Part shown: positions 1-23,392 of the stretch, piece by piece | Layout: each line of letters begins with the position of its first letter | Numbering within the stretch: the first letter of the stretch is position 1 | Source: an uncultured bacterium | GTDB taxonomy: Bacteria; Cyanobacteriota; Cyanobacteriia; Cyanobacteriales; Aerosakkonemataceae | DNA length: 23,392 bases | Assembly: GCA_964546365.1 (NCBI GenBank) | Contig: CAZJJR010000074.1 | Location: forward strand, 1 to 23,392 | Direction of reading: 5' to 3' | Translations under genes and position numbers: made by a program | Notes under the pieces: generated by a model | The model's input: only the letters and a program-made list of their open reading frames with translations | Told to the model about the DNA's origin: nothing | The model's database searches: none

Positions 1-922
1 TACACTCTTTCCCTACACAACGCTCTTCCGAATGTCCGTATAAAGTTCGCTGCAAAGAACCCGTTTTTACATCCCAAATTTTGATGGTTTTATCCGAACT
101 ACCACTAACAACAATATTATCTTGAGGACTGAAAGCAAGAGTATTAATAGATCCGGAATGTCCGGACAGAGTAAAGATAAGTTCTTCTGTATTGAGATTC
201 CAAAGTTTGGCGGTGTTGTCTGTACCACCACTGGCTATTATTGTTTTGTCTGCACTAATCTTAACTACTTTTACGCTTCCTTTCGCGTGCCAATCAAGAG
301 TATTTTCGGAATGCCAAGCAAAAGAACGTAGTTGTTCTCCCACTGGCAGATCTAAGATGGTAATTTCTCCTTCACTATTACCAGCCACAAGTAACCGACC
401 GTCGAGACTAATAGCGACGGAGGAAACCTCGCCTGGTTCCATTGAAAAGCTGCGAGGTAGTTCCCCGATGCGAAAATCCCAAATTTTGATATGGGAACCA
501 CTACTATTTGCAAAAGTCTGTCCATCTGGGCTAATCGCAACCGACGCAACCCCAGATGCACCAGAGATAGTACGAGTTAGTTCGCCTGTGGGGATATCCC
601 AAATTTTGAGGGTGTTGTCTTTACCAACGCTGCTGAGGAATTGCCCGTTTTGGCTAATTGCGATCGAACTAACTCCGCCTCGATGAGCGGAAAGAGTAGC
701 TAAACATTTCCAAGGCTGAGTTTGAGGCGTTGGTAGCGAAGCAACTGGCGCTGGCTGATTCGATCGTGTAATTTCATCTAGGCGTTTTTGAACAGCTTCT
801 TCTATTTGATTCGGAATATCTGCCAATTTGCGATCGATCTGAATCATCGCGTTTTCTAAGCTACTGACCCGACCGATCAGCTTGCCAATGAATTCCTTAA
901 AGTTTTCATTCTGCTGTGTCAT
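1..922 (-). CDS. WD40-repeat protein, partial. The N-terminus is in the window and the C-terminus runs off the window start. It has an N-terminal coiled-coil followed by WD40 blades.
   Basis: The minus-strand ATG is the reverse complement of 920-922. Translation gives MTQQNENFKEFIGKLIGRVSSLENAMIQIDRKLADIPNQIEE..., then WKCLATLSAHRGGVSSIAISQNGQFLSSVGKDNTLKIWDI..., with repeated GH...WD/IWD blade motifs. The open frame continues to position 1 with no stop. It is absent from the ORF track only because it is open-ended. Confidence 0.8.
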   Translation of the reverse strand, partial: MTQQNENFKEFIGKLIGRVSSLENAMIQIDRKLADIPNQIEEAVQKRLDEITRSNQPAPVASLPTPQTQPWKCLATLSAHRGGVSSIAISQNGQFLSSVGKDNTLKIWDIPTGELTRTISGASGVASVAISPDGQTFANSSGSHIKIWDFRIGELPRSFSMEPGEVSSVAISLDGRLLVAGNSEGEITILDLPVGEQLRSFAWHSENTLDWHAKGSVKVVKISADKTIIASGGTDNTAKLWNLNTEELIFTLSGHSGSINTLAFSPQDNIVVSGSSDKTIKIWDVKTGSLQRTLYGHSEERCVGKEC

Positions 923-945
923 GAAACAGATAGGTTTTGTAATAA

Positions 946-2598
946 TCAATTACGCTGCCAAATATCGATCGTACCATCTACTCTACCGCTTACTAACATT
1001 TTCCCGTTCGGACTAACGGCAACCGATATCACTGAAGCAGCAGAATTAGTATTAAGACTACAAATTTGTTTACCTGTTTGCCAATGCCAAATTTTCAGCG
1101 TACCGTCTGCACTGCTACTAATTAGCCTTTCTCGATCTGGACTGAATATCACAGATGTGACAGCGCCAAGATGACCTGTGAAAATGCCGCTCTTTTCTAA
1201 AGTTGTTAAATTCCATAATTTAATAGTTTTATCAGTGCTAGCACTCGCCAAGAGAAGTCCGTTAGGATGAAAAGCTACTGCACCGATCGCACCTAAATGA
1301 CCACCTAAAGTGTGTAGCAGTTGTCCGGTATTCCAATGCCAAAATTTGATATTGCCATCACCGCCACCACTAGCCAAAATTTTTCCATCGGGACTGAATG
1401 CGATCGCGCTAACTGCCCCTTGGTGTCCGGTTAAGGTATTTATTAATTTGCTCGTTTGTAAAGACGCTATTTTAATAGTTTGGTCGAAGCTGCCACTAGC
1501 AAGAGTTGTTCCATCTGGGCTAATAGCTACCGACCGAATCGAACCCGAATGTTCTTTAAAGTTTTCAATTAAGGCACCTGTTTGTAATTCCCATACTTTT
1601 ACACTTAAATCGGAACTGCCGCTGGCAAGTATTTCGGCATCTGAATTAAAGGCGATCGCGTAAACTACTCCAGCATTTTCCGATACTACCCGAATTAATT
1701 CCCCGGTTTGCAAATCCCAAAGTTTAATTTGACCATCAAAACTGGCACTGGCTATTTTTTGCCCATCAGAGCTAATTACTAATGATGATATCCAATCAGA
1801 ATGTCCGGCAAAACTTTTTAGGCAACGCCAACTTTCCGCCGGGAGGTTTTGTTGAGATGGCAGAGTGGGGGGATGGGGGGATGGGGAGATGGGGGTAATT
1901 TCCAATTCTTCTCCCGCACTCCCGCATTTCAACTCTTGTACGCTGCCACTTTCTAAATTAGGTAAACTAACGGTTTCTCTAATTTTTTCTCTGGAAGCTA
2001 TTTCAACTTTGATTAGTTGTACTTGTTGTTTTAGCTCATCTAGTTGTTTTTGTAGTTTTGCATCAAATTGGTAAGAAACATCTCCCGTTCCTTGTGATAT
2101 TTTGGCGATCGACTGCTCCAAATGGTCTACTCTGGCTGATAAGGCAGAATTGTTCAGGTATTGAATTACACTGCCGATCGAATCTTGTAAGGTAGCGCAT
2201 TGTTCCTTGAGTCGATCGATATCCCGATTAGCTGCATTTACGTTTACTTTGACCAACGAAGCTATATAGTCTTGCATTTCATCGGAAAGGTGACCCTGTT
2301 GCTGGCGATTCTGGTATTGAATGGAGGCTGGAATGGGGGGTAAAGAACGAACGGAGGCATACAGAGATTGTATTTCCGCAGATAGCTGCCGCTGAACTCG
2401 CACGATCGCAGCATTAGTACTTTGTTTCGTCAATACTTCAAAGCGACGCCGCGCGATCGAACTCACTAGTGCTAAAGCACACAAAGGTACAGCTACGTAA
2501 ATCACCTGTCCGCTAATCGTCGCTACCACTGCCCCAGCGACTGAGCCAGCCAAGCAAACATATTCTACGATCTGAAACTGACGCGAGTTGTTAAACAT
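946..2598 (-). CDS. WD40-repeat protein, 550 aa. It has two N-terminal TM helices, a ~180-aa coiled-coil, a Pro-rich linker and a 7-bladed WD40 propeller. It is a tandem paralog of the upstream partial gene.
   Basis: Track ORF. Hydrophobic N-terminus: VCLAGSVAGAVVATISGQVIYVAVPLCALALV. Heptad-rich segment: LQKQLDELKQQVQLIKVEIASREKIRE. Repeated WD40 units: SGSSDLSVKVWEL, SGSFDQTIKIASL, SASTDKTIKLWNL, SSSADGTLKIWHW, and others. A 23-bp gap separates it from the upstream co-directional WD40 gene. Confidence 0.85.
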   Translation of the reverse strand: MFNNSRQFQIVEYVCLAGSVAGAVVATISGQVIYVAVPLCALALVSSIARRRFEVLTKQSTNAAIVRVQRQLSAEIQSLYASVRSLPPIPASIQYQNRQQQGHLSDEMQDYIASLVKVNVNAANRDIDRLKEQCATLQDSIGSVIQYLNNSALSARVDHLEQSIAKISQGTGDVSYQFDAKLQKQLDELKQQVQLIKVEIASREKIRETVSLPNLESGSVQELKCGSAGEELEITPISPSPHPPTLPSQQNLPAESWRCLKSFAGHSDWISSLVISSDGQKIASASFDGQIKLWDLQTGELIRVVSENAGVVYAIAFNSDAEILASGSSDLSVKVWELQTGALIENFKEHSGSIRSVAISPDGTTLASGSFDQTIKIASLQTSKLINTLTGHQGAVSAIAFSPDGKILASGGGDGNIKFWHWNTGQLLHTLGGHLGAIGAVAFHPNGLLLASASTDKTIKLWNLTTLEKSGIFTGHLGAVTSVIFSPDRERLISSSADGTLKIWHWQTGKQICSLNTNSAASVISVAVSPNGKMLVSGRVDGTIDIWQRN

Positions 2599-3222
2599 TT
2601 AATACTTTTACCCCCTCTTCCCTACTGAATCATATCAGTCTCAGCTATAGGGTGAATATTTTATATATAAGTTAAAAAGTGCTTATAATGAGACATTTAT
2701 TAAAATAGAATATATGATTTAACAAATTAGTGTTAAATATTACTTTTTTTGACTGAAAAAAGTTTTATGCTGGTAGTTGGATGAGCGAATGATTCAAAAC
2801 TGAAAATTTTTCCTAGTATTTACTTCTATTCCCTTCTATTTCATTGCTCCTAGCCCTTGCCCGATAACCTTACCTGCCTCAATTTTTATAACTTGCAATT
2901 CGGGTTATTTAAGGTAATGGGGATCGCTAGTAAGTATGGTAAGAGGGATTGATAGTTTTATTACCAAATTAGAAGTATTCAAATTAGCTCTGCTTTCGCT
3001 GAATTGCGCTCGTTGTTCTTAAATTATAATATTAACATAATTTTAAACTTTTTCCTACTATCGATCGATAATCTAAGTAAATGTTACGTGTGCTAAACCG
3101 TACTTACTCGTGGGCGTTAACCATCATCTGGTAAGTAATTGAATTCGTTACAATTATACAAAATATGGCGATCGACCGATCGCTGGCCGATGAAATAATA
3201 ATGACAACATAGGAGAAAAATC

Positions 3223-3879
3223 ATGACAGAAGAAAATAGCGTTCCTAAAGAATCGGCAATTGTAGAAGTTAATGAAACAACTGAGATTGTAAAGGTAGAA
3301 GAATCAACTGAGATTGTAGAGGCTAGCCAACAGACAACTGCGATCGTCACCAAGGAGATGCCTGCTAACACTCCGGAAGAGGTGATTAAGGAAACGGCGG
3401 CTTTGTTTGAAGCCATCAAAAAACGGGCAGAAGCGGAATTTCAATCGGCTAGCGAACTGACCCGCGAAGCTTACATAAATGCGATTAATAAAGCGCGAGA
3501 AGTTATCGAACAAAATCAAGCCTCTGCCAAAGAGCGCGTTGACCAAGCATCGGAAATAATTAAAAAAGAAGCTGAAAAAAATTGGTTATTAGTAGATGCG
3601 ATTAAAACTCGCGCTCAATCGGAAATTCAATCGGCTGGTAACGTTACCCTAGAAAATTATCTCAAGTCGGTGCGACAAGCGCGGGAAGCGATCGAACAAA
3701 ATAAATCGATCGAAAAAGAGAGAATCGAACAAGCCGTACAAGACGTTCAAAAACAAGCCGAAAAGAATTGGCAAGTGGTAGTGAGCGAAATCGAGTCATT
3801 CGGCGTGCGACTGGCAGATGCGGCCAAAAATGCCTGGAACTCGTTGATGGCTTACTTTTCTAAGTTAGATAACAAGTAA
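3223..3879 (+). CDS. Hypothetical 218-aa acidic, alpha-helical protein with two internal ~65-aa repeats.
   Basis: Track ORF. A good SD, AGGAG, sits 8 nt upstream of the ATG. Internal repeats: ...EAYINAINKAREVIEQNQASAKERVDQASEIIKKEAEKNWLLV... and ...ENYLKSVRQAREAIEQNKSIEKERIEQAVQDVQKQAEKNWQVV... I do not recognise a family. Confidence 0.6.
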   Translation: MTEENSVPKESAIVEVNETTEIVKVEESTEIVEASQQTTAIVTKEMPANTPEEVIKETAALFEAIKKRAEAEFQSASELTREAYINAINKAREVIEQNQASAKERVDQASEIIKKEAEKNWLLVDAIKTRAQSEIQSAGNVTLENYLKSVRQAREAIEQNKSIEKERIEQAVQDVQKQAEKNWQVVVSEIESFGVRLADAAKNAWNSLMAYFSKLDNK

Positions 3880-3956
3880 TATCGCTTCCGTTTACATAGT
3901 TAACTCATGTTACTAGTTACCTGAAGCGATCGCACTACGCGAACAAGTAACGTTAG

Positions 3957-3985
3957 CGCCTGGGGTCTAATTCTTATCCCAGGCG
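3957..3985. terminator. Stem-loop: CGCCTGGG, a 13-nt loop, then CCCAGGCG. It is followed by TTT on the plus strand. Candidate terminator for the 3223-3879 gene and/or the convergent small minus-strand ORF.
   Basis: The 8-bp perfect inverted repeat was read directly. The U-tract is short, so this call is weak. Confidence 0.35.
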
Positions 3986-4091
3986 TTTAACATACATTTT
4001 AGCTATCAATTTTTCATCAGTTTCTCCACTTGGTATTTCTATCGAATTTAAAGTAATGCCTAGCTCTTGCTCATCTTCTCGGTCTAGGTTT

Positions 4092-4298
4092 TCAAAAGAC
4101 GTGTATTCTATCCTCTAATAGAAAGTAATGCGCTTCTTCCTCATTATTAAATTTAAATTTAGAACCGTCGGAATCTAAGACTTCGGCAGAAATATTGCTG
4201 TAAACTTGTAATCGAGCCCAACGTAAATTTGGAAAACAACAATACATTAGCCACCAACTTTCCTTGATAATAGTTTTCTGAGTTGATTGCATTCCCAT
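4092..4298 (-). CDS. Small hypothetical ORF of 68 aa. Homology-free coding potential continues in another frame down to ~3974, so this is a possible frameshifted gene.
   Basis: Track ORF. After its stop, an adjacent frame reads FENLDREDEQELGITLNSIEIPSGETDEKLIAKMYVKRLG* and ends inside the 3957-3985 hairpin. No family recognised. Confidence 0.25.
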   Translation of the reverse strand: MGMQSTQKTIIKESWWLMYCCFPNLRWARLQVYSNISAEVLDSDGSKFKFNNEEEAHYFLLEDRIHVF

Positions 4299-4690
4299 AC
4301 CTTTTATGTACTCAATAGTTATACTTAGAACAAGTCGTGTTCGAGGTATAACATGATATAAACTCGGTTTCTATGAAAAATAGTGGTTTGGAAAACTAGA
4401 GAATTACTAAGAAACTAGGTTCTAGCTACATCCTAGCCTAATTCCCAAACGCTCTTTGTACGTTTCTTTTCCATACTGTTGAGCAATTGTCATCAAAAGG
4501 AAACATGGAAACCGAGACGGAGGTATTCCTTCCTCCTAACGTGCTATCACAAAAGTACCTCTGATGCTGGATAATGGGGAGGTTTTCTTATATTGTCTGG
4601 TGAGGGTAGGTAGCTTCTCGTACCGACCATCCGAGACTAAGAATACATTTAAATTTTCCATTTTCCAGCAGGATTTCTGAATTAACCACT

Positions 4691-6478
4691 ATGCGAACCC
4701 ATTATTGCGGCCAAATTAGAGCTTCCCAGGTGGGAGAGACTGTCACCCTTTGTGGCTGGGTGGATCGTCGCCGCGATCACGGGGGCGTAATTTTCTTGGA
4801 TTTGCGCGATCGCTCCGGCGTTGTCCAAATTGTCAGTGACCCAGTACGCACCCCAGATTCCTACGCACAAGCTGAAAAGCTACGTAATGAGTATGTTGTA
4901 AAAATTACTGGTCGGGTAACGCCACGTCCGTCGGAATCCCTCAATCCGAAATTACCCACGGGTGAGATTGAAATTTACGCCGACCAAATCGAGCTACTCA
5001 ATCAGGTATACAAACAGCTGCCTTTCCAGGTATCGACTGGCGAAGAAGAGTCGGTGCGGGAAGAGTTGCGGCTAAGATATCGGTATTTGGATTTGCGGCG
5101 CGATCGCATGACTGCAAATTTGCAACTGCGCCACCAAGTCGTCAAAGCCATTCGCCGCTTCTTGGAAGACCAAGAAAACTTCATCGAAGTGGAAACACCG
5201 ATTTTGACTCGTTCCACTCCCGAAGGTGCAAGAGATTATTTAGTACCCAGTCGCGTTAACCCCGGTGAATGGTTTGCATTACCGCAATCACCCCAATTAT
5301 TTAAGCAATTATTGATGGTATCTGGCTTCGATCGTTACTATCAAATTGCTCGTTGTTTCCGGGATGAAGACTTACGCGCCGACAGACAACCAGAATTTAC
5401 TCAACTGGACATGGAAATGAGTTTCATGACTCAAGAAGATATTCTCCAGTTGAACGAAGCATTAGTTTGTCACGTTTTCAAAGCAGTCAAAGGAATTGAC
5501 TTACCGCGACCTTTCCCGCGTATAACTTATGCCGAAGCGATGTCGCGTTACGGTTGCGATAAACCAGACACTCGCTACGGTCTAGAATTAGTTGATGTTT
5601 CCGATATCGTTAAAGATTCTGGTTTCAAAGTGTTTTCCGGTGCTGTTGCATCCGGCGGTATCGTCAAAATATTACCCATTCCCGGCGGTAACGATTTGAT
5701 CTCTAACGTGCGGATCAAAGCAGGTGGCGACTTATTTAAAGAAGCTGCCGAAGCTGGTGCAAAAGGATTGGCTTACATTCGCGTGCGAGAAAATGGCGAA
5801 ATCGATACCATTGGCGCGATTAAAGATAACCTAACAGAAGAACAAAAGCAGGAAATCCTCAAGCGCACCAATGCACAAGCTGGTTGCTTGTTGTTATTTG
5901 CAGCCGACTCAGCCGCAGTGGTGAATAAAACACTCGATCGCTTGCGTCAAGTTATTGCACAGCAAATGGGATTAATCGATAACAATAAAATTAACTTGCT
6001 GTGGGTAACCGATTTCCCGATGTTTGAATGGAATGCAGATGAGAAGCGACTAGAAGCACTGCACCACCCATTCACCGCACCTCATCCCGATGACGTGGAC
6101 GACTTGAAAACCGCCAGAGCCCAAGCTTATGACTTAGTATTCAACGGTGTAGAACTTGGCGGTGGAAGTCGGCGGATTCATCAGCGCGATGTTCAAGAAA
6201 GAGTGTTTGAAACGATCGGCTTTTCTCCGGAAGAAGCGCGAAATAAATTTGGCTTTTTGCTAGAAGCTTTTGAATACGGTACGCCGCCTCACGGTGGGAT
6301 TGCCTACGGCTTAGATCGTTGGGTGATGCTGTTAGCTGGTGAAGAGTCAATTCGCGATGTAATTGCATTTCCGAAGACACAACAAGCTCGTTGCTTGTTA
6401 ACAAGTGCGCCATCTGGTGTAGATGAAAAACAGTTGAAGGAATTGCAAGTGCAATCGACTTACAAGCCAAAGAGTTAA
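4691..6478 (+). CDS. aspS: Aspartate--tRNA ligase (class II AspRS, bacterial type).
   Basis: It is 595 aa. The N-terminal anticodon-binding OB fold reads [34 protein letters not shown]. Class II motifs include [20 protein letters not shown] and GGGSRRIHQ...[14 protein letters not shown], plus the bacterial-type GAD insertion. The length is typical for bacterial AspS. Confidence 0.95.
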
Positions 6479-6514
6479 TTAATAGGAGTCAGGAGTCAGA
6501 ATTCGGAATTCAGA

Positions 6515-6627
6515 ATGATTTTGAGTGATGACTCCACTCCTCGTGGAGAGATTCGTTGGGTAAAACTCGATCCAACACTAGGTGTTGAAACTAAAAAAAT
6601 TCGCGCTTGTTCCATTGGGGATCTATT
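6515..6627 (+). pseudogene. N-terminal fragment of a PemK/MazF-family toxin, 37 codons then frame loss.
   Basis: Translation: [40 protein letters not shown]. The RG(D/E)I.WV.LDPT.G.E..K.RP motif is the hallmark start of MazF/PemK toxins. The ORF ends after ~37 aa, whereas MazF proteins are ~110 aa. Confidence 0.4.
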
Positions 6628-6856
6628 TCTCTGTTGAAAAAAGCAGTCCAATCTGATACTCGCGAAGCTTGCTGCATATTGTGAATCACCATAATAATGG
6701 TGTAACTTTCCTTTAGTTGAAGGCAAAGTTATTCAATTTGCTGAGTTGAAATCGGATCGAGAGCCGAACAAGGTTCATCCATCAACAAAACATCAGGTTT
6801 CATCGCGATCGCTCGATGAGATAGGCGATGCGATCGCCTGCCATACCCCGATGATT
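6584..6856 (-). pseudogene. pstB: 3' remnant of pstB (phosphate ABC transporter ATPase). The signature-to-C-terminus region is retained, with an in-frame TAA. The 5' half, including the Walker A region, is absent.
   Basis: Minus-strand translation: ...[73 protein letters not shown]... It matches the conserved PstB segment [67 protein letters not shown]. One in-frame stop sits where a Glu would be. The sequence diverges after TAFF. Upstream it is cut by a stop at ~6857. Confidence 0.55.
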
Positions 6857-6875
6857 TAAATCGCGGCTACACAAA

Positions 6876-6899
6876 CATAACCCGCCTTCGCGGGTTATG
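6876..6899 (-). terminator. Stem-loop: CATAACCCGC, loop CTTC, GCGGGTTATG. It lies just downstream of the alaX-like gene stop.
   Basis: Perfect 10-bp inverted repeat with a 4-nt loop, 15 bp past the stop of the 6914-7588 minus-strand gene. The minus strand continues TTTGTGT. Confidence 0.4.
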
Positions 6900-6913
6900 G
6901 GAATATGGGATCG

Positions 6914-7588
6914 TTAAGTTGCAATAGATGAAATTGTGCTAGCGTCTTCAATGCAATAGCTGAGTCTTAATTTTCCACCCTTAACCTTAACGGCAGTGAT
7001 TTTGACTTGATCAAGAACTCCTAGATTTTCTAAATGAGTTCCACCACAAGAAACGGCGGGAAAAGCTCCAATCTGAATTGCTCGTGAGGTTATAGGATCT
7101 CCAATGATTGAGACAGGTAGATTCTCCTGAATAGCTTGTTTGAGTGCCTCACCCAATTTTTTTTGCACAAGGTCAGACTGCGGTATATTTTCTCCTACAA
7201 ACTCAACACGTGCTTCACCTGACCAGTGATGCGCTCCGACTGCTTTTAAACCAGCAAATAACTGCTCCATGAGGGCTGCAATCAGATGTCCGCCCGTGTG
7301 GAGTTTACTGTTGGTAATACGCCACACTTCATCTACAGTAATTGTTACCTGTTGACCCACTTGTAATGTATGGTTTTCGTTTAGGTAATGATTAATTTGT
7401 CCATCAACATGAGCAACATGAGTGACAAGATGATCGTTAATTGTTCCTCGATCTGCTTTCTGTCCGCCGCCTTGAGGGTGCATTAAGGTTTCGTCTAAGC
7501 GAACCCAAGGCTTACCGTCATTTCCAACCTCGGTAATTAAGGCAGTACCCGTTAAAGAAGAATCAAAGAGATAGCGTTTTACGGTCAT
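6914..7588 (-). CDS. alaX: AlaX-type alanyl-tRNA trans-editing protein (AlaRS editing-domain homolog; Ser/Gly-tRNA(Ala) hydrolase).
   Basis: It is 224 aa. Zn-binding HxxxH (HTGGHLIAALMEQ) and CxxxH (VSCGGTHLEN) motifs are characteristic of the AlaRS/ThrRS second additional (editing) domain. The size matches AlaX-M. Confidence 0.75.
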   Translation of the reverse strand: MTVKRYLFDSSLTGTALITEVGNDGKPWVRLDETLMHPQGGGQKADRGTINDHLVTHVAHVDGQINHYLNENHTLQVGQQVTITVDEVWRITNSKLHTGGHLIAALMEQLFAGLKAVGAHHWSGEARVEFVGENIPQSDLVQKKLGEALKQAIQENLPVSIIGDPITSRAIQIGAFPAVSCGGTHLENLGVLDQVKITAVKVKGGKLRLSYCIEDASTISSIAT

Positions 7589-7621
7589 AATAAACTCCTG
7601 AAAGTAGGGGAAAAAAGTAGT

Positions 7622-7669
7622 TGATATATCCGGCAGACTTTAAATTTTCTCAATCTGCCGGATTGATAT
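7622..7669 (-). terminator. Hairpin: ATCCGGCAGA, a 16-nt loop, TCTGCCGGAT. It is flanked by the direct repeat TGATAT. The minus strand continues ATATCAACTACTTTTTTCC. Candidate intrinsic terminator for the 7676-8521 gene.
   Basis: Perfect 10-bp inverted repeat at 7628-7637 and 7654-7663. TGATAT occurs at 7622-7627 and 7664-7669. A T6 run lies ~10 nt 3' of the stem on the minus strand. Confidence 0.45.
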
Positions 7670-7675
7670 CAGGTT

Positions 7676-8521
7676 CTAGCTCCACATTGAAATAGGCATA
7701 TCTAATCCGCGAAACCCTATAAAGCAACTGTGAGTAACGCGCACTCCCAAAGATGGGCGCACTGCATGGATACAGGTAGAATCAAACAGAATTAAATCTC
7801 CTAATTGAGGCTGAATAGTGCAAGTCGGTAATGGAAGTTTTTGGCGTTCTAGTCCATAACATCCTGGAACGCGCAGTCGATCGTATTCTTCCTCCGAAAA
7901 GTGTTGCCACCAAAGATCTAGTTCCCCTCCAGATTCCGGGATATGAGTGTAGACGTTTACTGCAATCTGTCGGATTAGTTCCTTGGAACGTTCAAATTCT
8001 GGTGCATCAACTTGTAGCTTGTCGCGATGAGGTAGCGCCTCCGCTCCGTTGCGAAATACTCTGGCAGAACCTGCCCACATTGAATGTCCGCCAAGATGCT
8101 CAAACTGTACCCCAGCCAGCCAAACCTGATGCAACTCCATAAGCAAGAGACTGATGGGGGATAAGCGATACTTAAATCGCTCAATTTCCTGGTACATCCA
8201 ATCCATTGATTGTTGGAAATATTGCTGCCGTAGCTCAGGTTTTCCTACTGTGTCACAGAATGGGATACCCGTGCGTAAGATGTTTGGCTCAATGCCATAG
8301 CCACTCAAAGTTTCGTGGCTTAGAACTGATTGAGTAAACTCTTCTGCCAAACAAGAGGGATAGAAGTTCGGTACTCTCACCGCTAGAGTTTTTCCACAAA
8401 GTAAAGCTTCGAGATGCTGTCGTTGAAGTCTTTCTGTGACCGACAAAGAAGGTAGATGATTGTTGTTAACGTTCCAAGCATCGACAGTCAGTGGTTCCGG
8501 TAACATAGAGATTAACCTCAT
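7676..8521 (-). CDS. 2OG-Fe(II) oxygenase superfamily protein (putative hydroxylase).
   Basis: It is 281 aa. An HxD facial-triad motif (ALPHRDKLQ) and a distal His (DSTCIHAV) are followed by RVTHS, the R..S 2-oxoglutarate C5-carboxylate binding motif. The spacing is typical of the double-stranded beta-helix fold. The subfamily cannot be assigned by eye. Confidence 0.5.
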   Translation of the reverse strand: MRLISMLPEPLTVDAWNVNNNHLPSLSVTERLQRQHLEALLCGKTLAVRVPNFYPSCLAEEFTQSVLSHETLSGYGIEPNILRTGIPFCDTVGKPELRQQYFQQSMDWMYQEIERFKYRLSPISLLLMELHQVWLAGVQFEHLGGHSMWAGSARVFRNGAEALPHRDKLQVDAPEFERSKELIRQIAVNVYTHIPESGGELDLWWQHFSEEEYDRLRVPGCYGLERQKLPLPTCTIQPQLGDLILFDSTCIHAVRPSLGVRVTHSCFIGFRGLDMPISMWS

Positions 8522-8729
8522 TGATAGTTTTGTTTTGGGGTTACTGCCTCTGCTGCTCTTGGTCGGGTAGGCAGAGGTTTTTACAGCGGCTTGTGTTGTT
8601 TAAATTTGAGCTGATTGCTCGTAACCCTTGTATCCTGCTCATTAATCAATCTAATTCGTCTTCTCTTGGCTGAGAACGTTGAAAATCTTCTATGATGTTG
8701 AATAACTATTGAATTTCAACGGTTGAATT

Positions 8730-11084
8730 GTGGCGTACAGACCTGAAGGTGCAAAGCTATTCGGAGCTGCAATCAAGTATTTACTAGATAAAAAAGGGCT
8801 GAGTCAGCGGAAGTTTGCAGAGCAAGCAGGCTTGGAGACTGGCTACGTTAGCAAGCTGGTTAATGGTGAGATTTCAGAACCAAGGCAGGAAAATCGCAGT
8901 AAAATTGCACAAGGCTTGGGGGTAACAGAGCAGCAGCTACAAGAGTTAGTCGTTCAGTACATTGAAGGGAAGAGAGAGACTGACGGGGGTAGTCCTAATT
9001 CTGGTGAGATCGCTTCCACTACCATCACCCCTAATACCCCATCCACCAACTCGAATTTTGTAGGCAGGGAAAAGGCGATCGCAGATCTCAACAACCTGAT
9101 TCAACAAGGTGCAAAAGCCATTGTCATCCAAGCAGCAGGCGGTGTTGGTAAAACTACCTTGGCATGGGAATATCTCAAAACTCAAGGGTTTGACTTGGTT
9201 CTCGACCTCCCAATGGCAAAGGTGAAAGAGAACATTTCTGCTGTTGAGGGTGTGATTGAAGGATCTGCTGTCGAGGATGTAATTGAAGGATGGCTGAAGT
9301 ATGACTTTCAAGAGGAATCAGGGCGAGAGTTTAGGGAAATGCTGAGGCGACTAAAGCGGCAACTCCAAACTCGTAAAGTTGGGGTATTGATTGATAACTT
9401 AGAACCAGCGCTGGATAAACAATGCAGGTTTATTGAACCCCATCGTTGCTATTATGTGGAACTGTTGCGAGTTTTGGCTGATCCAACGGTACAGTCTGTC
9501 ACGCTGATTACCAGCCGCGATCGCCTCTGTGACGATGATGTAAATGTAGAGCATTATCCGTTATCCGGATTAGATGAGCAAGCATGGCAACAATTTTTTA
9601 GCAGTCGCAATATCAATATACATACTCCCACTCTTAAGGCGATGCACAACGCTTATGGAGGCAATGCCAAAGCAATGGATATTTTCTGCGGTGCAATCCG
9701 ACAAGAGTTTGATGGAGATATGGCGGCTTATTGGCGGGAAAATAGCGCGGATCTGTTGGTGAAACCAGATTTAAAAAATTTAGTGACCAATCAGTTCAAT
9801 CGTCTGCAAGAAATTGATTTTCAAGCCTATCAACTCCTCTGTCGTTTGGGATGCTATCGCTATCAGGATGTGCCGACTGTTTCTACTCAAGGACTGTTGT
9901 GTTTGCTGTGGGATGTCGAAGAAGCGCGGCCTAGAAGAATTATTGAATCGTTGCGAAATCGCTCTTTAGTAGAGTTTAAAAAGGGAGAATACTGGCTGCA
10001 TCCAATGATTCGGGAAGAAGCGATCGGACGGTTGAGAGCAAGTGATGATTGGGAGAATACGAACCGCAAATCCGCCGAGTTTTGGGCAGCAAGTATCGAA
10101 ATAATTGAAACTGTAAAAGATGCTCTGACAGCTTTAGAGGCTTATTATCACTATGTAGAGATTGATGATTTTGAGTTTGCTGGTAGTGTTATTGTTAAAG
10201 ATAGAAGTAACAAATGGGAAAAAGATGAATGTCTTGGTATAGCATCTTATAGACTGGGTTTATTACAAAAAATGATTTTCGCAATAAATCGAATAGTAAA
10301 CAAGCTTAATTCTAGCTACAACCTGGGAAGACTTTATAATATTTTGGGAGATCTTTACTGGCTAACAGGCTCTTTTACGAAGAGTATTGAATCTCACCAA
10401 AAATCAGAAGAGTTCGCAGTTATCTTCAAACAAAAAAGTCTTGAAGTCGTTGCTTCTTTTAATATAGGTCTTTGCAAAATAGATTTATTAGAAGTTAACC
10501 AAGCGGTAGAGTTGTTTGAAAAAGTTATCTCACTTGCTGAAAATACAGAATGCCATAGATATGCGATACAGTCCTGGTATTGCCTAGCATTTTTAAAGTC
10601 ATGCTTAGGTTTGAGGCAGGAAGCACTTTACTTTGCAAATAAGAGTTACAATGAACTCCCAACAGTAAAGTGGAGTGCATGGGCTAAAGGATATAGTTTC
10701 TTGTTTTTAGGTCAGACCTACAATAATTTAAGAGAAGCTGAAAAGTCTATTGAAATGTACAATAAAGCTATTCAATTTGCTGAAGAAAGTCACTACACTC
10801 AGGTAAGAGCAAAAGCTCTTACTGGCATAGCAGAGCTATGCCGAAAACAGGGGGATTTAGAAACCGCAATACCAAATCATTTAAAATCAATAGAACTTCT
10901 AGATAAAATCGGCGCTAAATGCGACCTTGCAGAAGCTTACTACCAACTAGGATTAACTTATCAAAAGATAGGTGATACTGAAAAAAGTCAGGATAATTTT
11001 GATAAAGCAATTCAACTATTCAGTGAAATGGAAGCACCCAAGCAAGTTAAGAAAGTGCGACGGGCGATGGAAAATGGGGGATAA
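8730..11084 (+). CDS. STAND-class signalling NTPase: N-terminal XRE-type HTH, NB-ARC (AP-ATPase) domain, C-terminal TPR repeats. GTG start.
   Basis: It is 784 aa. HTH: LSQRKFAEQAGLETGYVSKLVNGE. Low-complexity S/T/N/P linker. Walker A: VIQAAGGVGKTTLAWEY. Walker B: KVGVLIDNLE. RNBS-B-like: VTLITSRDR. C-terminal TPR-like helical repeats, e.g. LAEAYYQLGLTYQKIGDTEKSQDNFDKAIQLFSE. An in-frame TGA lies upstream of the GTG, so the start is at GTG 8730 or at a downstream ATG. Confidence 0.85.
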   Translation: MAYRPEGAKLFGAAIKYLLDKKGLSQRKFAEQAGLETGYVSKLVNGEISEPRQENRSKIAQGLGVTEQQLQELVVQYIEGKRETDGGSPNSGEIASTTITPNTPSTNSNFVGREKAIADLNNLIQQGAKAIVIQAAGGVGKTTLAWEYLKTQGFDLVLDLPMAKVKENISAVEGVIEGSAVEDVIEGWLKYDFQEESGREFREMLRRLKRQLQTRKVGVLIDNLEPALDKQCRFIEPHRCYYVELLRVLADPTVQSVTLITSRDRLCDDDVNVEHYPLSGLDEQAWQQFFSSRNINIHTPTLKAMHNAYGGNAKAMDIFCGAIRQEFDGDMAAYWRENSADLLVKPDLKNLVTNQFNRLQEIDFQAYQLLCRLGCYRYQDVPTVSTQGLLCLLWDVEEARPRRIIESLRNRSLVEFKKGEYWLHPMIREEAIGRLRASDDWENTNRKSAEFWAASIEIIETVKDALTALEAYYHYVEIDDFEFAGSVIVKDRSNKWEKDECLGIASYRLGLLQKMIFAINRIVNKLNSSYNLGRLYNILGDLYWLTGSFTKSIESHQKSEEFAVIFKQKSLEVVASFNIGLCKIDLLEVNQAVELFEKVISLAENTECHRYAIQSWYCLAFLKSCLGLRQEALYFANKSYNELPTVKWSAWAKGYSFLFLGQTYNNLREAEKSIEMYNKAIQFAEESHYTQVRAKALTGIAELCRKQGDLETAIPNHLKSIELLDKIGAKCDLAEAYYQLGLTYQKIGDTEKSQDNFDKAIQLFSEMEAPKQVKKVRRAMENGG

Positions 11085-11532
11085 TAAAGATAGAGTTTGC
11101 TTGTAAATCTGGTTGCTTTTTCTGGAGAGTCAGTGGATATCGGTTATTACTAAACAGCAGCAAAAATTATTTAGTTTAGGCGAAGTAGTTAGTACTCAGA
11201 TTATGCTACCAGGTTTTAGCGTGGTAGTTGATGAGTTGTTGGTTTAAGCTATTACTAATATTCAAATTATTAAAAACTATCATTGCCTAGAGAGATTGTA
11301 CTGTCTTTTAAAGTGTGAATGCCTAGAGTACGCCAACACAACTTAATTCTAGGGTTTGTGTAACAAAATTAAAACGAAATTGTAGATTCATTACAAATTA
11401 GAAGTTGCTGGGAAATCGCGGTTAGGATCGAGCAACATTTTTAGGAATATGGTGAATTTAAAAAAGTGAAGCGCGAACAAAAAACTTTCTTAATCACCTA
11501 CCTAAAAAACTGTGGTAATCAAATATTAGAAG

Positions 11533-14214
11533 ATGGATATGAATACAACCGATCGCAAATTGGAAAATCAAACTGAAATCTCCGGAAGTTCTAGTGGAGT
11601 AATTCGTCTCAAACCTCAACAATTCATTCACGTTTTAGATAACAATACTGGCGTTACTAGACTGGAAGTTGGCCCTCAAACGATTACTTTACGCGATCAC
11701 GAACGGTTAATATTGAAACCGGAACCGATGATTGTCGTACCGCCTCGATACTATTGCATCATTGAAAATCCCGTGCTTCGCGATGAAGATGGTAATCCGA
11801 TTGTTGACGAACACGGACAAATCAAACTTCGTTACGGCGATGCAGAAATTCGCTTTGCACAAGAACCTTTTCCCCTTTATCCCGGTGAAGAACTGGCAGG
11901 GGAAATCACGCAACTGCAAGTTGTGGAAAGAAATCAAGCACTACGTCTGAGAGCAATTCGCGATTTTGCCGATGCAATTACAGTTACGGTAGATGGAGAA
12001 AGCGAAACTCAAACTATCAACCGTTTAGCTGGAGATGAATGGTTATTTGAAGGGCCAGGAACTTATATTCCTCGCATTCAAGTGGAAGTTTTAGAGATAA
12101 TTCCTGCCAGAGTAATTAAACCAAATCAAGCTTTAAGATTAGTGGCAAGGCAGAATTGCATCGACCGTCAAGGTAATAGAAGAAGATCGGGTGAAGAATG
12201 GTTGGTGAGGGAAGAAGGTGCTTATTTACCAGGAGTTGATGAAGAGGTTGTTGGCATAATTAATGCTTACGTTTTAACTGAAAAGAAAGCATTGCATCTA
12301 AGAGCAAAACGCACTTTTAACGATGTTTTCGGTCGGCAACGTAAAGCAGGTGATGAATGGTTAGTTACCTTTGAAGATGCAGAAATCCACATTCCCGATG
12401 TTTATGAAGAGGTGGTGGGAGAAGTAAAAATTACCACTTTGGGCGACCGAGAATGGTGCATTGTTCTCAACCCAATTGATGAAGATGGTAAACCGCAATT
12501 GGGAATGCAAGAGGTGAGACAGGGGAGAATTTCGTTTTTTTTGCATCCAGGTGAATCGCTGGAAAACGGCATTCAAAAAGTTTATGTTTTGGGAGAACAG
12601 GAAGCACTTTTGCTGAAAGCTAAAGAAGCTTTTAGTGAGGGTGAAGGTGATAATTTAATCGAACGACAACCAGGGGATATGTGGATGATTGCAGGGCCAA
12701 GAGATTATATCCCGCCTGTAGAAGTAGAAGTAATCGAGAAACGTCAAGCAATTCCTCTTGATAAGAATGAAGGAATTTATATTAGGGATATTCAGACGGG
12801 CGAACTGAAGGTTGTCAGTGGGCCTCAAGCTTATATGCTCAGTCCTTATGAAGAACTTTGGGAAAAAGAACTGCCGCCAGTTGTGGAAGAACTTTTAGCG
12901 CTAAAAAATGACCCGGTTTCCGAACGGGGTCGGCATCATTTTACCAAAGGAGAGCGCCAAAATCAAACATTAGAAATTTCCGCAAATTATCAGGCAACAA
13001 GCGAACGAGATAAGACTAGAGCAGTAGTTTTTCACGTTCCGCAAAATGCCGCCGTGCAAATACATGATTATAAGGAAAGAACGGCGCGAACTGTATTTGG
13101 GCCAGACTTAGTAATGCTGGGGCCAGATGAAGCTTTTACGGTGTTGAGTTTATCCGGTAGCGTACCGAAAAGACCTCATGTAATCAAGTCTTTAGCTTTA
13201 TTATTAGGGCCAGATTTCATGACCGATTTGTTTACTGTCGAAACATCAGATCATGCCCGACTTCAGTTGCGTTTGTCTTATAATTGGTATTTTGATGTTA
13301 GTAGACATGACGAACAAGCGGCGGCAAAACTTTTTCAAGTACCTGATTTTGTAGATACTGCTTGTAAGGCGATCGCATCTCGCGTGCGGGGTGCGGTAGC
13401 CAGCGTAAAATTTGACGAATTTCACCGCAATTCGGCGCGGATTATTCGCACTGCTGTCTTCGGTACGGATGCTGAAGGTCGCGTGGGTGAAGAATTCCGT
13501 TTTAGAACCAATAATTTGGTGATTTTCAATGTTGATATTCAATCAGTAGAACCAGTAGATGAGGAAACTTTAAAAAGTTTGCAAAAGTCAGTACAAATTG
13601 CCATTCAAATTACTACCGATGCTCAAGAAGCTGCTGCCAGACATGATGCTGAACGAATCGAACAAGAAGCAAAATCACGATTAGAAAGGCAGGCAATCGT
13701 CGATAAAGGTGCGGCAGAAGGAGAACGGAGAAATTTGCTGGAGTTGCAAGCAGAAAACTCTGCGATCGAAACTACGGGTAAAGCCACCGCAGAAGCCAGA
13801 GCAAAAGCAGAAGCCGCCAGAATTGAAGGGCAATTAGCTGTTAATTTAGCTCAACAAGAAGCTGAAGCGGCGAGAATTCGTTACGAAGCTGAATTGGCTC
13901 AATTAAGATCTAAACAGGAAGCTGAATTAGCTCATCAACAAGCACTAATTGCTTTGGAAATTGAAAAAGCACAGCGCATGGCGGAAATTACCAGTACAGA
14001 ATTCAGGCAAAAAGTGGAAGCGATCGGCCCAGAAACCTTGCAAGCAATGGCGCAAGCTGGCCCGGAAATGCAGGCGAGACTTTTGCAATCTCTTGGTCTA
14101 CAAAGCGTATTAATTACTGATGGTAGAAGTCCGATCAATCTATTTAGTACTGCTCAGGGTTTGATAAGTCCAATTGCTGCTGACAGTGCTCAGTTACCAA
14201 AAGGCGATCGCTAA
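11533..14214 (+). CDS. mvp: Major vault protein (MVP) homolog, full length. It has MVP repeat domains, an SPFH-like shoulder, a cap-helix coiled coil and a cap-ring.
   Basis: It is 893 aa and collinear with human MVP from memory. [17 protein letters not shown] corresponds to [33 protein letters not shown] is identical. NQALRLRA and [12 protein letters not shown] correspond to [10 protein letters not shown] and [28 protein letters not shown] corresponds to [56 protein letters not shown] corresponds to [63 protein letters not shown] and PINLF are conserved. HIP1 GCGATCGC lies inside the gene at ~13369 and ~14203. There are no introns. Confidence 0.9.
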   Translation: [893 protein letters not shown]

Positions 14215-14245
14215 CTAATATAGGTTCCATTTATAAGCTAATTAT

Positions 14246-14285
14246 AAATAGTTGTAGAAATGATTTCCGGTTTCTACAACTATTT
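14246..14285 (+). terminator. Rho-independent terminator candidate downstream of mvp: AAATAGTTGTAGAAA, a 10-nt loop, TTTCTACAACTATTT, then a T-rich tail.
   Basis: Perfect 15-bp inverted repeat, 32 bp after the mvp stop. It is followed by AATTTATTGCTTTAT. Confidence 0.6.
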
Positions 14286-14338
14286 AATTTATTGCTTTAT
14301 AAGCAAACTGAGACGTTATAATAATCGTACCTAAATAG

Positions 14339-14668
14339 ATGAAAAAAGCAATGACTCATACCAAACCAAATCGCCCCCGTCGTCGAGGCAGGTTATTTCC
14401 TGAATACACGATTCCACCAGAAGAGTTAGCTAGACGCCAAGCTGAGAAAGAAGCGCGTTCTCAACGTTATCGCGAAGTTTTTGGACAAATTAGCCCTGAA
14501 TTAATAGAAAACCATTACAATTGGTTTATTGCGATCGAGCCAAAAAGCGGTGATTATTTTATCGATCCTGATGAGGAAGTAGCTGTTCAAAAAGCACGGC
14601 AAAAGTACCCTCATGGTATGATTGGCATCATGCGTTTAAATGAGACAGGAGCCTGTGGAATGATATGA
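14339..14668 (+). CDS. Hypothetical 109-aa protein with a strongly basic N-terminus. It is translationally coupled to the downstream aspartic protease.
   Basis: Track ORF: MKKAMTHTKPNRPRRRGRLFPEYTIPPEELARRQAEKEARSQRYREVF... The stop TGA overlaps the next start (ATGA at 14665-14668). Confidence 0.5.
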   Translation: MKKAMTHTKPNRPRRRGRLFPEYTIPPEELARRQAEKEARSQRYREVFGQISPELIENHYNWFIAIEPKSGDYFIDPDEEVAVQKARQKYPHGMIGIMRLNETGACGMI

Positions 14669-15033
14669 TTTCAGGCAGCTTCGGTGAAATTGGAGAGTTA
14701 TTTTTTGAAATAGATTTAATTGCTGCCGATGGAGAAAGATTCGCGATCGAAGTGCTACTAGATACGGGGTTTACAACAGGTTGGTTAGCACTTGACACTC
14801 AAGATGCTCAAAGTTTAGGGTGGTCTAAAATTGAAAGTGAACGAGAGATGCAAACAGCAAGAAGTAAAGAGTTTTTTGATATTTATGAAGGAAGAGTTGT
14901 CATTGATGAACAGGAGTATATTATTCCGGTTTTAGCTGGTGCGGGAATTCCGGAATCTTTATTAGGTTTGCAATGGTTGAAAATGATGCCGCTCATGGTA
15001 AATTATGCAGCAGGCGTGTTGACTTTGGGGTGA
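14665..15033 (+). CDS. Retropepsin-like (clan AA) aspartic protease, single domain, 122 aa.
   Basis: Catalytic triad LLDTGFT (D-T-G). The length and hydrophobic pattern are typical of homodimeric retroviral-type pepsins, including a C-terminal IIPVLAGAGIPESLLGLQWL flap/dimer region. Confidence 0.6.
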   Translation: MISGSFGEIGELFFEIDLIAADGERFAIEVLLDTGFTTGWLALDTQDAQSLGWSKIESEREMQTARSKEFFDIYEGRVVIDEQEYIIPVLAGAGIPESLLGLQWLKMMPLMVNYAAGVLTLG

Positions 15034-15166
15034 ATTGGGAAATGCGGTATGCCTACGGCACGCTACGCAATCGCACAAGACAATAGATTGCACATCCACG
15101 TGTTAATATGAAATTTGAGATATTGTAATTATTATAAAATAGCTACGTACTTATTACTAAATACTT

Positions 15167-15772
15167 ATGCCGCAATCTAAACCATATCAACCGCTACTTC
15201 TAAGACTGCTGCACGGAATCAATGTTTTACTCGTTATCGGTGCAGTTATCACGGGATTCTTAGTTTATGATAGCTGGGATGGTCGTTTTGGTAAGCTAGG
15301 AATCACTCTACAAAACCGAGATTTAATTGATATTCACGGCACTTTTGGGTTTTTCTTTTTTCCTATAATGATACTATTGACTATTTATAGTATCCGCGTA
15401 GGTTACAAACGCTTAGTACAAGCAGATTCGTTGAATAATTTAACAAAAATAGGAAAACCAATTTGGTGGTATAGCTTACAACGTTTCACTAATACGCTGA
15501 TGTTAATTGCAGCGCTAGTTGCATTAGTTTCCGGTAAGTTTCAAAACGAAAACTGGCTGCCTCAAGGTGAAATGAATCATGTTTGGTATTACATTCACTT
15601 GATAGGTTGGTGTTTGGTTGTGGCGGCTATAGCTATTCACGTTTTAATGAGTGCGAAAGTGGGTGGTGTACCGCTGATTCTTTCTATGTTCGATCGCAAA
15701 ATTCGTCCTGAAGACGATCCTAAATTATGGCCGGAAAAAGTGAAAGCTTGGTTGCAACATCCTCATTTCTAA
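15167..15772 (+). CDS. Cytochrome b561 / Ni-hydrogenase b-type cytochrome-like 4-TM membrane protein.
   Basis: It is 201 aa with four predicted TM helices. Conserved His lie in TM1 (LLHGINVLL), TM2 (DIHGTFGFFFF) and TM4 (HVWYYIHLIGW..IAIHVL), in the pattern of dihaem cytochrome b PF01292-type proteins. Confidence 0.45.
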   Translation: MPQSKPYQPLLLRLLHGINVLLVIGAVITGFLVYDSWDGRFGKLGITLQNRDLIDIHGTFGFFFFPIMILLTIYSIRVGYKRLVQADSLNNLTKIGKPIWWYSLQRFTNTLMLIAALVALVSGKFQNENWLPQGEMNHVWYYIHLIGWCLVVAAIAIHVLMSAKVGGVPLILSMFDRKIRPEDDPKLWPEKVKAWLQHPHF

Positions 15773-16085
15773 AAGGATTACCGCATTTTGACTACCCATC
15801 TTTATCGTATAATTTGAGATTGTGTAGGGGCGGGTTTAGAAGATAATCTTTGATTTCAACAAACAATTTCGTAACAAAACCCGCCTATATGATGCAATAC
15901 TAGCTTTTTCAGCTTTATGGTAAAAAATGTTCTTTATCCTACATATGAAGAAAATGGTGGGTTACAGCACGGTTCGTTAATTATTGGTTGAAAGCCATAA
16001 ATTTATTACCCGCGCCTAACCCACCCTACTATTAAATCAATTTTCACGATCACCAAATTTACGGGAGAGGGACACCGATGTAATT

Positions 16086-17333
16086 CTAATTAGAAATTGG
16101 CACCCCTCTAATTGCACCAGTTTCCGGAACGTAAATATCTAAAGAATTCACATTTGGCGGTACTCTCAACCAAACATAAGCATCTACCGAAGCATCTGGG
16201 CGAATTTGCGCTAAAGAAACATTGCCAGTTGAATGTTCGCCAGGATTTACCGCTTTAAAAGTTTCGCTAGTAACTGGATTTCTGGCAGTTGTTTCGCCAA
16301 CATCGATAATATTATTTGCAGGGATTTCATTGGCGAAACGACGAATTCGCATCTGCACGTTTACGATGTCCCGATTACCAGTTTGGGGGTCTACAATACG
16401 TTTAGCTGAGAGTAAATCTACTCGTGCTTTATTGCCATAAGCTAACTGTTTAAATGCGCCGGGTTGAAATTCTACATTGATTTTTGGTGTTGGTGCGGGT
16501 GTACTGGTAACTGGAGTTGCTGTTTGTGAAACGGTAGGATTTTTGCTTTGTTCGGTTACGGTTGTGCTGGGAGTTGGGGAAGGTGCAGGCGTGGAATTTT
16601 TGCTTTCTCGAGTGGGATTTGAATTTGGAATATTTGGTAGTACGGGGGTTGGGTTAACACCACTAGAAAGATTATTTTCTGCACTATTTCCTAATTTTGG
16701 GTTAGAAATTAGGACGTTTTTAAATGTACCTGTATCTTTGATTAAAATATCGATAGAATTAACCCGTGGCGGTACATTTAGTGTAACGTAACCGTCGGTG
16801 GTTTGATTGGGAGGTAAATTAAATAGAAAAATGGGGCCAGATGATTGTTGAATAGGATCTACAGCTTGGTAAGTTTCGTTAGTTAGTGGATTTCGCGCCG
16901 TGGTAGCACCCACATTAATGATGTCACTACCGACAAATTCATCGGTCATGCGACGCACTCGCATTTGCACGTTTACTTCATCAGGTTTGGCGGGATTGCG
17001 AGTAACTGAAAGTAATTCTACTTGAGCTTTATTCTCTAAAGCAGATTGGATATAAGGATTTTGAGGAGTTTCTTGGAGATTAGTTTCAGGAGATGGTGAA
17101 ACAGGTATGGGAGTAGATGGAACAGTAACAGTTTGATTTTGATTGGCTTGACGATTAAAAGGGTTAATTAGTTGCCCGGATTGCATCGCCCGATATAGTA
17201 AAAAGCCTGCTCCTCCGAAAATGAGGAGAACTAATACTGTCGCCGCGCCAGCTAAAAATGAGTTTACATTACTACCTTGACGCTTATGGTTGGTTTCTAC
17301 TGCCTTTTGTTTCTCTGGATTGTGCGTTTTCAT
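16086..17333 (-). CDS. Membrane-anchored hypothetical protein, 415 aa, with two tandem ~115-aa homologous domains separated by a Pro/Thr/Ser-rich linker.
   Basis: Single N-terminal TM: FLAGAATVLVLLIFGGAGFLLY. Repeat 1: ELLSVTRNP...VNVQMRVRRMTDEFVGSDIINVGATTARNPLTNETYQAVDP...YVTLNVPPRVNSIDILIKDTG. Repeat 2: DLLSAKRIVDP...VNVQMRIRRFANEIPANNIIDVGETTARNPVTSETFKAVNP...YVWLRVPPNVNSLDIYVPETG. The linker is PTPVLPNIPNSNPT...TPAPSPTPSTTVTEQ...TSTPAPTPK. Confidence 0.6.
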   Translation of the reverse strand: MKTHNPEKQKAVETNHKRQGSNVNSFLAGAATVLVLLIFGGAGFLLYRAMQSGQLINPFNRQANQNQTVTVPSTPIPVSPSPETNLQETPQNPYIQSALENKAQVELLSVTRNPAKPDEVNVQMRVRRMTDEFVGSDIINVGATTARNPLTNETYQAVDPIQQSSGPIFLFNLPPNQTTDGYVTLNVPPRVNSIDILIKDTGTFKNVLISNPKLGNSAENNLSSGVNPTPVLPNIPNSNPTRESKNSTPAPSPTPSTTVTEQSKNPTVSQTATPVTSTPAPTPKINVEFQPGAFKQLAYGNKARVDLLSAKRIVDPQTGNRDIVNVQMRIRRFANEIPANNIIDVGETTARNPVTSETFKAVNPGEHSTGNVSLAQIRPDASVDAYVWLRVPPNVNSLDIYVPETGAIRGVPISN

Positions 17334-17452
17334 ATTATATCAAAGGTACAATTACGAAAAATAATTTTATAGAAACGACCCAATTATATTATTTTCTTGC
17401 ATTATCGCTCCGGTTACATCCCTCATAAGTAGGAATTAAGTTTATTATCTAG

Positions 17453-19051
17453 TTGCAATATAAAAAAGCTATTAACATGAGTTATCTCAAGTTGGCGATG
17501 AATTTGGCAAAGATTACTGCATTTGGTAAACCAATTGGTTTGCTGGTGCTTATTTTAGGTTGTCAGTTGTGGGTAAAGCAACTGAGTGCAACAGCGCAAA
17601 CGTCGAAAGTTCCGATGCAAGAAGTTTTAGCGCCAACGCAAGGTGTTAAACAGGTAGACTCTTCCCAGAGTATTTGTCCTGCACAATTATCCGCAGCAAT
17701 TGATGCGATCGCTAATCGTCCCCAATTTAATCGCGCTCGTTGGGGTATTTTAATTCAATCATTGGCAACCGAACAAACTCTCTACAACCGGGATGCACAG
17801 CAATACTTTATACCAGCATCCAACACCAAGTTATTAACTACCGCCGCCGCTTTACGTCAGTTAGGTTCTCAATATCGCATTCGCACATCTGTTTATGGTA
17901 GCAATGGCGTTTTGCGAGTGGTGGGAAGAGGCGATCCCAGTTTAACTGATGCACAATTAAAAGATTTAGCGCAACAATTAAAGCAACAAGGAATCACCCA
18001 AGTAAAACAACTGATCGTACAAGATGATTATTTTCAATCGCCGATACTTCATCCTACTTGGGAATGGGAAGATGTGAATGCTGATTACGGCGCTCCCATC
18101 AATAGTTTAATTTTAAATCAAAATGTTTTATCCTTAACTTTATTACCACAAAGATTAGGTCAACCTTTACAATTTCGCTGGAACGATCCCTTTGCTGCAC
18201 TGCAATGGCAAGTGGAAAATAAGGCTGTTACCGCTCAACCAAAATCAGAAAATACTCTAGAAGTAGTAGGTTTTCTAGGCAAGCCAATTTTGCAAATTCG
18301 CGGTCAGTTAAGCGCTGATTCCGAACCGGAAAAAATTGATTTACCAGTACGCGATCCGGCAGAAAACTTTTTACAACATTTTCGTCAATCTTTGCAATTA
18401 GAAGGAATTACCGTTACTCAAGCAATAGTGGCATCTAGCAATCAAAAAACCGATGAACCAGAATTAGCATCAATTGAATCTCCCCCCTTATCCCAGTTAA
18501 TCGCTGATACCAATCAACCCAGTAATAATGTTTATGCCGAATCTTTATTACAAACGATCGGTGCAATCAAATTCGTTTGTAGTAAGGAGTTTAGTCCTAA
18601 CTGCGATGAAGGAAAACTAACAACTACAGAAAAAGGATTAGCAGTTTTAAAAGCAACTTTAACTGATGTGGGAGTCGATCCGCAAAGTTATGTAATTAAA
18701 GATGGTTCGGGATTATCTCGACATAATTTAATAAGTCCGATCGCATTAGTTCAATTATTAAAAGGAATGTCCCAATTGCCGGAAGCAGAAATTTATCGAA
18801 CTTCCTTACCTGTAGCTGGAGTTAGCGGTACTTTGAGAAATCGATTTAAGGAGACACCAGCACAGACGATCGTGCAAGCAAAAACTGGTACGATGACAGG
18901 AGTTTCTTCTCTATCTGGATATGTAGATGCACCTAATTATGAAAGATTGGTGTTTAGTATTATTGTGAATCAATCCGATCGATCTGCAAGGATTGTTAGG
19001 GAAGGAATAGATGAGATTGTGCTGTTATTAACTCGTTTGCGTCGTTGTTAA
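17453..19051 (+). CDS. dacB: D-alanyl-D-alanine carboxypeptidase/endopeptidase (PBP4, peptidase S13).
   Basis: It is 532 aa with a signal/TM at the N-terminus. The SxxK active-site motif (IPASNTKLLTTAAAL), a DGSGLSRHN region and the KTG motif (AKTGTMTGVSSLSGY) are in PBP4 order. The start may be the downstream ATG at 17477 (MSYLKLAMNL...). Confidence 0.85.
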   Translation: MQYKKAINMSYLKLAMNLAKITAFGKPIGLLVLILGCQLWVKQLSATAQTSKVPMQEVLAPTQGVKQVDSSQSICPAQLSAAIDAIANRPQFNRARWGILIQSLATEQTLYNRDAQQYFIPASNTKLLTTAAALRQLGSQYRIRTSVYGSNGVLRVVGRGDPSLTDAQLKDLAQQLKQQGITQVKQLIVQDDYFQSPILHPTWEWEDVNADYGAPINSLILNQNVLSLTLLPQRLGQPLQFRWNDPFAALQWQVENKAVTAQPKSENTLEVVGFLGKPILQIRGQLSADSEPEKIDLPVRDPAENFLQHFRQSLQLEGITVTQAIVASSNQKTDEPELASIESPPLSQLIADTNQPSNNVYAESLLQTIGAIKFVCSKEFSPNCDEGKLTTTEKGLAVLKATLTDVGVDPQSYVIKDGSGLSRHNLISPIALVQLLKGMSQLPEAEIYRTSLPVAGVSGTLRNRFKETPAQTIVQAKTGTMTGVSSLSGYVDAPNYERLVFSIIVNQSDRSARIVREGIDEIVLLLTRLRRC

Positions 19052-19068
19052 ATTAAGTGAAGGGTAGA

Positions 19069-19102
19069 GAAACCCGGTTTCTTGAAGAAACCGGGTTTCT
19101 AG
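19069..19102. repeat. Copy 1 of a 34-bp perfect palindromic element, AGAAACCCGGTTTCT-TGA-AGAAACCGGGTTTCTA. It acts as a hairpin immediately after dacB.
   Basis: A 15-bp perfect stem with a 3-nt loop. An identical 34-mer recurs at 21695-21728. Confidence 0.65.
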
Positions 19103-19194
19103 TAGGTGAAGGAGATCGTCTTTACCATAGGTTTTGGCAGTTCGGCGTTTTATATATATAATCATAAGAAAAACTAGATCGCTTAATTACTAAT

Positions 19195-20274
19195 ATGTTT
19201 TCTCACATAATGTTAGTTATTGATGACAATAAAGATACTATATGGTTATATCAGCAACTAATGACCTTACTACCAGCTAAACATTTAAAAATGTCTTTGT
19301 CACGTAATGGAAAAGAAGGATTAGCTTTTCTTAAATCTCAAAAACCTAGCATAATATTGTTGCGTTATCCTGTTGGCTACTATTGGGATATTATTCGATA
19401 TATTCAGTCTCAAGCTCGGTTAAGATGGGTTCCGTTGATAATTTTGTCAGGAAAACCAAATATTAACGATGAGCATTCCATGATTTATGGGCGTTTTGAA
19501 CATTACCAGTTACCAGGTAATGCACTAGAACTTAAAAAGACTATTAAACGTGCGATCGCTCAAACAAAACAGCGATATTTGCAAGATAGCAAACATTCAA
19601 TATTTGCTCAATATTCTCAGACTGATATAAAACCTAAATATTTAAAATTGCAGGAATTGCTAACTAATAAAAATTGGCTTGAAGCAGACTTAGAGACAAC
19701 TAGACTAACGTTTCAGGTTGATAAAGAAAAGCTAGTAATTGATTCCGGTACTCCAGCCAGAAAAGCAGTTGCAGAAGCAATTGATGCTTTTTTACTTGAG
19801 GACTTACAAATGATAGATTACCTTTGGGTGATTTATAGCAATGGTCATTTTGGATTTAGCGTTCAGTGGCAGATACTTCAAAAAATCAAAAGTGAACTTT
19901 TTACCGTGCTTAAGAAAATAGGATGGTTTGATGATGAAAGCTTCCAAAATATCGATGTTGATGAAAGTTATGTAGAAGGATTTATGATTGATGGTAATTC
20001 ATCCTTCACAACAGATATTCAGACTAAAGATTTTTTTGACCAATATCCGATTCAAGGTAAATGGACTCCGATGACTGTCTTACCAATTGCTCTAGGGTGG
20101 TTAAGTAAAGGTGCGCCTGAATGGAATTTTGATTGTGAAACTAAGTACTCTCTCGATACTCCCAAGGGTCATTTACCTACAGTTGGCAAACAAGAAATGG
20201 GGGGAGCGTTTCATCACGGCTATCTGCTTTCTTGGATTTTCTCCAAACTTTATCCACGCCAATCAGAATGGTAG
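19195..20274 (+). CDS. Pseudo-receiver (CheY-like, lacking the phospho-acceptor Asp) fused to a GUN4-like domain.
   Basis: It is 359 aa. The N-terminus reads IMLVIDDN...SIILLRYPV...PLIILSGKPN. The DD pair, the beta4 Ser and the K-P are present, but the D57 position is Arg. The central and C-terminal region reads KYLKLQELLTNKNWLEADLETTRLTF...IDYLWVIYSNGHFGFSVQWQILQKI, matching the GUN4 W..YS.G.FGFS.Q..I signature. Confidence 0.55.
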   Translation: MFSHIMLVIDDNKDTIWLYQQLMTLLPAKHLKMSLSRNGKEGLAFLKSQKPSIILLRYPVGYYWDIIRYIQSQARLRWVPLIILSGKPNINDEHSMIYGRFEHYQLPGNALELKKTIKRAIAQTKQRYLQDSKHSIFAQYSQTDIKPKYLKLQELLTNKNWLEADLETTRLTFQVDKEKLVIDSGTPARKAVAEAIDAFLLEDLQMIDYLWVIYSNGHFGFSVQWQILQKIKSELFTVLKKIGWFDDESFQNIDVDESYVEGFMIDGNSSFTTDIQTKDFFDQYPIQGKWTPMTVLPIALGWLSKGAPEWNFDCETKYSLDTPKGHLPTVGKQEMGGAFHHGYLLSWIFSKLYPRQSEW

Positions 20275-20279
20275 ACTAT

Positions 20280-20651
20280 TTAGTAGCTGCCTCTCAAACT
20301 AGCGCCATCAATTCTAATGTAAGGTCTGAGTTCTACTTGTACCTTTGTTTTAACTTCTTGATTTTTGGCTGCTACTTCAAAAGCAAACTTACCTTTTTCT
20401 GAATCGATAATTTCAATATCTTCAACCATTTCAAACGTGAAATTGGCAATAGAAACATCTGAAAGTTTTAGATTAATTTGAACTGATTCTTGAATCATAT
20501 CCATGCCAAAGCGTAGTTTGATACCTGAAGCGTCAGTTACTTCATAACACCAATATCCATCAGTGGGATTAGCAATTACTAGTTCGGCATAAAATAATTC
20601 TAGCATTGCTAGTTCATCAAACTTTTGGCGGAGTTTCATTTTTTTATCCAA
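20280..20651 (-). CDS. Hypothetical 123-aa protein, last gene of a three-gene minus-strand cluster.
   Basis: Track ORF. It lies 8 bp downstream of the 79-aa ORF. No recognisable motifs. Confidence 0.4.
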   Translation of the reverse strand: MDKKMKLRQKFDELAMLELFYAELVIANPTDGYWCYEVTDASGIKLRFGMDMIQESVQINLKLSDVSIANFTFEMVEDIEIIDSEKGKFAFEVAAKNQEVKTKVQVELRPYIRIDGASLRGSY

Positions 20652-20659
20652 ACCTTAAT

Positions 20660-20899
20660 TCACGATGCCCAACAAGTTTTTTCGGGAAAATTTCCCTGTT
20701 TCCAATGCTGGCGAATTTTGACTGCCGCTCTCGGAAATAAAGCCTCTGAGTTATTAGTGGGAACTGGTTCAATCTCTTTAACTACACCATTAGTTTTATC
20801 TAACCACAGTTTGCCAAATAGCTTTTCGTGGGGGCCAAAACAGTAGACGACGCTGGTATCGTCTTCTTTTTCTTTCCAAAGCAACACATAAAAAGCCAT
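20660..20899 (-). CDS. Hypothetical 79-aa protein.
   Basis: Track ORF: MAFYVLLWKEKEDDTSVVYCFGPHEKLFGKLWLDKTNGVVKEIEPV... It is tightly spaced with its neighbours. Confidence 0.4.
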   Translation of the reverse strand: MAFYVLLWKEKEDDTSVVYCFGPHEKLFGKLWLDKTNGVVKEIEPVPTNNSEALFPRAAVKIRQHWKQGNFPEKTCWAS

Positions 20900-20961
20900 G
20901 CCTATTTTCCTCTTTTCTGATAGCGGATTTCTGACAGACTGCTACTAGCCTATCAGTTCCA

Positions 20962-21336
20962 CTATGCCAGAGGTGGTGACGGTGGGTTCCAGATGCGACC
21001 TGAACGTATTGTCGCTTCATGTGCAGTACGGTAGTCGGTACGAAAGATGCCCTCAAACCGCGATTCAAAGTATTCATGCTCTAATAGAGCTAGATCCTCA
21101 CCGATGTACTCGCCTCGGCGCAATCGTTCCCAAGCATCAGCAATATCTGGGTCAGGGTCAAAGCGACTAACTCTATCATCAAGCTGGTGTTCGCGGTAGA
21201 ACAGATGGTTTTTGATCCGTCTGATGCGGTATTCTCGTAAACCACTATTGCGGGCAATTTCTGCTACATCATCAGCTTGGCGGATAGCTTCGTAGGCTTG
21301 AGGGGCGTATTCTTCCCAACGGGTAAAATCGTCCAT
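20962..21336 (-). CDS. Hypothetical 124-aa protein, first gene of the small-gene cluster.
   Basis: Track ORF: MDDFTRWEEYAPQAYEAIRQADDVAEIARNSGLREYRIRRIKNHLFYREHQLDD... No family recognised. Confidence 0.4.
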   Translation of the reverse strand: MDDFTRWEEYAPQAYEAIRQADDVAEIARNSGLREYRIRRIKNHLFYREHQLDDRVSRFDPDPDIADAWERLRRGEYIGEDLALLEHEYFESRFEGIFRTDYRTAHEATIRSGRIWNPPSPPLA

Positions 21337-21694
21337 ATTGGAGATTTCCTTTAATAACGTTCTTATAGCTTCATATTTATGAAAGGCTAACTTTAAGCTA
21401 TCTGCTCGTTTTTACCAATATGAGAAATGTGCGAAATGTTTTATCTGTGAGATTTGCATGAATTTTCCAAGGCAATCATATTCATGGCTTAGGTAAGAGA
21501 GTCACGCTTAAATCAACCCCACGCAGAGGAAGGGAAGAGAGGAGAACGATCGCATTTTGGCTATTTTGATAGTTGGCGACGTATTGCTTAGTCGCAGAAA
21601 CATTGAATAATTCTTATTGATTAGTTTAAATGTTGCACAACGTTGAAGCCGCTCTAATCGAAAATACAGAACTTTCCAGGTAAATGAGGTATAC

Positions 21695-21728
21695 AGAAAC
21701 CCGGTTTCTTGAAGAAACCGGGTTTCTA
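21695..21728. repeat. Copy 2 of the 34-bp palindromic element, identical to 19069-19102.
   Basis: The sequence AGAAACCCGGTTTCTTGAAGAAACCGGGTTTCTA was read at both loci. The flanks differ. Confidence 0.65.
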
Positions 21729-21761
21729 TCTCTGCTGTAACATCATTCTAAATTCTGACCC

Positions 21762-21794
21762 CTAAAAAAAATAATAGGGTGAGCATCGCTCACC
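21762..21794 (-). terminator. Rho-independent terminator of the PRC-barrel gene: GGGTGAGC-GAT-GCTCACCC followed by TATTATTTTTTTTAG on the minus strand.
   Basis: An 8-bp perfect stem at 21776-21783 and 21787-21794. A T8 run follows immediately 3' on the minus strand, 17 bp past the stop at 21811. Confidence 0.7.
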
Positions 21795-21810
21795 CCACAA
21801 ACCAAACAAC

Positions 21811-22872
21811 CTAATACCGATCTTCTTCTTCGTATTCTGGCGTTTTCGTTTTTTCCGGTATGTTCAACTTAGGAGCTTTGTAGGGTTTAGGCGATTCTTC
21901 ATCAGCCCAAACATCTTCTACCTCGTCGTCTTCTTCTTCGTACTCATCCTCGTATTTTCTGTTGTCGTAACGAGGGGGAGGTTCCGGGGTCGCATAAGCT
22001 TTTTTGGCGTAATTGTTGCGGGTGGGTGTTGCTTCGCTCCAATTATCTTCTTCTTCTAACTCGTCTTCTTCGTAATAAAGTGTTTCAGGTTCGGGGCGAG
22101 GTAAGGGTTGTGCTTTGCGTAAAGGTTGGGGACGGGCTGGGGGTGCTGCTTCTTCCCATTCGTCGTCAGACTCCTGCCACGATTCTTGCACAACTGGTCT
22201 GGCTCGGCGAATCGGTTCGGCTTTTTGGAGGGGAACGCCTGTTGGTAGTTGATTTTCTGGTCTGATGGTGGTGGGTCGATAGTATTCTTCTTCTTCGTCT
22301 CTTTCCCAAGGCGCTCTACCGATGCCGAGACGTTCTAGGACACCTACGGTTAATTGTACCAGTCGCTCTTCCGATCCCTCGAACACGATCAGACGATTTG
22401 GGCCACTGCTGACAATTTCGTCAATGGGAAGCTCGTAAGTACTAATTGTCTCAAAACCTGCAATGCGATCGGGTATTTGAGGAACTCCAATCGAAGCGAT
22501 AATTAGGGAGGTTACTTTACCAGTTTCCGTATCGAATTTGAAACCCCGCACTCGACCTAGCATTTCGCCTGTTTCGGTGATCACCTCGCAGTTGATCAGG
22601 ATGCTGTAAATTTCTACATCGACATCATCTTCCAGGACGCTTTCATCATCCACTAGGATAACGTCACCGATTTGACGAATGCGGCTGAGTAGCATATACC
22701 TGGGAATGTTGCCGATCGAGATCAGGCTTTCTCGCAAACCGAGTGCTACGATCTCTCGCCGATCGATATCTACCCACAGTTGACTAACCACCCCAAGGCG
22801 TTTACCTGTGTCGCGGGTGATTACCTGGGTACCCAAGATGTCTGAGCGTAGGCGGATCTGTTCAGATGTCAT
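21811..22872 (-). CDS. PRC-barrel domain protein (two PRC barrels) with a long acidic, Pro-rich C-terminal tail.
   Basis: It is 353 aa. The N-terminal ~170 aa show two PRC-barrel-like segments: ILGTQVITRDTGKRLGVVSQLWVDIDRREIVALGL and LINCEVITETGEMLGRVRGFKFDTETGKVTSLIIAS. The tail is rich in E/D/P/Y, e.g. EEEDNWSEATP..., YEDEYEEEDDEVEDVW. Confidence 0.6.
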   Translation of the reverse strand: MTSEQIRLRSDILGTQVITRDTGKRLGVVSQLWVDIDRREIVALGLRESLISIGNIPRYMLLSRIRQIGDVILVDDESVLEDDVDVEIYSILINCEVITETGEMLGRVRGFKFDTETGKVTSLIIASIGVPQIPDRIAGFETISTYELPIDEIVSSGPNRLIVFEGSEERLVQLTVGVLERLGIGRAPWERDEEEEYYRPTTIRPENQLPTGVPLQKAEPIRRARPVVQESWQESDDEWEEAAPPARPQPLRKAQPLPRPEPETLYYEEDELEEEDNWSEATPTRNNYAKKAYATPEPPPRYDNRKYEDEYEEEDDEVEDVWADEESPKPYKAPKLNIPEKTKTPEYEEEDRY

Positions 22873-23062
22873 TATGTATCCCGAATCTGGGTCTCGAACC
22901 CTGTTACAATACTTATCTTAAATAATTGAAACTCCTATTGACCTCTTTTACCAATTAACTTTAACAGAGTAATTAATAATCTTTCCCCCTGCTCCCTGCC
23001 CCCTGCCCCCCTGCGAGGATAGTAAATGGACAGAGCTTAATTAGAAATGGTATTTGAGGCTA

Positions 23063-23392
23063 TTAGGACTGTAACTTAATTCCCAAAACTTGGGTATAAG
23101 CTCCCCTGGCTTGGGTAACACCAATCACGCGCTCTGCCGATTTAATCATAGGGCCTTTATGACTTACGACGATAAACTGTGCTTGGGTTGACTGTTGTTT
23201 GATTATTGTAGCCAATCGATCGACATTTGCCCCGTCTAAAAACATATCTACTTCATCAAAAGCGTAGAAAGGTGAAGGACGGTAACGTTGCAAGGCGAAA
23301 ATAAAGCTAAGAGCAGTCATGGATTTTTCGCCACCAGACATGGATGCTAGGCGTTGTACTGGTTTACCTTTGGGATGAGCAACTAGGTTTAG
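23063..23392 (-). CDS. smc: Chromosome segregation protein SMC, C-terminal ATPase-tail fragment. The gene continues beyond the window end.
   Basis: ABC signature motif LSGGEKS, Walker [10 protein letters not shown]-loop and H-loop (VVSHK). The frame is open to the window end. Confidence 0.85.

Follow-up and report, generated by a model that had tools for sequence, protein, structure and literature searches.

Gene remnants of deletional decay are a known kind of feature in bacterial genomes. They are truncated at both ends, carry lesions, lie in a spacer at a synteny breakpoint and have no conserved partners. The 435-bp spacer (6479–6913) between the convergent genes aspS and alaX is alike in all of these respects, and its content is ordinary genomic debris. 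The host contig, from a filamentous-type cyanobacterium, is 23,392 bp long, and this whole stretch of analysed DNA is called the window here. Compared with ordinary remnants, two features of the spacer are unusual: fragments of two unrelated genes, pstB and mazF, are cleanly joined tail to tail, and one breakpoint is located exactly at HIP1. HIP1 is the highly iterated palindrome of cyanobacteria (GCGATCGC). It has been proposed as a Chi-like recombination promoter (bioRxiv 10.1101/2024.09.10.611283), and its function is unsettled (PMC5861425).

The features of the spacer and of its two boundaries are as follows.

4691–6478, plus strand: aspS, aspartyl-tRNA synthetase, intact; the left boundary of the spacer.
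6484–6541, plus strand: hairpin of 58 nt directly 3' of the aspS stop codon (RNA folding).
6515–6637, plus strand: 40-aa ORF, a called gene on record (P0241; NCBI, Logan).
6542–6617, plus strand: 5' fragment of mazF/pemK (blastn, tblastn).
6618–6625, no strand: tail-to-tail joint of mazF and pstB, J2 (ends of both blastn alignments and a multiple alignment).
6626–6814, minus strand: internal fragment of pstB (TIGR00972, blastn).
6729–6731, minus strand: TAA nonsense codon within the pstB fragment; GAA or CAA in relatives.
6805–6812, no strand: HIP1 octamer GCGATCGC at the RAIA codons of pstB, marking the junction J3 (HIP1 map).
6815–6875, no strand: 61 nt leading from the pstB fragment to the alaX terminator, including a second HIP1, without pstB signal.
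6876–6899, minus strand: intrinsic-terminator-like hairpin of alaX with a 10-bp stem and the tail TTTGTGT (terminator scan).
6914–7588, minus strand: alaX-like gene for an alanyl-tRNA editing protein, intact (Pfam tRNA-synt_2c and tRNA_SAD); the right boundary of the spacer.

AspS is matched by Pfam tRNA-synt_2 (E 4e-131) together with the GAD and OB domains, and its residues 1–595 align to 80 relatives. At the other end, the terminator hairpin of alaX folds with -19 kcal/mol (z -4.3). As the sequence-only reading had stated, no intact gene is present between aspS and alaX, and the two fragments are the gene remnants of the spacer. In an Rfam search of 6300–7100, no family reached its gathering score (the best scores were 23.2 bits against 35, and 17.7 against 88). 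The match of 23.2 bits corresponds to the terminator hairpin, which resembles a CRISPR repeat. A promoter scan of the spacer gave no promoter-like site, and no repeat family joins the spacer to the remaining window. Two Logan contigs from other read sets, L082 (SRR12997673; 6543–9940) and L083 (SRR8581213; 5770–7605), are both 100% identical to the window. As the identity includes the TAA codon and the junctions covered, the arrangement is real and is not an assembly chimera.

The minus-strand translation from 6920 reads PstB sequence. The pstB fragment is a gapless stretch of 189 bp without frameshift, corresponding to 62 residues (approximately 168–230 of the 269-aa PstB), and about a quarter of the protein (~23%) is retained. 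TIGR00972, the NCBIfam PstB equivalog, ranks top and is matched at profile positions 156–217 of 248 with E 2e-28, whereas the non-Pst ABC families match the fragment at 1e-12 or weaker. The score of 99.4 bits is below the curated full-length cut-off of 343.2. With the pstB of L081, blastn aligned 156 of 189 nt (83%) over 6626–6814 without gaps. L081 is a contig of Logan SRR27710289, in which the pstSCAB operon is complete except for an in-frame TGA in its pstB. When 72,556 plasmids were searched by blastn, pstB genes were the sole matches, with the limits 6626–6815. The fragment belongs with the cyanobacterial-type PstB carrying the FFNTE.D..GKR insertion, to which it is 81–90% identical over the 62 residues. 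The HIP1 octamer at the RAIA codons is also present in three reference pstB genes.

The Walker B (LLMDEP), D-loop (SALD) and H-loop (HN) motifs are kept in the fragment. It has neither Walker A, Q-loop nor LSGGQ signature, and ~39 residues are missing from the C-terminus. Thus the fragment, which had been described as reaching from the signature to the C-terminus, is an internal piece of PstB. Its upstream limit had been placed at ~6857 on a degenerate LSGGQQQRL reading; the shuffle test rules this extension out, and the actual limit is 6814, at HIP1. The 45 nt flanking the pstB block on each side score no higher against the pstB flanks than the shuffle mean. In tblastn the PstB alignment appears to run on to 6603, but this part falls on sequence firmly assigned to mazF and was put down to chance.

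The nonsense change that had been noted in the fragment is present: the TAA at 6729–6731 interrupts the reading frame. Among 120 relatives the residue at this column is Glu (70), Asp (45) or Gln (5). The Thr residue beside the H-loop His is invariant in all 120 relatives, whereas Ile is present in the fragment. These two are the only states among the 62 residues that are unseen in the 120 relatives. The differences from the L081 pstB at codon positions 1, 2 and 3 number 6, 3 and 24. The excess of third-position differences and the mere two unseen residues indicate that purifying selection acted through nearly all of the history of the fragment. Judging from the sequence, the pstB piece would be a young remnant that was inactivated recently.

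Compared with a functional PstB, the fragment has the in-frame TAA, the Ile in place of Thr, and no pstS, pstC or pstA neighbours. The Walker A half and the remaining pst operon are missing, as the sequence-only reading had it: in tblastn searches of the 23.4-kb window, the L081 PstS, PstC and PstA gave only E > 0.2 anywhere, and the N-terminal half of PstB is absent elsewhere in the contig at the same level (E > 0.2).

Three further observations on pstB were made. First, the uniform 97-aa PstB matches in the databases were considered as a family of truncated pstB genes and rejected. The case in L171 is a gene-calling artefact, in which the pstB gene starts 17 nt from the contig end, and most of the other 97-aa cases are located on contigs of 0.6–2 kb. 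Second, L081 is the exception among them, with an actual in-frame TGA in place of a gene-calling artefact. In L081 (6440–6520) CGA is changed to TGA at the conserved Arg of CIARAIA, and the gene calls are split into 168 and 97 aa. Directly 3' of this TGA lies the HIP1 octamer at which the pstB fragment of the window begins; the TGA could mark a real pseudogene or be a read error. Third, 19 of 20 nt around the pstB TAA (6725–6744) match 10764–10783 in the TPR region of the STAND gene, which is probably chance.

The second fragment is derived from mazF. Against the mazF of L084 (the gene of P0242), blastn aligned 66 of 76 nt (87%) over 6542–6617. The intact 121-aa MazF of L170 gave a tblastn match at its residues 13–37 only, with 72% identity and E 3.5e-9, in place of a complete MazF domain of ~110 aa. 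With an operon PstB as the query, the pstB fragment was matched by tblastn at E 1.9e-36. The two remnants proposed from the letters alone are therefore both genuine. The Pfam PemK match of the 40-aa ORF is weak (E 0.013; 16.1 bits against a gathering score of 23.1; positions 2–24 of 109). The ORF shares 19 of 19 residues with P0242, whose PF02452 match is on record, and the region matched is the N-terminal strand region of the MazF/PemK toxin.

An exhaustive phmmer search gave 88 relatives of the mazF fragment, and the intact members are 105–125 aa long. The N-terminus of this subfamily reads MPxGxLxYxRGEIRWVxLDPTxGxExxKTR(A/P)CLIxQND, in which "RAC" is a natural variant. The remnant keeps about 26 of ~115 codons, roughly codons 10–35, from the 5' third of the gene. 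The C-terminal part of MazF is absent elsewhere in the 23.4-kb contig (tblastn, E > 0.2), and MazE queries from L084 and L170 gave no match in the window. Intact mazF loci have an overlapping upstream RHH-like ORF of 79–80 aa, whereas no antitoxin gene accompanies the fragment; the first mazF-like base comes only 63 nt after the aspS stop codon, and the hairpin fills this interval. According to a representative library, this MazF subfamily is often truncated or frameshifted, at varied points. In six Logan contigs (L084–L089), another mazF of the subfamily is cut within ~9 nt of the cut point in the window, and this truncated mazF retains a 79-aa RHH-like antitoxin ORF. Long proteins with six matched stretches were also obtained in the MazF search; these are unrelated WVEVAPTLGAET repeat proteins and are not MazF arrays.

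An N-terminal MazF fragment had been assigned to 6515–6627. The mazF sequence is present, but it is confined to 6542–6617, and no mazF homology is detected upstream of 6542. The 40-aa ORF begins inside the hairpin, which takes up its ATG (6515) and its first 9 codons, and this part is thus not mazF; the start codon differs from the native MazF start, and only residues 10–35 are MazF-like. The 40-aa ORF is a fortuitous frame over a hairpin arm, the mazF fragment and antisense pstB.

The hairpin 6484–6541 folds with -28.3 kcal/mol (z -5.4), and none of 200 shuffled sequences was as stable. It is built from heptamer tandem duplications, AGGAGTC x2.3 and TCAGAAT x3 (TRF: 6484–6499 and 6496–6516). 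In Microseira wollei (L002), the heptamer GGCTAAT is repeated six times directly after the aspS stop codon. These heptamer repeats after aspS are reminiscent of the STRR heptamer repeats of filamentous cyanobacteria.

Three junctions are defined in the spacer: J1 between 6541 and 6542, J2 at 6617–6626, and J3 between 6814 and 6815. The proposal of a rearrangement scar with at least two breakpoints is therefore upheld. At J1, where the start region of mazF and the antitoxin gene are gone, the remaining mazF piece now abuts the hairpin after aspS. At J2, the mazF and pstB fragments, which lie on opposite strands and have both lost their 3' ends, are joined tail to tail with at most 8 nt between them, and not ~50 bp as had been estimated. 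At J3, everything 5' of the internal HIP1 octamer is gone from the pstB piece; the first matching stretch is GAGCGATCGCGATG, and no pstB signal is detected past 6814. A second HIP1 is located at 6830–6837, 25 nt from the octamer at the pstB edge. The window has 13 HIP1 sites, two of them inside the 435-bp spacer. The coincidence of HIP1 and breakpoint was noticed post hoc; by our own estimate ~12 of 810 positions would qualify, giving p ~0.015 for a uniformly placed breakpoint. One HIP1 boundary proves nothing on a role in recombination.

The flank of aspS was compared among 80 cyanobacterial loci, whose AspS proteins are 78–87% identical to that of the window (the closest, from Floridaenema, is 87% identical). 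Within 10 kb of aspS in these loci, no pstB, mazF, alaX, 2OG oxygenase, STAND NTPase or MVP gene was found. An upstream ORF of 218 aa is the sole syntenic gene, present in 43 loci at E <= 1e-3 and in 25 at 1e-8. The sequences of the relatives diverge at the first base past the aspS stop codon, and no downstream neighbour is common; the largest cluster comprises 8 of the 80 loci, all of them Nostocales. According to this comparison of sequences, the 3' flank of aspS is a hypervariable slot for accessory genes. Adjacency of mazEF and pst was found neither at L170 (with intact mazEF), L081 and L171 nor in 80 metagenome loci. In a metagenome scan with the PstB fragment, the matches listed are generic PstBs (69–78%), with no MazF of the subfamily nearby. 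The only copies of AlaX and of the 40-aa ORF that were found sit on contigs identical to the window.

Several observations were made to the right of the spacer. No HIP1 site is present in the 1.5 kb of alaX and the adjacent gene for a 2OG-Fe(II)/WelO5-like oxygenase (6914–8521, minus strand); a foreign origin of this pair is weakly hinted at. An HTH-STAND-TPR NTPase gene (8730–11084, plus strand) lies upstream of a gene for an 893-aa MVP homologue (11533–14214, plus strand). The latter protein has all the Vault-repeat and shoulder domains (Pfam E 2e-68 and 2e-52), and bacterial and cyanobacterial MVP homologues have already been described (bioRxiv 10.1101/872010; PMC3762200). Two copies of a 48-nt palindromic repeat, AGAAACCCGGTTTCTTGAAGAAACCGGGTTTCT, are 90% identical (19054–19101 and 21681–21728), and a similar motif follows the aspS stop codon in Dapis sp. 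(L010). This repeat is probably a small dispersed hairpin element.

Significant homology, truncation with lesions, and the lack of an intact ORF are found for both fragments, as in pseudogene fragments. No protein function is expected for either of them, because the PstB piece is without Walker A, Q-loop and signature, and the MazF piece is without most of the fold. In our judgement, the spacer probably holds non-functional remnants of two accessory genes at the edge of the hypervariable slot, left by at least three events of illegitimate recombination (deletion or replacement). The mazEF genes and pstB would have sat earlier in an accessory segment at the aspS 3' slot. One deletion at J2 would have taken the 3' ends of the two neighbours, which would once have been convergent. 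As the pstB fragment ends exactly at the octamer, J3 suggests that crossing-over took place at the 8-bp HIP1 palindrome, or that this palindrome offered microhomology, during replacement of the neighbouring DNA. Since neither a convergent mazEF–pst pair nor either gene beside aspS was seen in the relatives and databases, we infer the ancestral order from the fragments themselves.

A rather unlikely alternative is that the two pieces never belonged to intact genes at the aspS 3' flank. Resident pstB and mazF genes at other places in the genome would have been their source, and copying would have occurred during break repair or template switching. At 76 and 189 bp the pieces are short; their joint is clean, they stem from gene interiors, and they bring no remnants of neighbouring genes, as would be expected of such copies; the unprecedented adjacency of mazEF and pst also fits. 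L082 stops at 6543, a single base away from where the mazF homology starts, and a further mazF copy of identical sequence in its sample may be the cause. Such a copy, or a variant strain, could create a de Bruijn branch there, and low coverage could also account for the end. However, L083 and the source contig cross 6543 unbroken. In addition, the pstB piece bears two unique disabling changes and is thus no fresh copy, unless the source was already a pseudogene. To our knowledge, patch or filler capture from resident genes is poorly documented in bacteria.

The remnant reading already includes HIP1 as a possible crossover site. A stronger version, which we regard as unlikely, takes the scar as a natural record of HIP1-mediated illegitimate recombination and adds, more exotically, an antisense regulator of pstB.

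Less likely again is the insertion proposed in the sequence-only reading, in which an ancestral pstSCAB operon and mazEF lay beside aspS, and some or all of the alaX–oxygenase–STAND–MVP block then entered the locus by insertion, taking the place of the 5' end of pstB. The 5' cut of the pstB fragment is 100 bp from the alaX stop codon, the closest relative of alaX in the database is no more than 60% identical (the best named match is from an Acidobacteriota MAG), and no gene of the block is linked to aspS elsewhere. Nevertheless, the 80 aspS relatives have no pst or mazEF genes nearby, so a former pst and toxin–antitoxin locus here is unsupported, and the displaced halves of the two genes are nowhere else in the 23.4-kb contig. 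Decay without insertion had been tied to relatives with the same arrangement and no intact pstB or mazF nearby; both genes are indeed absent near aspS in the relatives, but this arrangement is absent too. HIP1 sites are present inside the STAND and MVP genes, and thus at least these two are not recent imports from outside the cyanobacteria. The features of a discrete insertion are also lacking. The GC profile has no composition step at the spacer, the ORFs that were scanned with Pfam gave no integrase or transposase domain, and the alaX–MVP block has no flanking repeats. Synteny never resumes rightward: up to the contig end at 23,392, none of the genes to the right of aspS is linked to aspS in any relative, and therefore no far end of an insert is definable; a larger island may extend past the contig end.

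It is very improbable that the spacer has acquired a function, either as aspS read-through RNA with 189 nt antisense to pstB that modulates pst, or as a 40-aa micro-protein. No T-run terminator-like site is present on the plus strand from the aspS stop codon to 6876, the ORF is recorded as a called gene, and the whole spacer folds better than shuffled sequences (z -5.8). However, the hairpins at the two ends of the spacer, the HIP1 palindromes and inverted repeats that come with pstB codons account for this folding, and the hairpin of -28 kcal/mol after aspS would probably stop or stabilize the transcript. The spacer also gave neither a promoter-like site nor an Rfam family at gathering score. 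The ORF starts within a hairpin arm, and its C-terminal codons are antisense to pstB. As the sole copies found are identical to the window, conservation is not shown.

An assembly or sequencing artefact, either a chimeric join or a wrong stop codon, might be suspected from a short source contig (23.4 kb) in a draft assembly, but its probability is negligible because the two independent read-set assemblies agree 100% with the window.

For the annotation, the 40-aa "gene" on record is an artefact to be removed, and two pseudogene-fragment features belong in the spacer. If the antisense addition were true, a 189-nt anti-pstB segment would ride in the aspS 3' UTR and act as a regulator. The wider interest is limited to the match between HIP1 and the breakpoint, which would bear on the role of HIP1 if it recurs genome-wide. 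If the HIP1-recombination reading were true, HIP1 would drive the turnover of gene content at variable slots of cyanobacteria. The locus marks the aspS 3' flank as a variable accessory-gene slot in filamentous cyanobacteria.

Follow-up and report, generated by a model that had tools for sequence, protein, structure and literature searches.

Major vault protein (MVP) serves as the shell protein of the vault particle of eukaryotes, a two-halved hollow barrel of 78 subunits. A long open reading frame (ORF) resembling MVP in a 23,392-nucleotide contig of an uncultured cyanobacterium of the Aerosakkonemataceae (the whole stretch analysed, henceforth the window) raises the questions of whether it encodes a genuine MVP, whether the gene is a resident of the bacterial chromosome and whether its product would assemble into a vault-like particle.

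Affinities of the window protein

The ORF is intact, lacks introns and encodes 893 amino acids, or 891 when read from the second ATG at 11539, which is the start called by NCBI and common to most homologues (Table 1). Pfam searches at E<=0.01 matched only MVP families, namely Vault (four copies), Vault_2 (two copies), Vault_3, Vault_4 and MVP_shoulder, all scoring far above their cut-offs and the last (PF11978) with all 118 profile positions covered. In a phmmer search of PDB sequences, residues 20-877 aligned with residues 6-850 of human MVP in one continuous match (E=1e-302) and residues 19-883 with residues 5-855 of the rabbit protein (E=0, 1020 bits), with rat and mouse MVP also being recovered. 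Thus, the original prediction that the ORF is collinear with human MVP along its full length is borne out by an uninterrupted alignment and a complete set of MVP Pfam domains, and the relationship extends beyond local coiled-coil or SPFH likeness. Identity to human MVP, guessed by eye at more than 50%, is 57.9% (483 of 834 aligned positions), and the long identical blocks that had been noticed are real, being runs of 32 and 12 residues in the alignment. By region, identity is 69% in the shoulder, 51% in the cap helix and 67% in the cap ring (human 647-850 for the last two). With a mass of ~100 kDa and a pI of 5.1 the protein is also similar to eukaryotic MVP in size and charge.

Table 1. Coordinates of the MVP gene, its domains and its flanking signals in the window (aa numbers refer to the 891-aa form)
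Feature	Coordinates	Strand	Basis
Palindrome TGTAGATTCATTACA (TTGTA-N7-TACAA), putative operator/activator site, ~150 nt upstream of the MVP start codon	11381..11395	+	Conservation; function inferred
Box CGGTTAGGATCGAGC with -10-like hexamer (TAGGAT/TAGAAT), probable MVP promoter core	11419..11433	+	Conservation
MVP coding sequence, stop codon included	11533..14214	+	Uninterrupted ORF, Pfam, phmmer, identity to human MVP
Bacterial-clade N-terminal extension, aa 1-19, hydrophilic, predicted disordered	11539..11595	+	Alignment; AlphaFold
Nine vault repeat domains R1-R9, aa 20-557	11596..13209	+	Pfam, alignment to human 6-519, AlphaFold, Foldseek
SPFH-like shoulder domain, aa 558-673	13210..13557	+	PF11978, E=1.9e-52; 69% identity to human MVP
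HIP1 octamer, codons Ala-Ile-Ala of ACKAIASRV, within the most conserved block	13369..13376	+	Frame from coordinate arithmetic
Cap-helix domain, aa 674-829, one ~155-residue helix	13558..14025	+	Alignment to human 647-802; AlphaFold
Cap-ring region and variable C-terminal tail, aa 830-891	14026..14211	+	67% identity to human 803-850
HIP1 octamer, last codons Gly-Asp-Arg	14204..14211	+	HIP1 count
Terminator-like hairpin, 17-bp stem, 30 nt past the MVP stop codon	14245..14286	+	Promoter/terminator scan

Comparison with human, rat and rabbit MVP (PDB 11dr, 4hl8/4v60, 9z4w and 9bw5) showed that the window protein has the same modules in the same order as the twelve-module eukaryotic architecture, differing in being encoded by a single intron-free gene on a bacterial chromosome: 1) The N-terminal half contains the tandem vault repeats, with a clade-specific insertion in R3 (aa 145-161; 12-16 residues relative to eukaryotic MVP) and a variable disordered loop at aa 458-484. 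2) The repeats are followed by the SPFH-like shoulder, seen in both the Pfam matches and the alignment. 3) A long cap helix, in which Ala, Glu and Gln abound, then leads into a cap-ring motif, GPEMQ..LL..LGL....LITDG..PINLF, common to the window protein and eukaryotes. An AlphaFold model computed on a 50-sequence alignment including eukaryotic representatives (pLDDT 81.8; a run with 27 close homologues gave 46.9 and was discarded) displays beta-rich repeats at pLDDT ~90, an alpha/beta shoulder and a single helix spanning residues 675-829, with pLDDT falling below 50 at residues 1-18. In Foldseek comparisons against the PDB all top matches were MVPs (E=1e-87 over ~820-865 columns), the repeats matching the mouse R1-R7 crystal structures, and the global TM-score of 0.39-0.47 is that of a monomer model without the curvature of the assembled shell. 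Every MVP entry returned by phmmer and Foldseek was mammalian, with no bacterial MVP structure among the PDB matches.

Relatives of the window protein are named "major vault protein" by JGI and "colicin uptake protein" by the NCBI annotation pipeline. The latter name would make it a TolA-like envelope protein for colicin uptake, and its cap helix indeed resembles the Ala/Glu/Gln-rich domain II of TolA, as has been discussed (bioRxiv 10.1101/872010). However, the homology to MVP runs end to end, beyond the coiled coil; no NCBIfam model matches the protein; and Pfam detects no TolA family. Moreover, it has neither a signal-peptide-like N-terminus nor a hydrophobic segment that could span the membrane (maximal 19-residue Kyte-Doolittle score 1.15), and the membrane anchor and domains of TolA were not found by Pfam, NCBIfam or hydropathy. 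We accordingly regard the NCBI name as a misnomer and a TolA-like role as very improbable. The protein is also without a match among the PADLOC defence models.

Residency of the gene and its bacterial relatives

An MVP 58% identical to that of human is unusual for a bacterial protein and the window comes from a metagenome-type assembly, as one 23-kb contig, which would together favor a eukaryotic contaminant or a chimeric assembly. Against this, blastn revealed that positions 11091-15779 form one continuous 4.7-kb block, 90.6% identical in nucleotides, with an independent 162-kb contig; this block crosses both junctions of the MVP gene, and aspS, dacB, PRC and SMC are syntenic between the two contigs. 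The window contains 13 copies of the HIP1 octamer GCGATCGC where 0.2 would be expected, two of them within the MVP gene (Table 1), and the gene agrees with its neighbors in composition, as had been claimed, with an RSCU correlation of 0.85 with the rest of the window and a GC3 of 0.31. Its dN/dS against six orthologues is 0.05-0.09, comparable to 0.063 for aspS in the same genome pair; the protein is thus under strong purifying selection. Further, orthologues also occur elsewhere, on more than 60 bacterial contigs that include several of megabase size. The unbroken independent assembly, the HIP1 sites, the codon usage and the aspS-like dN/dS hence establish a resident bacterial gene, as originally predicted, and the contaminant or chimera reading, to which we attach a negligible probability, is already refuted by these tests. 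The neighbors named in the original prediction were recovered as aspS, a dacB-type Peptidase_S13 and a C-terminal SMC fragment at the contig end, but the supposed pstB remnant was not found in the window. Origin from a mobile element finds no support: there were no plasmid matches, and the sole match in the phage collection was a protein of a 735-kb uncultured phage only 23% identical over 62% of the MVP.

Database searches recovered over 100 proteins or clusters that are 75-96% identical to the window MVP, the closest (96%) being from a Leptolyngbyaceae MAG. We also collected 66 genomic loci, mostly from filamentous cyanobacteria but also from giant sulfur bacteria (Thiotrichales) and filamentous Chloroflexi. 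A family so common in filamentous cyanobacteria contradicts the earlier assertion that MVP is essentially absent from bacteria. Nor is the idea of a prokaryotic vault new or particular to the window, as cyanobacterial MVPs were first described in 2013 (Daly et al., PMC3762200) and again in 2019 (Sokolskyi, bioRxiv 10.1101/872010), although the literature searched indeed contained no experimental characterization of a bacterial MVP or vault. The previously described members include those of Moorena producens/Lyngbya majuscula 3L (F4Y3B4) and Microcoleus (Allocoleopsis) PCC 7113 (K9WB38), which are ~80-82% identical to the window MVP, and Oscillatoria acuminata (K9TKX8). They share with it the domains, the N-terminal extension and the R3 insertion, and differ only in host lineage and gene neighborhood, apart from a promoter module confined to the sub-clade of the window (see below). 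Thus, the window MVP is one unexceptional representative of an already known bacterial family. This eukaryote-like clade is distinct from the band-7 MVP-like proteins of Myxococcales, Cytophagales/Saprospira and gut phages (bioRxiv 10.1101/2023.11.10.566534), which have repeat, SPFH-like and coiled-coil modules in common with it while being only ~16% identical to cyanobacterial MVPs (PMC3762200).

In a neighbor-joining tree with eukaryotic representatives the bacterial MVPs form one clade with 100% bootstrap support, whereas the attachment of this clade among eukaryotes receives only 35%, and for this reason we draw no conclusion on the direction of transfer. The description of the gene as anciently resident holds within the lineage of the window, but does not extend to a date or direction of transfer. 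A few orthologues look disrupted, by an internal deletion (L057), a frameshift (L052) or an insertion (L054), as might befit a decaying relic or a recent gain from eukaryotes private to the lineage of the window. However, several orders are represented in the single clade that the cyanobacterial sequences form (100% bootstrap), dN/dS stays below 0.1 between genera whose synonymous sites are already saturated, and the window copy is intact. The intact ORF and its dN/dS refute a relic or recent gain for the window copy, and we give this alternative only a very slight chance. We conclude that the ORF very probably encodes a functional, chromosomally resident MVP orthologue belonging to a tight bacterial clade.

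Flanking signals and gene neighborhoods

Two conserved elements precede the gene (Table 1). Within the sub-clade of the window, 9 loci retain the palindrome upstream of MVP, although the upstream genes are not the same. The promoter-like box lies at a fixed 38-nt offset from it in the window and in loci L067, L002, L042, L057, L001 and L048. This upstream module is confined to the sub-clade and is absent from the other loci. The palindrome was rejected as an NtcA site because its spacer is N7 rather than N8 and its distance from the -10 box is too great. A generic promoter and terminator scan did not flag the box and performed no better than on shuffled sequence, except for the hairpin with the 17-bp stem that follows the stop codon. 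The fold of the 5' leader is unremarkable (z = -1.4). An antisense ORF at 13246..13542 was rejected as a gene; its apparent conservation in 37 loci is due to its overlap with the conserved MVP coding sequence.

Searches for the associates of eukaryotic vaults within the window detected no TEP1, PARP4 or vault RNA. No known RNA, including vault RNA, reached the Rfam gathering score in the window, none was found at E<=1 upstream of MVP, and the window contains no tRNAs. No TROVE or PARP domains were found in the window, and for the WD40 proteins at its left end the matches to TEP1 propeller models are no more than generic WD40 cross-hits. We then sought a conserved operon partner or cargo gene in three ways: the window neighbors were compared with the 66 loci by BLAST, all-against-all clustering was run, and 110 immediate neighbors were surveyed with Pfam; none was found across the 66 loci beyond synteny at the level of clades. 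The commonest neighboring families are response regulators (6/110) and pentapeptide proteins (5/110). STAND NTPases, represented by three NB-ARC proteins among the 110 and a NACHT protein in L061, are too few for a link with MVP to be claimed. A family found downstream of MVP in 7 loci looks, by sequence appearance, like class V aminotransferases. Thus, MVP stands alone, provided with a conserved promoter region and a terminator-like hairpin of its own and lacking a conserved partner gene.

A possible bacterial vault

The aligned residues bearing on assembly and binding show the following: 1) Several contacts at the waist, where two half shells would meet, match those of human MVP. Residues R9, N22, D39 and R42 (human numbering), to which roles at the waist are assigned in PMC2752026 and PMC12280208, are identical in the window MVP and, wherever these columns are occupied, throughout the bacterial sequences. 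The window MVP differs from human MVP at F6 (G), I36 (T), R37 (L) and N40 (H), the last three being also the commonest residues at those positions among the eukaryotic representatives. 2) The N-terminal extension over human MVP, which had been predicted at ~19 residues, measures 14-16 from the conserved Arg9; its proposed location at the waist stands if a vault forms. An extension of like length is semi-conserved among the cyanobacterial sequences of the alignment, whereas those of Thiotrichales and Chloroflexi are of other length and sequence and the eukaryotic representatives have only 3-8 residues at this position. 3) Residues of the shoulder and R9 are predicted to form a pocket equivalent to the NAD+/ADP-ribose site that lies between adjacent monomers of the human cage (PMC12280208). 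Of the 13 human pocket residues listed there, 11 are identical (R437, K506, R507, P508, H509, L517, D521, F522, W545, P565 and K573), with V and I replacing R504 and R511, and K506, D521, F522, W545, P565 and K573 are invariant in 24/24 bacterial sequences. As 11/13 is not significantly above the 69% background of the shoulder (binomial estimate, p ~0.18), the pocket is to be read as preserved rather than specifically selected. 4) By contrast with the pocket, the docking site of PARP4 (MINT) is not conserved, its contact residues Q164 and D214 aligning with P and G in the window MVP.

Based on these features we propose, with moderate confidence, that the bacterial cytoplasm contains a hollow, vault-like particle made of MVP alone. 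In this scheme, the ~100-kDa monomers would pack laterally by way of the cap helix and shoulder to give dome-shaped half shells, which would pair through their R1 domains, with the extra N-terminal residues lining the lumen at the waist. As the pocket between neighboring shoulder domains is largely preserved, the particle may bind adenine nucleotides, and as the PARP4 docking residues are not, cargo would be recruited by a route other than that of vertebrate vaults. In eukaryotic hosts, recombinant MVP needs no other component to build vaults (PMC9778704). An alternative, which we consider unlikely, is that this true MVP orthologue forms half-vault domes, membrane-attached SPFH-like caps or another oligomer, but no closed two-halved barrel. 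Human MVP expressed in E. coli produces aberrant pseudo-spherical particles of 70-80 nm instead of barrels, and polyribosomes are thought to act as the template on which eukaryotic vaults assemble (PMC9778704). Membrane-attached caps would also accord with the SPFH-like shoulder, with Foldseek matches to the membrane-attached SPFH cages of prohibitin, flotillin, HflK/C and stomatin (E ~1e-5 to 1e-6), and with a subpopulation of Dictyostelium vaults described as membrane-associated in situ (PMC13100048). Nevertheless, the window MVP lacks a hydrophobic segment, and R1, which contains the invariant waist residues, is constrained by purifying selection to the same degree as the remainder of the protein. 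This identity and constraint would be hard to explain if the half-to-half interface were not in use. The SPFH cages do share with MVP an SPFH-like domain and a homo-oligomeric dome or shell, but they differ from it in being anchored to membranes and in having none of the nine vault repeats, while encapsulins are homo-oligomeric shells of the unrelated HK97 fold that resemble MVP in function. The likeness of these cages and shells to MVP is thus one of function and a single domain, not of family membership.

Extending the proposal to the family, we judge the chances to be about even that large filamentous bacteria of three phyla (cyanobacteria, giant sulfur bacteria and Chloroflexi) build genuine MVP-only vaults in which the inter-subunit adenine-nucleotide pocket of human vaults is retained and an N-terminal tail specific to bacteria projects into the lumen. 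No vault particle has been reported from any bacterium in the literature searched, and the field still mostly treats vaults as restricted to eukaryotes (e.g. PMC9778704), their function having defied explanation for ~40 years. The window itself adds one clean, well-supported example of a bacterial MVP. At the level of the family, the additions are the spread over three phyla, the lack of a conserved partner, the promoter module and a conserved pocket beside a non-conserved PARP4 site. If the proposal is true, this would be the first prokaryotic vault, providing a simple and genetically tractable system for the purpose of vaults and a fixed point for deciding whether they were transferred from eukaryotes to bacteria or from bacteria to eukaryotes. 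The value as a minimal system, which combines 58% identity to human MVP and strong constraint with freedom from the accessory proteins of vertebrates, belongs to the described family as a whole and not to the window. Hence, bacterial MVPs could address the role of the shell itself, the ancestry of its nucleotide pocket and its assembly without eukaryotic polyribosomes.

An intact MVP orthologue resident in a cyanobacterial chromosome

The window carries an unbroken ORF of 893 residues for the major vault protein (MVP), with a second ATG two codons in from which NCBI calls an 891-aa protein on the same 23,392-bp contig, a start common to most MVP homologues. A Pfam search with this ORF recovered vault families only, each far over its curated cut-off (four matches to Vault, two to Vault_2 and one each to Vault_3, Vault_4 and MVP_shoulder). 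Its database relatives are named "major vault protein" by JGI and "colicin uptake protein" by the NCBI annotation pipeline; a TolA-like identity, as the latter name would imply, is very unlikely. A search against all PDB sequences yielded a single continuous alignment to the rabbit, human, rat and mouse MVPs (rabbit residues 5-855 with query residues 19-883; E=0, ~1020 bits), bearing out the end-to-end homology claimed in the original prediction. Counted on the printed alignment, 483 of 834 aligned positions are identical to human MVP (57.9%), in line with a by-eye estimate of more than 50%, and the long runs quoted there as identical to the human protein are exact. With region boundaries that we take to be those of the rat vault crystal structure, identity to human MVP is 48% for the first vault repeat (R1), 56% for R2 and 58% across R3-R9; the shoulder has 69%, the cap helix 51% and the cap ring 67%. 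The dN/dS ratio against six orthologues is 0.05-0.09, beside 0.063 for aspS in the same genome pair, and a decaying relic has a negligible chance of being the right description. The ORF is shown to be a stand-alone MVP orthologue, intact and under constraint, in which no structural module is missing.

A 96%-identical orthologue lies on an independent 162-kb contig (NCBI GCA_036703985.1, "Leptolyngbyaceae cyanobacterium"), which shares with the window a WD40 protein, aspS, MVP, a small-ORF pair, cytochrome b561, a 415-aa protein, a dacB-type peptidase, a PRC-barrel protein and SMC. The DNA around MVP aligns between the two contigs as a single unbroken block of 90.6% identity spanning both gene junctions, and the chimerism contemplated at 11.1-11.5 or 14.2-14.3 kb was not seen; only two variable cassettes are non-collinear. 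The cyanobacterial octamer HIP1 is found at 13 places in the window, where 0.2 would be expected; two of them are inside the MVP gene, one falling within the Ala-Ile-Ala codons of a block identical to human MVP. Further, MVP codon usage correlates with the rest of the window at r=0.85, joint highest among 14 genes (GC3 0.31). No plasmid match to the window MVP was found, and the sole match in a phage search had 23% identity. Synteny, unbroken junctions, HIP1, codon usage and dN/dS thus agree with the earlier view of a resident bacterial gene, and contamination or chimerism is effectively excluded.

Regulation and gene neighborhood

The window MVP gene looks monocistronic, having a 448-bp spacer on its 5' side and a hairpin with a 17-bp stem after the stop codon. 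The spacer contains a palindrome and a box. Seven loci from the window's sub-clade have both elements 5' of MVP at the same spacing, and three more have them in part; they are kept although the upstream genes differ between loci, and are absent at the other ~48 loci. We read them as a putative MVP promoter and regulator site. The palindrome was considered as an NtcA site, which its spacing does not fit.

Coordinates of features in the window and at other genomic loci with MVP orthologues (L numbers)
Locus	Position (strand)	Feature
Window	1-2598 (-)	Two adjacent WD40-repeat proteins
Window	946-2598 (-)	The WD40 protein with a long N-terminal coiled-coil or membrane-like region
Window	6539-11090	Cassette: AlaX-like protein, 2OG-Fe(II) oxygenase, putative STAND protein
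Window	8730-11084 (+)	784-aa protein directly 5' of MVP: HTH (Cro/C1-type), P-loop NTPase (AAA_16), TPR repeats
Window	11091-11250	Start of MVP spacer; aligns to 3' end of Uma2 nuclease gene, L067 9552-9712
Window	11091-15779	Block aligned to 162-kb contig
Window	11381-11395	Palindrome TGTAGATTCATTACA, ~150 nt upstream of MVP
Window	11419-11433	Box CGGTTAGGATCGAGC, holding a -10-like hexamer, exactly 38 nt beyond the palindrome
Window	11533-14214 (+)	MVP
Window	11539	Second ATG of MVP
Window	14339-15033 (+)	Two small genes right after MVP, 4-nt overlap
Window	19115-21744	Cassette: GUN4-domain protein, small ORFs
L067 (closest relative)	12820-13502	Small-gene pair
L045 (distant Spirulina MAG)	3996-5504	Small-gene pair adjoining MVP, two tandem copies, opposite strand
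L024 (Tumidithrix helvetica PCC 7403)	12711-14810 (-)	699-aa Band_7/SPFH protein immediately downstream of MVP
L057 (Floridaenema evergladense)	10007-11409	MVP without residues 72-372
L052 (Hormoscilla)	10001-12645	MVP with frameshift near residue 350-380
L054 (Moorena bouillonii)	10001-12934	MVP with ~300 extra bases in variable loop region

The two cassettes are variable islands beside a stable MVP block: neither has a counterpart in the 162-kb relative, where toxin-antitoxin genes (HicA, DUF433/DUF5615) take the position of the first. The Uma2-like stretch at the start of the MVP spacer probably survives from a gene otherwise removed when a cassette was replaced. The domains of the 784-aa protein suggest a STAND-type regulator or defence-like protein; L067 has a different HTH/NB-ARC protein and a Uma2 nuclease at the same position, and a NACHT protein adjoins MVP in Thiomargarita (L061), cases too few for us to claim a STAND-MVP association. 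One of the small genes after MVP encodes 109 aa of unknown family; the product of the other, 122 aa long, has a DTGF motif that recalls clan AA aspartic proteases (TIGR03698, E=8e-10, under the cut-off); the pair is probably a mobile toxin-antitoxin-like module and not a vault partner.

Across 66 MVP loci, a search for a conserved neighbor gene family found none. Within the window, an Rfam search recovered neither a vault RNA nor any other family. The two WD40 proteins at its left end match many Pfam models of eukaryotic beta-propellers; they were rejected as TEP1-like, as TEP1 propeller models match them only among dozens of generic WD40 cross-hits. In Tumidithrix two SPFH-type scaffold proteins stand side by side, and at two other loci the immediate MVP neighbor is a type 2A encapsulin shell protein (SrpI-like).

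Distribution and phylogeny of bacterial MVPs

A large protein search with the window MVP recovered 2,670 proteins at E<=1e-10; the top 120 are without exception 75-100% identical, and nearly all belong to filamentous cyanobacteria. The 66 loci come from a scan of one genome per species and include, among cyanobacteria, Oscillatoriales, Coleofasciculaceae, Nostocales (Calothrix, Nostoc, Aulosira), Tumidithrix, Spirulina, Xenococcaceae and Prochloron; among Thiotrichales, Thiomargarita and Parabeggiatoa (68-70% identity); and among Chloroflexi, Chloroflexaceae and Oscillochloris (67-68%) and an Anaerolineales fragment (77% over residues 570-881). The Thiotrichales and Chloroflexi contigs have zero copies of HIP1 and are therefore not mis-binned cyanobacterial DNA. 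A contig labelled Actinomycetota bacterium MAG69 (L048, JBLNEP010000122.1) has 14 HIP1 octamers, an MVP 86% identical to the window's and the window-type upstream promoter module, and is almost certainly cyanobacterial DNA that was wrongly binned with an actinobacterial MAG.

Daly et al. 2013 described three cyanobacterial MVPs and proposed transfer from eukaryotes to cyanobacteria (PMC3762200); Sokolskyi 2019 analysed bacterial MVPs, remarked on their link to gliding filamentous bacteria and proposed the reverse transfer (bioRxiv 10.1101/872010), and a 2023 preprint added MVP-like proteins from phages (bioRxiv 10.1101/2023.11.10.566534). The rarity and novelty originally ascribed to the gene do not survive these publications, the JGI naming and the counts of loci and proteins: the window MVP adds a member to a bacterial family that is already published and widely annotated, and is not a discovery. 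Bacteria with MVP are mostly large, filamentous mat-formers from three phyla, a pattern that is the sole ecological clue to its role and was in part noted in 2019; filamentous gliding bacteria, cyanobacteria and giant sulfur oxidisers among them, are well known to share genes (PMC6390638).

In a neighbor-joining tree of 23 bacterial sequences and 43 full-length representatives from a 50%-identity library (those named, all eukaryotic, being Anaeramoeba, sponge, ciliate, diplonemid, Trypanosoma and orthonectid), bacterial MVPs form a single clade with 100% bootstrap; Cyanobacteria and Thiotrichales are both clades of their own within it, likewise at 100%. Members of the bacterial clade share >=70% identity, and the window protein matches the eukaryotic representatives at 29-53%. 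The tree therefore supports one origin of the bacterial MVPs and old phylum-level transfers among bacteria. The phylogeny proposed for dating the transfer joins the bacterial clade to Anaeramoeba at only 35% support, too low to give a direction between eukaryotes and bacteria. No representative exceeds 53% identity to the window MVP, yet its cyanobacterial relatives reach 75-96% and human MVP 58%; bacterial and some eukaryotic MVPs may share one representative in the 50%-identity clustering, which, if true, illustrates how little the family diverged across domains. The altered orthologues at L057, L052 and L054 could reflect real decay or assembly errors.

Predicted structure and assembly

AlphaFold, run on a diverse alignment of 50 sequences, gave a model (mean pLDDT 81.8) in which the repeats are beta-rich, the shoulder is alpha/beta and residues 675-829 form one helix. 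In Foldseek its best PDB matches are all MVP (E ~1e-87, 817-865 columns), with low global TM-scores (0.39-0.47) because the free elongated monomer curves differently. The protein is of ~100 kDa and pI 5.1, and a search for hydrophobic segments found none. An N-terminal extension relative to human MVP is present as predicted, but counting from the conserved Arg9 it adds 14-16 residues and not ~19; it is hydrophilic, predicted disordered and semi-conserved among cyanobacteria, a feature of the bacterial clade. This clade also has an insertion of 12-16 residues in R3, shorter in Thiotrichales and nearly absent in eukaryotes, and residues 458-484 form a variable disordered loop where eukaryotic sequences also vary in length.

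We placed residues reported for rat and human vaults (PMC2752026, PMC12280208; human numbering) on the alignment. The human NAD+/ADP-ribose pocket lies between two adjacent shoulder domains (PMC12280208); the window protein matches it at 11 of the 13 residues that line it, the differences being R504 to Val and R511 to Ile, and K506, D521, F522, W545, P565 and K573 are invariant in 24/24 bacterial sequences. This is statistically unremarkable (p ~0.18 by our estimate), because the shoulder background is already 69%; the alignment shows survival of the pocket residues and does not indicate specific selection on them. The PARP4 (MINT) contacts are not preserved, with Q164 to Pro and D214 to Gly.

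We propose that side-by-side contacts of cap helix and shoulder would build monomers into dome-shaped halves, and that R1 would join two halves as a hollow shell made of MVP alone. At its waist the additional N-terminal residues would line the lumen, and its shoulder may bind adenine nucleotides. The main rival, which we regard as rather unlikely, is that the protein assembles otherwise, for instance as half domes or as caps associated with membranes: human MVP produced in E. coli is mis-shaped, and eukaryotic vault assembly is thought to be polyribosome-templated (PMC9778704). Against it, the waist residues R9, N22, D39 and R42 are identical in every bacterial sequence having a residue at those columns. 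On balance we favor real vault-like particles, with some reserve. Every MVP match obtained in the PDB searches is mammalian, and literature searches found no experimental work on a bacterial vault. As nobody appears so far to have demonstrated one, the bacterial MVP family is a worthwhile experimental target, the interest lying in the family as a whole and not in the window.

Follow-up and report, generated by a model that had tools for sequence, protein, structure and literature searches.

What does a bacterium do with a free-standing protease of the retroviral type, and what is the small basic protein encoded just ahead of it? The question arises from two overlapping genes in a stretch of 23,392 nucleotides from an uncultured bacterium (GCA_964546365.1, CAZJJR010000074.1:1-23392); the whole of this stretch is here called the window. 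An initial annotation, made from the sequence alone, had described an arginine-rich protein followed by a stand-alone aspartic protease, and had likened the arrangement to Gag-Pro or to a protease with a dedicated substrate or partner.

The locus

Upstream of the pair lies a genuine major vault protein (mvp) homolog, with Vault repeats and a shoulder domain; the gene downstream encodes cytochrome b561. The mvp gene ends, as had been noticed at the outset, in an intrinsic terminator. Two open reading frames follow on the plus strand, 14339..14668 (109 aa) and 14665..15033 (122 aa), named ORF1 and ORF2 below, and the ATGA overlap that had been reported between them is indeed present. The features of this cassette are the following.

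14245..14286, plus strand: intrinsic terminator hairpin of mvp, a perfect inverted repeat of 16-17 bp with a T-rich tract behind it; it marks where the cassette begins on the left
14292..14322, plus strand: putative promoter-like region of the cassette's own, read from the sequence
14351..14668, plus strand: ORF1, the partner protein, counted from the second Met (105 aa); the mechanical ORF begins at 14339
14381..14404, plus strand: basic linear motif R-R-G-R-L-F-P-E, ORF1 residues 11-18, with the codons of Phe16-Pro17 at 14396-14401
14432..14659, plus strand: ORF1 residues 28-103, most of the helix and the alpha/beta domain, common to the wider DUF5678-like partner family
14639..14665, plus strand: ORF1 C-terminal tail N-E-T-G-x-C-G-x-I, residues 97-105, conserved among the cassettes
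14665..14668, plus strand: ATGA stop-start overlap of 4 nt, the site of translational coupling
14665..15033, plus strand: ORF2, retropepsin-like aspartic protease of 122 aa, recognised by its motifs, predicted fold and similarity to TIGR03698
14761..14769, plus strand: codons GAT ACG GGG of the catalytic Asp33-Thr34-Gly35, within LLDTGFTTGW, conserved in cassettes and in the database
14959..14979, plus strand: second retropepsin signature L-L-G-L-Q-W-L, ORF2 residues 99-105, equivalent to the ILG/GRD region

The frame 14339..14668 exists as first described; its length of 109 aa probably does not hold. Nearly all of the 288 homologs of ORF1 have 105 residues and begin at the second Met (MTHTKPNRP...), and the first ATG of the window, at 14339, aligns in close relatives with a non-ATG leader, e.g., AATAAGC or AATAGAC. 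For these reasons, the true ORF1 is most likely 14351..14668, with 105 aa.

The promoter-like region comprises a -10 box, TATAAT, at 14317-14322 and a possible -35 box, TTGCTT, at 14292-14297, with a long spacer of 19 nt. A promoter scan yielded an overlapping, weaker candidate at 14296-14325. In most related cassettes, a (GA)TATAAT box precedes the ORF1 start by about 30-45 nt, and a leader motif, T(T/A)(G/A)AATAG, comes after the box. ORF1 and ORF2 are probably co-transcribed. On the 3' side of ORF2 neither a terminator nor a known RNA element was detected (intergenic fold z-score 0.67); the sole Rfam result is a chance-level match on the mvp hairpin. None of the related loci has the GC-rich motif of 15051-15070, which occurs only once in the window. 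Transposon-like boundaries were considered for the window copy and rejected, as no terminal direct or inverted repeats flank it.

A retropepsin-like protease

ORF2 bears the marks of the stand-alone clan-AA protease that the initial annotation had seen in it. Its catalytic DTG is preceded by two hydrophobic residues (L31-L32-D33-T34-G35-F36) within an essentially invariant LLDTGFTTGW. The string DTGFT is preserved in 73 of 73 intact cassettes, hence D33, T34, G35 and F36 in each of them, and D, T, G and F also in the 120 top database homologs. In the second signature, LLGLQWL, which aligns with LIGLDMLK of Ddi1, G101 and L105 are found in all 73 cassettes. An alignment of the family profile with the protease domain of Ddi1 runs from end to end and brings the motifs into register. 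A predicted model displays the single-lobe beta-barrel fold of retropepsins with a flap hairpin and terminal strands; of the two features on which the early assignment had been made to depend, the DTG is conserved in the cassettes and the flap is seen in the predicted fold. Structurally, the closest relatives are APRc and the retroviral proteases of EIAV, FIV and HIV-1.

Assignment to a curated family is less straightforward. The best one, TIGR03698 (clan_AA_DTGF), is matched over the full length with an E value of 8e-10 and 39.0 bits, which is below the cut-off of 57.35. Since a Chloroflexota homolog of ORF2 passes this cut-off with 59.5 bits, ORF2 is, by its sequence, a divergent relative of TIGR03698, an outlying cyanobacterial subfamily and not a core member. 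Searching Pfam, as had been suggested, gave a mixed result: ORF2 matches Asp_protease_2 marginally and below threshold (score 15, cut-off 24.3), and ORF1 matches nothing. TIGR02281 is marginal as well (E 0.0076). JGI names ORF2 homologs 'predicted aspartyl protease'.

The protein is acidic, with a pI of about 4.05 and a net charge of -13; the family median is about -14. Its N-terminus has no hydrophobic stretch resembling a signal peptide, and ORF2 is apparently a free, cytoplasmic protein.

How does it compare with better known enzymes? The prokaryotic single-domain retropepsin-like proteases of COG5550/TIGR03698 ('pSNCAPs') resemble ORF2 in size (about 120 aa), in the D-T-G-F signature and in full-length alignment, although ORF2, as the outlying cyanobacterial subfamily, stays below their cut-off; of this group 'little is known' (PMC2642776). 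APRc (ApRick) of Rickettsia is membrane-anchored and surface-exposed (PMC8649778), whereas ORF2 is free, apparently cytoplasmic, very acidic and endowed with a partner gene of its own. The proteases of EIAV, FIV and HIV-1 are excised from polyproteins; ORF2, in contrast, is a free protein with a partner gene. RimB (with RimK/RimA) and RloA of Pseudomonas are retropepsin-like enzymes from small operons with a dedicated partner, and the charge of the cleft sets their substrate: the clefts are basic for polyglutamate, and the enzymes are linked to an ATP-grasp ligase (RimK, RloC) (PMC11957791, PMC12239564). A check for an operon of this type found no ATP-grasp gene among the neighbours and, in the pI of 4.05 and net charge of -13, a protein of opposite character. 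ORF2 is acidic, multi-copy and mobile; RimB and RloA belong to a separate family.

A DUF5678-like partner

In the AF2 model of ORF1 (pLDDT 82), residues 1-16 are disordered, a long helix spans residues 23-55, a beta-beta-alpha-beta unit residues 59-95, and a low-confidence C-terminal tail ends the chain. No sequence match was found in Pfam, NCBIfam or the PDB; in particular, neither ORF1 nor any of 119 close homologs matches DUF5678 (PF18929) at the Pfam gathering score. The relationship emerges at a greater distance. A profile search over 1.84 billion representatives yielded 262 relatives, the distant ones of which have 80-105 residues, lack the basic tail and share the motif G.FVAIEP.SGDYF.G...A..KAR.KYP...F..RIG..AA. 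One distant family, A3, is aligned by hhalign to the ORF1 family with a probability of 99.8% over ORF1 residues 28-103. Within A3, 39 of 114 members match DUF5678 at E<=0.1 (best E 7.5e-6), and one of them, P0434, exceeds the gathering score (25.1 vs 23.2). When Foldseek was run against viral models, the best hits were predicted structures of Pandoravirus DUF5678 proteins, with probabilities of 0.85-1.0 and E values of only 0.05-0.25; nothing Gag-like was among the results. Most likely, ORF1 is a divergent relative of DUF5678, by a link through profiles and models that is transitive and indirect, if consistent. DUF5678 itself has no solved structure. What would connect the two is the helix and beta-beta-alpha-beta region, which is homologous to A3; ORF1 differs in the missing Pfam match, in an extra basic tail at the N-terminus and in its distinctive NETGxCGxI C-terminus.

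Both ends of ORF1 are peculiar to the cyanobacterial branch. The N-terminal one, correctly described at first as highly basic, has a net charge of +4 to +5, a low pLDDT and the motif R-R-G-R-[IL]-[FL]-P-E-x-T-I-P-P-E-E-L. Among the 73 cassettes, R14 is present in 70, F16 in 61 (Leu in 11), P17 in 68 and E18 in 53. The C-terminal one, R-[LI]-N-E-T-G-x-C-G-x-I, has G100 and C102 in 73/73 cassettes; it too has a low pLDDT, and it displays the lowest dN in ORF1 (0.11, with dS about 1.0). The basic tail could be a putative DNA binder. An HTH, RHH, AbrB or Phd-like DNA-binding domain was not found in ORF1 by Pfam, NCBIfam or fold search.

Pairing and selective constraint

When one genome was scanned for each GTDB species, 79 loci with 86 cassettes were obtained, all cyanobacterial and from 65 assemblies. 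In every one of the 79 loci, the gene immediately ahead of ORF2 is an ORF1 homolog. An overlap of 4 nt of the ATGA type is kept in 81 of the 86 cassettes, and the exact octamer ATATGATT in 67. The pairwise distances of ORF1 and ORF2 are correlated with r = 0.77, as compared to a permutation maximum of 0.11. The pair is a strictly linked two-gene unit that co-evolves as such.

The linkage extends beyond cyanobacteria. In Candidatus Syntrophoarchaeum, in a Chloroflexota MAG and in a KSB1 MAG, members of the partner family are followed by a D[TS]GF protease of 118-131 aa; the proteases beside these partners match TIGR03698 with E values of 1e-11 to 3e-16. The pair occurs in six of eight sampled contexts beyond the cyanobacterial loci, inclusive of three of four further ones. 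In unbinned metagenomes 80 loci were found with the partner profile; 79 were assessable, and 59 of these have a protease homolog immediately downstream. The remaining 20 include in-frame fusions of the partner to a C-terminal protease remnant, tandem partners and true orphan partners. The initial annotation had asked for co-occurrence and copy number in cyanobacteria and had made its claim hang on conservation of the pairing; the pairing is conserved in cyanobacteria, archaea, Chloroflexota and KSB1, and 10 of the 65 assemblies have at least two loci. As the pair is both conserved and multi-copy, the idea of a protease with a dedicated partner holds. In the literature, we found no description of an obligate DUF5678-like partner for COG5550/TIGR03698.

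Both genes are real and under constraint. Database homologs number 676 for ORF2 and 288 for ORF1; the top matches are all cyanobacterial and are named 'aspartyl protease' or 'hypothetical protein'. Across intact cassettes, ORF1 and ORF2 have median dN/dS values of 0.18 and 0.16, respectively, at a dS of about 1, which by codon comparison puts both under purifying selection (dN/dS about 0.17). Between cyanobacterial orders, the cassette sequence is conserved to 60-90%. The reading frames and their pairing are far beyond chance.

Copy number, context and mobility

One MAG harbours five loci with six cassettes. Tandem arrays reach up to three copies, and the tandem paralogs have diverged to 51-95% identity. 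In Argonema antarcticum there are two such arrays, one of three copies and one of two, and the two-copy array includes a frameshifted protease. Other degenerate copies have a deleted protease with an intact partner or a broken partner with an intact protease (L028, L060). Decay in which the toxin is lost first was considered as evidence of toxicity and dropped, because decay runs in both directions and the way in which each sample was obtained introduces a bias.

The surroundings vary. The nearest flanking ORFs, 115 in number, represent 89 different Pfam families; the commonest, Uma2, accounts for 7 of the 115, unrelated housekeeping families dominate the census, and there is no constant third gene among the neighbours of related loci. 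The neighbours include HigB, UPF0175, HEPN/MNT, PIN, Uma2-family nuclease and AAA_21/AbiEii-like genes. One cyanobacterial cassette is near HigB and DUF6972 genes; that of Syntrophoarchaeum is surrounded by HEPN/MNT and PIN genes and separates pieces of an epimerase gene. In the Chloroflexota MAG the cassette is located inside the mur operon, between mraY and murD, a position shared between two Chloroflexota-type contigs. A functional link to mvp was rejected: in none of the 79 related loci is the pair linked to mvp or to the cytochrome b561 gene that follows it in the window, so that the place directly behind mvp, to which the initial annotation had drawn attention, is incidental. Nor is there a homolog of the window's S13 peptidase in the 79 loci (tblastn, E<=1e-10).

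ORF2 homologs are encoded on 22 cyanobacterial plasmid records. The pair divergently adjoins parA on two MOBP plasmids of 34-39 kb, from Tolypothrix PCC 7601 and Nostoc sphaeroides, and on a Nostoc plasmid of 159 kb; on the Tolypothrix and N. sphaeroides plasmids and on one further plasmid, it is found beside a site-specific/tyrosine recombinase gene. Next to parA or recombinase genes, the pair sits in the plasmid maintenance region. Its immediate neighbour on a Gloeothece plasmid is an Rpn-family nuclease gene. A phage origin was discarded, as there was no match in 50,697 phage records or IMG/VR. The module is autonomous, horizontally mobile and independent of context.

A toxin-antitoxin-like module?

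The spread, duplication and decay of the module resemble those of a toxin-antitoxin (TA) system. With type II systems such as VapBC, HigBA and HEPN-MNT, it shares two small co-oriented genes with a 4-nt overlap, multiple copies, a patchy distribution, variable contexts, residence on plasmids, proneness to decay and, often, the company of other TA genes. ORF1, however, lacks the DNA-binding domains that are usual in antitoxins, and no TA family known to us uses an aspartic protease for its toxin. Neither window protein has a PADLOC or PHROG match that would place it in a known defence or TA family. Searches of full texts yielded nothing relevant on the pair, on the function of DUF5678, on COG5550 or on aspartic-protease toxins, and no experimental study of the pair was found.

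Our best explanation, to which we would give slightly less than an even chance, is that the pair is a TA-like module for addiction or stress, with the partner holding an acidic cytoplasmic retropepsin in check. Termination and reinitiation at the ATGA would provide ORF1 and ORF2 in fixed proportion. The effector would be the acidic protease, active as a homodimer; if unrestrained, it might cleave cellular proteins and thereby do harm. The partner would bind and restrain it through the helix and beta-beta-alpha-beta domain that is conserved family-wide, and loss or turnover of the partner would set the protease free. In cyanobacteria, the basic tail RRGR[IL][FL]PE could occupy the acidic substrate cleft as substrate or pseudosubstrate. 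This role is suggested by the Phe/Leu-Pro dipeptide, a classic scissile bond of retropepsins, and by charge complementarity, with about -14 on the protease and +4 to +5 on the tail of its partner. HIV-1 protease and other retropepsins cut Phe/Tyr-Pro bonds, and their expression in E. coli is toxic. IA3, the inhibitor of yeast proteinase A, is small and partly disordered and fills the cleft of its aspartic protease as a helix; it may offer an analogy for the long helix or the tail of ORF1. That the two proteins bind, that the protease is inhibited by its partner and toxic without it, and that the tail plays such a part are inferences. The tail cannot be the general neutralising element, since the archaeal, Chloroflexota and KSB1 partners are devoid of it. 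It also speaks against a TA-like module that the conservation of 60-90% and the shared position in the mur operon would fit a useful cellular function, too.

Such a useful function is in fact one of the competing explanations. The protease could be a housekeeping or regulatory enzyme with an adaptor, comparable to RimB with RimK or to Ddi1, rather than part of a selfish module: ORF1 would then serve as specificity or localisation factor, its tail possibly binding nucleic acids, in the regulated proteolysis of specific cellular targets. Strong purifying selection on both genes, conservation of the pair across phyla and the recurrent mraY-murD position agree with this, and the characterised bacterial retropepsin-like enzymes are physiological (PMC11957791, PMC12239564). 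We nevertheless consider it quite improbable. Against it stand the variable number of one to at least five loci per genome with diverged tandem paralogs, the essentially random context, the plasmid copies next to parA and recombinase genes and the degenerate copies, and there is no RimK-like ATP-grasp or other constant partner gene. The two genes might also be protease and substrate. ORF1 would be a precursor that is cleaved, e.g., at Phe/Leu16-Pro17, and the product would carry the activity, be it a liberated arginine-rich N-terminal peptide or an activated DUF5678-like domain. The conserved [FL]-P dipeptide in a disordered basic segment, the acidity of the protease and the strict co-translation are in line with such a maturation, as are database entries that break ORF1 into two, with about 47 aa in the N-terminal part and the C-terminal domain as the other. 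Yet non-cyanobacterial partners without tail or F-P motif are still paired with the protease, conservation within ORF1 is highest in the domain and in the C-terminal tail, with no variable 'core peptide', and modification or export genes are not found nearby; all in all, we regard a substrate pair as unlikely.

An abortive-infection or anti-phage module would be a special case of the TA-like reading: the partner would detect the infection itself, or a phage factor would degrade or titrate it, whereupon the protease would kill or arrest the cell. Mobility and multiple copies are a signature of defence genes, Uma2-family nuclease, AAA_21/AbiEii-like and HEPN/MNT genes occur in the neighbourhood, and a Chloroflexota homolog has weak PADLOC matches to 'protease' and PEPT_D, the latter an aspartyl protease of type III CRISPR operons in Sulfolobales. 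With no PADLOC match for the window proteins and neighbours mostly from unrelated housekeeping families, we attach only a small probability to this special case. The resemblance to Gag-Pro, i.e., a structural protein that binds nucleic acids followed by its processing protease, fares worst. Two features alone speak for it: ORF1 begins with a basic stretch, and the gene that comes after it encodes a retropepsin fold. ORF1, however, has no zinc knuckle (CCHC) and no capsid- or nucleocapsid-like fold, its closest relatives by structure and profile being DUF5678 proteins; there is no reverse transcriptase or integrase among the 115 neighbour ORFs, LTR-like flanking repeats are missing, and the window neighbours are MVP and cytochrome b561. 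Moreover, the genes are separate frames that meet at a stop-start overlap and do not yield a frameshift polyprotein. A retroelement relic is so improbable that we reject it.

Significance

Retropepsin-like proteases are numerous in bacteria, and only a handful, RimB, RloA, APRc and SpoIIGA, have a known role. Here, the COG5550/TIGR03698 branch, which is without a characterised one, turns out to provide half of an obligate two-gene module, the other half being DUF5678-like. The module ranges from methane-cycling archaea to filamentous cyanobacteria, is found in several copies per genome and resides in the maintenance regions of plasmids. It is possible, if rather doubtful, that it is the founding example of a widespread, hitherto unrecognised archaeal and bacterial class of TA or abortive-infection systems with a retropepsin as toxin and a DUF5678 protein as antidote, to which cyanobacteria would have added a Phe/Leu-Pro pseudosubstrate tail. 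If a protease toxin with a proteinaceous inhibitor or pseudosubstrate is indeed what the pair encodes, it would bring a new toxin chemistry into TA and defence biology, assign a function to DUF5678 and reveal natural protein inhibitors of retropepsins. The abundance of stand-alone, regulated retropepsins in prokaryotes would then also bear on the origin of Ddi1 and of the retroviral proteases.

Genomic settings of related cassettes

On three Nostocales plasmids the pair of partner gene (ORF1) and retropepsin-like protease gene (ORF2) is divergent from parA, the intergenic region measuring about 210-260 nt. In two of the three plasmids a site-specific integrase gene lies past the par genes. This arrangement suggests a common maintenance module.

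Pair and parA region in the Nostocales plasmids
L090, 3572-5363
L091, 3620-5363
L181, 2624-4369

In two Syntrophoarchaeum contigs an NAD-dependent epimerase gene is present as two fragments, one on either side of the cassette. L083 also has a PIN-domain gene between these fragments, immediately preceded by a small gene. The epimerase gene looks as if it had been interrupted by inserted toxin-antitoxin-like modules.

Regions concerned in Syntrophoarchaeum
L083, 2040-2438 and 4946-5297
L084, 1546-1944 and 2665-3249

Two Chloroflexota-type contigs carry the module within the mur cell-wall operon, with murD directly downstream.

Module in the mur operon
L085, 2501-3149: partner and protease, between mraY and murD
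L093, 1733-2255: two tandem partner paralogs, protease absent, directly upstream of murD

The commonest immediate neighbours of related cassettes are genes of putative restriction endonucleases of the Uma2 family (7 of 115 neighbour ORFs). Peptidase_S13 genes are neighbours in three cases, and the window, too, carries an S13 gene.

Deleted, split and variant cassettes

Four independent cassettes have lost the protease's catalytic core by deletion. Three of them carry an in-frame fusion that joins the partner to the final 30-40 protease residues; in the fourth a separate ORF downstream retains N- and C-terminal remnants only, the DTG region being missing. A protease homolog in L095 (2249-2611), which is paired with a partner, has the active site D-T-A (WIDTAFNG) instead of D-T-G.

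Cassettes with a deleted protease core
L100, 200-601: partner/protease-remnant fusion
L101, 1974-2357: partner/protease-remnant fusion
L164, 1956-2402: partner/protease-remnant fusion
L137, 1326-1499: protease remnant ORF

In several assemblies a frameshift breaks ORF1 at one and the same place, namely after about residue 45, where the helix ends (L005, 5686-6001 and 11079-11394; L032, 5686-6001). N-terminal fragments of ORF1 that match this split, 47-62 residues long, are found as separate database entries (P0328, P0334 and P0309, listed with the split ORF1). The split could be a sequencing error or a sign of decay; it could also be a genuine two-piece variant.

The partner domain

Four proteins of 183-214 residues (P0356, P0357, P0371 and P0377) comprise two tandem DUF5678-like partner domains in a single chain. 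The closest predicted viral structures to ORF1 are DUF5678 proteins of Pandoraviruses (BFVD matches S4VV29, A0A2U7UG46 and A0A2U7UD66). Pandoraviruses are giant viruses of amoebae, which makes the distribution of the domain an unexpected one.

Other genes of the window

8730-11084, + strand: HTH-AAA-TPR regulator-like protein, 784 residues, upstream of the vault protein gene
11533-14214, + strand: bacterial homolog of the major vault protein, full-length, 893 residues, Vault repeats 1-4 and shoulder domain (E 2e-68)
16086-17333, - strand: Pro/Thr/Ser-rich protein, 415 residues, hydrophobic segment at the N-terminus
17453-19051: S13 peptidase gene

The window S13 protein has no homolog in the 79 related loci (tblastn, E<=1e-10). 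The Pro/Thr/Ser-rich protein, which has no Pfam match, contains two internal repeats of about 110 residues each with the pattern …VNVQMR[VI]RR…GxTTARNP[LV]T[NS]ET[YF][QK]AV[DN]P…. The occurrence of a vault protein within a cyanobacterium merits separate attention.

Follow-up and report, generated by a model that had tools for sequence, protein, structure and literature searches.

Two palindromes in the window (the whole 23,392-nt stretch of DNA analysed here) are copies of a widespread dispersed hairpin repeat of the REP/MITE type, a familiar kind of element. An exact-match search of the whole window finds the 34-mer AGAAACCCGGTTTCTTGAAGAAACCGGGTTTCTA on the plus strand exactly twice, at 19068-19101 and 21695-21728, and dinucleotide-preserving shuffles yielded 0 matches to it. 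The first-pass annotation had already recognised a palindromic 34-mer present twice, although its position for copy 1 (19069-19102) was one base too high. The perfect 15-bp hairpin that it described for each copy is recovered by folding, with a 15-bp stem, a 3-nt loop, a free energy of -23.6 kcal/mol and z = -7.7. Each 15-nt arm, AGAAACC-N-GGTTTCT, is moreover palindromic in itself, a point absent from that annotation. A candidate third copy at 4358-4372 was rejected as a degenerate half-site devoid of a complementary second arm. The two copies are delimited as follows:

19068-19100, no strand: copy 1, 33-nt core (exact match and fold), with arms at 19068-19082 and 19086-19100 and the loop TGA at 19083-19085; the 34-mer of the first-pass annotation adds A19101
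21695-21727, no strand: copy 2, 33-nt core (exact match and fold), the same as copy 1, loop included, with arms at 21695-21709 and 21713-21727 and the loop TGA at 21710-21712

Scanning one genome per species for the pattern AGAAACC-N-GGTTTCT, 3-nt loop, AGAAACC-N'-GGTTTCT retrieved at least 137 copies; the loci that hold them, at least 116 in number, come from dozens of genomes belonging to three phyla. This genome scan demanded perfect 13-mers, so that the conservation of the stem is partly imposed by the search; a mismatch-tolerant rescan, limited to the loci already fetched, gave 153 copies, against 0 in a reversed-sequence control. The hosts are Oscillatoriales, Nostocales, Chloroflexota (loci of 58-69% GC) and Planctomycetota (loci of 59-68% GC), and the variants of the centre base and of the spacer differ by lineage, so that these are not mis-binned cyanobacterial contigs. 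Individual genomes contain many copies: a single contig of Oscillatoria sp. PCC 10802 carries the 33-mer in at least nine separate 8-kb blocks, O. princeps has many such blocks among the matches listed, and the fetched loci contain, by our estimate, an additional copy every 24-40 kb. Tandem arrays occur in loci L105, L047 and L102, where the spacers are identical tandem units, and an identical compensated variant was seen repeatedly inside one MAG and between genomes. The scan of phage contigs gave 0 matches, and the plasmid search a single partial match at chance level. Searches of the literature by core sequence and by host termini found nothing relevant, and the 33-nt hairpin repeat is apparently undescribed so far, its separation from the SDR repeats discussed below being based on the described insertion of SDR5 and not on sequence.

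Variation among the copies indicates which structure is maintained. The two centre bases covary (CG in 94 copies, AT in 16, GC in 16, TA in 2, and mismatched in 9), and exact inter-arm compensation was found in 8 of the 15 two-mismatch variants. Along the long helix, double-sided changes affect 7 of the 15 pairs (44 cells), a level reached in 0 of 500 shuffles, whereas pairing within the arms shows 0 double-sided changes; variants disrupt the within-arm palindrome and yet retain inter-arm pairing. On the best reading, it is as a long 15-bp hairpin, formed by single-stranded DNA or by RNA, that the element is conserved and copied. Arm-to-arm gene conversion could also generate such a compensatory pattern, without selection on a folded molecule.

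The copies sit mostly behind genes. Based on crude ORF heuristics, only 17% of them lie inside ORFs (83% outside), compared with 78% of random positions, and their convergent/tandem/divergent contexts (42/49/9, against an expected 22.6/54.1/23.3; chi-square p=2.4e-6) reveal enrichment between convergent genes and depletion between divergent ones, although 9-11% of copies are still found in divergent contexts. The trend persists under stricter ORF calling. In tandem contexts the copy is nearer to the upstream stop than to the downstream start in 29 of 49 cases, which is not significant, and the orientation of the loop relative to the upstream gene shows no bias and therefore no strand-specific signal. 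The idea that copies would be consistently intergenic at 3' ends holds as a tendency: most of them lie between genes, with a bias toward 3' ends. Clustering and a Pfam screen revealed no enriched family among the genes beside the copies, which are unrelated and share only generic paralogues (WD40/STAND, ABC transporters, TPR, DUF433, PIN, and Uma2).

Transcription of dacB and of the PRC-barrel gene runs toward the two window copies. The genes and signals of the region are:

17453-19051, plus strand: dacB-type D-Ala-D-Ala carboxypeptidase gene (Pfam Peptidase_S13, 8.5e-116)
19105-19136, plus strand: terminator-like hairpin and T-run (GGTGAAGGAGATCGTCTTTACC followed by ATAGGTTTTG; terminator scan and fold), directly 3' of copy 1
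19134-19162, plus strand: promoter-like site of the GUN4-domain gene, TTGGCA-17-TATAAT (11/12 matches), downstream of copy 1
19195-20274, plus strand: GUN4-domain gene, between both copies (Pfam GUN4, 1.8e-25)
20280-21336, minus strand: ORFs converging on the GUN4 gene, between the copies
21764-21798, minus strand: intrinsic terminator of the PRC-barrel gene (GTGGGGTGAGCGATGCTCACCCTAT followed by TATTATTTTTTTT; 11 pairs, 6 of them G-C, and a long T-run)
21811-22872, minus strand: PRC-barrel domain gene (Pfam PRC, 4.5e-19)

Copy 1 starts 17 nt past the last base of the dacB stop codon, and the hairpin that follows it is a candidate for the true terminator of dacB. Copy 2 lies beyond the canonical terminator of the PRC-barrel gene, as the first-pass annotation had placed it, about 36 nt past the T-run (terminator at 21798-21774 on the minus strand), and this terminator adjoins the host element that carries the copy. 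Homologues of the GUN4-domain gene also have a receiver domain. An Rfam search of the whole window returned nothing at the gathering threshold and, at a permissive threshold around both copies, chance-level matches only (E>0.1); neither tRNA nor tmRNA genes were found in the window.

A homologue search identified one close relative, L117, with 90% identity, the other matches being about 53% identical. The L117 contig (2.2 kb) starts inside the element, where the assembly breaks. At its orthologous site, the adjoining intergenic DNA has diverged, but the element differs by a single C>T change. L117 retains 32 of the 33 core bases; 29 core bases and the flanking A lie within the contig and are aligned. 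Copy 1 is already present in L117, whose downstream genes differ, and the -10 region of the GUN4 promoter-like site is conserved there as well. Two contigs drawn from the more distant matches (P0003 and P0004) showed no synteny, and no empty orthologous site was found among the relatives compared (L117, P0003, and P0004).

A substantial part of the family is nested in larger palindromes. Out of 260 flanking arms, 95 cluster into host families, whereas about 63% are without a recognisable host element. The host elements are palindromes of about 90-104 nt with TA|TAGC…GCTA|TA ends and tight sizes when complete. In family A, some members have the 33-mer at the apex and others a GTAG-type REP hairpin, an exchange that mirrors the nested REP dimers contained in A. 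variabilis palindromes (PMC3733652). The 33-mer is thus an interchangeable apex module of host palindromes that elsewhere occurs alone. Traces of such hosts surround the window copies:

21667-21764 (approximate boundaries): palindrome of about 98 nt whose apex is copy 2, probably a diverged MITE-like host
19036-19132: possible, weakly supported host-palindrome remnant around copy 1, whose left arm would cover the last dacB codons and the stop

For copy 2, a count by eye gives 22 of 30 positions in agreement between the left arm CAGAACTTTCCAGGTAAATGAGGTATAC and family-E arms (ATAGCAATTTTCAGGTATGTGAGGTACAGA, in L070, L045, and L060); the right arm ends in AAATTCTGACCCCTA, and the alignment shows that the likeness extends to both arms. 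This host was tied to no family by BLAST clustering at E<1e-3, which marks it as a diverged member. The left flank of copy 1, ATTAAGTGAAGGGTAGA, resembles family A (ATTAGTGAGGTACTGA, in L111 and L115), with poor likeness on the right arm and weak flank-to-flank pairing. The two flanks had been described as dissimilar, which is not entirely so: the 14 nt to the left of each copy have 9 of 14 positions in common, a likeness that we ascribe to a single host-repeat superfamily, of which both flanks would be diverged arms. The cores are identical in the alignment and the arms around them have diverged. No autonomous elements of 300-3000 nt bounded by the host-MITE termini occur in the sample, nor any full-length partner insertion sequence. 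The many copies, their intergenic and 3'-biased placement, and their frequent location inside MITE-like palindromes bear out the first-pass proposal of a dispersed REP/MITE-like repeat in place of independent terminators.

Among known systems, the repeat resembles REPs in being short (20-40 nt), palindromic and extragenic, in having many copies in a genome, and in its 3'-end bias. As in REPINs, whose hairpins are preserved by compensatory changes (PMC3116915), an inverted doublet of a smaller palindrome forms a longer hairpin with compensatory changes. The likeness extends to GTAG REPs, reported from Cyanobacteria, Chloroflexi, and the PVC superphylum (PMC3733652), with which it shares the same unusual set of phyla and the same apex slot in host palindromes. 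It differs from REPs and REPINs in that the 33-mer stem is perfect (REP stems are imperfect), the units measure only 15 nt, and no RAYT was found among the ORFs screened beside copies. Within 9 nt of the core, the REP tags GTAG and CGTC were present in only 7 and 2 of 218 outer flanks, respectively, and no position of the flanks is conserved, apart from C being slightly favoured at -3 to -1. Resemblance to MITEs (Nezha in Anabaena/Nostoc, Correia/NEMIS, and ERIC) lies in the non-coding, palindromic, and intergenic character, in the ability to form stable hairpins in transcripts, and in the third or so of flanking arms that are parts of ~90-104-nt elements, which have terminal inverted repeats and a TA on either side. 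However, MITEs conserve their termini and vary in their interior, whereas here a conserved apex is common to several host families with different termini. The 33-mer itself does not qualify as a MITE (70-300 bp, with terminal inverted repeats, target-site duplication, and a relationship to insertion-sequence ends), since it has no separate termini and no border duplication. The SDR repeats of Nostoc punctiforme and relatives are, like the 33-mer, very small (<100 nt) modules inserted precisely inside other sequences. Elhai and colleagues reportedly described, in 2008, SDR families of 21-27 nt. According to PMC4390886, SDR5 splits HIP1 after its third base on insertion (GCG|ATCGC); the flanks of the 33-mer are not GCG...ATCGC, that is, not HIP1 halves, and we rejected an SDR5-type module. 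An integron attC site was likewise rejected, as AGAAAC and GTTTCT do not fit RYYYAAC and GTTRRRY and the perfect stem has no extrahelical bases, and so was a CRISPR repeat, given that the window copies are 2.6 kb apart and array spacers elsewhere are identical, not unique.

We consider that the 33-mer most likely is a small non-autonomous dispersed palindromic repeat, of the class of REP/REPIN-like 'untagged stem-loop sequences' and MITE cores. As such, it would be copied in trans by a sequence-specific enzyme, and its copies would persist mostly behind genes, where, when transcribed, they probably place a very stable, strand-symmetric hairpin on the 3' end of the transcript. Such a hairpin could block exonucleases or weakly attenuate read-through from either side. 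Since no empty site, target-site duplication at the 33-mer borders, or mobilising enzyme was found, it is from distribution alone that we infer mobility. We found no copy accompanied by the cognate RAYT/IS200-like transposase for which the first-pass annotation had suggested a search: among 151 ORFs of 110-340 aa situated within 1.5 kb of copies, a crude HUH/Y motif screen gave no RAYT candidate, and a Pfam scan of 150 of these ORFs showed no transposase among the 25 families shown (which include all families with at least two members). As a genome should hold just one RAYT, this near-copy sample says little about its presence or absence. Somewhat unlikely, in our opinion, is that the 33-mer constitutes an autonomous ultra-small mobile 'module' with a dedicated enzyme common to filamentous cyanobacteria, Chloroflexota, and Planctomycetota. 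The module, with no terminal repeats and no target duplication, would be copied into the DNA between genes as well as into other palindromes, at their apices, and the dedicated enzyme would account for AT-rich arms that are identical in genomes of ~64% GC. If true, this would represent a new pairing of hairpin repeat and enzyme, parallel to REP-RAYT.

Explanations that do not involve mobility of the 33-mer fit the data less well. It could be a bidirectional intrinsic terminator or insulator selected in place, spread incidentally via MITE carriage, with AGAAA as A-tract, CCSGG...CCSGG as G+C core, and TTTCT as U-tract. This symmetric layout of A-rich, G+C, and T-rich segments is indeed that of bidirectional terminators; the stable hairpin, the perfect strand symmetry with random orientation relative to genes, and the bias to 3' ends and convergent genes also speak for it, and the window copies do meet incoming transcription from dacB and the PRC-barrel gene. 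Nevertheless, the A-rich and T-rich stretches pair in the stem, so that the only U-rich stretch, UUUCU, is itself paired; most copies lack a T-run after the stem, mixed sequence following the core family-wide; and a terminator scan of 18500-22300 picked up hairpins next to the window copies but not the copies themselves. The absence of a U-tract, together with the separate terminator-like hairpins with T-runs that adjoin both copies, makes a canonical bidirectional terminator unlikely. In addition, a role depending on structure only leaves unexplained both the conservation of sequence across phyla, which terminators do not show, and the identical arms in GC-rich genomes, and the copies between divergent genes do not fit it either; we judge this explanation improbable. 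A recognition site for an RNase or for a host protein that binds RNA or DNA, kept by that interaction and not by mobility, would accommodate the conservation of sequence as well as structure in three phyla, the inter-arm covariation, and the core conserved amid diverging flanks. RNase III processing could be envisaged, particularly when MITE arms extend the stem, although classical substrates of RNase III have longer stems than these 15 bp. The neighbouring genes, however, have no common function, no candidate protein was found, and tandem arrays and MITE nesting are typical of selfish repeats, so we hold such a site to be quite improbable too.

Two further possibilities concern the window more directly, and both seem very improbable. 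Each arm being a perfect 7-N-7 palindrome, the copies might be paired duplex operators, of two palindromic 15-mers each, through which a dimeric factor would co-regulate the GUN4 gene and the minus-strand ORFs at 20280-21336; they do lie upstream of two inward-facing units, copy 1 about 35 nt before the strong -35/-10 match. The covariation decides against this proposal, as it joins the arms to each other and never the halves of one arm, and so do the preference for 3' ends, the avoidance of divergent promoter regions, and the presence of copies beside unrelated genes in three phyla. Equally doubtful is a local segmental duplication, a chance convergence, or a pair of copies marking the ends of a 2.6-kb mobile cassette, an idea suggested by the different gene content of this segment in L117. 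The first-pass annotation had reasoned that two copies only, in this genome, would point to a local duplication; the large, dispersed family uncovered by the copy count refutes that origin for the repeat. At the density estimated above, chance would already place some copies within a few kb of each other, pairs in other loci enclose unrelated content, and copy 1 precedes different downstream genes in L117.

The non-autonomous dispersed hairpin repeat that we favour has several implications. For annotation, the 33-mer provides a recognisable marker, not to be called an operator or a canonical terminator. Small palindromic repeats affect transcript 3' ends, genome rearrangement, and assembly quality, the latter illustrated by the L117 contig. 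The family is unusual in that one 33-nt sequence occurs in three distant phyla and acts as a swappable apex in several MITE families beside GTAG-type REPs. It offers a test case for questions raised in the REP literature, namely how untagged stem-loop repeats spread and whether dedicated enzymes exist for them.

The 34-mer AGAAACCCGGTTTCTTGAAGAAACCGGGTTTCTA occurs exactly twice in the window, at 19068-19101 (copy 1) and 21695-21728 (copy 2), and has no match in 100 dinucleotide-preserving shuffles. The identity of the two sites had been recognized in the first-pass annotation, although copy 1 was placed one base too high (19069-19102). Both copies fold into the perfect 15-bp hairpin proposed there, closed by 3 nt of loop, at -23.6 kcal/mol (z = -7.7). 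The 15-nt arm, AGAAACC-N-GGTTTCT, is also a palindrome in itself, on which that annotation was silent, so that the element can be read either as a single long hairpin or as a tandem pair of duplex palindromes. The gene context described for the two copies, past the dacB stop and beyond the PRC-barrel terminator, respectively, is correct:

17453-19051, plus strand: Peptidase_S13 (dacB-type) gene with a Peptidase_S13 domain; copy 1 begins 17 nt beyond its stop codon
19105-19136: hairpin with a T-run, separate from the element and directly 3' of copy 1
19134-19162: strong promoter-like site, downstream of copy 1 and ahead of the GUN4-domain gene
19195-20274, plus strand: GUN4-domain gene, downstream of copy 1
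21798-21774, minus strand: canonical terminator of the PRC-barrel gene; copy 2 lies ~36 nt past its T-run
21811-22872, minus strand: PRC-barrel gene with a PRC-barrel domain

The hairpin at 19105-19136 is a more conventional terminator candidate than copy 1.

Scanning one genome per species for GAAACCNGGTTTC-N{1,12}-GAAACCNGGTTTC, a pattern that imposes perfect 13-mers, yielded at least 137 copies in at least 116 loci of cyanobacteria, Chloroflexota, and Planctomycetota, so that the element is one member of a dispersed hairpin-repeat family, as had been suspected. The repeat unit is A-GAAACC-N-GGTTTC-T followed by a variable 3-nt loop and the complement; among the matches listed, 115 of 137 copies have 5 nt between the 13-mers, and the hosts include Oscillatoriales (Oscillatoria, Microcoleus, Phormidium, Microseira, Limnofasciculus, Aerosakkonema, Okeania, and others), Nostocales (Scytonema, Calothrix, Stigonema, Iningainema, and Heteroscytonema), Chloroflexota (Anaerolineae, Caldilinea, and Promineifilum), and Planctomycetota (Gemmataceae, Fimbriiglobus, and Planctomycetaceae). 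The window itself is cyanobacterial, as indicated by its 41.5% G+C, its GUN4 gene, and 13 HIP1 octamers (GCGATCGC) against an expectation of 0.36 for its 23.4 kb; repeat families D5 and D8 of our within-window repeat listing are merely HIP1-centred matches. The non-cyanobacterial loci have 58-69% G+C, are HIP1-poor, and show variants peculiar to their lineage (A/T or G/C centres in Chloroflexota, 7-nt spacers in Planctomycetota), which rules out mis-binned cyanobacterial contigs as their source. The element was found neither in 2.9 million viral contigs nor in PLSDB plasmids, matches no Rfam family, and its sequence did not appear in the searchable literature. Extra copies in fetched blocks occur roughly once per 24-40 kb, so pairs a few kb apart, including that of the window, are expected by chance. 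Tandem arrays of the 13-15-nt palindromic unit, in which the spacers are identical, also occur in loci fetched from other genomes (L-numbers; L105:5959-6051, L028:6086-6165, L047:6171-6620, L102:2409-2808, and L090:1825-1899), including arrays of period 20 in Gemmataceae (GAAACCGGGTTTC+TGCTTTG), with G-rich spacers in Oscillatoria princeps, and of 81-nt units in an Anaerolineae MAG.

The feature maintained in this family is the complementarity between arms, namely a hairpin in single-stranded DNA or RNA. The central bases of the arms covary in the 137 copies among the matches listed (CG 94, AT 16, GC 16, TA 2, just 9 mismatched). Since the first scan imposed perfect 13-mers, we rescanned the fetched loci allowing up to six mismatches, which produced 153 matches versus none in reversed sequence; 8 of 15 two-mismatch variants showed exact inter-arm compensations, versus ~1% expected by chance. 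When 79 distinct variants were aligned, double-sided changes occurred at 7 of the 15 pairs of the long helix (44 cells), a level reached in none of 500 shuffles, whereas pairing within the arm had no such change and was indistinguishable from shuffles. A pair of duplex dimer-binding sites or a duplex operator, for which the palindromic arm could be read, is therefore rejected, and the long stem has been preserved through compensatory change. Certain compensated variants recur, GGTaTCT/AGAtACC twice in one MAG (Scytonema PMC 1070.18) and GGTTTtT/AaAAACC across genomes, which indicates that variant masters have been copied.

The 33-nt core (33-mer) is often nested at the apex of larger MITE-like palindromes, 95 of 260 flanking arms clustering into such host families. 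Complete host elements have tight sizes (mostly 92-97 nt in family A, 99-104 nt in C, and 90-93 nt in B/B2), and most are bounded by TA|TAG...CTA|TA. Ten complete family A elements carry the 33-mer at their apex and others (in L036, L068, L043, and L108) GTAG-type REP hairpins (GTAGGGGC...GCCCCTAC), so that several apex modules, the 33-mer among them, are interchangeable, which points to modular exchange of these hairpins. The GTAG-apex elements (L036:746-836, L036:5896-5984, L068:7344-7434, L043:1502-1646, and L108:759-871) measure ~90-145 nt and end in TA|TAGCGGTTTTCA...TGAAAACCGCTA|TA; at L108:759 a degenerate half of the 33-mer is combined with a GTAG hairpin. Such nesting parallels that of REP dimers in Anabaena variabilis palindromes, whose consensus (TATAGGAnTnnnATTTGATTnnTGAAA--TTTCA...TCCTATA; Di Nocera et al. 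2013, PMC3733652) family C closely resembles; GTAG REPs were reported there in Cyanobacteria, Chloroflexi, and the PVC superphylum. Flank-to-flank pairing lay beyond the control's 5th percentile in only ~20% of copies, most being thus solitary hairpins, and our sample contained no full-length autonomous partner of the host elements. The two window cores agree in every base of stem and loop, and their arms are heavily diverged. Copy 2 probably forms the centre of a diverged ~98-nt host element (roughly 21667-21764) that abuts the PRC-barrel terminator; 22 of 30 positions of the left arm agree with family E arms, and the right arm is recognisably similar too; the alignment of copy 1 with host-element arms is weak. 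If its left-flank similarity is real, the last dacB codons and stop codon (19036-19051) might, speculatively, have been supplied by the repeat's arm.

Copies are placed behind genes and avoid promoter regions. By crude ORF calling, 17% lie inside ORFs versus 78% of random positions, and the 100 placeable intergenic copies comprise 42 convergent, 49 tandem, and 9 divergent contexts, versus 22.6, 54.1, and 23.3 expected from intergenic lengths (chi-square p = 2.4e-6); stricter calling gave the same trend (38/33/11). The location at 3' ends suggested for verification is thus seen as a bias. Copies in tandem contexts lie a median of 65 nt past the preceding stop codon and 157 nt ahead of the next start codon, the 3'-side preference not being significant (29 of 49 copies). 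The element is strand-symmetric, the orientation of its asymmetric loop being unbiased with respect to the upstream gene (e.g., TAA 13 versus TTA 10). In most copies the stem runs into no T-run, and it has no conserved tag next to it (GTAG in 7 of 218 flanks). Neighbouring genes are unrelated, recurring clusters being only generic paralogues (WD40/STAND, ABC transporters, and TPR). The cognate RAYT/IS200-like transposase that might accompany such repeats was not detected near the copies: no Pfam family accounted for more than three of the 150 small adjacent ORFs, the 25 families listed included no transposase, and an HUH/Y motif screen yielded no candidate.

In the closest relative (contig L117), whose GUN4 protein is 90% identical, the orthologous site contains the element with one C>T change, and the adjacent intergenic DNA has diverged, with an extra ~70-nt insertion. 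This contig begins inside the element, as expected of a multi-copy repeat. No empty orthologous site was found among homologues, the others being only ~53% identical and the two with fetched contigs not syntenic. At L117:1376-1440 (compared with window 19190-19260), a truncated duplicate of the 5' end of the GUN4-domain gene comes after that gene, and then a HicA/HicB toxin-antitoxin pair, where the window has different minus-strand ORFs; the region between the copies is thus variable among relatives. The window's ORFs there (20280-20651, minus, 123 aa; 20796-21336, minus, 93 aa overlapping 124 aa) had no match in the Pfam search. GUN4 is the sole domain passing Pfam in the window protein; since the annotation of homologues at ~53% identity gives them a response-regulator receiver domain at the N terminus, it may have a degenerate receiver fused to GUN4. 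Elsewhere, an 893-aa ORF (11533-14214, plus) encodes a homologue of Major Vault Protein (four Vault repeats, 2e-68; MVP_shoulder, 2e-52; Vault_2, _3, and _4), of a type known from few bacteria, and is followed by two small ORFs (14339-15033) without Pfam match. A 2OG-Fe(II) oxygenase (7676-8521, minus) weakly matches (2.2e-6) the WelO5 carrier-protein-independent halogenase family.

The element is probably non-autonomous and copied through a sequence-specific enzyme acting in trans, which would explain identical AT-rich arms in genomes of ~64% G+C. When transcribed, it would place a very stable 3' hairpin on the upstream mRNA. On the model of E. coli REPs and Correia/ERIC elements, this hairpin would most plausibly block exonucleases or weakly attenuate read-through in both directions; having no free U-tract, the element is unlikely to be a canonical terminator. 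Although it works like REP/REPIN sequences, it lacks the tag by which GTAG/CGTC REPs are defined, and our sample yielded no RAYT, so we do not file it among them. The 33-mer alone is not a MITE, though often the core of one. SDR5 inserts inside HIP1 (PMC4390886), a feature in which our element differs. We place it among the untagged palindromic stem-loop repeats, apparently as a new one, distinguished, among SDR families, from SDR5 alone. A mobile, ultra-small element of the module type, served by a dedicated enzyme of its own much as REPs are by RAYTs, seems to us a rather unlikely reading. The family is of moderate interest as a sequence conserved across three phyla and an interchangeable apex module.
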